60,659 nucleotides of DNA. It comes from Craspedostauros australis (taxonomy: Eukaryota). The stretch lies in NCBI GenBank assembly GCA_030167865.1, contig JALAGF010006498.1, forward strand, positions 1 through 60,659. The letters run 5' to 3'. Shown in pieces: positions 1 to 60,659 of this stretch. The notes below the pieces were generated by a model that worked only from the letters and a program-made list of their open reading frames with translations, had not been told where the DNA came from and searched no databases. The position numbers were made by a program, and so were the translations under genes. Within the stretch, counting starts at the first letter, position 1; every line of letters starts with the position of its first letter.

Positions 1-39
1 CAAATAGTTCTGCTCCTCCTTTCATCTGGTACTGCACAA

Positions 40-517
40 TGGAGGGGAAGTCAGGCAAGAGAAATCATCCTTGAGGATCTTTCTGGTACATTGCCAGTGG
101 AAGAGGAAGAGGTTGCTGATGTTGAGGCATGGGAGTTGTGCTATTCTCACCTGGCAGGATCCATTGATGTTGTTTTCAGTCAGTCTGAAGCTAGGCTTTG
201 CAATCATCGGAAGCAAATGGTGAAGAAGCTCAGACACTGATTGATGGAATCCAACACCTTGGTGAACAACGGGCAACTCCACCCACGACAGAAACACAAC
301 CACCGGGGGAGCCTATTTTGTGTCTGTCGCAAAGATGCTTCTCTGCCACGCTATCAAGGATGGAAGCCACACACATTTAACACCGTTCCAACTGCGACAA
401 AGCTGGCCCGAGTATGCTCCATTTAGTCATACGAAGTTCAAGGAACGCATGTACCAAGAGGCTCGTCATCAGAACTTCATCGTTTATCTTGGGAGGAACT
501 GTAACACAACTAATTAA
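40..517 (+). pseudogene. Degenerate copy of a diatom multicopy hypothetical protein family (probably TE-associated)
   Basis: Frame from 40 reads WRGSQAREIILEDLSGTL...AWELCYSHL...FSQSEARLCNHRKQ, then TGA at 238, then LHPRQKHNHRG. Frameshift(s) at ~305-320 lead into SVAKMLLCHAIKDG...LRQSWPEYAPF...FKERMYQEARHQNF. Recalled as a repetitive diatom family. The first 200 bp contain no CpG. Confidence 0.5.
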
Positions 518-544
518 GACAGATTTACGCTGCAAAATAGAATT

Positions 545-672
545 CACTTGTCTCCGTAGTCATTTTTGTTTACACGTGTGCTTNNNNNNNNNNNNNNNNN
601 NNNNNNNNNNNNNNNNNNNNNNNNNNNNNNNNNCACTTGTCTCCGTAGTCATTTTTGTTTACACGTGTGCTT
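545..672. repeat. 39-bp direct duplication flanking a 50-N gap (likely assembly overlap)
   Basis: 545-583 is identical to 634-672 (CACTTGTCTCC...GTGTGCTT), separated by Ns at 584-633. Confidence 0.8.
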
Positions 673-690
673 GGCTCATGTCTGTGTTTG

Positions 691-840
691 GATGACTTTG
701 CCCAACTTTGTCCAATTTTGTCCAATTTTGTCAAAGTCGATTTGCTATTGTCCATTTTTGCCGAGTTCTGTCCAACTTTGTCTCACTCTGTCCAACTTTG
801 TCTGACTTTGTCCAACTTTGTCTCACTCTGTCAAGTGATG
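691..840. repeat. 10-bp-period minisatellite (TCCAACTTTG consensus) with a 20-bp higher-order unit
   Basis: About 14 decamers in register. 771-830 alternates TCCAACTTTG with TCTCACTCTG or TCTGACTTTG. Confidence 0.9.
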
Positions 841-1487
841 ACAACCAAGGAAACCGCTATTTCTCAAATTTTGGAAACTAGTAAAAATGAGCAACACTAT
901 CGTTTTCTCGATCAGTTCTGTCAAAAGAGAGAAAATGTCATGTCGAAAACTTTCAATCACGTTCAAGATGGATCTTCTGGACAAAATGTTGGGTGTCCCT
1001 GACATACGACCTGCAGATCGCAAAAAAAAATCATCTCGATAACACTTGTTTGTATTGTTTTGGTGTCTTTTGGACGCTGGTTTGCTCCGTATTGGTTGCT
1101 GTTGGGAGCAAAGGCGATTCCGTACATAGAGTAGTTATTTCGTGTTTTCTCTCTCCGATCCGTCTTCTACGTCACACAGAATATTTCATAGAGTGCGTCG
1201 TGAAACACCAATCACAACACAACGTGGAACATCATCAGTTGTGTGTTGTTGTGATGGGATGGTTGTGTGCCTGCTAATTTCGTACTCTACGTACACCCAT
1301 GACGAGGTACATACGGTGATCCATCGTTACATGGGATGGTATGGCGTTACATTTGCGACAGGTAGCTGGCCCTCTTGTGGCCCGTGCGTGCTCACTCTCC
1401 TTTGTTGCTAGACCATACGAGTACGAGTACGAGCAATCGGCACATATTCATGCCTATTATGTCTGTTTTCCTTGCATCGGCCGCCGT

Positions 1488-3788
1488 TTAGGCAAGGGTG
1501 CCTTGTGTGGCGATGTTGGGAATCACAGTGTACTCCTGATTCTTGTTGCTTGCACGATGCCATATCACGCCGACCAATCCAACGAACAGCACCCCAAATC
1601 CAACGAGCAGGTGGGTGGATGATTCCAGATCGGGTGCCTCGAATCCAACATCGGCCAGCGTCGTTGGAGGATCCCAATCGACCGGGTTGGTACCAATCTT
1701 CGCCAAGCAGTACGCTCCCGTCCATCCCTCGTTGCATGCGCACGTTTTCTTCTTCGTGCACGTTCCACGATCCTTGCCGCCACAGTTCTGACGCACGGCG
1801 GGGTGCTTGCCGTCAGGCTTAAATCCCACGACGCACTCACCGCCACCGTTCTGAACCTCCTTCAACGGTTGCTCGTCATTCTCTGTCATGTAGTTCTCCT
1901 GATGGGCTTCGATGTAGCGGCGCGTGGGGCGCTCGGGGGTCGAGCAGCCCACCTTCTGCTCTGGCTTGCTGGGGTCCTGGTAGATGCGAATCCAGTCCAC
2001 CTTGTACTTTGGCTTTGCCTTGAGCATCTTGCAGAAACCGCGGGAGAAGCCGCAGGTGTGCTGCCACTCCTTGGAATTGCAGTCGTACTTCTTGCAGTCG
2101 CAGTTGGTTGGGCAGTCCTTGGGGAATCCCCATTGGGAGGAGATGGCGGTGTTGATCAGCAGGTAGCTTGGTTCGGCGGAAATCTCAGCGCCTGTGATGA
2201 AAAATGTGGGAAGCACGGTGTCGGAATTGGGCGAAGATGTGAGTTGTTTCTTCTGATGCAATCATCTCAGGATTTTACCCATGTCTGTCCATTGGAGCGA
2301 GCACGTCTGCCATTTTTGCATGCAGGAAACGAATGAGACACCCAACCACCCATTCTCCACGCAGAAGACAGAATCAAGTCCAGACAATTTCAAAATGCAC
2401 ATAATCAAGGCAGAGTGACGGCTCTGTGACTCACCCATTCCAGATTCCCTGATTCCGGTTCCGTTGATGGAAAGCACGAGTTCCCCATCGAGGAACCAGT
2501 GAAGGTAACCGTCCTTCTCGTCGGTGGGGACGTCCCATTCGAGACGGTAGACGTGGCTGGAGTTGAAGTGCGTCTCCGCGAGCTGACGGTTGTAACTGAT
2601 GGCATCGCTCCAGTAATCCTTCTTGAGGCTCTGGTCCTTGCTGAAGTGATTGTAGTTGCCGTAGAACTGGATATTGAGGGCCGACTGGTAACCACCCTTG
2701 AGGCCGTCGTACCATTGGTTGGGGCCCGGCCACCAGCCGTTGCCTGGGCGGTTGCTGGACATGCCTGGCGCAGCCTGGAAGGAGGCGCTCATGAAAGGCT
2801 GGCCGACGGGGCTCTCGAGGAAGGGTCCCTGGTTGGCCTTGATGTCACCTGGCTGCACCTCGTAGATGTCGATCTCGGGCGAGCCTCGTCCCTGGAAGGA
2901 GTGCAGACCGAAGTGCTCGGCCTCGGCGCATCCCGAAATGAGCTGCGATTCGAAGCTCTGCTGCGTGCAGCGGCTGGAGCTCCATGGCCAGACGTGTTCG
3001 GAGCTGCCGACGTAGGTGTGACGCGCGAGGTTGCCGAGAAGCCAGAAGGCCGGCCAGAGACCGCCGGCGGTGGGGCTCCCGGGCATGGTGGCCTTGATCT
3101 CAACGATGCCGCCCGTGAAGCAGAACTTGTTCCAGGTTTGAATCATGGCCGATCGGAAGTGCTTCGTGTCGTGCACCTTCTCCTGCTTGACGTCGTCGAA
3201 GCCGACGATCTCCGTGTCCTCAGCTTCGGTGGTGATGACGAGCTCTCCGTTGTCGTTGGTCTCCGCGTTGCGGTTGCTGTAGTAGTGCAGAGCGTCGTTG
3301 GTGTAATCGTTCTTCTCGAGCGCAGTCCAACGCGGATCGGCTCCATCCTCGAACGTGCGGCCTGGGGTGTTGAATTCGTCGGAGAAGATGAGCTCGTAGG
3401 ATCCTGGCGTGGCCGTGGGGTACTCCGTTGGTTGGGAGGAAGGCTCCGAGGACGGCACGTTAGAGTTGCTGGGTGCGGCCGACGGCGTCGAAGACGGGGA
3501 TACCGAAGGTAGGTTCGTTGACTTTGGCTTTTGAGGGGCCGATGGAGCGCTGGTCTCCGCGCTGGCCTTCTTGTCATGCCAATCCAGCACTCGATCTGGG
3601 TATGGCTGCGTGAGGCGCTGGTCCATGGGGGTGTCCGGATCGATCCAGTCCCCTCTCACGCCACTCAACGAGCAGCTGAGGGTCAGGGCCAGCATCAGTG
3701 CCATCTTCATGCTGGTCATCGTTGCTCTCGCTCTCGCTGTTGTTGCTCTGGTTGTTGGCTGCACGCCGGCTGTGCCTGTCACCTTCAT
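1488..3788 (-). CDS. GH16 KRE6/SKN1-family beta-1,6-transglycosylase (diatom TGS-like), 2 exons
   Basis: Signal peptide followed by DWIDPDTP; motifs LIFSDEF, FCFTGG, GLWPAFW and catalytic EIDIYE. Intron 2434-2192 (GTGAGT...CAG) gives ...ESGMGAEISAEPSYLLINTAIS. C-terminus has an EGF-like Cys module, a TM helix and YTVI. True start may be the downstream Met (MTSMKM). Confidence 0.9.
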
Positions 3789-4517
3789 TTTTGTTTCTTT
3801 CGCAAATACGATCGCAATTTATTGTCACAACTCCAACTGCAACTGTAACTGTAGAAGCCGAGGCAAGAGGATGCTCGCAGATGCCGATAACGAGGAGTGC
3901 TGGGGATCGCTTCCGGTGGTCGTGATGATTATGGATTGCCGAATCTGTCACGGTGAATTTGGAGAATGAGATGGTGTGGCTTCCGAGTTACTCTCTGCAC
4001 AAGCGGCAACGCATGAAGGATGTGCGCTCTCGATTGTGCTGTTTCCTTTTTGAGGATCGTCTTCGTCATCGATCACGTGTTGTTGTGGTTGTCATCGTTG
4101 TCATCGTCGATGTCGTATCTTCACGCGCAAACATGCAGATACGTACGCCATACACACCATCGACGTCACAGAAACGAATGGAGACACGAACGCGAACAAC
4201 CAAAGTTGACATACGTGTATCGACTGGGTCAAACAGGGAATGGTTTTGATCAATTGGGTCGTCGAGTCGATTCGTTTCAGGGTTGCTTCGCCTGTCCGTC
4301 AGTACGGCCAGATCCTCGAAAACCGACGCAAACGCCAACCAACATCACCAAACAACGTCACACGGACACATCGACACATCAACAAACACCTTCCTTCTTC
4401 ATTGTTGCATCGAATCATCCATGAACAAGCTCATGCTCAGGATCCATCCCTCGTCCCAGCCGCCGCCAATGAACAAACCTCTCCATTGGAACACGCGGTT
4501 CACGATTGCAATCAACG

Positions 4518-5819
4518 ATGAAAAGGGAATACCAGCAAGAGTGTTTGACGAGATCAGGCAAGGCTAGGTCGCTCTTGTCATGCTGCTATCTTCTGTTGGT
4601 TTGCGAGGCCACATCGACCTTCGCTGCTTCTGCATCTGTTCCTTCAAACACTCTCACTCGCACTGGTACGAATGCCAGCAGCAGACAGCTGCCGTTCTGC
4701 TTGGCAGCCAACCGCCAAGGACGTCGAAGGCCTCGCTCGTCGTCATCGAACACACCCGAGTCGTCAACAGCAGCAGCAGAACCACAGCTTGCTGCCAAAG
4801 GATTCCAATCCAAGCCGGCTGTCGAGACCAAGCCAGCCGGTGATGGGTCTGTGAGAGCTACAGCTGCAACTGCCGTCACTTCCACTTCCACGACGGCGTC
4901 CACAAGTGAGCGCATCTACTCTCTGCCAGCGCTCTATGATCTCGCTTTCGGATATCGCAATTTCGAGGATGAGGTTCGGTTCTTGGTTGCTCAACATCAG
5001 CTGCTGCAGAATCCACAACAGCAGCAGGGGGAAGGCGATGTCAGCGACGATGCCAACGATGGTGCTGATCAGTCGCCGGCTCCGATCAACGTCTTGGAGT
5101 TGGCATCGGGGCCATCCCGGCATTGCATCCACGCCATTCAATCCAACCTCATACGATCGGCGACGGCCCTGGACGCCTCCACGGATATGATACAGTACGC
5201 CAAGAAAATCGCGAAGGAAGAACTCTCCGATCTTGATGACAACGACATCGATCAGCGGTTGACCTTCGTGCAGGATGACATGAGATCATTCACGCTCAGC
5301 AGCAACAACAAAATCAATGATATCGATTCTGCATGGATCCTGCTGGGGTCCATGCAGCACCTCACCACCAACGAGGATGTCATCGCTTGCTTCCGATCAA
5401 TCCACAGCGTCCTCAAGCCCGATGCCACCCTCATCATAGAACTGCCACACCCGCGAGAAACCTTCTCCCTCGTCGAATGCACGCGCAACGGCTGGGAGGT
5501 CCCGCTCGAAGACGACGACGGCAAGCAATTCGGCGAGCTCGAGATCGTGTGGGGCGACGACAACGACGCCTTCGATCCCATTCGCCAGGTTCGCGACTTC
5601 ACAGTCTCCATGGAGCTCAAGGGCGTGCCCGAGGAGGAACAGCAGAAGGTCAAGGAGATCGTGCCCATGCGCCTCTTCACGACGCAGGAGATCGACGCCC
5701 TCGCGCGGTTGTCGGGGTTCCGCATCGCCGCCTTGCATGGTGCCGTGGCGGATGGCGTCGACATCAACGATGGAGACCAGGCCTACCGGCTCGTGTGCGT
5801 TCTGCAGAAAGAGGGGTGA
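4518..5819 (+). CDS. Class I SAM-dependent methyltransferase, probably plastid-targeted
   Basis: YDLAFGYRNF, motif I VLELASGPSRH, ALDASTDM, FVQDDMRSF, LKPDATLIIE. Hydrophobic N-terminus followed by TST-FAA resembles a bipartite presequence. Confidence 0.85.
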   Translation: MKREYQQECLTRSGKARSLLSCCYLLLVCEATSTFAASASVPSNTLTRTGTNASSRQLPFCLAANRQGRRRPRSSSSNTPESSTAAAEPQLAAKGFQSKPAVETKPAGDGSVRATAATAVTSTSTTASTSERIYSLPALYDLAFGYRNFEDEVRFLVAQHQLLQNPQQQQGEGDVSDDANDGADQSPAPINVLELASGPSRHCIHAIQSNLIRSATALDASTDMIQYAKKIAKEELSDLDDNDIDQRLTFVQDDMRSFTLSSNNKINDIDSAWILLGSMQHLTTNEDVIACFRSIHSVLKPDATLIIELPHPRETFSLVECTRNGWEVPLEDDDGKQFGELEIVWGDDNDAFDPIRQVRDFTVSMELKGVPEEEQQKVKEIVPMRLFTTQEIDALARLSGFRIAALHGAVADGVDINDGDQAYRLVCVLQKEG

Positions 5820-6773
5820 ACTCGCTCCATGGCAGATGACGGCTCGTGAATCCGAAATGAAACAATGCACAACACACCCGTTAGCAACATGACCAAACTC
5901 TGTTTGGAGCAATGAGCTGTCCTGACGCAGTTGCATTCCTCAAGCATCACGGTGATGACCGTCACGGACCTGGCAGTGGATAGTAATACCGCGTAGAAAC
6001 TGACACGTGCATCTCTGACCTGTGTTTCCAACTTGAACACCACCTGTTTCTGTTGTAACTCTGCAAGCCGACGAAAGGGAAGCAAAGTAAAATGAATTGA
6101 AGTGAAGTGAAGTGAAGTGGCATCCATTGCCAAATTGAAACCAAGAGATACAGGACGGTTAACGAACGGATCTGCTATTGTCTTTTTCTGAACAAGTACC
6201 GCAAACAGACATTCAATAACAGCAAACAGACAGTCACCAAAGTCATGACTGACGCTCATGACTAATATTTGGTCCGTTTCGGCCTGACCTTCTTCCTCAA
6301 CTTCTAAATTGTAATTTAATTGGATACTTCACGCATACCCATATAAATCACGAGTTATCGAAACACGGATTGTATCTCGCCAAAAGCGGAGAACGAATCG
6401 CTTGCGCTGCAAGTTGACGTGAAGAAACTCACGAGGATGGACACAGCACAAATTCTGCATGACAGTTGGTGCCAAAGCCCATCACATTGTGCCATAGATC
6501 GTATCTATATCTAATATACCAACACACATCACGCATGCACTCCACTTCACATACCTGCAGATGGAGTGATTCACTTGGTTCGAATGAGAGCAGGAAAGCA
6601 GAGCAACGATGCCAACCAGAATCAGAAGAAGTCGGGGGTTGGCCGTTCTGTCCCCCAAAGGTGACGGGAATGACGATGGCAGCCACACAGAGGGTGCCAA
6701 AGAAGCAGAGGATCCAGCAGCCTCAGCAACACACGAAGCAATGTCAGATCTCGCGACGTTGCAAAGCACGCAA

Positions 6774-7302
6774 CATTAGCACAACGCTTTATTCACCTGA
6801 TTCGTTTTATGATTAGTCTGTCCCGGTATGTGCTGAAATTATGCTTTCCTCAGACACATGATTTTTGGCATAAGGGACACACTATAGAGAACATCAGAGA
6901 TTCGGTCTGGTCACCACCCGGCAAACATGTGATGTCCAATTTGACCTGACATACTTCCCAACTAAACCTGAAGTGACAACACCCTTGACGACCTCAAGCA
7001 TCATCAATGGAATGTGGAATCGACAGAGCCATGGAATGGTGATGAGTGGCGTCGACACAGAAGACATCATTGCCACATCATGGGTCATCTCCACATCAGA
7101 ACAAGATTGCAGAGGTGCAATGACCAAGAGCTGTCCTTGAAGACAGCAACATGAGATACAACTCAATGAAGATAACATAAGACCAGAAGTCACTCAACCC
7201 AATCAGTGTCTTCACTACACCAGCTCATCACCATCGTCCTGAAAGACTTGATCTCTCTTGAAGGACTCGTGTGATTTCGCTGTGTACAATAACAAGATAA
7301 CA
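6774..7302 (+). mobile_element. Solo LTR (Ty1/copia-like), copy 1
   Basis: 529 bp, CATTAGC...GATAACA (degenerate TGTTA...TAACA termini). Flanked by perfect 5-bp TSD CGCAA (6769-6773 and 7303-7307). Homologous to 8875-9408 in inverse orientation. Confidence 0.9.
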
Positions 7303-7720
7303 CGCAAAGAGCTCGGTTGCCAGCGTCACACAAATCTTGCACTAGCACGAACTCCGCAACTCCTCCCTCTGCTTCTAATGCTGCTCAAGCTGCCAGCATG
7401 TTGCCAAGAACATCACACAGAGCTCGGTCCAGACCATGGCCAAAGTCCCGATCCAAACTTCAGCCCGTATCGAAGCCCATGTCGAAGCACGCATTGAAGC
7501 CCCAGCACAGATCCAAGACAAAGGCCACTTCCAAGCATGATGCCACTGATACGAACAATGAAGATGGCCCACCTGGAGATGATGCATCACAAGATGGCAG
7601 AGCAATGAGTCCTCTGCAATGGTCCAACTGCAAGAGAGTAGCTCTGAATCAACAACAGTGTCAACAACAGTCTCAACAACAGTGCCGACGCAACATGCTA
7701 GCAGCAGCAGAAGCAGAAGC

Positions 7721-7741
7721 AATAATAATAATAATAATAAT
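7721..7741. repeat. (AAT)7 microsatellite, possible 3' tail of the minus-strand LINE-like element
   Basis: Seven perfect AAT units at the junction of the two convergent degenerate ORFs. Confidence 0.85.
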
Positions 7742-8162
7742 GATTCACAATGATTGAACCCGCCACTGGGCCTGCCCCAAGGGCTTTAGACTCACTGGCA
7801 CACGCTGTAATGGCACTGGCTAGGTCAAGTATGCTACAAATATTCCACAGCACCCTGGCAAGACACGCCCGGAACCCAGCGCCCAACACGGCGCCCCCAA
7901 ATGGCCCTGCAAAGGGCCCGCAGCGCACAACCAACGCCAGTCCGGCCCCAAACCACCCTACTGGCAGCCGATGGCACCCGGCCTGCACACAGCTCCTCTC
8001 ACCCTTGCCTTCGGCATTGAGATGGCCACCTCACACACGCGCGGTCACAGCGGCCAAAGCGTTCCCAGCCAACCTCTGCGCTTGCACCCTGTTCCCACAC
8101 ATCCATCCTTGGGGCCCTGTGCCGCCCCCTCCTGTCCTGGCTCCTGCCTGCCTTCGATGCCT

Positions 8163-10002
8163 TCACGCGGAACAGCCTCCCTCACAGCCCCCACAAAAAC
8201 GTAGCCACACTTTGCACGTCGCGACCTCCGTGTGTGTACATGACCCCCCACCACTGGTGGCCACTGCCTTGTCCAGCCGGATCCAGCCTTCGAACACTGT
8301 CACTTGCTCTGCATTCACCTCCACTTGTTCCATCCTTACCTGTTTCCTCTCCTGCGCCTTCACCGCGATGCCTCTGGCCTTGTTCCTCCTGTGCCACAGG
8401 CCCTGCATGAACCTCCACCCTGCCAACACCATATCCCTGGCCCAGGTGTCCATCATGTAGTAACGTCTGCACATACTGTACTCAGCAAACCACAGTTGCT
8501 GCTGTTTGCACCATTCCTGCGGCACCCAACCCAGGAGGACCGGCCACCACCTTGGGGCCACCTCTTTGCAGGAATCCATATGCAACAACCTCCTGCAGTA
8601 GGACCGGAGGCTGGCATAGATGGTGCTCACCAACTGCCCACTGGTGCCAATTGCCTTCAGTTCCTCTATGTACTGCTTGAAGCATGTCTCCCACTCCCCC
8701 CTGGACTCACGGCACTGGGCCACATGCTCTGTAGACTCCACACTGCTGCACCAGGAGCAGGCCTTGTTGCTGCTGTAGGGGTTGCATGCTTGTTTGGTGT
8801 GTGGCTTTTCCTTTCCCTCATTGGCGTCTGCTGGGTTTGGCAGTTTGGTTACCTTGTCAGTGTCCTTCTTCTGTTGTTATCTCGTTATTGTACACAGCGA
8901 AATCACACGAGTCCTTCAAGAGAGATCAAATCTTTCAGGACGAGGGTGACAAGCTGGTGAGTGAAGACACTGTTTGGGTTGAGTGACTTCTGGTTCTTAT
9001 GTTATCTTCATTGAGTTGTATCTCATGTTGCTGTCTTCAAGGTCAGCTCTCAGTCATTGCACCTCNNNNNNNNNNNNNNNNNNNNNNNNNNNNNNNNNNN
9101 NNNNNNNNNNNNNNNNNNNNNNNNNNNNNNNNNNNNNNNNNNNNNCCATGGCTCTGTCGATTCCACATTCCATTGATGATGCTTGAGGTCATCGAGTGTG
9201 TTGTCATTTCAGGTTTAGTTGGGAAGTATATCAGGTCGAATTGGGCATCACATATTTGCCGGGCGATGGCCAGACCGAATCTCTGATGTTCTCCCTAGTG
9301 TGTCCCTCTTATGCCGAAAATCATGTGTCGGAGTAAAGCATCGTTTCAGCACATACCAGGACAGACTAATCAGAAAACGAATCAGGTGAATAAAGCGTTG
9401 TGCTAATATCTGTAGTGTCTGGTTCTTCCTCTTGTCTGAGGCCTTCTTCTGTAGTGTCTCCTTCTTTGTGCTGCTGGTTGGTTTGATCTTCCTGTGTTTC
9501 TTTGGGGATTCTGGCTTGTTGGCTGTGTTGGCAATCCTTGCTGCAATCCATGGGTTGGTCAAGCTACTTCCCATGATGCTCCCTTCCTTCCAGAATGATG
9601 GGGGAAACATTTCAGCTCAGGTGGCCAGCATTCTAGCTTCTGTTTGTTGTACTTTTTGATTCACCGCTGCATTTTAATGGCATGCTCTGCCTTTGGTGGA
9701 CATGTCGATCCACTCTTCCAAAGTCTCCAGTTCCCCACATTTGCTTTCCAGGTATTGGCAAATTTCCTTCCAGGCCATGTTGATGGAGTATCCACCTCCA
9801 ACACATTTGGCATATGGTTTGATGCCTCCTACCACCATCTTCTGTTTGGCCTCTCGCTCCTCTTTGGCTGTCCACATGGTTGTTTTTTGGCAATGCCATG
9901 GTCGGGCGCGTTCAGGGCCGTACCTCCTCCGAAATTCACTTGTTTCTTACGTGGTTTGCTGCTAGGTAATCCCTCGCTCTTGCTTGCCGTCATTGGAGCC
10001 AT
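8163..10002 (-). pseudogene. Degenerate non-LTR retrotransposon-like ORF (CCHC knuckle, Ambal/L1-like C-terminus), interrupted by solo LTR 2
   Basis: Removing LTR2 fuses ...NQTLQ|KKDTDK...KACSWCSSVESTEHVAQC...LLGWVPQEW...QGLWHRRN in frame. Upstream the same frame reaches MWTAKEE (9877) through two stops (TAA 9676-9674 and a TGA just before 9610). A probable frameshift links it to ATG 10002. Confidence 0.65.
8875..9408 (-). mobile_element. Solo LTR (Ty1/copia-like), copy 2, containing an 80-N gap
   Basis: On the minus strand reads TATTAGC...GATAACA. Perfect TSD TCTGT at 8870-8874 and 9409-9413. Aligns to copy 1 end to end; the gap corresponds to 77 nt (7035-7111) of copy 1. Confidence 0.9.
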
Positions 10003-10459
10003 GTTGCTCTTGCGACAGTTCGTCTTCTGTTTAAGTTTTTATGTTTTCTGTTATTGGTAATTGCGTATGTCCTCGAGTTCCGAAACCGTTTGCGATAACC
10101 ATAGGTTTCAGTACTGATTCTTACGCGGATTCAAAACCTGCTGGGTCTTCGCGCGCCTTTTTAATTCAGCGATTCCAGAAGAGTGAAGAAGAATCAGAAG
10201 CAAGAACGAGAGCATCGCACCGGGCGAGACGCACATCCTATCGGAGCCTGAGAAGCAGTCAGGTCCAGGTAGTCGGAAAATACATCACAGAAACCGAACA
10301 GATCACAAGAACGGAGCAAAAACACATGAATGAGATGGAATAGCCATAATCCATCCTCAATCCAATCAATACATCAAGTTACACGCTTACGACTATACCT
10401 ACGTTCCAATACATCCAGCAAGCCTTCCCCAAGGAGGCCACCCAAACGGCAAACAAACG

Positions 10460-13333
10460 ATGAACCTGAGACGGAGGCAGCAAAAGGTGCTCCCTGCAAC
10501 ACCTCCATCAGCAGCATCTGCGGCAGCGGAGACGCCAACGCAGCTAGAAATGAATACGCATGTGCATGCAGATACAACGGCTACGAGTCCGCCATCGGAT
10601 GCTTGTCCGATGTGTGGCAAGGTGTTCAAGTCGAAGCTGGGCCTGGCCTACCACGTGCGGAACAAGGTTTGCGAGTCCGCGGCGAAGAGGGCAAAGAAGA
10701 AGCAGAAGCTCATGACGGACTTGGCATCAACACGGAAGCCGAAGACACCTGAAGTTGCCTCCTCAGCTGCGAAGAAAACGCGTCCTCGCCGGAGCAAGGG
10801 CGGCGTTGACAACCAACTTTCGGGGTCCGAGCTCTTCCCATCGGCCAAACCTGGCGAAGCCCAGGATCCATCAGCAAAGGCGAACGAGCAGCGCACGCGA
10901 CATCGTAGAACTTCAAGACGATCTCGTAGCAATCAGAAGGAGGATGGCGAAGACGATGACAACGACGGCGACCATGTCGACATTGATGAGATGGCCGTTG
11001 ACAATGATACTGGCGATGGCTCTGGGATTCGCACGCGTGGATCTTTGCGACAGAAAAAGGCGGCATCCCCCAAAGCACCGGTGAAAGGCTCGGTCAAGAC
11101 CAAATCCAAGACCAAAATCAAGGGCAAAACGTTCAGGAAGATCCGTGGCCCGGAGGATGCTCGTACTTGCCCAACGTGCAAGCGGGTCTTCACGAGCAGC
11201 TTCGGTTGCAAGTACCACATCGCACACAGCGTCTGCCATACGCGGAGCGTCCGCCAGGCCCAGCCAGGACAGCCTCCTTCGATCATACTTCCGAACTTGC
11301 AACCAGGCGATTGCTTCGTCACCAAGTTTGGCGTCGTCAAAGTCATTGCCGACGACAGAGCAACCTCCACGGCCGTCGCAAGGATTGACCCGGATGCCAA
11401 GGTCAGTGCCATCAGATCGTACCAAGGCAAGAAATCGCAGTGGGATAGACAGATGCAGAATCTGCAGCTCAACCAGCACCTGGAACTGCGAGCTCGCCGA
11501 CTGCACGCCAAGCACTTGGAAGAGGCTGACAGCGGCATCAACACATTGGCCAGAATCGATGCATCGATTCGTTCGTACAGGCTCGAGTCAAGAAGCATGA
11601 ACGGTGGCGCGTCGAAACGGGGTAGCACGAGGGTCTCACGGTATGCCCTGAAACCCCTCCCACCTCCTCCACCGGATCCACGATGCCCACCAGACTCGTT
11701 TCCAAACCGCATCGTCGAATGCGTTGCCATACCTGACGAGCGCAAAAAGGTCGTCAAACCGGCCTTGCACCGAGACGACGCGCAGACCGATAGCACCGCA
11801 GCGACAGCCTCAGCGCCCATGCCGCACATGCGCTTGTACCTCCAGCGCCATCTTCTCACTGTCCCGTACAAGGCAGATACGGCCACTTGGTCGTGCGGGG
11901 TGTGCGCGCAGGTCTTCACGTCCGAACCAGGACTGAAGTATCACAACAATGCACAGAACTGCAAGGCCAAGGGAGAGAAGATCGCCAAAGCACGCCAAAA
12001 GAGGCAGGACGATCTCCAAGCCAGATTGCCGATGGCAATGGAAGCTATCACCAACGAGTACGAGACCATGCAGCACGACAGGGCAGAACGCGATGCTTCG
12101 GCTTTCGCCGCTGCCGCTGCTGCTGCAAATGCCGAAGCAAGCGCTGCTGCGAGTGCTGCTATCAGTGCTACTGCTGCAAGTATCAGTGCCAGCATCACCG
12201 CTTCCAAACATGGAAGGAAAAAGGAAAAGTCAACCACTCGCGTGCGAACAAAGCGCCACAAAGCGGGGGTCCTCAGAAGGTATCTGAGAAAGAAAAAGAA
12301 GAGGGAGGCGGGGGTATATCCAGAAGTTATGATTGCGTTGGGCTTCGAGTTTGTCAACTCGAAGCTTTTGAAGCCACGCAGTCCCTCAGCTGTATTATCC
12401 GGGGGAGATGGAATGCTCATACCCGCGCATGGCGGCACGGAAGTTACGCCCACCACAGATGCAGCGGCGAATGCAACTGTAAGTGCGTCGCTGCGCAGAA
12501 AATCAAAGTCAAGGCAAGTGGTGCATCCCGACGAAATTCGACGCGAGCTACTTGCCCGAATGCACAAGGAACAGCGCAAGGCCGCCGATGATAAACACGG
12601 CAGCATGTACAAGGGCGTCTTTCGTTGCCTCGGCTTTGACCCCCTTGTCAAGCCCAAGTCGAGGCGTAAGAAACGAAGATCGTCGCTGGCATCACCGAAG
12701 AGAAGAGGCAAAAAGGCGAAAGGCGTGGGAAATGCTTCAGAAACTGATGTCAATGCTGCTACTGCTGCTGAACCTCTTGTTGAAGCCATACCGGTTGCAC
12801 CCAAGAGCAAGAAACCTCCACCGCCGGTTGTGGATGTGCGAGCGCTGCTCGATGAAGTGAAGTCTGGGAGGTATCCCAGCATGAAGAAATTCACCGAAAT
12901 GCACACACGGTCGGTCTGCATATTGTGCAACCAAGGAGGAACGCTGTATTGCTGCGACTTCTGTGATACCGTGGAGCACTTTCATTGCCTCCTGACGCGC
13001 TTCCGGGTGAAGCAGCCAGAACCCGACGACGAGTTCATGTGCCATCGTTGCATGGGCGTGATCCACCATCGACGCAGGCGCGCCGAGCGAAGACGGTTGG
13101 GGAAGCTTTCATCCGAACCAGCAACGAGCAAAGCGATCGAAGATGCGAAGGCCAAGCTGGAGATGGAGCCGGGGATGGAGTACGAGTACCTGGCAGCGCG
13201 AGGTCAGGAGCTGTCTGAGCTGTTGGAGCTGTTGAAGGACGCAAAGTCACGGCTTGGAAAGGCGCTGCAAACATCCAAGTTCAATGACATGCGGAGGCAG
13301 ATGCTGCTGGTTCCTTCAGAGTCGAATCCGTAA
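10460..13333 (+). CDS. Zinc-finger protein with three C2H2-like (C2HC) fingers and a C-terminal PHD finger
   Basis: Fingers CPMCGKVFKSKLGLAYHVRNKVC, CPTCKRVFTSSFGCKYHIAHSVC and CGVCAQVFTSEPGLKYHNNAQNC. PHD CILC...CCDFC...HFHC...FMCHRC. Basic NLS-like tracts; 957-aa ORF. Confidence 0.85.
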   Translation: MNLRRRQQKVLPATPPSAASAAAETPTQLEMNTHVHADTTATSPPSDACPMCGKVFKSKLGLAYHVRNKVCESAAKRAKKKQKLMTDLASTRKPKTPEVASSAAKKTRPRRSKGGVDNQLSGSELFPSAKPGEAQDPSAKANEQRTRHRRTSRRSRSNQKEDGEDDDNDGDHVDIDEMAVDNDTGDGSGIRTRGSLRQKKAASPKAPVKGSVKTKSKTKIKGKTFRKIRGPEDARTCPTCKRVFTSSFGCKYHIAHSVCHTRSVRQAQPGQPPSIILPNLQPGDCFVTKFGVVKVIADDRATSTAVARIDPDAKVSAIRSYQGKKSQWDRQMQNLQLNQHLELRARRLHAKHLEEADSGINTLARIDASIRSYRLESRSMNGGASKRGSTRVSRYALKPLPPPPPDPRCPPDSFPNRIVECVAIPDERKKVVKPALHRDDAQTDSTAATASAPMPHMRLYLQRHLLTVPYKADTATWSCGVCAQVFTSEPGLKYHNNAQNCKAKGEKIAKARQKRQDDLQARLPMAMEAITNEYETMQHDRAERDASAFAAAAAAANAEASAAASAAISATAASISASITASKHGRKKEKSTTRVRTKRHKAGVLRRYLRKKKKREAGVYPEVMIALGFEFVNSKLLKPRSPSAVLSGGDGMLIPAHGGTEVTPTTDAAANATVSASLRRKSKSRQVVHPDEIRRELLARMHKEQRKAADDKHGSMYKGVFRCLGFDPLVKPKSRRKKRRSSLASPKRRGKKAKGVGNASETDVNAATAAEPLVEAIPVAPKSKKPPPPVVDVRALLDEVKSGRYPSMKKFTEMHTRSVCILCNQGGTLYCCDFCDTVEHFHCLLTRFRVKQPEPDDEFMCHRCMGVIHHRRRRAERRRLGKLSSEPATSKAIEDAKAKLEMEPGMEYEYLAARGQELSELLELLKDAKSRLGKALQTSKFNDMRRQMLLVPSESNP

Positions 13334-13552
13334 TGGTGATCAGCGTGGGGCGTCACTTTGAAACGCATAATGCGAGTAGCAAATGTCGTGTGCCGATATT
13401 CCATCAGAGAGTACTCGCAGTATGCCATGATATGGATTGCGTTTTACTCAATTGGTACAAGTGTGCATGGGCGCATCCAACATCATCATAACGACGTCTC
13501 CCTATTCCGTTCATTCGTTTACCCATCCATTCAATGCCATTCGTGCATTCAT

Positions 13553-14932
13553 TCATTGAAGGTGTTTTTGATCATATTGCTTGGCCATCTCCTCCAGCGG
13601 GACCGAATTGAGCACGCTGCGATACCGATGGACATTCCGATGCTTCCACGCGTAGTCTCGGTCCAGAATCGTCTGCGAGACGTTGTTGGATAATGGCAGA
13701 CCGAGGTAAGTGTAGTCGTTGCGATAGTAGTTCTGAATCCGCACCTTGTAACGTGGTATGAGAAGGTTGATCTTGGACGTGGAGTTGGTGTGGTGCATCA
13801 TCGCCGTGTTGGTTTCGAAGATGGTCATGTTACCGTGCTTGCCCCATCCCGATTGGCCGTAGTCATCCCACGCGCCAATCCTTTGCAGCAATCGCTTCGC
13901 ATCGTCCTGCACATGCCGCCGATCCATCCGGCCCACGAAATCGATGAGTTTCCAGTACTTGGGCTCCATGCGCTGCGATTGCGGACGCCAGTGGGGATTG
14001 TCGCAAACCTCGATGAGATCGAGGAATCCTTCGAAGTATCCAGCGTCATGCACGCATTTGTCTTCCTGTGCCTTGGTGGTGACATTCACATGGACATTGG
14101 CGTTATTGTTATTGTTGGCGTTCGTATTGCAACACTTCTCACGCACGTACTGACCACCCCTGCTGAAAGATTTGTCCATGAAGGCGCTGACCACGCGCTC
14201 TTGCGGGTCGCGGAGGAAGATGGCGCGCGTCCAGTTGGGCGAGTTGAGCATTTTGGTGGCATCATCGATGGAGTAGTTCCAAAGATACGCCAAACCGTTG
14301 AACTTGGGATTGTGGTTGAGCATGTCGTTGTACCGCTGTTGTTTGTTCCAGTTGTCGGACTGTCCCGCGATGCGACGGAAGAGCTGCTTCCACACCGTGC
14401 ATGCCACCTTTGGGATCGTGAAGAAGATGAGGCGGAACTCCTGAACGACGATTGGTGCGGATCCCCAGTCTTCCTTCCTGTAGATGTAATCGTTAGGATC
14501 GACGGCCACGACGTTCTCCTGCTGTTCATTCTGCTGTTGTGACTGATGCAGATGGGACTTCCCCATTGTGTCCGAGTACATGATGGGAGGAAAGAGCATG
14601 GGCGAATCGGAACGCTTCGCAGCTGCTCGTTCATGGTTGGTCGTTGCGGGCCGTGCTTTCGTTGGTTGCTGCACCGGTTCCGCACTGAGAACTGCGAGCG
14701 GCGCATCTCCGGACTGGTGCGACGCAGGACCACCATCATGAACGATGGCATGAGGCACAATCTGAGGCACAGCCTGGGCCCAAAGGAATGCGGTGAAGCC
14801 GATGGCAACCAGGATCGTCAAGAGGAAGAACCGCAACAACCCATTGCGCCACCATGCACCCTTCCTCGTCGGTCCTCTCCGTTTCTGGTCGCTTCTCTCT
14901 GGCCTCTTTGCTGCTGCTGCTGTGGAATCCAT
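13553..14932 (-). CDS. Golgi-type sulfotransferase (Sulfotransfer_2 family)
   Basis: N-terminal TM helix, 5'-PSB motif IPKVACTVWK, 3'-PB motif FLRDPQERVVSAF, HWRPQ, DFVG. Confidence 0.9.
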   Translation of the reverse strand: MDSTAAAAKRPERSDQKRRGPTRKGAWWRNGLLRFFLLTILVAIGFTAFLWAQAVPQIVPHAIVHDGGPASHQSGDAPLAVLSAEPVQQPTKARPATTNHERAAAKRSDSPMLFPPIMYSDTMGKSHLHQSQQQNEQQENVVAVDPNDYIYRKEDWGSAPIVVQEFRLIFFTIPKVACTVWKQLFRRIAGQSDNWNKQQRYNDMLNHNPKFNGLAYLWNYSIDDATKMLNSPNWTRAIFLRDPQERVVSAFMDKSFSRGGQYVREKCCNTNANNNNNANVHVNVTTKAQEDKCVHDAGYFEGFLDLIEVCDNPHWRPQSQRMEPKYWKLIDFVGRMDRRHVQDDAKRLLQRIGAWDDYGQSGWGKHGNMTIFETNTAMMHHTNSTSKINLLIPRYKVRIQNYYRNDYTYLGLPLSNNVSQTILDRDYAWKHRNVHRYRSVLNSVPLEEMAKQYDQKHLQ

Positions 14933-15348
14933 GTTGCTACGTGCTACGTGTTACGTGCTACGAGCTATGGGAGTATCTGACACATCATAAAGGTGGAGTT
15001 GGTTGGTGCGAGTATGTATTATGCTCATACGACAACTAATCCGAGCTATAGTATGAGCGCGGTATTCTTGTAGAGTGATTGATCTGTTGCGGCTCCAGGA
15101 TCGAGGCACAAAACACTGCGCAGAATCGTGAGTGACAAATGAAGTGAATCGGCTTGGTCATCTCGCGCCTTTTTCCTCATGATTGGCAGACACCCACTCA
15201 ACAACAACAACAACAACAACACCACCCCCAGCGTACTCGAGCACATCTACTAGCATGTATTATATGATAACATTTGCACTTTCTCTCTATTATATTTGTG
15301 ACAGTGATGCATTGTCATATTCTATTATTCTATAATATTATTCAATAC

Positions 15349-15370
15349 TAGAATAGAATAGAATAGAATA
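15349..15370. repeat. (TAGAA)4 microsatellite in the AT-rich 3' flank of CWC15
   Basis: TAGAATAGAATAGAATAGAATA. Confidence 0.8.
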
Positions 15371-15461
15371 TTATTATATAGAATACCACACATAATAAGA
15401 TTACACAACATGCACAATACAATGCAATGCAGTGTGGTGTAGAGCAGTGTGGTCCAGTGTC

Positions 15462-16229
15462 TTACCGAATGAACTTGTTGAGGAATCGCTTGTGGAAGTC
15501 GTTACGGACGGTGTCGTTGATGAAGCGCTTCTGAATCTCGGGCTCGCTCTTGGCCTGGTTGCGGAACACGACGTCGTCGTTCCATTTCCTCTTCATGCGG
15601 CCCGTGGCGCCGCTGTTCTCCGCCGCCAGAAGCGGATTCCCCAGTATCGCGGCTTCCTCCATCTTGGCGTTCTCCTCCTCCGCCACCTTCGCGTCTTCCT
15701 TCGCCTTCTTGGCCGCTCTCTCAGCGCGTATCTTGGCTAGCTCCGCCTGCAGCGCAGCCTCATCATCCTCATCGTCGTCGTCGCTGTCGGAGTCGTCCGA
15801 ATCGTCATCGCTGGCGTCCAGATCGTCGCTGTCGTTGCTGTCGTCGTCGTTCCAGCCCTTGCCAGCCGCGCTTGCATCATCATCGCTGGCATCGTCGTCG
15901 TTGTACTTGGCACGCAAGGCGCCGTCGTCCACGTCCGCCGTCTGCTTGAGCAGCTTGAGGTCCCCCTGCTTCTCCAGCTCGGGATCGATCGCGCGCTTCT
16001 TGTGCTTGGACCATGCGGACTTGGCCTCCGCCTGCTGCAGCTTGAGCAGCGACTCGCGCAGGGCCTTCTTGCGGTCCACCACCTGGCTGCCGTTGCGGAA
16101 CTTCAGCTTCGTGTGGGAAGGCAGATCCAGCGTCGCGACGGCGCCCGACGAGGCTCCTCCGGCGGACCATCCTCCTTCGCTAGACTTGCCGACGGCGGCC
16201 TTCCACGTTGGTCTGTGTGCTGTTGTCAT
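15462..16229 (-). CDS. CWC15: Pre-mRNA splicing factor Cwc15/Cwf15
   Basis: N-terminus MTTAHRPTW, DLPSHTKLKFR, LQAELAKIRAER, GNPLL, KRKWNDDVVFRNQA, FINDTVRNDFHKRFLNKFIR. Confidence 0.97.
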   Translation of the reverse strand: MTTAHRPTWKAAVGKSSEGGWSAGGASSGAVATLDLPSHTKLKFRNGSQVVDRKKALRESLLKLQQAEAKSAWSKHKKRAIDPELEKQGDLKLLKQTADVDDGALRAKYNDDDASDDDASAAGKGWNDDDSNDSDDLDASDDDSDDSDSDDDDEDDEAALQAELAKIRAERAAKKAKEDAKVAEEENAKMEEAAILGNPLLAAENSGATGRMKRKWNDDVVFRNQAKSEPEIQKRFINDTVRNDFHKRFLNKFIR

Positions 16230-16830
16230 CTTTTATTGCTACTATTAATTCTGTGCAGTGTTATACTAATGCTGTTGCTATACTAATGTTGTGCTATACC
16301 AACTGGCAGGTCCACAATGGTCTGTGACGGAAGCAGGGTCTCCATCCAGCGAGGTGTGGTGTTGGTCTCCTTCCGCGCTTTTTCTCGCAGAGCACAAACA
16401 GTTCTTCTGTGCTGCGCTCCACTGCGGCGTGGTTTTGTGTTTGTTTGGCTGGCAGTTGTGGCTGGTGTCTGTCCTCCTTCCGGTGTGTCGTGTTCCTGTT
16501 TCCATCCTTTTGCGACTCGCACGATCGACTTCTTTGACCCAGTCGATTGCAGAACACCAAACCGAGAAAACGAAACGACCTTTCGAAATGCTTCTCTGCG
16601 CGTCAACAACAAAAGACAGAGACTGGCACAAACACGACCAAGAGAAAGGCCACGCAACATCTCGCGGATTCCACCACGTCCCTGCGTGCGAGGCTGCGGT
16701 TGTCGGTGGCAATGTTCTGTCTCGGGTCACAAGATGTTCCTCTGATCATACTTGATGCTGCGGATGCGGTGCCTTGAACCATGCCATCATGGATCGCGGG
16801 TCGCAGTGGAGAGGCCGCGACTTCTCTCGC

Positions 16831-16875
16831 CAACGATGAGCATTGCAATGATGAGCATTGCAATGATGAGCATTG
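16831..16875. repeat. 3 x 15-bp tandem repeat CAATGATGAGCATTG
   Basis: Units at 16831, 16846 and 16861; the first has one mismatch. Confidence 0.85.
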
Positions 16876-19761
16876 AGTGGACGAGAAGCAGAATGCCGAG
16901 ATGGCGAACATCGCTTGTTGGCGCGCAGAACGAGATGGAATGGGATTGAGTGAAGCGGGTCGCACGAAGCTTGCCGACTTGAAGCGCCTGCTCATTACTT
17001 GTTCAACGGCAAAGCATGCGGAGCGTGTGGACGCAACGCGGTCATCATCGCGGATTAGAATACTCTCCAGAGAAGACACGTTTGTGCGGCTTTTCGCAGC
17101 AGCCGAAAGAACAACAACGATCGCGTCACGCGGAGGGACATTCCGGCAACCGATTGCCGTCCAATGGTGGATGGATGCTGGTATTGGGCGGCCTCATGAC
17201 CGCTACCATCCAGAATGGCATCGACCTCACTCTTATACTACCTCGGAAGGTAGTATACGGTGCCTTGATTCGATGCGTCCACAGCGACGTCAACAGCAAC
17301 ATCAAAAGCAACATCAAAAGCACATGTGTAGATCAACAGCGACACCAGCAATGCCAGCAACAACTTGAGCTGCAGAAGGGGAGCACCACACACCAAAACG
17401 TCGCGGCGAATACGCTTCCACATCATGGTTCGCTATTCTCCACGCCCAAAGAATGCTGCGTGAACAACAACAACGACAACAGATACAGCCGGCATCCTCG
17501 TGTTGTGCGAGCTACGAATACATGGCGACTAGAATACGAGCACGACTACGAGTACAAGAGGACGAATGCGCATTCGGATGAATACATTCACTCGTACCAC
17601 ACGTACTACTATCCGCCCGCTGTAGATCCATGAGTACTCGTACGCGTGCTGAAATCACAGCCACTGCGCGCCATTGTTGGTGTGGTGCAATTATCGATGC
17701 TCTTTTCCGAAGCAACGCATTGCATGCCAGAAACACGAGTGCCACTTGAAAGACATTCTCGTACAGCAATCGCATCTTGCCGCCATCACTTCACAGCAAT
17801 GGTACGTATGCAATTGGCACAGCCCAGCCATGCATCGTCCAATGAACCATTTCGCATCCAACCACCATGACAATGCTGTTGCACATGAAGAGCCCCAGTT
17901 CAGTTCATGATACCGGCATGGGGAGAGGCTTGCTGTGGGCCGGAATCCGTCATCGAAGAGAGAATTGCGCTGGCCAACGAAAATGCTTCGCGAGAGGCGT
18001 ACCGTTGTCAGCGAACTTCGCCAACGATAATGTCGCAATGTCCGACCAAAGACGTAAAGGGAGTTCACGATCATCCCGTTCACGATCATCTCACCCGAAC
18101 GCCCACATCACGCAACAAAAAAAGTTAAGAACATCTCGTGGCGAATACGAACTGAGGTAAGAGTACGCGCTTCACATGCGGTGCCCAATTTACGAGTACA
18201 GCAGCCCTCGCGCTGATGGCAACTAATCGCACGACCAACATGCTGGTTTACGACTCTCAATTGATAGAGCTACCAAACTGTCTGGCATGGCTCGACAAAT
18301 CCGCTGCGCACACGACTGCAACTCGAGCATTCCAGGCATTCTGGCAAGCTTGACCCATGCTGCGTGGCTAGTCTCGTGTTTATTCGTATTATACTCGTCA
18401 AGCGCAATACTCACCTCAAACATCTCCTTTGTTCTTCAACTATGCGTCCTCTAGCTCGTATCCGCAAGAGTGTACTACTCCATGTTCTTTCCCAAACACG
18501 CAAACTACACCTTTGCGTGTCTCAGAGGTACGATCAAGGATTGCGGAGCAGGAGAGAAGAATGAACATGGGAGTGTGCAATTGCACTTGCCTGCCGCAAA
18601 TGTCTCCACGAACACAACGTAGCGCAGCGCTGCGACTAAGAAATGAAATGAAACGAAATGAAGTACGTACCAGAGGTCGTACATAACCGAATGCACGAAC
18701 GGAGCGCAATAGAGCAGAGCATAGCGCAGCCCTCAGCCGGAAGCCCGCAACCTGAAGAAGAACCAGACGACAAGTGAAAGCTGACCGAAATTCAGCAGAA
18801 CCAGAATGCGCCACGCCACTAAACGTTGTGCGCAAATGTCCAGCGAGACACGGTCTCTGCATGTCTGGGCCGTTGAGATCCCCCACAGCAGCGCCATTCT
18901 CGCCATCTCCGACAGGCAGCGACTTCACAGGCAGGAACGGTGCTGGAACGGCCACGAATCGTCAACAGAGAGTTCAACCTCGTCTCTCTAGCTCGTGCTC
19001 TACGCAACTTTTCCACCTAACGCCAACGGATAGAGGTACACGTCTGGTAGACGAAACAAACTAGCCCTTCGCGAGGGCTGGCCCTCCCCTGTCAAGAAAC
19101 TGGCCCGAAGTAGCTCAAGCATAAAGGCCACAAGTACGTACTCCGGAACGCAATAACCTTTATCACGAGTTGAGCCATCATGCACACAAAGGCGGCCATC
19201 CATGGTAGCGGACTTTTAGACAGACGGTCTGCCAGCATCACACTTCAACTCGTCTCCCTTCACCACCACCAAATGGGTGAACACCAGCATGAAACGAAGT
19301 CATGTGAAGGGTTCGGAAAGGTACGGTATGGCACGAGTGTCAGTGGCGTACTCCGCGTCTTTCCGTCGCCAGGACTTCGCTCGGGGCATCCATGTGTGGA
19401 TGTTGTTGTTCAGAGAAAGAACCGTGAATGTGCGACAACAGAGAAAGCCGAATGGGTGCCATGCGCTCGTTCATGGAAAATTTTGCTGTTCGTGTCACAG
19501 GCGATGAGGCAATACCGCTCGGAAGTCCTCGTATGTGCACGCGATCAAGCCTGTTTGTCTACGTGTGGGGAATACGCACAATCTCTCCCCACTGCCAGAA
19601 GATGCAGGTAGCTCTCGGAATGTCAGCAACTCCACGAAAATTCTCACATCACTATATTGATTGATTGGTATTACTTGCACGCCTGTGCAAACTCGACATG
19701 TGTAGAGTACTCATGTTACCATGTTATGTGTTACCTAGTGTACACCATCGTGCCAACAAGC

Positions 19762-22042
19762 TCAGCGTTGTTTCTGGCTCTTCTTGACGTCCCATTCAAA
19801 ACCGACATCCTCCAAGATCTGAACGCGCTCGGGTGTCATGCTTGATTGGAGGTTCTCGCAATAGAACTTGTATTGCCGGCGCTGGCGCTTCACCCTGTGA
19901 GTTTGGAATTGGTCGATGGATGATACACATACATGGTACCGTGGGGCATGATGCCAGGGTCGCAGCGATGAAATATTTGCGGTAAGAGCACGAGCACGAG
20001 CAAGAACGTTCGGGCATGTGAGTACGAGTATAGTGTGCGTGGCAAAATTGGTCGACGTACGCACTTGTCCGGAGCAATGCAACAAACAGGGATCCGGGAT
20101 GAGAAGATGATGGCACTTCACAAACTTACCAGATTGCCAACTTGCGGTTGGCTTGGTACCTGCTGGGCACGTTGCAGTTGCCGTTGGTGAGCCTGTACTC
20201 GCACAGCTCGTTGAAACGCTGCTCCCAAGCGGCGCTGTGGGAGTCCCAAACGAAGTTGACGCGCTCGAGGGCGGCAGCACGTTCCTCGGACATGGTGGAT
20301 CGCTTGCCTTCCAGCTTGAGCTTGTACTGGTACCGCTGCCTCTTCACCCATTGGGCGAGGGCAGGGTTGGTGGGGTAGTTGTTGGGCACCAGGCAATCGC
20401 CGTGAGTCTGGTTGTACTCCATCAGCTCTTCGAATCGCTCCGTCCAGTTCTCGGCTTGGTAGGCACGGAACTTGCATCCGTCCTGCGGATCGCTCCCCTC
20501 GCTTTCACTTGGGTCTTCCTCGCGGAAGAAGTTCTCGTCCTGGCTCTGCTCCTCCTGCTTGAGGATGACGGAGCGGCTGGTGGCGTCCAGATTCGCTGGA
20601 TTGATCGCCAGAAGCGCATCATCGGAGAAGCTGGGGTCGTTTACGGCCTGCTCGGCCTGCTGCTGGTTGGTCATGATGGGAGCAGTCGCGGGCAGACCTG
20701 TCGCAGTATTGGAGTGCAGCGCAGCGAGTGCATCGAACGATGCCCTGTTGGCGATGGACTCCGCCAGAGGAGTGGGCTCGAAGAACGCGAGTGAGGTACT
20801 CGTGTTGAGCGCAAATGACTCCAAACTCGGTGGGCTGTTGTTGTTGCAGTTGTTATTGCTGTTGCGGTTGGGTGCTGCGGCCGATGTCGCCATCGTCCCC
20901 ATGGTTGGCGGGGCTGCATCCATGCCTGATGCGAGACCAGTGAAGGGCGGGAAGTACAGGTTGGAGTCGATGCTCCGGTTGGAGTCGTGCCCACTGCCAA
21001 ACAGGGAGTGCGCAGCAGGCGTCATCGGCGGCGCGAGAAAGTTGTCGACTGCCTGTGGCTTGAGGTCCATGGTTTGCATCGCTTGTTCTTGGGCGCTCGT
21101 AGCGTTGGCACTTGTCTCGACAAACGATGATGAGAGCGGCATTATCGGTGCTGGTGATGCCACCGCTGACAGGTGAGCGTAGAAGTCGTCGCTCTGTTCG
21201 TGCATGATCTTGTCGACGAGGTCATTCCTGCTGGGGAACTCACCGAACTTCCACCATCCCATGGAGGCGGAATCTGGCACGGTGGCTGGAGTTTGCTTGT
21301 CGAAGAGGCTGGCGTTGGCCTGCTGGTTGGCTGTTGGATTCAACATGACGCCACTGTTGATCAAGCTGTTCAACTGATCGTTGTTGAACATGCCAAACTG
21401 TGGATCGTTCGGGACGATGGAGTCCATGGCATTCGCGAAGCTGTGACGCTCCGAGTACCGCGCTGACTTCTGGACGCGAGGGTTGTCGGTAGTGGCCGTC
21501 AGGAGGTGATCGTACAACGATGGTGGCATATTGGCGCTTTCGTTGTTGTCGTTGTTGCTGTTGCTGGAGGCGTTGGAGGTGGTGGGGGTAGTGATGTCCC
21601 TACTTCTATCGAGTGTTGCTGGTCGCGTTGGAATGGAAGCCCTCGCGAATGTGGTATGGCTGATATTAGCGAGGCTACGGTTCGCGCTTGGGTCAGAAGC
21701 CTGGTCTTGTTGCTGGTGTCCTTGTGATTTTTGTGTACTCTTTCCTGGCACGGATGCTTTGCTTCTCGATGCCGTTGTTGATGATGCTGTTTGTGACTGT
21801 TGTGCGCTGCCTAGATTGTGCGCTTGTGGCTGAGGAGTCTCTTGGTGGAAAGAGGGGAGCGGTTGTGACTGGTGCTGTGCGGAGGGACCGATAGGGCCAC
21901 TAGAAGCTGGAGGAGGAGGGGGAGGAGCTTTCCGGTTTTGTCGTGGTTGTCTTCGTCGTCGTTGCTGCGCTTGTGCTTGTGCTTGCCGTTCTTGTTGTTG
22001 GCCCCGCTGTTGTTCTGATCGCCGACCAGATCCTGATTTCAT
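19762..22042 (-). CDS. Helicase-associated (HA) domain protein with two HA repeats, putative DNA-binding regulator, 2 exons
   Basis: WTERFEELMEY...HGDCLVP...LAQWVKRQR...FVW and WEQRFNELCEY...NCNVP...LAIW|VKRQR...GFEW. Intron 20129-19895 (GTAAGT...CAG) splits the TGG codon. Long disordered N-terminus; start uncertain. Confidence 0.9.
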
Positions 22043-25000
22043 GTATGGTACTGCACTTTCTCTCTTGACACGCCAGTTGCGATGGTCGATTGATGATGCT
22101 GGTGGTTGTGATGTCGTTGGTGGGTCACTCTCCTTTCTGATGTCGCGCTTACCGCGTGAGGTGGTCGCGCTCGTCTTTTATCTCTTTTTCGAAATTATGC
22201 GGGTGTCCCGTGCGCTTGTCCTGGACAAATGAAGAGGCTCTGCGATTGTACGGGTTGGTTGCCTTGTGTGATTCGGTGCGTTGTGTCGAGATGGAGGTTG
22301 TGTTGCCTTGGTTGCTGTTTTTTATGGGTAAGCTTGTGCGAGTTTCTCGGCAGAGCAGTGAATCGTTCTTGTGTTCCTTTTGTTGGTGTTGCCCCATTTT
22401 GTGGCCTAAACGCGTGTCGTTGCCTCCATGTTGTTCTTGGACACATCGTTTTCTCAACGCGAAGCTGAATCGCTACAGTCATAACGGCCAATAAGCCCCA
22501 TAAGTATCATTATCCGGTGGAGTTATTCCCTGAACACCGGGTCATCGACCGATGCCTCGTTTGCGCATTGACATTCTTCTCGAGCAACGAAGGCGCAAAA
22601 CGTCTGTCGGACATCATGAAGCGTCGACATAGGAATGCCGCTATCACCACATTGTCATCCAATCACTAACCGAACGAAAAGCAATAGGGCTCGGAGGTTC
22701 CACATCACCTTGAAGCGTGACAAGAACCTGACTATTCGTGACGCCCGAATGGGTCGCAGATTTAGCCGCCGCTGGAGTGATTCAGCTTCCCACAAGAAAC
22801 ATGCAAGCACGCACTCAGAAACTGCCGTGGTGGTGTTACTTGTGCTTACATAGCGCACGTATGGATACCTACGAGCACAAGCACGAGTACGAGTAGGAGT
22901 ACGAATACTTGCACATATACGCGTAAGTACGAGTTCGCGCGGTACCATGCATCCGACGTTTGTAAAGGCGTGAAGGTGGTTTTGTATGAGGAAGCGCCAG
23001 CGGCTTCGCAGCAATTGCGGAAGGGCCACAATCGCACGATCCTTCATGCGAACAGGTACCAGCACTGGATGAGATAACACCGGCAGCAAGAGGACGGGGA
23101 GTCTCCAACTCGGAGTGTATGCCCTGCTGGCATACGCGTACCAGAGCATCGCCCGAAGCTGCAATCCGACGGTACTTGTGCCGGCTCGTCGCAACGACCT
23201 GAAGATGGACGATCCCTGATTCTCTCGCATCGGGGCCTGCCATGCAAAGAACTCTGTTGGAGTGAACGCACAAGCTGTGCGGTGCCAACACCAGTTGCGT
23301 CAGAGAAGCGCAATCCATCCGAACCAACAGATACATCCACTCTGGAGCGAAGCTGTGGCTCGTATGTCTGTTTGTACGCAATGACCCAGCCTGTTGGTGG
23401 TACTCAAGTTCTTCACTTCGCGTCTCAATGCTTCTGTTCACTGGCAGCTTCAGCTAACGCACAATCGCATTCGCGATATGCCTCCATCCATGCTATCCAC
23501 GTGGAACCTGCGTCTTTGCAGCTCGTACGCCCATGGCTCGCCGTAGTCTTCGTTGGCGTTGGCGTTGGTGCCGATGTTGGCACGAGAGTTGGCGTTGGCA
23601 GCACCCACACTGGCATAACAACAATAGATCGGAGTACAATCCACATCCTCTTACCAGTGGCGTGCAGAGCCGGTCTCCCCGATCTACGAGTACGAGTACA
23701 AGCCTGACTCTTCTTCGGGGGGAGCAAACTCCAGTTTCAGTACTATACTTGTATTTTTCATCAGCCTGTCTGGAATTTGAAACTGATCTACACCCGCTCC
23801 CTTGTGTATGGTCGGCTTCCGGATACTGTCCGACAAAAGCTTTGATGTTTGGACGTTTAGAGCTGATCCTTCGTCACCAGGTAGCCATCCTGGTAGTGTC
23901 CCCGTATTCCCGAGGAACCGAATGCCGCGTCACGGAAGAACCAGGTGTGCATGGAAAGAGGTGCACTCCGCGCACCGTCCGCAGTGCAAAAAGGGCGCGG
24001 CCGATTGAGTTGCCGTCCGACATCCTCCTTCCATCAATCGGCAGGGCATGCGTACTCACCCCTCTTATACCACGAATGCAACTAGAAGAAGGTAAAGGTG
24101 TGCGCTGGTGCGAACGTGACAGACTACCGGAAAGGACTGGGCGGAGGTACCTCGTCAAACAGTTAGTCACCGCTCATGCGGACTCCTGCTCGTGTGCATT
24201 GCGCTGGTACAAGGGCATGTACATGCGCGCGTGCTCTCTCTGTCTGTTGGCCAAAAATACCACGGCATGTTCTCTACTACGGCTCCGCGAAAGCAGCGAC
24301 CGGAGGACCGGCGCGCAAGTCACTTGTGTGTTCTGTGGAAATACGTACGCACGGATGTTCGTGACTTGGGGTTCGCACCTTCATGTGCCCCTTACTATTT
24401 CAATGAGAATCACACGCGCTTTTTTGTAACGATCACTCTTCGAAATGACACCCACTCCTTACAAACACTCCGATCGATGAATTGGAGAAGTTGAACAAGT
24501 CCTTACAATTAAACGAGCATGACTCGAGTAGCTTTCTGCAGGATGCTTAATTGTGGCTCTTTGTACGTCGATGCTGACATTCTCCGCGAACACCATCGCG
24601 TCGTCTTTGTGACCATCGAGATGGCATATGCCCCGCGACCCAAACGCCTTTGCGGCCTCACGTTCGCGTCGCGGTGGACACGTTGTGTGCCTATATTCGT
24701 TCTTCGGTGAAGGGTGAACAATTCTTTTTCTTCCCGAGAGCAGTCACTTCTCTGTAACCAGAAAGCAAGGTGAAGGAAGCACATGGGAGACATGGCCTGG
24801 CTGCAACCACCGTCACTGCAGCTGCTTTCGTTGAGAGTCCATTCATGCCACCAATCTGTCTCTTCCTCTCTCTGTCTCCTTGCTTCGTTTGCTGCCCAGT
24901 AGTACGAGCTATTGGCACCCCCGGCCTGGTTGCCATGCAATCATTGCGCAGTCGTACCGGATCTCAAGATTTGCGGTTCCAGTCCGAACCTCTCCAGGCT

Positions 25001-26883
25001 GAAACTGATGCGCAGACGAGCATGCAGGAATGCAGAGAGGCTGAGAACGACCAGCCCATCTGTTGGAGCAGTCTGCGCGGATATACAACATGATATAATT
25101 TTATACATGTATTCTATATCATGCCGAGGCATCGCACGCTCAGTTACAAGCAAATAGGCACCCTTTTGCGGTGTCAATGTGTGCGTGAATGTACGCACTC
25201 GTATGCATGCGCAAATGTGCCTATCGGAGAGGGCAGCGGCACCTTTGCCAGGCACATGCTACGGCAAACAGGTGCACTCACTATCCCCCAATGAGGGGTA
25301 CATAGTTCGTACGAGTACAAGTGCGAATACATATGTATAATATGTTTGGAGCTAGATCAGGATGAGCAGCCGGTCATTGGGCTATGCGACCCGCTGGCAT
25401 GCAGAGCATTGCAATGTCAGGATCGACTTGATGTTGCTCCTCGTCTGTTGCGAACGAAAGAGATCGCCTCCCTTCCATGTCCTTTCGGTACTACACCTCT
25501 GGGCCTGTTGCCGCTGAAGAGGGGTTCGACGAACCTCAACGAAACCGAGATCCCAAAGCAACATGCATGACATCGGAGTGACATTGGCAACGCAGTCAAC
25601 GAAATCAATGCAAAAGCCGGTACCTGAGACCAGACCCATTTGTAGCTCGTCTGCTCCAAAGATACGGACATGGCAAGCAACGCTTGTCCTCGAGGACAGT
25701 GTGATAGGATGCAATGAACAACGTCAACAGCACCGAAACCCGAACGTCCCAGATGTCCGCGCTGGTTGGATTGCAGGCCGACCGTTCGTTCCAGTCTCGC
25801 TGCGGCAGTTGAGTACGCGTATGGGAGGTGCACGTACATAGCTGTTGCTAGACGACTACAATACAGTGCAGTCATTGGGGAGGGGGAGAGATCTGCGGCA
25901 TCCAGAGTGAAACTGGCAAACCACAGTAGATAAGCCGGGCACTCAGATACGAGCTAAAGGATAGCTGCCAGGCAGGTGTGGGATGCAACGGCGGCAGACG
26001 AGGAGCATGCCGTAAGCCCCCGACGCTGCCACGTCAAAAGGCCAGGGGGGCTGTCCATATTGGATGCGCGTGTGCGTGTGTATTCGTACATACGGTATGA
26101 TGTGCCTGCGAACGGAGACTGTATGAGAGGAGAGCGGAGACTGCTCTCATGGGAGCGGAACCAGTGGCTGCCGTCCGCACCAGCACAGATAATCGGACGC
26201 CATGATGCCCGCTGTCTTTCGGATGCCATCGCGCGATGCCACTCCCGTTTGGTCACGCACCGTCCGCATGTCTGGCCTTCCAAAGTGTCGAACGCCCATG
26301 GCAATTGTACTGCTGTATGTATGGGACGATAAGCATGGCATGATGTTGCGCTGGTTGCTGCAAGTGCGGCTGTTGCTTCCCGCAGACATGATCCGAACAG
26401 ACACGAAGCGGCAGAAAGCAGAATTCGTTTCTGTGAATGGCACAACGCATTCCCCCCTCCAGTTTTGCGGTAGGGGATGTGATGTGTCATGACTTGGATT
26501 AGCAGACATTCTGGTCGGACTCAAAGTTAACCTGGAGCAATAGCTGGCTGCTTCTGCTACGACTATGAATGGGGAGCTGATCTGGTATGCACAAGCGCGG
26601 GTACTTACGAGCCATGCGTGTTGAGTGGCGTTCGCTCGGATACATATGACTCAGTCAGGGATGTGGTGTCATGTATGAGCTCCTCGCGAGGGAGAACTCC
26701 AACTGGGTGCTGAGTGCTTGTACGGTACGATCAGTGCATGCCATGCTGTTGTGCCTTCCCACACCGTTCCGATTCCCCAGACCTGCTCGCCGATCATTCC
26801 CAGCGTCTATTAAGGCCCATATTTCGGTGGAGCACAAGTGCCGTCGCTGTTCGTATAATCCAACTCGTCCGTATAATACCTCA

Positions 26884-28635
26884 CTAAGCCTCCGTCTTCC
26901 ACAAACCCGAATCGACACACCGCTTCATGTGATACTCGGCATCCTTTGGATCCATATTCATGAGAACGTCTCTGAGCCTGTCGATCTCGCGAGATTCGAA
27001 GGCCTCCTGCATCTCGACTGGCAAGGTTTCGATGACTTCCAACGGATCCAGGCCACCTGGTCCCAGCCGCTGTTCACGCGGCACCTCGTTGAGATCGACG
27101 CCGTCCGCCGTGACGCCAGACTTGCGCTGGGCGTCTATTTCCATCTTTTTGGTGACGGCCCGGCTGATGATCTTCTGGATGAAGGCTTCGACGCCCGACA
27201 GGAATCCCTGCAGGAACTCGCGCTGTTCCATTCGCTGGAAGAATGGAATGATGACGTTTCCTGGGTGGGTGCCCCAGCTCTTGGCCAGCTCGGTGATGTT
27301 GGAGATGATTTGGCACTGCTTCGCGGTTTGCTTCATCTTGTCGCGCTGGCCATTCATCTCGTCCTCCAGGCTGGCGAGCAGGAGGTAGTTGGACGCATGC
27401 TCCTGCAGCAGGACAGTTCCGTGCTTCATGAGGAACTCCTTCGACCTGGAGAATTCTCTCATGGACATGAATTCTTCCACCAGATCCGCGTACTTCTCGG
27501 TGAACTCGTGGTAAGAGTAGACGAAGGTGGAATCGACATCTTCTCGCGACGGTGCAGCCGCGACCGATGGCTTGGGTTTGGCGGGCCCCGCTGCTGGCTT
27601 CGCGACTGCCTTTGGCTTTTCTGCTGCTGCTGGTGCTGCTGCTGCTGGTGTTGCCGCTTTGGTTTCCTTTGCGCCCGCCGTGGGTTTGGCATCCGAGGAC
27701 TTTGGTGAAGACGACGACGCCGGTGTCGATGACGCTGCAACTTCTGGCTCTGCATCATCCTGCGTCTTGCCCTTTGCTTCCATTTCCTTTCGAACTTCCT
27801 CCCCGGTCACGGTTGATTCCGCAAATCCGCTTGGCGTGTAGTTGCTCTTTCCAGCGGAAGCATTGATCACGGTCCTCTCTTCCTTGACTTGGAACATGTT
27901 GTCCACGTTGAGCTTTTTGTTCTTTTCGTACTCGTCCAGCTTGGCCTGTCGTCGCTTGTTCGCGAGTTCCAATTCCTGGATCTCAATCTTGATCGCTTCC
28001 GAATCGTCGATGTCGTCATCATCGCTGTCATCGTCGCTATCCTCCGCCTTGCGCTTTTCAATCTTCTGCAGGTCCCGTTGCAGAATCTTGATGCGCTGGG
28101 TTGCTTTGGACATCTGCTCGTGTTGTGTGTATTTGGAAATAGCGTTTGTGGGGGGAGCCCAGTGATGTGCATTGCAGTGCAGTGAATTGCACGACGTGAT
28201 GTGATGTGATGCGATGTGATGAATGAATGAATGAATGAATGAATGAATGAATGAATGAATGAACGAGTGGATGATTAATTGATTGGTTGGTTAGTTGATT
28301 GGTTAGTTGAGTAGTTGATTGGTTTCCAGAGAACAACAACAGCAGCAGCAGCATCGGCAGCAACAGCAAAGGAGAAGACAAGGAAAAGCACACACCAGCA
28401 CACACCAGCACACACCAGCACACACCCATAATCCATCGTTGATGGTTGATCAACTGCACGAACCCACCTCATCGTTGATGCGCTCGCGGTCCTTCGCCTC
28501 GTGATCCTCGCGCTCCACACGCGATCGATGCTTCATGCGGAACCACGATTCCTTGTCGATGTTTGGGTGGACATCTTCCTCATCGTCGCTGAGTTCGATC
28601 TTGTCCCACTTGCTGTAGTCGAATGGCTTGGACAT
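26884..28635 (-). CDS. CDC37: Hsp90 co-chaperone Cdc37, 2 exons
   Basis: MSKPFDYSKWDKIELSDDEEDVHPNID, LNVDNM, RLGPGGLDPLEVIETLP, HMKRCVDSGLW. Phase-0 intron 28467-28114 (GTGGGT...CAG). Confidence 0.95.
28196..28426. repeat. Compound microsatellites in the CDC37 intron
   Basis: (GTGAT)n, a long (TGAA)n run, (TTGG/TTAG)n, (CAG)n and (CACACCAGCA)3. Confidence 0.85.
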
Positions 28636-29470
28636 CGTGGCTGTTCGTTCAAGTGGTTGTTGTCTGCTGCTGCACTTTGCACCGTCGTTGGTATCGTGCT
28701 TTGATGTTGATGCTGGTGTTGATGCTGATGGTGGTGGTGTAGTGTGGAGCGATGTGGTCAATTGTTCGCCGTTTGTCATGGGTCATGGTGAGCATGGTTG
28801 TCATTGGGCACTGTTGTCCTGTTGTGCACGACAGCCCGTGTATCGTTTTCGGATCTTCGACGAAAGCTGGTTGAATTCATCACATGTATCACCTGTCCGT
28901 CTCCCGATTCTTCGGCGAAGTTGACTCAAATGAAGCGACTTGTGATCGATTGTGTCAATTTGATCAACACGACTTTGTGAAGTGTCATTTTTTCGGTGGT
29001 TCTTTTCGAATTTGAATTCGTTTCTGGCGCCAACACCGCCAAACGCTCGGCACAAGTGTGGCGCTACACAATGACGCATCAGCAAAGTCGTCCTCGCACG
29101 GGCATGGTACGGAATGGTATGGTGCATACCTCTGTGTGGAACCGAATCTTCTCACGGGATGGACCATCAGCAGTAGCAGTAGCAGCAGCAGCAGCATCCG
29201 TCCTTGGCATACGCAGACGAGTACAATTGGCGTCATCCATGTTGCTCACCAAGCACGCCTGGAAGGAAACAATACTGACGAACACGAGCGAGAGCAGGAA
29301 CACGAGCGCGATAAGCTGGAGTATTGCTTCAAGGGTTGGACTGAGAGCAAACTGTATGATACAACTCGGTTCCGGCTTGTGACGAGCACATCGACAGTCA
29401 AGGCAACAGCACCCAAGCCATCAAGTCAAGGTCTATTGGCAGATCGTGGAACTCGCCATCCAGCACAGGC

Positions 29471-32400
29471 ATGAATACGAGCAGCAGCAATACTGCCGAA
29501 AAGATCCAAAAGATGGCAGAGGACGATGTGCTGACGCTGCTGCAGCGGCTACAACGGCAGTATCATGCGCAGGGCGTGAGCGGCGACGCGGGCGCCAACA
29601 CCTCAAGCAGTGCCCGGGTAGGCATGGTTGCCAGTGGCAACGCCGATGGGAATGTCAGGAGTGGCGGCCATCAGGCATTCCAACAATCACCAAAGGAACT
29701 CCGCATGGACCGTCCGCCAGATGCGATTGCCACTGCCCTTGGCAGACAGCTGGCCCAGCACTACCAAGCGCTGAATGTGTGCGAGATCCCCAAGGGCTTG
29801 CAAGAAAAGACCTTGCTGGCATTGTGCAACAAGAAGGTGCCGACCAACGTCCTGTCCGGATTTCTCGCCAAGCTGCTGCAAGAATCTGGGCCGACCACAG
29901 CCTCCTCATCATCGCCGTCATCGCCGTCGTCATCGCCCAATGTAGCGCCTCTGCACGGCGAAGTCGAAAGCAACCACGATGCCTCAGGAACCTCAAAAAG
30001 TGCCTCCACTCCGACTCCGAACTACATCCAGCTGGATTGGCTGCCACAGTGGATGGTCTACTGCGAGCACGAGTATGTCAAAAGCCTCAATCAGACGCAA
30101 TCGAAGGCAACGTCGTCATCAATCGCCTCCTCATTTGAGACAGCAAGGAGGGTCAACAAATACCGCAACAGCCTTAGGTACCAATCACAAATGTCGTGCC
30201 AGCAACCATTCCTCGAGGCGCTCACGATCCTGGCTCGTGCCTACGCGCAGTACCAAAGTGACAAACTGGATTACTTATCCTCGGCGCAGGCAAGCGGACA
30301 AAAGATCCCCATGATGTTTCGCAATCACAAGAACGACAGCCAGCACTCCAGGATGAACAGCGCTGCTCAAAATCGATTGCAAACTGGTCACACCATCGCG
30401 ATGACATTCCGACAGTTCGAGACGGATGCTGGGAGATTCTCTTTTCTGCGGGAGTGCATTCAGATTGCATTCCGCCAATACGCTGCAAACGCCAATGACA
30501 TTGACGATGGTGATGAGAAGGCATCGATGCTGCTGCGATGCATGATCAGCCCGCTGCTTTCCGCGACGGTCCTGACCCCATCGACGTCTATCGCTGCTTC
30601 CACGCTCTGCTGCCAAGAGATTTGGCGACAGTCTTGGCAGCTGGTGGAACAGACGAATGATCTTGGTGTCCTCATTCAAAAGCTGTGGCACATCCTCACA
30701 TGGCAAACGAAGGGGCTGGATCTCTTCCTGCGGACCGTATCATCGTGCTACACGACGGGAACCATCGCGAACCAGCACAGCTACACCGCCTCGCCTGTCG
30801 CTGCCAAGGAATTGGCAACCCAATGGTTCCACACCCTGCTCGAGCTGGCGGTCTTTCTCCAAAACTCGATTCTCAGCGAAGCAGAGATGGAGGACAGCGT
30901 AGAAGCAAGCGCGGCCGCGGCAGGGAGAGACGGCGCGAAGAATGGCGGTCGCGTTGGAGGAACCAAGGATTTTCAATCTCAACATCGGCAGCGACAGTGG
31001 CAGCATCAGCGTCATCGTCGCGATCGTAATCATCGTGATGTTGATTACGGCGCTGATTACATGGATGGCAACAGCGACAGCGAGAAGACCAAGACCGATG
31101 GCATCAGCCGTACATTGCAACGCAGCCTCTATCTCGATAAGTGCAAGGAATGGTTGGAGCACATCTTGTGCACAACACTATTAAGCTGGTTCACGATCGT
31201 TCCATCCTACCATGTTTCCTTCCACAGTGGATACCAATCGCTCCTCGAAATTCTCGCGAAGCTGTCAAGATCGTCACAATCAACAACGTCGTCATCATCA
31301 CCATCATCGCTGGCTTCGTCGTCATCGATCAAAATGACCGACACAACCTTTTTCCGATTGGCGACCATGGCCCTTTCGTTACCTCGCAACGATGAAGCGA
31401 TGATGCTGGTCAAGATCATCTCATACCTCTCGCCCGTTCCGACGGACAAGGCCAAGACGTTCGACACCACGGCGCCTGCGTCGCAGTCCTACAGAACCAG
31501 CATCTTCCAAGCCTTGAAATGCGTCCTGCGAACCAACGGGGACAAGATTGATCCCAAGGGAAATGGAGGCCACAACTTCATCACGCTGGCCGCATCGAGC
31601 CTCCTCCAGCCGGTGATATCCACCGTCACGACCAACTCCGAACTGTCCTCCAGTCGATCCATGAAAGATCCAAACCAGAACATCCAAAGCATCATCCAAT
31701 TCCTCGATGACTCTGTCGTGAACACGGAAGAATTCCTGCACTTCGTCGCACCAGCAAGCCTCCCCGACAACACCGAGCCTTCCATGTTCGACATTAACAA
31801 TGGTATCGATGATGATGACGACATAGAGGAGTCCGCCATATTCCCGCATGCATCTATCCTATCCTCGATCCAGCAAAATGCCGCATTCGTTTTGGGCATC
31901 GCACTATCCAGTGTAGATGCTCGGGCCGCAACGAGATATTGGAGGCAGATGCTGCCTGTATACTCTCACGTTGGCATCCCGCTGCTACCTGTGTGGATGG
32001 AGTCAATCAACCAGACATGCGCAGCGCAAGATGGCGCTTTGCTGATGAAGCAGCTGGACTTCCTCTGCACCACATTGATCATCGATAAGCACTGCTCGCG
32101 AGAAGTTTGGAACCTGCTGAACAGCTACGTGCTGGATCGGAAGATGCCCATCACAGTCCGCACCACCATCATCCGATTCTTCCCAAAGCTCTGCGCAGCC
32201 AACCGCCGTCTGTACACGCGCGTCATCGACGCCATCGGCAAATGCTTGGCGCTCACGAAAGCCATCGCACAGATGGATCTGCCAGAGGAACGGCGCATCG
32301 CAGAAATCGGTCAAATCAGCATCGCCGTCATTGCGACGTTAGCGGATATGGCCAAGGAGGGCTTGATACGGGATGTGTCGGATGTGATTGGTTGGGTCCA

Positions 32401-35400
32401 GTCCTTCATCATGGCAGGTTCCACCGCCAACCGATTCACTTCCAGCAGCGACGAAACGCCGATTCACGCTGTGCTGATTCACTTCGCGTTGCGATGCTTG
32501 CATTATCTGATGCTGTCGCAGGAGCTAGAATTCTCCCTCGTCATGGTCGTTTTGAACAAACACCTATGCGATGTCCACGATCGAAATCAGATCATCCGCC
32601 TGCCTTTGCTCATCTTGGAACCGTTGGTGGAATTGCTTGGCGATGGTGGGCTAGGAGACATGGACCATGACGACGATGACGACGATGACAACGACAACGA
32701 CGAAAATGATGAAGATGGCAGAGGAGAGGGCAGCGGTGATGGATTTGGTCGTCCTCGTGGCACCTTCGATGACGATCATGAAATCCTTGCGAATAGATCG
32801 CGCGCTGTTAGGGATGGGGATACGTCGCAAGTCTCCAAATGCATCGAAACGTTAATTACATTGGCTCAGTCGCAGCGCTTGCAATTGCACAGCACAATGC
32901 CCAGAAATGATCGAACTTTGGTGAATCGAATTCGCAACGCCATCCATGAATCCTTGGCGCGGTATTCCGTGCACGCGCTTGGGTTGAACGCGGAAGGTCT
33001 GCATCGGTTGATGACAGCTCCAGCTATGACGACAACCGCCAATGGCAGCCCTAATGGCGACGGCCAGAACGGTTATGCAAGTGACGGCGCAAAGAACGCA
33101 ATGGTGAATGCAAATGCATCCGTGGCGAAGAGATACAACGACCTTCGGCAGATCATCATCAATGGCGTCAATTCTCCTAGTTCGGCGACAAGCAAGAACA
33201 AGTCGGAACCAGATGCATCGAACAGCTCGATTGCGGCACTGATCGTCAAGATGATGGCATTCGAGCAGGATTCCTTCAGTGCAAATCTGTGGCATTTGGG
33301 TGGTGATGCTGCGAATGGCAAGAGACAAGCAAATGCAGGCAAGGCAAATGGTGCATTGGATCACGAGACAGACTCAGCGTTGCCTCGGGTGGCGAAGGTG
33401 CAGCAGCTGTACAACGAAAACTCATCACCGACGTCATCCGTGGCGATGCTCCTGTGCTTTGAGGGGAAGCCAATGACCTTGCTCAATGATGTGGCGCTGG
33501 ACGTGAGGACGGAGGAGCGCGATCCGCTGGTGCAGAGTTTCACCGTGCAAGGCTGGTTGAATGCTGCTAGATCACTGCTGAAGGACGTCGCCAGCGCTGC
33601 CAGCAACAGCGCGGATGGGTACAGTCAGGCCAACCTGTTGGAATCGCTGGATAGCACGCTGCAGCATCTACGCGGATGGAGGAATCGGCATGATGCACCA
33701 GACAATGCACTGCTGGGGCTTGCCGCAGTTGGGGTTTTCGTGCGTGACATTCTGGAGGCAGACGGTGCGGATTGCTCACGGCAGGTCGGCAGTATCTGCG
33801 ATGATGTGTGGGAGGCCTACGATGACGGAGACTGCGAAGACATGGATAGTGGCAGGGTCGCAATCGCACTGACCGCCATTGCCCGCCTCCACAATAACGA
33901 CCAAGAAGGTGTGGACAGAGCGGTGAACGCGCTGATCCGCTCCATCACAGACCACGAAGGCGAGGTCACGTTCGGAGCAGCCTTCGGTCTCGCAATCATC
34001 GCTCAGGCCGCGTACCTTGAGTTTCTGAAAGACAGCAGACCCAACCACGTGAAATGCGCCAAGCACATCATCAGCTTCCTCGTGCAGCTGCTGATCAGCC
34101 TCTTCGATGAGGAGTATTCGGAATTGAACGACCTTGTGGATTGCATCAAGAAGGGGAGATCGCCAGACGTGCGGAGGCTGACCGCGCTGGGCAAGCAGCG
34201 AGTTCGGTTGGAGAAAGCGAACAAGACGAAAGCGAAGATCATGTTCATCGCGCTCGCAATCTGCCTGCCGGGCCTTGCGATCGTGAATGACGAGCTGCTG
34301 CTTGGGGTGTACTGTATGCTGGAAAGCATCGAGTGGGGAGCCGGGAAGGGCATTGCCATGCCGTCTGTACTGCGTGCATGCCGGCAGGCTGGATTGTTTG
34401 AAGCCCGTCAGATAGAGCAGATCTACTCCAGATACGCCAAGGTGTTTGAGGATGGGATGGAGGACAAGTTCGGAGGGTTGGATGACGTCCTGTATGCCGT
34501 CTCTGCGACAGCGAGCAAGACGATTCCGGATTCCATCCGTCGGTTCCTGGTTGGCAACCGCAACTTGTTCGACGAGCCAGGCAGAGCGCTGTCCATCGTT
34601 GCAGCGACGCTGTCCATTGCATCCATACCGTGTCTGGGGTGCGCATCGGAAAGCATCTTGCAAACGCCAAAGCTGTCATATTCCGCCACCATCAAGGACG
34701 TGAAGGATATCGTCGGCCTCATCGTGTCAGGCGCAGGCACGCACGGGTGGAACAAGTACACTGAGATCTGCATCATCCTGACCGGCTTCATGGCAAGTAT
34801 GGATGGGTCGATCCCGATGCTCTCCTCTGGCGACTCTGTTGGCCCAGAATCAAGTATGGAAGCCTCCGCGTCCGACATGGGCATGTCGGCGATGCCGGCG
34901 CCGAGATCAGGGACGGTGCTGGAAACTGTGATCACCGCACTCGCTGGCACACTAACTCCCGACAGCGGCTCGACACTGCCGAAGGCTCGAAAAGTGAATG
35001 TGGAGATGCTGCTGGGCACGCTGAAGACTCTGCCGCTGCCAGGGCACTTCGCAACCGTCCTGAGAGACATCATGCACAGCGGTAAGCAAAGCACTAAGGT
35101 GGTGTGCAGCCAGTTGCTGGTGTCGCAGGTTCGCGACCATCACGGCAGCGGGATCGGCGGGAAGGAATTTGTGTCACTGTCGTTGCAGATTGCCAACACG
35201 CCGATCGCATCCATGAGAGGGAACCTCGGGAACGAAGACGGGATCAAGGAGTTCATCGAATGCCTGTCGGACCTCGTGCCCAAGATTCCGCAGGGCGTGG
35301 TGGCCGAGACGGTGGACAACGTGTGGCGGTTCTGCATCAATCAGATTGGGAATCACCCGTCGTGGACGGTGTCATATCTCGCAGCGATGGAGAAGCTGAT

Positions 35401-36280
35401 GAAATCGATGAAGGACTCGAAGGTTTCCATGTCGCCGAAGGTGTGCAGCATCCTCCGCACGCACGTGCTGAGGCGGATCTTCGCCGGCATCCGCGACGCG
35501 CCTTGGACGGCAGCAAGCAGGGTGTCTTCCACGGAAGAGCAGCTGATATTGGAGTCGTACACGGACTGTCTGGAGGAGATCCCCATCGAAGTGCTGGGCA
35601 AGGCCGATTTCTTCGCCCTGACGGGCAAGGACGGTTTCGCGGGGGAAGCATTGCGCAGCCGCTGCGTGCTGGGGCTGGTGCAGAACGAGTACTTCACGAC
35701 GCCGGCCCGTGCATCCAGCGAGATCGCCGCGTCGATCACGTGGTTCTGCAAGCAGCTGGCATCGTCCGAGGACGAGATCTTCTCCTCGTCGCTTCTGCGC
35801 GTCGCGTGCGCCGTCGCCGAGGCAACGTCGGTCGAGAATGATGACAAGAGGATCGACATCCTGCTGCGGCTGCTGGAGAATTACCTGTCCATCGGCGCGG
35901 CGGCCACGACGGTGGCACTTCAGATGCTGGCGGCACTCGTGAGCAAGTGGACGGAGGGCATCGGATCCGACGGCGATCTGTCTATGGGGTGCCTGACGGT
36001 GCACGGCATGTCGGAATGGCAACGCCTGTCTCCCCCGACGCTGCAGCAATTCTTCGCGCTGGCCTTGCACGATCTGCCGTACAACTTTGCGCTGTTCTGC
36101 CAAGGCGAGGAGATTTCGGAATCGGCATTCTCGAGGCTGCTGCGGCTGTACAAGAGATGGAGGGAGATCGGCGCCGACCAGGCCACCGTCGATTGCATCC
36201 GCAACATCGTGACGTGCAGTCGGCATGGCGATATCGGCGAGGATGGATTCGTGGCCTTGGGGATCACCATGTTGGTGTGA
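29471..36280 (+). CDS. Large alpha-solenoid protein, focadhesin/RST1 (DUF3730)-like
   Basis: Uninterrupted 2269-aa ORF with HEAT/ARM-like Leu/Ala helices. Segment ISIAVIATLADMAK...DVIGWVQSFI...FALRCLHYLMLSQELEFSLVMVVL resembles the DUF3730 core. CDS is certain; family is tentative. Confidence 0.6.
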   Translation: MNTSSSNTAEKIQKMAEDDVLTLLQRLQRQYHAQGVSGDAGANTSSSARVGMVASGNADGNVRSGGHQAFQQSPKELRMDRPPDAIATALGRQLAQHYQALNVCEIPKGLQEKTLLALCNKKVPTNVLSGFLAKLLQESGPTTASSSSPSSPSSSPNVAPLHGEVESNHDASGTSKSASTPTPNYIQLDWLPQWMVYCEHEYVKSLNQTQSKATSSSIASSFETARRVNKYRNSLRYQSQMSCQQPFLEALTILARAYAQYQSDKLDYLSSAQASGQKIPMMFRNHKNDSQHSRMNSAAQNRLQTGHTIAMTFRQFETDAGRFSFLRECIQIAFRQYAANANDIDDGDEKASMLLRCMISPLLSATVLTPSTSIAASTLCCQEIWRQSWQLVEQTNDLGVLIQKLWHILTWQTKGLDLFLRTVSSCYTTGTIANQHSYTASPVAAKELATQWFHTLLELAVFLQNSILSEAEMEDSVEASAAAAGRDGAKNGGRVGGTKDFQSQHRQRQWQHQRHRRDRNHRDVDYGADYMDGNSDSEKTKTDGISRTLQRSLYLDKCKEWLEHILCTTLLSWFTIVPSYHVSFHSGYQSLLEILAKLSRSSQSTTSSSSPSSLASSSSIKMTDTTFFRLATMALSLPRNDEAMMLVKIISYLSPVPTDKAKTFDTTAPASQSYRTSIFQALKCVLRTNGDKIDPKGNGGHNFITLAASSLLQPVISTVTTNSELSSSRSMKDPNQNIQSIIQFLDDSVVNTEEFLHFVAPASLPDNTEPSMFDINNGIDDDDDIEESAIFPHASILSSIQQNAAFVLGIALSSVDARAATRYWRQMLPVYSHVGIPLLPVWMESINQTCAAQDGALLMKQLDFLCTTLIIDKHCSREVWNLLNSYVLDRKMPITVRTTIIRFFPKLCAANRRLYTRVIDAIGKCLALTKAIAQMDLPEERRIAEIGQISIAVIATLADMAKEGLIRDVSDVIGWVQSFIMAGSTANRFTSSSDETPIHAVLIHFALRCLHYLMLSQELEFSLVMVVLNKHLCDVHDRNQIIRLPLLILEPLVELLGDGGLGDMDHDDDDDDDNDNDENDEDGRGEGSGDGFGRPRGTFDDDHEILANRSRAVRDGDTSQVSKCIETLITLAQSQRLQLHSTMPRNDRTLVNRIRNAIHESLARYSVHALGLNAEGLHRLMTAPAMTTTANGSPNGDGQNGYASDGAKNAMVNANASVAKRYNDLRQIIINGVNSPSSATSKNKSEPDASNSSIAALIVKMMAFEQDSFSANLWHLGGDAANGKRQANAGKANGALDHETDSALPRVAKVQQLYNENSSPTSSVAMLLCFEGKPMTLLNDVALDVRTEERDPLVQSFTVQGWLNAARSLLKDVASAASNSADGYSQANLLESLDSTLQHLRGWRNRHDAPDNALLGLAAVGVFVRDILEADGADCSRQVGSICDDVWEAYDDGDCEDMDSGRVAIALTAIARLHNNDQEGVDRAVNALIRSITDHEGEVTFGAAFGLAIIAQAAYLEFLKDSRPNHVKCAKHIISFLVQLLISLFDEEYSELNDLVDCIKKGRSPDVRRLTALGKQRVRLEKANKTKAKIMFIALAICLPGLAIVNDELLLGVYCMLESIEWGAGKGIAMPSVLRACRQAGLFEARQIEQIYSRYAKVFEDGMEDKFGGLDDVLYAVSATASKTIPDSIRRFLVGNRNLFDEPGRALSIVAATLSIASIPCLGCASESILQTPKLSYSATIKDVKDIVGLIVSGAGTHGWNKYTEICIILTGFMASMDGSIPMLSSGDSVGPESSMEASASDMGMSAMPAPRSGTVLETVITALAGTLTPDSGSTLPKARKVNVEMLLGTLKTLPLPGHFATVLRDIMHSGKQSTKVVCSQLLVSQVRDHHGSGIGGKEFVSLSLQIANTPIASMRGNLGNEDGIKEFIECLSDLVPKIPQGVVAETVDNVWRFCINQIGNHPSWTVSYLAAMEKLMKSMKDSKVSMSPKVCSILRTHVLRRIFAGIRDAPWTAASRVSSTEEQLILESYTDCLEEIPIEVLGKADFFALTGKDGFAGEALRSRCVLGLVQNEYFTTPARASSEIAASITWFCKQLASSEDEIFSSSLLRVACAVAEATSVENDDKRIDILLRLLENYLSIGAAATTVALQMLAALVSKWTEGIGSDGDLSMGCLTVHGMSEWQRLSPPTLQQFFALALHDLPYNFALFCQGEEISESAFSRLLRLYKRWREIGADQATVDCIRNIVTCSRHGDIGEDGFVALGITMLV

Positions 36281-37157
36281 CGAAGTGTGTTGCAGCGTTC
36301 ATAGGTAAGGTATGCTCCACATTGGGTACTCTGGAGGACTACTCTATTGCACCGTATTGCCAATGTGCATATAATTTTATATTTTGACAATAGAACAGAG
36401 TCCAACGCTTGTGGAGATCATTGCATTGTACTATTACGTATTCCATTATACTCTATGAATGGATCACAGAGCCAGGGAAGTCCAGCCCTATCTGGATGAT
36501 GACTTGGTGGCTCCAGCGTGTTTTGGCGCGAAAAGCATGTGCCGCGCTTGCACAATCTATATTCGTTGAATGTAGACTTGTTCAAGGAACGAAATAGCCT
36601 CAATTCCTGATCGCGAACTCTGATGAAAAAATGCGAACATGTTCGTCGAAATCGCGTGGTTGTCGTTGTTTGGTTGTAGTTGGATCTTTGCGTTCCACCT
36701 GGAAAACATGATGAGCTGATTCGAAGGAGTCGCCAGTAAGTTGAAGTACCAGTGCTACCACGCACTTCCAGAGTTCGGGTTCTTTGCGACACGTTATTGG
36801 AGGATCTTTGGCGTTTGTTCGGTTTCGGCACTTTGTGCTCTGGTCATCAGGCTTCTCATCTCCCCTGTTGCTGTTTCCTTGCCACAACCCACGAGAAGCT
36901 TGTGTGGACGAAGATCAATCCATCGCGCCACCTCCTCTCACCGCATCGGAAAACGTCGTCAAAAAGTCCTCCTCGACAACTCACCGCACGTTTTGCTCAT
37001 TGATCGATCGATCGCTTTTGGCCGACTGATTGACGCTTTGATTGATTTCTTGATTGGTCATAGATTGTCTGCAGACTGATTTGAAGCACCAATCCAATTC
37101 AAGTCGAAGACATACTGCAGCAGGAGCAGTTGAAAGGAACGCAAACGCAACGCAAAG

Positions 37158-39095
37158 ATGAAGTACTCCAACGCTCTGATGATGATGATGCTGAGCGCCG
37201 GCAGCGTGTCCAGCGTCGTCAGCGGTTTCACGCCCATGGGACCAGGCGCCCAGATGGTCCGCGGTGGAAGCAGCGGACTCGGCATGTCCTCCACCAAGGA
37301 AGAGGCCAAGACCGAAGACAGCAAGGAGGATGTCGTCGACAAGAACCCCGTCAACATCGGATGGAACACTCATGAGGCAGTGGTATGTTTCTCTCTCTCT
37401 CTCGTTGCATGTATGTGTGTGTGTGTCTATATTGCATTGGCGGATGCGCTTGCCGTTGTGCAATGCAGGCCATGTGACCCGCGCATGCTGCACGTTTCGA
37501 AGGCAGCAGGGCAGCTGTGACACATTGCATGCCTTTCGATTGGATTGGATCGTGCACTCAATCTGCGGCGGTTTGGTCGAAATAATTCCAACCGGTGAAT
37601 TCGGACAGCAGCAGAACTCGAGAGCATGTTCGGAGCCAGATCACTTGCAGATGAGACATGGGATGATCCACGAAGTGAGATCCAGGAGCCACGGTTGCCA
37701 ACCAATTCGGGGAACGCGACGCTCGTCCTTTGGAGGAGGACCTCATTCATCGCGATTCAAAATACCAATCGCAGAAAATTCCTGCGCGCGCTGCATGAAT
37801 TGCGAGAGAATGCACTTTCGCACATTGTGCACATCATATTCAAATGAAATCCTTTCTCACCATCAACTGCATCCCGCTCCTCTTTCAATTTGATTCCACG
37901 CTTGGCTGACGCCCCTGCTTCACCTGCACACCCATCAATGGTCGAATATTGATTGGACGGCATGTTCACAAATTCAATAAATGATTCTCACGGCCGAAAA
38001 CTGGACGACAACAACGACCCCAACATGCACATGCGGCAACCACAATTACCATGACGACGACGACGACGACGACAATATGACACCCATGATAATCATGATT
38101 CTCATGTTGATCATGACGCACAGGAGCAAGCCCCAGACTCTCTCGTCCGCGAAGGTGACGGTCCAGAGGGCAACTTCCCAATGCGATCCAAATTCGAAAA
38201 GATGTGCCGCGACGCTCAGAACTCCATCACGGCCGCCATCGAGGAAATCGACGGCGAGGGCACCTTCCGTGAGGATTGCTGGACCCGCCCCAACGGAGGC
38301 GGTGGTATGTCCCGCGTCCTCACCGGCGGAAAGGTCTTCGAGAAGGCCGGCGTCAACCTCAGCGTCGTCTACGGCAGCATGCCGCAGGAGGCTCTCCAGG
38401 CCGCAACCGAGCGCGGCGTGGACCGTGCCAAGGGCATGAAACCGGGCGAGCGCGTGCCCTTCTTCGCCTGCGGACTGAGCAGTGTGATGCACCCCAAGAA
38501 TCCATTCTGCCCCACCATGCACTTCAATTACCGTTACTTCGAGACCGATGGCGGCGTCTGGTGGTTCGGCGGCGGAACCGACATCACCCCATCCTACATC
38601 AACGAGGATGACATGAAGCACTTTCACGGCACGTACAAGGAGATCTGCGACAAGCACGATCCCAAGTACCACGAGGAGTTCAAGGCCTGGGCCGACCGTT
38701 ACTTCCTGATCCAGCACCGCAACGAGACCCGTGGCTTCGGAGGCATCTTCTTCGACGACCAGAACGACCGCGATGCCGACACCATCTTCGAGTTCAGCAA
38801 GGAGTGCCTCAACTCCGTGGTGAAGGCCTACGGTCCCATCATCGAGGAGCACAAGGACGACGAGTTCACGCAGGAGCAGAAGGAGTGGCAGCTGATGCGA
38901 CGCGGACGTTACGTCGAATTCAACCTCGTGTACGACCGCGGAACGGTGTTCGGACTGAAGACCGGAGGACGTATCGAGAGCATCCTCATGAGTTTGCCAG
39001 AGACCGCGCGCTGGGAGTACAACAAGATCCCAGAGCCTGGTTCACCTGAGGCCGAGTTCATTGAGGTCTGCCAGAACCCAAGAGACTGGGTGTAA
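37158..39095 (+). CDS. hemF: Oxygen-dependent coproporphyrinogen III oxidase, plastid-targeted, 2 exons
   Basis: Signal peptide plus SG-FTP motif. Intron 37383-38123 (GTATGT...CAG), in frame. Motifs [71 protein letters not shown]. Confidence 0.97.
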
Positions 39096-39403
39096 AGTGC
39101 TCTGCTCTGTAACGCTCTAGTACGAGTATGTACATACTCTCACTTTCTCTCTCTCTCTGGAGAGAGGATCTTGGTGGAATTTCATAATAGTGAGGTGTGG
39201 GTACATTTATTAGAACTCTATCAGTCGTCTACCATGATACCATAGATAGTAGAATAGTACAGGAGCACAGCTCAACTATTGTATGCACCAGTACACATGA
39301 TAGACCAGTAGCAACAGTATTGCTCGTTGAGTAGAGCGTGCTACGCACCTCGGTCGACATGATGCGATGGCTAATTTCTCTCTCGCACTATGCTCTATCG
39401 AAT

Positions 39404-41327
39404 TTATTCAAGCTCTCCCTTACTGCACCACTTCATGCTGTGGCACTTCTTTTCAGCTGGATCGATGCCCGTGAGTTCCAGGTACTGTTCTCTGGTGCGC
39501 ACCGTTCCGAGGCCGTAGTGCTCGTACTCCATGAGGACGTTGCCATCCCCGTCACCCTCGATGGTGCTCTTGGATTCCTCCGGGTATCCGACGAGATGCT
39601 TGACGCGACGGATGACGCTGCCCTGGAGCATGGTGTTGAGGTTGGGACGTCCGGAATCACGGCCAACGGACTCCCAGAATTTGGGCAATCCCAGTCGGCC
39701 CTGTGGTTGTTGAGTGTGTTGGATGCACGATGGGATGGAGGAGAGTACAGGGAATCACGAAGCAATAGACAGAGCAGCAGCAGAAGGAGAAGAGACAAAG
39801 GTCAGTCAGGTGTTCTTCCAAGCGGATACCAGTCTCGCACATTCTCCCCCGCAAGTACACCGTTGGGTGGAGTAATTTCAACCAACCCAAGCTTCCACAG
39901 TAACTCCCAAACACTCAAAATGATAATGGCAAACGTACCGGACGATACTGATGAGCAATGAGATTGCGCCGCGGCGCGTATATGTTCCAACCTGCCGTCC
40001 AGGCCCGCATGGACAACGCGATCTCCTCCCCCATGAAGCACCATGGCAGGTAGGGATCGAAGGGAACGTCGGTGAGGAAGGAGGCATGCGCAAAGAAGAA
40101 ACCTGCCGCGATGAAGGCGATCTGCGTGGGACGCGGGGCATCTACGTTGGAACGGCCGTTGGTGTTGATGCGGATGATATGACGCTCGACGGCGTTGTCG
40201 GAGAAGGAGCAGAAGCAGAGACGGGCACCCGGCGTGCCGCCCTGGTACTTGCCAAAGTCCTGGAATCCCGGCGGGTAGGCGCTGAGGATGGACTTTGGGT
40301 AGTTCTTGGAGGCCCGGACCTCTTCCGTGTACTGCGTGTCCCAGTGCTCCGCGAACTCTAGGTGGCTGTCCATCTGCATGAAGTATGTCTCGCCGCCCCA
40401 TAGCTTGCTGGCGTAGTAGCGCGCCACGGCGGGTCCCAGGGCGTCGGTCTCGTGCATGTAGATGACGCGGACCTGTCCGGACTCGCAGTACTTGGAGTAG
40501 GCCGGGTCCGTGCAGAACTCCTCCACGCCGTTCTTGTCGGGCGGCGCGTCGGATATCTTGGCGATGTCGCGGCCCTTGTCGTTCTTGCCGATGACCTGCA
40601 TGCCCGTGCGGCACTGCTCGCCGTCCGTTCCGAAGCAGTTCTGCACGATGGCGCCGAAGTATATGTTGTTTGGGAACTCCGCCTGATCGAAGGCGCTCTT
40701 CATGGTCTGCGCGAGGAGGTGCTCGCGGAAGGCCGCCAGCGAGATGAAGATGGAGCCGTCCTCGCGCACTGGGAAGATGGACCTGCCGCGGTAGGCTGCT
40801 TCGAAGGGCACGAGGTACTCCCTCGCGAGGTCGTAGAAGGACTGCTGGAACTGGTGCTTCTTGGCCTGGATCTCCGAGTTGCGCTTGTTGGAGAGATGCA
40901 GCGCCTGCATGAACTCGGACAGGATGACCGCGATGCCCGGCAGCGTGGGCTTGTTGTTGTGCAGCGTGTCCTCCTTGAGCTGCTGCGCGTTGGGGATCTC
41001 CGCGAAGGGCGGCAGATAGGGGATGGTGGGCTCCATCTGCGCATCCGTCTGCTGAGGCCGCTGCTGCTCCTGCTGCATGATCCGCTGCTTGCTGACATCG
41101 TCCGCGTCCTGCACAGCATTCGCAACACCGCCCGTGAGCCTGTCATGCTGCAGCACGAGGTAGAAGCTGACGGTGAGCGCCAGGCCCGTGAGCAAGGTGA
41201 GCACCAGGAAGATGGGGTTCCTGCCGATGCCCGCGGTGATCGAGGCAGGCGTCGGTTTCGCGGAACGGCCTCCCCTCCTCGCCGCCCGTCTCTTGTCTGG
41301 GGATTTAGTCATCACCATTGTGCACAA
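39404..41327 (-). CDS. GT60 polypeptide/hydroxyproline alpha-GlcNAc transferase (GlcNAc family), type II membrane, 2 exons
   Basis: N-terminal TM; IFISLAAFRE, GPAVARY, QMDSHLEF, AAGFFF, VPFDPYLPWCFMGEEI, RAWTAGWNIYAP. Intron 39938-39701 (GTACGT...CAG) gives HQYRP|GRLGLPKFW. Confidence 0.92.
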
Positions 41328-42636
41328 TAGTATAATATGTTACAATACAATACTATTCTATATTGTAAGAATAGAGGATAGTATTATCTCGCACTCATGC
41401 AAGAGTGGTGAATGGTGGAATGATGTTTGCAACTTGGCGCGAGACCATACCAAGAACAAGAACAGGATGAAGAGCAAGAGCAAGAGCAAGAGCACGGATG
41501 TAGATACAGATGCGGATGCAGGGATCCGTTGGAAACAAGACATTGATGTTCGCGCGCAACCCTGCACCCACCATGACCAACGACAACAACAACCACCAAG
41601 AACGACACGCCAAGAAAGACATTTGCTTTTTGTGACTTCGGAAGGTGAAGTTCGAGTTGGTCGATTGGAAGAGCGAACCGAATGATCACAGTAGTCGTAC
41701 TCAATTCATAAGTTGATACACGACTCGATTGATTCTTGGGAGGAGACGAAACACGATCACGCCGGTCGATCTTTGTTGGTGGTGAGATCATTGAATTGTA
41801 TACAAATGCGAATAAGTTCAATTAATACGCGTGTGAGTTGACGAGGCCGAACGTGCTCGCCACACAGCGCATTTCTCTGTCCAATGATCGACCAAAGTGA
41901 CTGGCGTCGACAAAAAACATTTCGGAACGAAGAAATGACAACATTCGAAAAACGGGAAAGTGGCAGCAACAAGGCGCAGAACAATGGAGTGTGAGTAGTA
42001 GTAGAACAGCGCGGCGCAGGGCAGCGCAAGAGTACCAGAGAGGAGCGTGGCTCAGGAAACGGAGACACATCAAAATCGCCAGTATCCCCAACATCTCCAT
42101 CCTTCCTGTCCTCATCAACATCATCACCACCATCAACATCATCAACAACATTCTGAGAAGCAGCAAGGAGGAGTGACGACAGATACAATCAACAAGCCTT
42201 GTCGTTCTCACACCCGAGTTCGAAAGAAAAGGAAGGTCCGCATCCACGTTCGCATTATCGGTAGCAGTTTCGCGCCAACTCTGCGACATAGCAACACTGC
42301 GACATATAGCAGCAAGATATAGAATAGTAGCAAGATAGGAGGAATAGTAGTACTTGGAGAGCACTGAATCAAGTATCAAGTGTGGAAGGACAATTGTCAC
42401 ACTCCACACACAGACACAGAGAGAGAGAGAGCATCCAGGGAAAGGCTCAGAAGTGCTCTGTCATCATTCCGTATCATCAACTTTGTGTTCAGGATTTCAG
42501 TTGAGTTCAGTTGAGTTGAGTTGGACAGGCAGCACAAAGCGGTTGCGATTGATCACGATAGAGCACGATAGAGCACATCGCATTGCTTGCAACCAGATCA
42601 GCACAGAAGCACAAACAGAAGCAGAAGCAGGAGATT

Positions 42637-44613
42637 ATGGCAACAATGGCAACCACTCCGACTGGAGGCTCCGAAATGAGATCGGCCACTTCGTACCGTT
42701 CGACGCAGTCATCGAGGTCTTCCGTGATGGAGCGTGCAAGGGAGTACTCTCGCAAGATGGACCCTGCGCCAGGCGCTGCACAAGGAGCTGCACAAGGAGC
42801 TGCCTCAGGTACGCCATCCAATCAACAGCAGCAGCAGCAACAACAACAACAGATGGCATCGCCTTCCGCCTCCTCCGCCTATCGTTCCCAATCTGCTGGC
42901 CGGTCTCGCAATGGCAACAGCAGTGGCAACAGCAACGGCAACAACGCCGCAGACGGCCAGCATGGAAGCTCGTCTCACATGGCACATCAAACGCGACCGC
43001 AGGCAGCCACCCCACGCACCAACACGCCCACAGCAGGAGGCAACAACCACGACGGGGCAATGGCAGCAGCAACGCCCAGATCCGCACAGTCGCCATCTCG
43101 CAGATCCAGGCAGAACGACCAGGAGCAGCAGGAACCGGTCGTCTCGACGGAGCTCCTGGTGGACGCGCTCTCGGGACACGAGGATGGACTGCTGGCGATC
43201 GCTGAGAAGCTCATGGAGCACTACGACTCGGGATACGACGTCATGGGGGAGGCCATCATCGATGCCTTCTCGGACGTGCAGAAGCTATTCCAGCATGTCG
43301 TGGAAGCAGCGCATGTAGAGGGTGCGGCCTTCGAGGCCTCCAAAAGCCAGGAGGAGATCAGCGCCCTCAAGCAGCAGCTGGCGGCCGTAGGGGCGGGCGG
43401 CGAGGATGACTACGGCGGCATCGTGCCCTTCGTCAGCACGCCGAACTCTGCGGGATCCAACCCCGCCAACATGCGGATCGACGAGTTCGTCGATCAGGAC
43501 GTCAAGGACTGTCTCACCAAGGCCATCCGCGAGGGCACCACCCTCAGGGGCCAGAACCAGCACGACGAGTGCTTCGCGCTATTTTCCCATGCCTGCCAGT
43601 CCGCTTCCTCCCTCCTCCCCGTGGACAGCGACCACCGCGCGCGCCTCCAGCTCAGCTTGGAGAGGTCCAAGACCATGCCGCCGGACCGTGCCTGCGCCAT
43701 CCTCAGGTACGCCATGGACGACGTCCTGCGATCGGGAATGCGGGCGGGCAAGGTACCCCTCCCGGATCCATCCAAGCGCGCCGACGTCGTCCTCTCCAAA
43801 CCCAAGGGACATCCCTCCATGAACGGTTCCACCGGTCAGGCAGGCGTCGTCCAGTCCAGCGAGGAGGCCCTCAACTCCTTGGTCGAGGAGATGAAGGAGG
43901 TCATCAGCGCCCCCATCTACGACAACACGCCCGTCCGCAACATCTCGCAACGATTCTGGTCCGCCCTCAGCGACGCGCAGAAGTTGCAGCTGCGCAATGA
44001 GGAACGCCTCGAGCACAATCTCGGAAAGTACAAGGTCGAGTATCTATTGGCCAGAGCGGTAAGTCAAGCGACATGGCCTCAATATTTATTTGTTTCAACA
44101 TTCATCATCTTCATGCCACGCACAGTCTCACACTAAATCCATCATCTTCAACTCTTCTTCATTCATACTACTTCATACTCACAGGAATGGGAGGAAAAGC
44201 TCAACAGCACGCAGGAGATGGCAGAAACGTACAAGCAGAAATACCTCACCTTGAAGGGCAATGACAATGCCATCGCCGAGGATGCCTTCGGAAGGCCCAT
44301 GCTTACTGGCGTGGGCCAATCCAACCAGACCAAATCCACGGATTCCTCCATCCACTACGACTTCGCCTCGGCGAGAGGCAAACCCCACAAAGCCTCCAGA
44401 GGTGTCGAGTCTGTGGCCTCGATAGGCAGCTCCATGGCACAGCACGCCAGAAGCTTGGTCGGATCCTTCGCCTGCTCCGGCATCAACGAACGCACGGGTG
44501 GGGTCCTCGCCACGGAACTCGCGGAACACCAAGCCCAGGCGCAGTGGAGAGAAAAGAGAAAGAATGCCAAGGGTGCGGTCAAGACGCAGCAGCAGCAGTA
44601 TCAGGATTTGTAA
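42637..44613 (+). CDS. Hypothetical protein with coiled-coil regions, 2 exons
   Basis: Long GC3-rich ORF. Intron 44059-44184 (GTAAGT...CAG) joins YLLARA|EWEEKLNSTQEMAETYK in frame. Confidence 0.8.
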
Positions 44614-44829
44614 AAGTTGCGCCAGCGATAGTAGCAGCACGGATTGACAACATTGAGCACAGAGTGGAGTGGCGGAATATCGTACATTCGTTGAGCTTCG
44701 TGCGAGCCTTTCTCACGTGCATTGTCGGTAAGGGCATTGCATATATAACGCAAGGCATATACGGATACATGAATATGTTCCCAATTGTGTATTCATTTAC
44801 ATGTTACTGTGCTCTCGATACTCGAGGCT

Positions 44830-47248
44830 TCACAACGCTCGCGCTTGCAGAGCTCCCCTTCCCTTTGTTCTTGTTGCTGTCCTCTTTCCTGAGCGCGGTG
44901 TCGTCATTGGTGCAATCGGCAAGTTCATACGGTGAGAACCATTCGACAGCGGTGGTGCTGTTTGTTTTGACATTCCACCCTTCAGCAGATCGGAATAGAT
45001 CGTGCACAGATGCTCCACCTTGTACGAAGTGGAATACGGATTGGACTTGGACGACGATGAGGGCCCATTCCTGGATGGTGTCTTCTTCCATTGCTCACAC
45101 AAGCGATCCGCAGTTTGGATCCAGGCCTCGTTCGTGTACTGCGAGAACACCTCCAAGCCAGAGGACTGATCAATCGTTGACCAATATTCCAGGTACTCCG
45201 TGATGCAGGAATGTGCATTGGCCGCACCACCACCTCCGCAGCTGTTGTTGGGGACGATGAAACAAGCGAACTTGGTGATGATATCGTCTTCGATGATTGC
45301 AATCACCTTGTACAGATGGGTCGGAATCCAAATGTCCGTTCCCGATTGGCGTGGAATGGTGGATGTTGGCGTCCTTGCTGGTGTGCCGGAGCCTGCGGTT
45401 GATGTGTTGTACAACGTCCCCGTCATGACAAAGGTGGAGTTTCCATACAGCTCGTACTCCGTCTTGGCCACGTTGCGCGTGAAATCCTCGATGCGCTTCC
45501 AGATTGTGCGGTTCATGATGGGATCTTGCGGCACGATGTTGCAGAGGTGGAACGTGTCGTTCTTGGATTGGGCGGAGACGTGGTTGCCGGCGGCCGCCAG
45601 GTGGCCTCTGTGGAACGCCGTGTTCCTGTAGTCAGACGATCTCACGGAGTGCGGAATATCGTTGAAGTACGTCGTGGGGCGTTTGACGTTCTCCTGACCG
45701 GGCTTCTTCTGACATCCATCCAGCTGCTCGATGGAGTAGATCGCCGTGTTGGTGCGCTTGTCGAACACGACGTACAGGCTGGGGTTGGGACTGTACTCAT
45801 GGATTGGCAGCTTGGCGAGGACGGAGGAGAGGTTGATCCTTCGGTTTTGTGGCTGATCATTTCTCACGAAGGTTGGATTCGTCGGGGGCGGCGGCGGTGG
45901 CATGGGAACTGGCAGGAAGCAGCTGATTTCTTCGTCGTTGTCAATGTTTGCGTTCTTGTTGTCAGAGTGCTTCTCGTGATGATGGTGATCGTCATCGTGC
46001 TCGTGAGTCTCATGACCCCCACGATGATTGTACGTTTGGGCCTTCCAGGAGACCTTCGCTTGCTCGCCTCTCTTGCGTTGCTTGTGCTGCATTGGTTGAT
46101 TATGCTGCTTCTGCGCTCCGTTCTGGCGCTCCTCGTTACGGTGGTGCCCATTGTGAATGCCACCACCATTGCCACCACCATTGCCACCCCCGTTTTTGTC
46201 GTCGCGACCGTCTTCATAGATATTCGCTCGACTGCGTTGAAACCAACTGTTCATCTTGCGAGCGTACGCATTGTTTCGGAACCTTGTGAAACGTTGCGGA
46301 TTCTCCTTCTGCCGCGGTCCTTCGCTGCCATTCATTGTGGTCAGCAGATGCTGCGCCTGCATGTGCGCCTGCATAATGTTCATGGACTGCGGCAGCATGT
46401 GGGTGGATTTCGCGTGGCGGTTGGTGGGAATGACGAAGCTGGTTTTGAGACAGGCATTGATATCATGATTGGTTGGCGGTATCATCTTGAGCTTCTCCAC
46501 AACCTCGACCGAGACCAACCCTTGGTTGTTGTCGATGCAAGTGCGGCGGATGAACTTGCGTCCAAACTTCAATCGGAACTGCTCCTGCAAGGCGTACATT
46601 TCGGGGATGTCCTCTGGCAGTCGTGAGATGGAGAATAGCAGCGTGGCAATGGCCGTGCGCGTCGACATGGGAACGCATGACTTGTTGAGCGACTTGAGGA
46701 GATGGATCTGACCAGCCAGCACGTCGCAAATGTCCATGAGAAGTTCTAGGACCAGGACCATCTGCTGATGACGCACAATGCTTTCGGCCCGGAGGCGGAT
46801 GCGGCGTATGGATGGATCAGTGGCGGAAGGGTCCGTGATGTCATGCCATGACGATGGCGTCTTCTTGATCAAGGTCGCCAACTCCTTTCTCGTCTTTTGG
46901 ATCTCCACGTCCCGCCTGTTTCGCAGCGTGTTGAATCTGCATTTTGCCAGTTCAACATCTGTTCGTGTGTGCAGTGTGCGCAGTCACAGGGAGAGGAAGA
47001 TCACAGCATGCGAGTGCTGAAGACATGTGAGTGCCGGAGGAAGAGAGTGCCACAGCACCATCCGCATCGTGAACGCCGAGATGGAACGCATGTAGTTGCG
47101 GTCTGTTCCAACCATTCATCCGCTCGCATATTGATGTCCTCGTATTGGGCACGTGCGAAGAAGAGACCCGAAGAACGCACAAGAGGATGTTTTTACACTT
47201 ACTTTGCTTCAGCTTGCGACCGCTGAAGCGTCGCGGGAGGCACAGCAT
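44830..47248 (-). CDS. IST1 (ESCRT-III regulator) domain fused to a DNA/RNA non-specific endonuclease (EndoG/NUC1) domain, 2 exons, 724 aa
   Basis: Exon 1 47248-47203, intron 47202-46959 (GTAAGT...CAG), exon 2 46958-44830. IST1: FSGRKLKQNVELAKCRF...RIRLRAESIVR...LELLMDICDVL...AIATLLFSISRL...KFGRKF...VVEKLKMIPP. Nuclease: DYRNTAFHRGHLAAAGNH, DTFHLCNIVPQ...NRTIWKRIE, VMTGTLY, IPTHLYKVI, CFIVPN, IDQSSGLEVF. Confidence 0.88.
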
Positions 47249-47383
47249 GGTGGTGAGTCTCCCAGATGGATGCTGTGGTTGGTTTCGTTCTTGGTGTTTG
47301 GTTGTCGTCGCGAAGGTTTGGCCGAGTTGATGGTTTGATTGATGTAAGATGCAACCGGTGATGGACGATGGTAGAGTAGATCA

Positions 47384-47448
47384 GATGTTGATGTGGATGT
47401 TGATGTTGATGTTGATGAGGATGTGGATGTTGAGGTGGATGTTGATGG
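47384..47448. repeat. Degenerate hexamer repeat (GATGTT/GATGTG)n upstream of the IST1-nuclease gene
   Basis: About 11 units in register. Confidence 0.8.
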
Positions 47449-47935
47449 AATGGTTTCCTGATGGAGTTCCGATGGATCAAGTTGGAGAAGTGCCGATCGT
47501 TGATGGAAGACATCGAGAACATCAAGGGCTGCACTGCGGTGGAATGCTTGGATGTGTGCTTGACGGTTCTCATCAACAACCGCACACTTGCGATGAATGA
47601 TGCGTGTTGGCGCCATTTTCCAGAAATCAAAACCGGAACGTCGTTGAAACAACTCTTCCTTTCGCCAAAATCGCCAAAAACGAACAAGCACATGAATGCT
47701 CACGAGTCATGAATGACTCAATGGAATAACTCATGTTCGTGTCAAGGTGGCACAAACGCGACCCACAAGTCGTTGGTATCGTGGCCATTGTCGTATCAAC
47801 GCAGCGCATGTTCTAAAACCTCGTCCAGCACTGAACTCGACTGTTTGGGAGGCACCACAACAAGATCTCTCTCTCTCTCTCTCTCGAAAGAGGGCCAGTA
47901 CATACAACTAGGGTGCTCTATTTTCATGCAGAGTA

Positions 47936-49900
47936 CTACAAACTCTCCACCCAATTGTGATCCCTCTTCTTCTTCCAACTACGCACTGCCCTCGGCCTGC
48001 TATGACGTTCGGATATTTCGTACCAGGCGTTGCAATGCCTTGAGTTGGGAAAGAGACCCGCTTCCGTCATTTCCGCCAAGGCCTCCACGGCGTCGCCCCA
48101 CTCACCGGAGGACACAGCGGAAGAGACCAGCAGACCGTAGCTCCCCTTGTTCTTGGCGCAGACGTCGTAGATGTTGAAGATGTCCATCCCGTTTTCCGGT
48201 TCGTCGCCGGCGGTGCGGTTGGTGAGGAGGTTCTGCAAGATGTAGGTACCCTCTTTCGAGCATCCCATGTCGATGTAGGCGGATGCGATGGGGTTGACGT
48301 GTCGCGCGATGACGGGTATGCTGTGGCGCCGTTCCATGTGACGCAGGACCGCCACCATGATGTCCAGTGGTTGTCGTCTGGAGTATGGGGGGAGTTCGGA
48401 ATCTGTAGTGTTGTTCTTGCCTTGACTGATGCCTTGGCTATTGCCCTGACTGATGCTTTGGTTGATGATTGTGCTGTTGCTCTGACTGTTGCTGCTAGTG
48501 TGTGTCAAGTTGCTGTTGCTGCTGCTGTTGACGACGGCGATGTCTGCTTTCTTCATACGCGAAGCACGAGCGCAGGCATAAACGAGCGAATCCATCATGC
48601 TCTCCGTGATGGATATCTTCTTCGTCATCTTGGGCGCGGACGCTCTGGTGGTCGGATTGAGCGATGCGAGCTGCTGGTACTGCTGCTGACGTTGTTGGAG
48701 CTGCAGACGTTCTATCTTGTAGACTGTTTGGTAGATCTGCAAGGCGCGGCGCCAATCTCCGAGCTTGGCGCATGCTAGCATGGCGGCTTCGTGGTGCGTG
48801 TTGGAGCGTTGGATGAGGAGCTTCGGCTCATTGTGCTGATCCTGCATGGTCTGTTGTTGCTGTTTTCGCTGTCGATTCTGCTGACGTTCGAGCTGCGTCA
48901 TTCTGTCGTAGGTGCGCAGCGTCTGTCTCCACAGAGAGGGCTTGTTGCGCTTGCGGACATTGCGCCACATGGATTTTGCGTATCCCTGGTTGTTCATGGC
49001 TGGCGCTTGGGTGCGGAAGTTGGGGTTGGCATTGGAGACCCCCTGATGAGGATGCCAGCGAGGTAGGACCCTTGTTGTGGCCGTGAGAGTCTGCGCTTGT
49101 TCCATCATCCGGGCTTGCTTGGGTCCGGGCGCTGCGCTGGTGATATTGGTTGGTCTGCTGGGCCTTTTCTGTGGCGGCGAGTCCTTGGACGCAGATGTCG
49201 ATGCCTTTCCATCCTTGCCTTCCGGAGGTCCCCAGGCCAGAATGTACTTCTGCGCCATCTCGAAGATCATGTTTGAGCCACCGCCAAGGGGACGGATGAG
49301 CTCCTGATCCTCGTTGTCATCGTTGTCAGATGATACTGATGACGAGACTGATGTGAATGATCGTGGATATGAAGATGGAGACGATGTTGATGATGACAAT
49401 AACGTTGATACTGGTACCGGCACTGATTGCGTGGTTGGTGTTGTTGGTTCAGGCGATGAGAAAACCTTGCTTCCAAAGATACCCTCTGACGCTCGGAATG
49501 GATCTGAACGCTCGTCTCTGTACTGGTACTTGTAGAGATCGGAACCGCTCTCTTGTCCTGCATCATCATCATCGCCATCATCTGCGGAAGAAGAGTCCCC
49601 TGCGAGAAGCAGAACAGCCGCAGCCCTGTGCTCGTAAGCGGTCTTGCTTCCTCGGATAGACTTGCCTGATGGCAGCACCAGCGACCGAAATGCATGAGCC
49701 GTGGTCGCAACCTCCAAGATGAACAGCAGCAGCACCAGGGCACGCCTGTGATTGTGAGCACTGCATGTCGAATTGGCGCTCATTCGTATGTCGACATCAT
49801 CGCGAGAAGAAATGGATCCATGGCCGCTTCTTCTTCGAGATCTCCCGCCGACCTCCATGATTGACGTTGTCTTCGGCCTTGTTCTTCTTCTGTTATGCAC
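47936..49900 (-). CDS. PPR-like (pentatricopeptide) protein, probably plastid-targeted
   Basis: Bipartite-like signal ALVLLLFILEVATTAHA-FRS. PPR-like helices HHEAAMLACAKLGDWRRALQIY and SYGLLVSSAVSSGEWGDAVEALAEMTEAGLFPN. Real start is probably a downstream Met (MSANSTC). Confidence 0.75.
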   Translation of the reverse strand: MHNRRRTRPKTTSIMEVGGRSRRRSGHGSISSRDDVDIRMSANSTCSAHNHRRALVLLLFILEVATTAHAFRSLVLPSGKSIRGSKTAYEHRAAAVLLLAGDSSSADDGDDDDAGQESGSDLYKYQYRDERSDPFRASEGIFGSKVFSSPEPTTPTTQSVPVPVSTLLSSSTSSPSSYPRSFTSVSSSVSSDNDDNEDQELIRPLGGGSNMIFEMAQKYILAWGPPEGKDGKASTSASKDSPPQKRPSRPTNITSAAPGPKQARMMEQAQTLTATTRVLPRWHPHQGVSNANPNFRTQAPAMNNQGYAKSMWRNVRKRNKPSLWRQTLRTYDRMTQLERQQNRQRKQQQQTMQDQHNEPKLLIQRSNTHHEAAMLACAKLGDWRRALQIYQTVYKIERLQLQQRQQQYQQLASLNPTTRASAPKMTKKISITESMMDSLVYACARASRMKKADIAVVNSSSNSNLTHTSSNSQSNSTIINQSISQGNSQGISQGKNNTTDSELPPYSRRQPLDIMVAVLRHMERRHSIPVIARHVNPIASAYIDMGCSKEGTYILQNLLTNRTAGDEPENGMDIFNIYDVCAKNKGSYGLLVSSAVSSGEWGDAVEALAEMTEAGLFPNSRHCNAWYEISERHSRPRAVRSWKKKRDHNWVESL

Positions 49901-51055
49901 TTCTCTTCGCGAGTCACGTTGCTATGATTGCTGCTATTGATGCTGCTGTAATGTCGAGAGCAACAAGGATAGCACGGGTTAGGAATGGAAGCAGCGGGGA
50001 TGATGTGAGGTGCCTTGACGACAACGCCGGGAATGCTGGAGTGGATCGTTCACGTGGATTGCATGTGCTCTTTGAGTGTTCTGGCTGAATTGATTGTTGT
50101 TGGCGTTGTCGGAGTCCTTTTGTGATGTTGCCATTTTGATCGTTGTTCCATTCCTTCCTTCGTTTCGTCATCGAGTCCCAAGTTGAATCACGAGGAATCC
50201 AACACATGAAACGAATACCGCACATCCAAAGGAAGGACAGTCATACAGTCAATTGTCACGATTGGACCTCGATCAATGATTGTGATTGGCGCAACCGATT
50301 TCGATCCACATTGAACCATCGAGTCACGAGATGTTGGAACACGATTCCACAAAGACACCAATCTTCTTTTTGGGTGTCAACATGCGCCACGACGACAATG
50401 GGATTCGTGGTGTCAGCAGCTGCCGTTCTTCTTTCTCGTGTGGATGTTACGTCATCTGCGTCATCACCGATCGTGGCGGTGATCTGTTGCTGTTGTCGTT
50501 GTCGTTGTGGTTGGCGCCATGCGACAAGTGTCTGTGTACCTGCTTTCCCGACACTCTCGCTCTGACTGCTATTGCCGTGCTCCATTCATCCCAAACGTAC
50601 ACAACATCGCAACCGAGAGCCGCCCTTGTCACACAGGCCGCTGCCTCACCCACATACGACCTATTATACAAGTACATTCACCAAGACCAACATCATCACC
50701 AAGACCATCACCAAGACCAAGACGTTGAGAGCAAGCAAGAGAGCCGCATTACGAGAACCAGCAAGAAGGACTAACAGAGCAGCAAACACACACAGAGACA
50801 CACGCGCAGACGAAGATAGACCTTCTGCGCAGGAATCGATCCTACATCAGCATCGATCGCATTGTTATCATATGCACTAGTCGTAATAGGCTCTACACGT
50901 GCGCATAGACAGAGCAGGCGACAACCAGGGTCTGTGCAAAGAGAAGCATTGAGGCGAAAAGAAAGAAAGAGACCTGGCAGACGCAAGAGGACTTCGGGGA
51001 AGTCACTGCATCACTTGATTCGGTTTCGGCATCTGTCGACATCCATCTGTATTCG

Positions 51056-51100
51056 TTGTGTTGCCATTCATTGTGCTGCCATTCATTGTGCTGCCATTCA
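51056..51100. repeat. 3 x 15-bp tandem repeat TTGTGCTGCCATTCA in the 5' flank of the DUF2358 gene
   Basis: Units at 51056, 51071 and 51086. Confidence 0.85.
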
Positions 51101-51171
51101 TTGACATTCATTCAAGTCTTCGAGGGCACAGTATCAACGACAGTATCAACAGCAACGCAACGCCCACGGCC

Positions 51172-53209
51172 ATGTCGAACTCGCAGAGATGCCTGATGAC
51201 GGCGACCATATGGATGCTGCTATCGGCCTTGTCCACAACGTCAGCCTTCTCCAACATGCAGACATCGAGAGCAGGAGGCACGATATCGCCATCCGCGACG
51301 TACTCTGCCTCCTTCTATCGCACGCATCATGCGCTCGCAGACCAGAGGCATTCCCGTGCCTTGCGCATGTCGTTGGATCCCGATGAATTCAAAATATGCG
51401 TGGGCCGTGCCATGGACACGCTAGAGTCGGACTATCCAGAGATATTCACTGCCGATCCAGGTAAGCGCATAGCTTTGTATCCGTTGCTGTTGCTGTTGCT
51501 GTTGGGGCATTGATGCTAGAGTTCATTGGGGTGGGAAAATGTGACAAAGACTGAGACAGAACGAGGGGGAGGGGACAGAATAAATGAGCAAGACCCGATG
51601 GAAACGATCAAACACATCAAAGAAGGAATGAGAGGAATGTTCATTGCAGGCACATTGCAAGCTCAATGCAAGCACATTGCAAGCTCAATGAACAGGAACA
51701 GCTCTCACAAGCAAGAGACATTCCTCGCAATCCGGGACATATTCGATGCATCATTCTATGATTTCATCATTCGTTCAATCCAACCTATCGATCAATCAAT
51801 TCATTCATGCATCGGCACCTGCATTCGTGCGCTGCCACCACACGAAGTGATGCTGCCATACGCAAGGGAGGATGTTCTGGCACTTGCCGATCTCGGAGTA
51901 CACTCTACTGGCTCGAACCATGCGCTTGGCCTTCGCCCTGTTGTCTCTCACCCTGTCGCCTTCCTTCACCCCATCTGACCAAACCATCGCCTACGAACAC
52001 GGACAAACAATTATGGCGACCGCACTGCGTCGCACCGCGTCTTCAATCTCTCACCTACATGCACACACGCACACGTACGCAGACTTCTCCATCTACGACC
52101 GACAACTCACGTGCATCGATCCATCCGGCGTCACACTTCGCGGAGTCCACAACTACAAACAGGCCTTCCGTCTCCTGCACATGGTGGTCAACGTCTTCTA
52201 CTGCCCCGAGAACTCATCGATATCCATGCGCATGTGCTTCGACGAGGCGCGTCAGAACGTGCGCATCCTCTGGAACGCGGAGGTCGTTCCAAAGGCCATC
52301 TTCGGAGGCACCAAGACCATGCTGCACGTTGACGGCATCAGCGTCTACGAATTCAGCCTCATGTCGGGAAACATCACGCAGCACCGTATCGAGCATCTCA
52401 TGGTCAATGACGCGCCCGTCACGCCGCAGCAGGGGCTCATCCCGGCCCTGCAAGGCTACGCCGTCCGCAAGAACGTCGATTCCATTCCGATCTTCAGTTT
52501 TCTGCCCATCGCAGCAGAAGCGCAGAGGCTGACGAGCGAAACGGATGCTTCCCAGGAAGACGATCAAGTGTACTCCCTGTCGGACGCGCCATCGGGCTTC
52601 AACGACTTTGGCGAATTCAAACTTGGCAAAGGTCAACAAGGAACGGTGCTCCCATTCCAAAACTTCCAACCCGTCTCATCATCCTCGTCCCTCTTCGATT
52701 CCAGGAAAGTAACAACGACAACGCTGAAATCGTCGTCCTCATCTTCATCATCAGCCACCAAGAGCACCAACCCCGAGCACAGCAACCTCGACTGGGACGC
52801 CTTCGAACAGAAGAACAAGTACAGGCAAAAGTTCAACCTCAAGCCATTGACGCCGGAGGAATTCCTGGACGTCGAGAAGCAGGTCGCAGAACTCAGCATC
52901 CGGCAGCAACAGCGGGCCGAGCAACAGCAGGCAGCTGCCGCGCGCAACGCCGAAGAGCAGCGTCAGCAGCAAGAAGCATCGCCATCGTTCCTCAAGCAGA
53001 TCTTCGGCAAGGCCATGGAAGACACGTGCGAAAGCAACTTCGACTGCGAGCGACCCCAGGTCTGCTGCGACTTCGGCTTCAAGAAGATGTGCTGCAGTTC
53101 CGGCATGAGGGTCCTGGCCGGCCTGCCGGAGTCCAGGGAGGGGCAGCTGGCGGAGATCCCCGTCATCGCGAATCCTGGTCCAACTCCTGGGGAGTACCCT
53201 CGTTGGTGA
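51172..53209 (+). CDS. DUF2358 (NTF2/SnoaL-like) protein with a C-terminal Cys-rich motif, plastid-targeted, 2 exons
   Basis: Signal plus TSA-FSN. Intron 51461-52082 (GTAAGC...CAG) gives TLESDYPEIFTADP|DFSIYD...IDPSGVTLRGVHNYK...VDGISVY...ITQHRIE. Tail CESNFDCERPQVCCDFGFKKMCC. Confidence 0.85.
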
Positions 53210-56108
53210 GCGCAAAAGTAATCGACTCCAGATCAGCCGCAGCTCGAAGTCGCCAAACCAGGACCGCACGCTTCATGGAAACGGACACCAACTCACACCG
53301 GCCACTAGCATGGCACGTCCCATCGTGCAAACGCGAGTAGGTAGAATGTTCCCATCTCTCCATCCATAGCTGAACACTGTTACTCTCCTATATTCTGTCC
53401 ATTTTGACACCACCTCGTCATCTTTGATGTATGCGCGCTCCACCGCACCTTTCCTGGTTCGCAGCACGGGCGTGGGTCTCGTTGAGAGTAGCCTGCATAA
53501 TACGTGATCCAGGAGAGACCAATGCACTCGTACAGGTATCCATTCCAAGTTTGCATGCATGCGTGCATACAATCTCGTTTGGCGTCTTCAATCGGCACGT
53601 CTGCTCACGATTACTCACAGTTGTGTGCTCCATGCTATTCGTTGATAGTCTTGTTCGTGCGTCTCTTCCTTTCTCCTCTTCTCTCCGTCTTTGGATCGGG
53701 AACGAGGCACCTCATCTGTGGTCGCTGTCGCCTCTCCTTGCTTGAAGATGCGACCACATTAGTCTTCTGCTTTACGATTACAAATGCGATCTGTGCTATG
53801 GCATGCTCCTACATTCAAGCACATACCTGTTGCCATGTCAGACAGATACCATGGTCTGCACCACTCCGCGTGGTCTCTGTGCGTGGGTTGTATGGTCAAC
53901 TTTTGCGGCTTCTTGGGACGACGATTGTGGAAGTGTCCTGCGCAGTGAAGTTCAACCGAGAGCGACTCGCACGCACGCGTAATAGCGAACCGCTCTCCTG
54001 CAACGGAAAGAACCAGGAGGGCCAAAAAAGCCGTGATGGGGGTTCTGCTTGCAGTTCTGTGAGTCGGATGGTCGTCCGCGTGGGATTGATGTGCTGTTGG
54101 TGGCGCCACAGAGCAGATGGAGGGAGCGAAAGAGAGCGCCAACGTCCTCTACCGCAAAACTTGTTGCTCACTTTTCGGGACCATCCAATCCAATCCCTGT
54201 GGGGGAGTCTATTTCGTCATGGTTCCTCAGCTCGCGATCATAGACCTCGCTTTTCGGATATTTTGTCAACGCAGCGCAGAAGCATGTTCGCGGTAGTCGT
54301 TCAGCGTCCACAGATGTGCTCGGACGGAATGGACGCAATCGACCTCTTCGAGATTGCATTCCGTGGACAAGTACGACAAATGCGGCGCAAGTTGGAGCGC
54401 ACATTTGGGACCAAAGTTGCGCAGGATCCAAACAGAGAAGACATGGAGTGCAGGTACCGGCATTCTTCCCACAACTGCTTCAGGTTCCGATGAAGCGGAG
54501 TCCTTTTCCCTTTCACTTCTCTTTCCTCTCTTCACAACGGAAACATCTGCCTGCGGGGAGATGTCTTCAGGCATGGACCAAGAGGCAACGTCGCGCGTGA
54601 CAAAGGTTGGTATCAATGTCACAAGACCAGCGCTGTTGGAGGACCTGTTGAGATTTAGGGGATCCGGATGGCAAAAGTACGACCTAGTCGTATTGTATAC
54701 GTAGCGTGTGAAACCGGCAGAGCATGACGGAGCAGAGTAAAGTATAGTCGAGCGGCGTAGAGCAGCACTTGAGGTTGGCTCGACATTGTCAATACTCTGT
54801 AAGAACTGCGCATAGAGGGAGCGAAGTGCCACAGATGAACACGCCCAGTCTTCGATGACGAGGCTGTTGCGTGATTCGCAAAACCTTGGAATGCGAGAAC
54901 AAGTAACCCGTCACCATGGCGACGCGTAGCCGCATCGATGAATGAATTGTTGACGTTTCCGATTTCGCTTGGAATGAAAGATGGTGAGGGGTTGGTGGAG
55001 GATGATCCCTTCACGAGGACTGCTCGCATGCTGGCAGAGACGCATGGAGCGACACCCCAGGTCATGGCGGCGTCGCACACAGCTGACGGGCGTGCGGGCG
55101 AAGATACCACACGGGTAGAGAGAAGGAGCACGTTCACAAACTTCCTTGTCTTTCGTTCACGAACGGGCACTAACTTGTACCTCGGAGGAAGGAAGAGACT
55201 GAAATTGCTTTACACGACGAAAGCGTGATCGTTCACGGAAGTAATTGTTCTGGTTCGAGCCACCGATGCCGTCCCCGCCTTTGTTCTCTGGGCACCACAA
55301 CCATCACGAATGCACTTTCAATCACCTCGTACTGTGACATTTCGCAGCAGATGACAGATCATGAATGATCATGATCATTGCAGTTGTGGGACGGGTTCAA
55401 CCGAGAGGGTCACCCCAACGAACAACACTCGCCAGCGAAGCACCAGTGATGAATCGGCAAGAAGGAAGGAGCCTCCCATCAGCCGGGCGGCTCACAAAAT
55501 ATTTTGAAACAGACAAATTGAAGAACGACGCTGGGGGCAGAAATGGCAACTAGAAAGAGTCCGCTCTGGGATTTATTGAGCAATTCGAGTTTGTGGGAGA
55601 CGATGACAGATACGGGCATGTGTTTGTCCACACATTGATACACACATCCTCGATGAACAACGAATGGACGCTCCAGAATTATAATGCCCGTGAATGCCAC
55701 GGAATGGTCCCTCGACGCTGACGTCCAGGTTACTTTCTGACGGAGAGAGAAGTGAGGATCGCCAATCTGAAGACATTTCGGCATCGACAATCCAACTGCA
55801 TGTATGGTATTAGTATACAAACCGATACAACCACCGCTGTCGCTCGTGGGAAACGGCATCGGTACGAGTCCGCAGTGTCTGTGTGGCACAACCTTGGCAT
55901 ACTGTTGCATGCACTCCAGGAGCTATGTTTCCCAAGTCAGAAGTCGCCCGCGTCAACCACGGTAGTGCTGATGAACTTCCCCGGATTGTGCCTTTCGAAT
56001 GCGTCTGGTCCTTTGTTGTGAGCGTCCCTCTCACAATCTCATCCATCTCGATCTCATAACATCATCACGAGCACGAAACAAACAACCCAACCAACCAACA
56101 ACTTCATC

Positions 56109-57332
56109 ATGAGTATCTCCATCTCCGAATCGACTGCGGCCGCACCGTCGCACGAGGCGTTGTCCATCACAATGCTTCCTATGCTATCCGACACAGGCAG
56201 CTTCACCAATACCAGCTTGTTCGCTGCTGCCGCGCTCGATGAAGCCCAATTTTACTCAAGCAACAGCAGCAGCAGCAGCGGCGAAGCCATCAACGAAGCG
56301 CAAGACTCCATCTTCATCGAGACGCTGCCTTCCTCCTACTGGATGGTCTGCACGGTCTGCACCATCGCCATCTGCCTCCACGCCTACCGCCATTGGAGCA
56401 TCCCCAAGGTCACGTCCAGAACTCTTGCCATGATCAATCTCGTCATGTGCTTGATGGCGATGATCCCATTCATTGTCTACGTGGTCACCCGAGACTCATG
56501 GACCGGCAGCAACCTCCCAGAGCTCCAGAGGTATCTCATCAACCATCTTCACCTCGTCCTCATGTCCGTGTGGGCCGTCGTTGCCACCGCGCAAGTTCTC
56601 ACCGCAATCTTCAAGGCCTACAGAGTACACTCCATCCTGGGCTGGTTCGCTTTGGATGTCCTTCTCCCGGCCATCATCCTCGAACTTCACACGAACGCTA
56701 CGTGGGTCTTCGTTTCCACAAAATCGGCACCATTGGCACAGGGGCATCTGTTGGCAGACGCTGCCCATCCAACCATCTGGCAGATCGCCCAGTACTCCCT
56801 ACCCTTCGCTGCTGCACTGCTCACACCAACCATGATCGCCATGTTCTGGTGGTTGAGCCGCTCCAGCCTGTACGACACCAAGCGCATCCCTAGCCGCGTC
56901 GTTCGCTTCCGGCTTCACATCACGTACATGACCTTGCTCATCACCACAATCTGCGGCACCGGTTTCTCTCGATGGATCTTCCGCGCTGCCTTCAAGATGA
57001 CTGAGTGCCCCAAGCACCACCATGACATCATCAGCGTCCGCATCCAGCACCTGTCAACGACCTACGGTGCCTACGTGCTGTTGATGGTGGCTACTCTCAT
57101 CTACATCACGATTCCAAAGAACATGAGGCACCACGACGAGGCCGCTGCCGCACCGACATCCGAAATGTCCATCAGCACAAAGAACGCCAGCAGAGGACTG
57201 CGATTTTCATTCTACGCTTTCCTTCTGCACGGACTTATCCAATTCGTCGCAACGCAAGCAATGGATTTCCCATTCGCATACAAATGCAACATGCCAGCCA
57301 TCGACGCCTTCATCTCGCAGCATGGTCTGTAA
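56109..57332 (+). CDS. Multi-pass membrane protein (DUF2306-like His pattern)
   Basis: 407-aa ORF with many hydrophobic helices; HLVLMSVWAVVATAQ, YRVHSILGW, LHITYM. Confidence 0.7.
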   Translation: MSISISESTAAAPSHEALSITMLPMLSDTGSFTNTSLFAAAALDEAQFYSSNSSSSSGEAINEAQDSIFIETLPSSYWMVCTVCTIAICLHAYRHWSIPKVTSRTLAMINLVMCLMAMIPFIVYVVTRDSWTGSNLPELQRYLINHLHLVLMSVWAVVATAQVLTAIFKAYRVHSILGWFALDVLLPAIILELHTNATWVFVSTKSAPLAQGHLLADAAHPTIWQIAQYSLPFAAALLTPTMIAMFWWLSRSSLYDTKRIPSRVVRFRLHITYMTLLITTICGTGFSRWIFRAAFKMTECPKHHHDIISVRIQHLSTTYGAYVLLMVATLIYITIPKNMRHHDEAAAAPTSEMSISTKNASRGLRFSFYAFLLHGLIQFVATQAMDFPFAYKCNMPAIDAFISQHGL

Positions 57333-59527
57333 TGGTCGCGACCGAGGCAAAACATGGAGATATAGCACATACGTCGTCCTCGTTTACGTGCATAAGCGAG
57401 TATGCGGGGCGGGACAATCGTCGAATAAACTGTAAATACATACACATACCGCAAAACTTCTTCCATAATACAGAGTAGAGTAGAGTGGAGTAGGGTGGAG
57501 CGGAGCAGGGTGCCAATACGGGCCATGCGTACTCCGCCAGTGCGCGCAACTCGCACATCGCACCATGATCGCCACCACAAACTTATTTTGTGGTCGGATG
57601 GCGCAGCGGAACCACCAGTTCTGACCAGTTCTGGCGCTTTGGTTCCGAAACTGGCGGCAAAGGCCCGCCCGAATCAACGGTTCTGCGTGATGTCCATCTC
57701 GCCTTCATTCGCCTTTTTCGGAGTCGTGGTCGGAGGCTATTGGTACGAGTATAGATATTTCTTCCGTCCATCTTGAATACGCTCAGGCTGAACCAACAAG
57801 GCACTTCTCGATGGAGTGATCTCCCTTTTCCTGGCCGTCGCTGCCGCTGCAGTCACCAATAACGCCAAGTTGGGTGGAAGGACGCGGTGGTGTGGCAGAG
57901 GATCACGGCGTTGCACTCCTTCAGCAGATTTCGCTAATACTTGCGAGTAGAGCACAATATGATTGTGCGAGCAATTATATGATTTGTTAATATTCTCTCT
58001 CCAGAGCGTACTCTTAGTATTCTATTTTATGATGCGTCTTCGGATCCCGTCATCCTACGCCAACAGTCCATACACGTCGCAGTTCATTGATGCTCATCTC
58101 ACAGCTTGGAGTATTGGAGAGTGTTGGTGCAGTACTGTTTGGTTTCTTTCCTTTCCCACAAAGTGCATACATTCGTCAGCAGACTTGATGGATCCATTGT
58201 TACATAACCGCCTCGACTCGCCTGTCGCTTAGGCGCCCATGACACGGAACTGAACCATCGGGTTGCACCAGTCATAGTTGCGGATGTTTGGGAGAGTGGA
58301 AGTGTTGCTTGATTTCTTGCAGTTGGGTGGTGCTTAGGTAGTTGGCTGATTTTGTGATTGGGTGGATGCTGGTTTTGTGAGTTGGTTGCTTTGCGAGTTG
58401 TGCAGTTGCTGATTTTGTGATGGTGGATTTGGAGATCCCTTGGCACTGGCGACGGGAAACCGTTGAAAGATGCAGGCATCAAAGCTGCTGGATGCACAGC
58501 GTGGTTCGGAGCGAACAATTCGTCCCTTGTCGTTCGTTGTTGTACGCAGTCTCGGACTCAGCGGCTATACGTCGGCGATGTTGTGATCATGGCGACTGGA
58601 GAGAGGGAGAGCGTTGGAATGAAAGAAGTACTGAGACGAGTACGGTGCATTGACTATGGCTTTGGTTTCAGCTTCAGCTTCGAGCGTGGGAACTGGCCGA
58701 GCAGGACGGTGGATGCTGTGTTTCGTGCGGTGAGGTTTGGTGAAACACATATTAAGTCGTCCGAGTAGCATGTGTCGTAGGGAGAGACCTGAACACACTA
58801 CGAGCATGGAATACTAGCTCGTATGCAGTACCACATATCGTCCGTGGGAGTGTGACCTTCTTGTCCAACTAACTTCGATCTTGCCATGCGCCACAGAGGT
58901 CCCTCAAGCCCAAGAAGAGGTGCCTCACCCACGCGTTACTTGCAATCACCGACACTGGCACGACACTTGGCCATATTAAATAGCAAAATTGTATTTCACC
59001 GCAGCTCCAAACGAATGATCCACGGTTTCGATCGTGCGATTGGGCCAAGTTAATCAACTGTGCCCTTGCGTGTGGTGGTTGCAGCCTGTCAGAGAAGTGT
59101 GCCACTGAGTGCTCGACGTCAAGTACACCGCGCTGCTCGTGGCATACTAATACGTTCAGCAACATACGGATAGAGAATGTGGTCTGACAATACTCAATGA
59201 ACATTATGCAAGCAAAGAGTACATGGAGCAGAACAAATTACTCCGAAGTCCTATGACCCAGGTCAGTGAGTGGACCTGCCGTCGGTAAAGTAGAGTGGCA
59301 CTTTTTCTTCGATTACAACCAAACTAAGCATACAAACCTACTCATTATAGTCACTATAGCAACAGGAAAATTACCCAGAATCTCAAAGTCCATAGTTTAA
59401 GTTTTATGGACCTGTCAATGTGCTTATTTTTGGACTACTCCTAAACTGGGCGATAGACATCCGACAAGTTCGATCCAAAATAACGTGTTCGTGTTCTTGG
59501 TGTTGGCGAATTTGTTCACATTTTGAA

Positions 59528-59876
59528 TTAATTAGTCCTATTTTTTTCCTCCATTTTCGCCAACAGTCTCGTTCTCATCCTCGTCCNNNNNNNNNNNNNN
59601 NNNNNNNNNNNNNNNNNNNNNNNNNNNNNNNNNNNNCGTTCTCATCCTCGTCCGAATCGCATCCCTCACTTCTTCTGGGACCATCTCTTCGTTCTCTGCA
59701 TGTGCCTTGGTGGTGTTGGCTTCACACCACATTCTGTGCTCTCGTTCCTCTTCTTCCATCTCTTCCTCTTCTTCCCTGCGCTGCTGTTCTGTTTGCGTCG
59801 TACCTGATGGTTCCGCGACAGTTGCGGCTGTTGCAGGTGGTGATGGTGATGGTGGTGATGGTGATTTCGATGCCAT
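59528..59876 (-). CDS. Possible small acidic ORF spanning an assembly gap (93 aa if the gap is an overlap)
   Basis: The 17-bp CGTTCTCATCCTCGTCC is duplicated either side of Ns (59570-59586 and 59637-59653). Collapsing it gives MASKSPSPP...EEEEEMEEEE...AIRTRMRTRLLAKMEEKNRTN*. Confidence 0.3.
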
Positions 59877-60423
59877 TTTGGTGTTGTTGTCGGTCGCACT
59901 TGGTGCCACGGTGGTTTCTTCGCTGCGCGCTGTGCGTTGTTGTATGCTGCGGAAAGGTACGATTTCACGCGCATTGGACTTGCGTGCAACTGGATGTACC
60001 AATAGAGGAGTTTCGCATTGTTTCGATTTCCACTCAGAGGCCCCCAGACGACGTGTCACATGTGACATGGTGCCAACAAGAGTTCTCAAGAATTGCTGGT
60101 TCGTGGAAGGACTGAAACTAGTCCATCTAGTCACGCTTCGCATTCCACTTTGAATAGAATCTAGACATTTTAGGCCTGGAAGTCTTTGGCGGACGATTAA
60201 TGGAGATTTTGACAATACAATATTACAATAGTGAATGATACACTCTAATTGTAGTATATTCTGGATATGTTTATTGAGTCTGTTGTGAGCGACGAAAATA
60301 CTAGCACTAGCATGGTTTCGAAGCAAGAACTCTACTAGAAGACGACTCTATTGTAGACATCGATAGAAGTTTTATGATTGGATAATCACAAATCTCCGCG
60401 TGGAAATGACACTTTTGCCGGGA

Positions 60424-60508
60424 CTCTCTGAGTGGAAACGATTTCCACTTCTGCTGCAGAAGTGGAAATCATTTCCACTCAGCGAGGGGGTGATTTCTCG
60501 CCACCCCC
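60424..60508. other. Nested palindrome with an adjacent GC hairpin
   Basis: 27-bp arms at 60428-60454 and 60456-60482, one mismatch. Each arm contains its own AGTGGAAA-N3-TTTCCACT palindrome. GGGGGTG-N9-CACCCCC follows at 60486-60508. Confidence 0.9.
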
Positions 60509-60659
60509 GAAAAAATGTCTCTATCAGGTTATGACTCCCCTGTGGGACTGGGTGAGTGGAATGCGAAACTCCTCTAATCGGTCTCCGTTCCCTCCAGCTC
60601 CATCAATCGGCGGTGCGCTTCGTGTTCTGTTGGTCGATTCTTCGGGTCTTTTTTGGCGG

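Follow-up and report, generated by a model that had tools for sequence, protein, structure and literature searches.

The window analysed here is the whole stretch of 60,659 nucleotides, in a diatom-type genome. Its minus strand carries one real two-exon protein-coding gene that encodes a single protein joining an IST1-type ESCRT-III core to an endonuclease G (EndoG)-type nuclease. The ORF list of the window gives the gene as a minus-strand, stop-to-stop frame of 717 codons (46983..44830); joining exon 1 to exon 2 yields a 724-codon frame and a 724-residue model. Coordinates given in a preliminary description of this DNA were right to within a few bases, and the canonical intron it had invoked to restore the IST1 N-terminus was confirmed (GT..AG, 47202..46959, 244 nt). 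GC content by codon position is flat within this intron (0.52/0.53/0.54). A Cwc15 gene neighbours the fusion gene, and one sequencing run (X1, its kind guessed as RNA, share 0.08) contributed a single contig at 44500-44773, outside the gene. The features of the locus are as follows.

47203..47248, minus strand: exon 1, ATG with 15 codons plus 1 base (MLCLPRRFSGRKLKQ), the start of IST1 helix alpha-1
46959..47202, minus strand: phase-1 intron, GT..AG, 244 nt (splice-site letters)
44830..46958, minus strand: exon 2, a single open frame with a TGA stop at 44830-44832 (ORF reading)
46432..46958, minus strand: IST1-type ESCRT-III core, residues 1-175 of the window's protein, P0001 (Pfam, PDB, model)
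46450..46452, minus strand: Cys169, the equivalent of human IST1 Tyr165, which contacts the CHMP1B MIM1 helix (alignment)
45844..46431, minus strand: low-complexity N/H/Q/G-rich linker, predicted disordered, residues 176-371 of P0001 (pLDDT <50, GC3, shuffles)
45883..45912, minus strand: PVPMPPPPPP segment, private to the window's sequence (alignment)
45001..45843, minus strand: EndoG-type beta-beta-alpha-metal nuclease domain, residues 372-652 (Pfam, PDB, model, Foldseek, VIA-align)
45601..45612, minus strand: HRGH, the catalytic DRGH motif with His in the position of Asp; the general base is His452 (alignment)
45526..45540, minus strand: NIVPQ, including the metal-ligand Asn473 (N and Q invariant in 65/65 aligned relatives)
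45004..45018, minus strand: VEHLC, a lineage-specific C-terminal motif of diatom-type EndoG-like proteins (comparison with relatives)
44833..45000, minus strand: 56-residue C-terminal extension of uncertain coding status (no counterpart in homologues)

The N-terminal part was matched by Pfam Ist1 at ORF residues 8-180 (80.4 bits, E 1.9e-22; cutoff 33.6) and by IST1 chains from the PDB (E 4e-9). AF2 returned pLDDT values of 82-94 over residues 1-175. VIA-align placed the model closest to the N-terminal domain of human IST1 (3frr_A; Z 17.8, rmsd 1.7 A over 160 residues), with further matches to yeast Ist1 (3ggy_A; Z 17.4) and to IST1 in the CHMP1B copolymer (6e8g_S; Z 16.3). Judged from the model, the IST1 part keeps the closed IST1 N-terminal fold. 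The domain had been called complete, and the profile score and the fold match to 3frr_A bear this out. As exon 1 reads as helix alpha-1, the N-terminus most probably is IST1 helix 1, with no separate presequence, as previously proposed.

Pfam Endonuclease_NS matched ORF residues 403-614 (103.6 bits, E 1.6e-29; cutoff 23), such that the suggested scan with both profiles returned both domains above their cutoffs. EndoG chains from the PDB matched the same part (E 1.5e-16). A model of the nuclease domain (pLDDT 83.6, pTM 0.85) was related by Foldseek to EndoG/CPS-6 (E 1e-13, TMt 0.64-0.72) and by VIA-align to 3ism_B (Z 13.0). The full-length model showed low confidence around the active site, which we attribute to its alignment of 13 rows: given 66, the domain folded well. 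Residues R450, G451, H452, N473, Q477, N482, and E490 were invariant in the window's protein, in 22/22 fused relatives, and in 43/43 unfused relatives, and His452 aligns with the His-to-Ala site of crystallised EndoG mutants. The first DRGH position was D in 21/22 fused and 43/43 unfused relatives; H occurred only in the window's protein and P0004. On sequence grounds the nuclease is catalytically intact, in agreement with the earlier recognition of a full EndoG/NUC1-type beta-beta-alpha-metal nuclease.

Stand-alone relatives end in ..xHLCxxGxC..; most fused relatives end in LEHLxx, and fused members lack the second Cys of the stand-alone ..HLCxxGxC.. ending. The window's nuclease domain nests in a clade of diatom EndoG-like proteins sharing the C-terminal HLC motif. 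LEHL was also considered as a MIM-like element and was ruled out, being the truncated ..HLCxxGxC.. motif of stand-alone diatom EndoG-like proteins. Homologues end 2-4 residues past LEHL, compared with the extra 56 residues of the window's protein. This extension was modelled at pLDDT <50, and its GC1/2/3 of 0.50/0.61/0.46 indicates no coding pattern.

Between the two domains, an uninterrupted frame had been read through an H/Q/N-rich linker of about 200 residues. We found 196 residues (N23/H18/Q17/G17), and the frame stayed open in only 6/20000 mononucleotide shuffles. The other two frames of the same strand contain 5 and 8 stops. The linker has a coding-type pattern (GC1/2/3 = 0.60/0.39/0.65), and GC3 enrichment is present in all three main parts of the gene. 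The long low-complexity linker may contain an in-frame intron. In most homologues the linker spans about 60-130 residues and is not low-complexity. The PVPMPPPPPP segment had been likened to the IST1 Met-Pro region; a conserved remnant of the IST1 tail was rejected, as the segment is an insertion private to the window's sequence among 13 aligned fusion proteins.

Two adjacent genes, one IST1-like and one EndoG-like, could in principle be read as one across a spacer open by chance or through misassembly. Low-complexity DNA is stop-poor, and a 407-codon open frame crosses the linker on the opposite strand. Against this stand the rarity of an open linker among the shuffles and its coding GC3 pattern, an IST1 part with neither a stop nor a MIM tail of its own, and a nuclease part with neither a start exon nor a presequence of its own. 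The same domains also occur in the same order, in one frame and with short non-repetitive linkers, on two unrelated metagenome contigs, as well as in a complete transcript ORF and in the protein clusters described below. Taken together, we give the two-gene explanation a very small chance.

Relatives were collected by exhaustive HMMER search and by a profile search built without the window's sequence. Precomputed Pfam assignments placed Ist1 and Endonuclease_NS together in 26/120 clusters at 90% identity among the matches listed. Of the best 40 matched proteins that were scanned, 12 carried both domains, 9 of them above the Pfam cutoff, and both of our own domain HMMs matched 36/255 proteins. 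A word-indexed search with the whole protein gave no match, its candidate list probably having been filled by low-complexity words, and a search of the ESM Atlas with the window's protein gave no usable match. Fused proteins were found in Cylindrotheca closterium (CAJ1961793.1 / UniProt A0AAD2G3S9, named only "Endonuclease" in the database) and in C. fusiformis (EukProt). One MMETSP transcript ORF of type:complete holds both domains. The same fusion was thus present among the MMETSP transcriptomes, where it had been proposed to look.

Genomic DNA of two relatives revealed the same gene structure. Metagenome contigs L001 and L003 each encode both domains in one uninterrupted frame (3974..5494 and 1037..2548, respectively). 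Their introns (3912..3989, 78 nt, in L001; 971..1055, 85 nt, in L003) share phase and place with that of the window. In all three genes, a short first exon ends in ...Q plus one base, followed by a phase-1 intron. Because the architecture recurs in other organisms, we take the fusion to be real, and we consider a genuine, conserved fusion protein highly probable. By the relationships among the sequences recovered, the family is lineage-restricted and common to a group of diatom genes. The preliminary description knew this architecture from no described protein. Our literature search likewise found no paper describing an IST1-nuclease fusion, but such proteins already sit in public databases under generic names ('Endonuclease', 'endonuclease G').

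Phylogenetic analysis placed 33/36 fused rows of the nuclease tree in one starred clade. Keeping the 29 fused rows, including that of the window, in one group gave a tree with a log-likelihood 8.69 above the free tree (p-AU 0.742). In the IST1-domain tree a single fused/canonical change suffices (support 51). Canonical IST1 and stand-alone EndoG-like genes coexist with the fusion in related species, as judged from the proteins recovered: Nitzschia sp. Nitz4 has canonical IST1 (P0282) and fusion-family protein P0015, and C. fusiformis has stand-alone P0008 and fused P0169. Within the 60.7-kb window itself, no second frame resembling IST1 or a nuclease was found. The fusion would have formed by the joining of two gene duplicates, one of IST1 and one of the EndoG-like nuclease native to the lineage, and it probably arose once.

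By identity and branch length, no member of the family diverges more than the window's copy. It is at most 35% identical to any relative, with end branches of 1.3-2.4 across the nuclease trees and of 1.7 in that of the IST1 domain. Free trees put it outside the main fused clade, and in the IST1 tree it pairs with only P0004. Such divergence raises the question of decay, in which this copy would be a functionless, fast-evolving relic with a frame still open, a linker lengthened by repeat expansion, and a tail produced by read-through. The longest branch among all fused proteins, the HRGH motif, Cys at the Tyr165 position, the 196-residue low-complexity linker, and the 56-codon tail without coding composition would all be expected of a relic. 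Nevertheless, the 2.1-kb frame is intact, the linker was open in so few shuffles, GC3 enrichment extends over all three main parts, every invariant catalytic residue is kept, and both domains fold confidently in models. We regard decay as improbable.

In CHMP1-IST1 polymers, the ESCRT-III subunit IST1 makes up the outer strand; through its MIM tail, canonical IST1 brings in VPS4, spastin, and further proteins with MIT domains. Using the pattern L.{0,2}R{1,2}[FL]..L[KR], our own rendering of the motif, we detected this tail in 96/120 canonical diatom IST1s, within 20 residues of the C-terminus, and nowhere in 29 fused proteins. The window's protein is among the 29, and the absence of a MIM1-like tail noted previously therefore stands. 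The column equivalent to Tyr165 was located by alignment to human IST1 and extended by counting. It holds Tyr in 120/120 canonical diatom IST1s but in 15/29 fused proteins; among the replacements, hydrophobic residues predominate (L, I, V, M, and C, the last as Cys169 in the window's protein). In human IST1, Tyr165Ala abolishes binding of CHMP1B MIM1 (PMC13468122). Cys169 accordingly weakens the case for a strictly canonical IST1-CHMP1 contact in the window's copy, as far as its sequence predicts, and loss of the Tyr165 equivalent in 14/29 fused proteins, including that of the window, suggests that ESCRT-III binding may be altered or lost. End branches of the IST1 domain measure 0.5-3.07 in fused proteins versus a canonical median of 0.14. 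By these branch lengths, IST1 domains evolve much faster in the fused family than in canonical IST1.

These properties could mean that the IST1-like module is no longer an ESCRT-III component and has been co-opted by a cytosolic or nuclear EndoG-type nuclease for helical dimerisation, auto-inhibition, or scaffolding. Such an enzyme might serve in stress- or death-associated degradation of DNA or RNA or in antiviral defence, loss of the presequence simply relocating it. The long IST1 end branches, indicating relaxed or changed constraint, the loss of the Tyr165 equivalent (14/29 fused versus 0/120 canonical), and the missing MIM tail (0/29) all agree with co-option. So does the canonical IST1 retained beside the fusion in Nitzschia sp. 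Nitz4, which implies that the ESCRT role is already covered there. Against co-option stand the closed IST1 fold kept in the model (rmsd 1.7 A over 160 residues), Pfam Ist1 scores above the cutoff in 9 divergent representatives, and the mostly hydrophobic substitutions at the Tyr165 position, and no other partner or function is known for an isolated IST1 core. On balance, we consider co-option and the roles given as examples somewhat unlikely.

Our best overall explanation, which we judge to have about an even chance of being correct, is a genuine fusion family whose IST1 core tethers or gates a nuclease at ESCRT-III. That the protein works as an ESCRT-III-associated nuclease is a prediction for which we see slightly less than an even chance. 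We infer the localisation, ESCRT-III binding, substrate, and biological role of the fusion protein as follows; most likely it would be a nuclease of the cytosol or nucleus that ESCRT-III assemblies tether or regulate. Roughly the first 190 residues would keep the closed IST1 core, and the MIM tail appears to have been replaced by a disordered linker and a complete nuclease, predicted to be Mg-dependent and sugar-non-specific. As its N-terminus is an IST1 helix, the fusion enzyme should not enter mitochondria as EndoG does and would act in the cytosol or nucleus. There, the IST1 core most likely tethers the nuclease to ESCRT-III assemblies or gates its activity. Candidate sites are polymers with CHMP1, whether on membrane tubules or necks, at the nuclear envelope as it re-forms, at the site of division, or around nucleic acids, where the nuclease would cut DNA or RNA. 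Counted against the ESCRT-III-nuclease reading were the first residue of HRGH, the divergence, the fast IST1 evolution, the loss of Tyr165, the unusual length and low complexity of the linker, and the final 56 codons, whose composition is not that of coding DNA.

The model of a nuclease at ESCRT-III can be set beside the human polymers. Copolymers of human CHMP1B and IST1 form around dsDNA, ssDNA, and ssRNA, and they also coat ultrafine DNA bridges (PMC13468122). In these polymers IST1 is the outer strand, while nucleic acid touches CHMP1B inside (PMC13468122). A nuclease borne by IST1 would therefore face away from the encased DNA, a further point against the ESCRT-III-nuclease reading. A bolder proposal, which we find doubtful, is that the fusion would be the first ESCRT-III subunit with its own enzyme. 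Some outer-strand subunits of diatom CHMP1-IST1-type polymers would display a nuclease, such that polymer assembly, whether at the nuclear envelope as it closes, at the division plane, or around stray nucleic acids, would itself set off cleavage of the trapped DNA or RNA. If true, this would be the opposite of the CHMP1B-IST1 coat that was recently reported to protect DNA in human cells.

ESCRT-III subunits are structural polymer units, with enzymes (VPS4, spastin, calpain-7, and others) recruited via short C-terminal motifs. In the fusion, an enzyme stands in place of the recruiting tail, an arrangement kept across diverse diatom sequences. The family offers a testable entry to diatom cytokinesis, nuclear-envelope sealing, nucleic-acid turnover, and antiviral defence. 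Since human CHMP1B-IST1 polymers form around DNA and RNA and coat DNA bridges (PMC13468122), a natural IST1-nuclease chimera would be a ready-made probe of the contact between ESCRT-III and nucleic acid. The automatic annotation 'endonuclease G, mitochondrial' mislabels fusion proteins.

Comparison with known systems sets out what the window's protein shares with each. With IST1 and yeast Ist1 (PF03398) it shares the N-terminal core (80.4 bits; Z 17.8 to the human and 17.4 to the yeast protein) and the alpha-4/alpha-5 signature ..G.KF....N..G.V...V..KL.., which is present in the window's protein. It differs from IST1 in having Cys for Tyr165, no MIM1 or other MIT-interacting tail, an enzyme as its C-terminal half, and much faster evolution, and the fusion is a paralogue that, in at least one related species, accompanies canonical IST1. 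EndoG, Nuc1, CPS-6, and EXOG (PF01223, Serratia-type) resemble it in the complete domain, the fold, the RGH histidine, the metal-ligand Asn, and the other invariant residues. In contrast to these enzymes, the window's protein has HRGH for DRGH and, as its sequence reads, an IST1 core in place of the N-terminal targeting region.

The diatom fusions in databases (e.g. A0AAD2G3S9) agree with the window's protein in domain order and MIM loss and, where DNA is available, in the short first exon and phase-1 intron. The window's linker, however, is 2-3 times longer and low-complexity, and its 56-residue tail is extra. LEM-3/ANKLE1 and TREX1 are nucleases of the GIY-YIG and DEDDh families, respectively, that act at the division site or DNA bridges. 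Their nuclease families and targeting domains are unrelated to those of the diatom fusion, but the concept of targeting a nuclease to DNA bridges or the site of division may, by analogy, extend to a nuclease tethered to ESCRT-III.

One open frame of 717 codons, measured from stop to stop, extends on the minus strand from 46983 to 44830. The preliminary description had proposed an intron, and a 244-nt intron with GT..AG boundaries was indeed present. Its removal joins the two exons in phase, completing IST1 helix alpha-1 and giving a model of 724 residues. Queries were run with P0001, the 708 residues translated from unspliced exon 2 starting at its first complete codon, and residue numbers refer to this protein. 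The features of the gene are:

47248-47203, minus strand: exon 1, reading MLCLPRRFSGRKLKQ plus one base
GT at 47202-47201 and AG at 46960-46959, minus strand: intron of 244 nt, splice sites checked in the sequence
46958-44830, minus strand: exon 2, in phase with exon 1
45844-46431, minus strand: linker (residues 176-371), N/H/Q/G-rich and predicted to be disordered

Both Pfam families were found in this one frame above their curated cutoffs: Ist1 at ORF residues 8-180 (E 1.9e-22, 80.4 bits, cutoff 33.6) and Endonuclease_NS at ORF residues 403-614 (E 1.6e-29, 103.6 bits, cutoff 23). This confirmed the earlier observation of one gene combining IST1 with an EndoG-type nuclease. Among solved structures, the N-terminal half matched human IST1 (E 4e-8 with the whole protein as query, 4e-9 with the domain alone), and the C-terminal half matched endonuclease G (E 1.5e-16) and also EXOG. 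The gene very probably encodes a real, conserved fusion protein. No second copy of the IST1 or nuclease domain was found within the window. On the plus strand, a 407-codon open frame (45403-46626) runs opposite the linker and some of the nuclease; rather than a gene, it most probably reflects the scarcity of stops in low-complexity sequence.

The linker (N 23, H 18, Q 17, and G 17 among 196 residues) was disordered in the AlphaFold prediction (pLDDT ~30). Its frame stayed open in 6 of 20000 mononucleotide shuffles, and the other two frames of the strand contain 5 and 8 stops across it. GC by codon position (0.60/0.39/0.65) had the same shape as in the regions encoding IST1 (0.52/0.38/0.72) and the nuclease (0.44/0.47/0.75) and as in five further genes within the window, while the intron was flat (0.52/0.53/0.54). 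The rarity of open shuffles, the shared GC shape, and the flat intron argue that the linker is coding. The final 56 codons (44833-45000; GC 0.50/0.61/0.46) lack the GC3-rich coding pattern and any counterpart in homologues, so the true C-terminus of the protein is uncertain. This tail may be a stop-loss extension or reflect an unrecognised 3' splice.

The segment PVPMPPPPPP (45883-45912) had been likened to the IST1 tail. It was private to the window's sequence among 13 aligned fusion proteins, which rules it out as a conserved vestige. The conserved element preceding the nuclease, ..LSPxLPIxIFRPNPxLEIAFD.. (LPIHEYSPNP in the window's protein, at 45781-45810), belongs to the nuclease fold as its start. 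Members of a Cylindrotheca-type subclade (P0003, P0006, P0162, P0169) share a conserved linker motif, ..[DE]W[EK]xLPTAFG.., that the window's protein lacks; it may serve for docking in that subclade specifically.

HMMER, run exhaustively against 1.84 billion cluster representatives, returned 3325 matches at E<=0.001. None exceeded 35% identity to the window's protein, which is thus itself absent from the representatives searched. Forty proteins, out of 150 matches listed, were scanned by Pfam; 12 carried both Ist1 and Endonuclease_NS, and in 9 of these Ist1 exceeded its curated cutoff. A profile (A2) built from seven two-family proteins recovered 1049 proteins at E<=1e-10, and at least 26 clusters among the 120 listed had both families in precomputed Pfam. 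With our own domain HMMs, derived from an alignment that includes the window's sequence (A1), 36 of 255 proteins had both domains. The fusion recurs in diatom and MMETSP sequences, including Cylindrotheca closterium (CAJ1961793.1 / UniProt A0AAD2G3S9, 'unnamed protein product' / 'Endonuclease'), C. fusiformis (EukProt), a degenerate form in Nitzschia sp. Nitz4, and a 551-aa MMETSP transcript ORF. The last is type:complete per its source, and so speaks for a single mRNA spanning the two domains in that organism. Other members bear the automatic JGI names 'endonuclease G' or 'endonuclease G, mitochondrial'. The claim that no described protein has this architecture held for the literature covered, as no paper mentioning it was found in full-text searches of the main text of articles mostly outside subscription journals; the proteins themselves are public, named only as endonucleases. 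To our knowledge, no other ESCRT-III subunit carries a fused enzyme. Within this diatom family, which has gone unremarked, the window's gene is highly divergent.

Scanning metagenome contigs gave 80 loci, with 360 of 509 candidate stretches confirmed. The two whose match extended into the IST1 part were read. Each holds both domains in one frame (L001, 3974..5494, 506 codons; L003, 1037..2548, 503 codons) with a non-repetitive linker of ~60-70 residues. Both are preceded by a short ATG exon, whose end is ...Q and one extra base, and then by a GT..AG intron; the exon is 3863..3911 (MTIVGSSRRLEKELRQ) in L001 and 913..970 (MRPLPALGSHRRWEHEIEQ) in L003. Intron lengths were 78 nt and 85 nt, respectively, and 244 nt in the window. 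An equal phase-1 intron in helix alpha-1 of all three genes backs the splice first proposed and supports their common descent. Database models of several fusion proteins (P0014/P0157) apparently omit this initial exon, leaving their N-termini mis-annotated. P0014 has its initial M immediately ahead of EVERK; the DNA (L001 3863-3990) has a 16-codon exon and the 78-nt intron.

Canonical IST1s of ~300-470 residues are abundant in diatoms (Leptocylindrus, Minutocellus, Proboscia, Conticribra, Nitzschia inconspicua, Nitzschia sp. Nitz4). Nitz4 has a canonical IST1 (P0282) alongside fusion-family P0015, and C. fusiformis a stand-alone EndoG-like protein (P0008) alongside fused P0169. As seen in these two, the fusion appears to be an extra paralogue.

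Folded alone with a 66-row alignment, the nuclease domain reached pLDDT 83.6 and pTM 0.85, and its model matched EndoG/CPS-6 (Foldseek E 1e-13, TMt 0.64-0.72) and 3ism_B (VIA-align Z 13.0). R450, G451, H452, N473, Q477, N482, and E490 were identical in 22/22 fused and 43/43 unfused proteins and in the window's protein. H452 aligns with the EndoG histidine that crystallographers changed to Ala. The DRGH Asp is His only in the window's protein and P0004 within this alignment; the two also share ..AC.. at the position of human IST1 Tyr165. Almost all stand-alone diatom-type EndoG-like proteins (P0007-P0255) close with ..[LV]xHLCxxGxC[RQK].., which may form a small Cys/His element. In fused proteins, only LEHLxx is retained at the very end; the window's protein has VEHLC (45004-45018, minus strand), with 56 further residues after it. 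The conserved LEHL end is a shortened ..HLCxxGxC.., which again links the nuclease half to the EndoG family of this lineage.

A FastTree nuclease tree used 244 of 254 rows, dropping envelopes <180 residues and two multi-repeat proteins. One starred clade held 33 of 36 fused rows, and the four 'unfused' members inside it were short fragments; P0004/P0156 and the window's protein fell outside on long branches. In an IQ-TREE subset (29 fused and 47 hand-picked unfused rows; two fragments and six near-identical cluster members were omitted), the fused label takes two changes. Constraining the 29 fused rows together raised the log-likelihood by 8.69 over the free short-search tree (p-AU 0.742), so a single origin is not rejected and gives the better of the trees found. 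In an IST1-domain tree of 29 fused proteins and 43 of the 120 canonical diatom IST1s, one change separates fused from canonical with only 51% support, and the window's protein and P0004, both long-branched, form a pair (support 89).

Elsewhere in the window, a 683-codon frame (20126-22177, minus strand) has two Helicase-associated (HA) domains. This family is expanded in diatoms, and the frame and the relatives found fit a diatom-type genome. The plus-strand frames 29360-36280 (2306 codons) and 10334-13333 (999 codons) had no Pfam match at E<=0.001. Other frames are:

42562..44136 and 44137..44613, plus strand: open frames of a convergent gene
2262..3818 and 1488..2261, minus strand: SKN1/KRE6 beta-glucan synthesis protein profile

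The SKN1/KRE6 frames abut within 1488-3818 and cover profile positions 103-406 and 433-481, respectively, and the in-frame stop between them probably sits in a short intron; 1488..2261 also has an EGF-like module. The sole contig of one sequencing run (its kind guessed as RNA) maps to 44500-44773, just beyond the stop codon of the fusion gene, where it covers the convergent gene's 3' end. The 3' ends of these two genes may abut or overlap.

The IST1 core (residues 1-175, pLDDT 82-94) was compared with 48161 chains in a structural search independent of Foldseek. The best matches were the human IST1 NTD (3frr_A, Z 17.8, rmsd 1.7 over 160), the yeast Ist1 NTD (Z 17.4), and IST1 in a CHMP1B copolymer on ssDNA (6e8g_S, Z 16.3). 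The core is thus modeled in the closed IST1 conformation. The missing MIM1-like tail noted earlier proved general: no such helix occurs anywhere in 29/29 fused proteins, versus the last 20 residues of 96/120 canonical diatom IST1s. In PMC13468122, CHMP1B helix 6 buries Tyr165 of human IST1, and changing this residue to Ala abolishes MIM1 binding. The equivalent residue is Tyr in 120/120 canonical but 15/29 fused proteins and Cys in the window's protein, and end branches of fused IST1 domains (0.5-3.07) exceed the canonical median (0.14). Loss of Tyr165 in half of the family and fast evolution of the core leave genuine scope for a rival reading, in which the core may act only as a regulatory or oligomerisation module.

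We tentatively regard the window's protein as an ESCRT-III-associated nuclease, at somewhat less than even odds. In the simplest reading, the nuclease would be placed, concentrated, or switched on through ESCRT-III assembly and would act outside mitochondria. Candidate settings include bridges at division, nuclear-envelope sealing, endosomal/autophagic turnover, and viral genomes. Established knowledge, reportedly from McCullough et al. 2015, Bajorek et al. 2009, and Xiao et al. 2009, is in accord with PMC13468122 on the position of IST1, recruitment by its tail, and the filaments. In CHMP1-IST1 double filaments, closed IST1 forms the outer strand; the filaments can assemble around membranes and also dsDNA, ssDNA, and ssRNA, and coat ultrafine DNA bridges, shielding them from nucleases. 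MIT-domain enzymes are recruited by the IST1 tail; in the diatom protein, that recruiting tail has been swapped for an enzyme.
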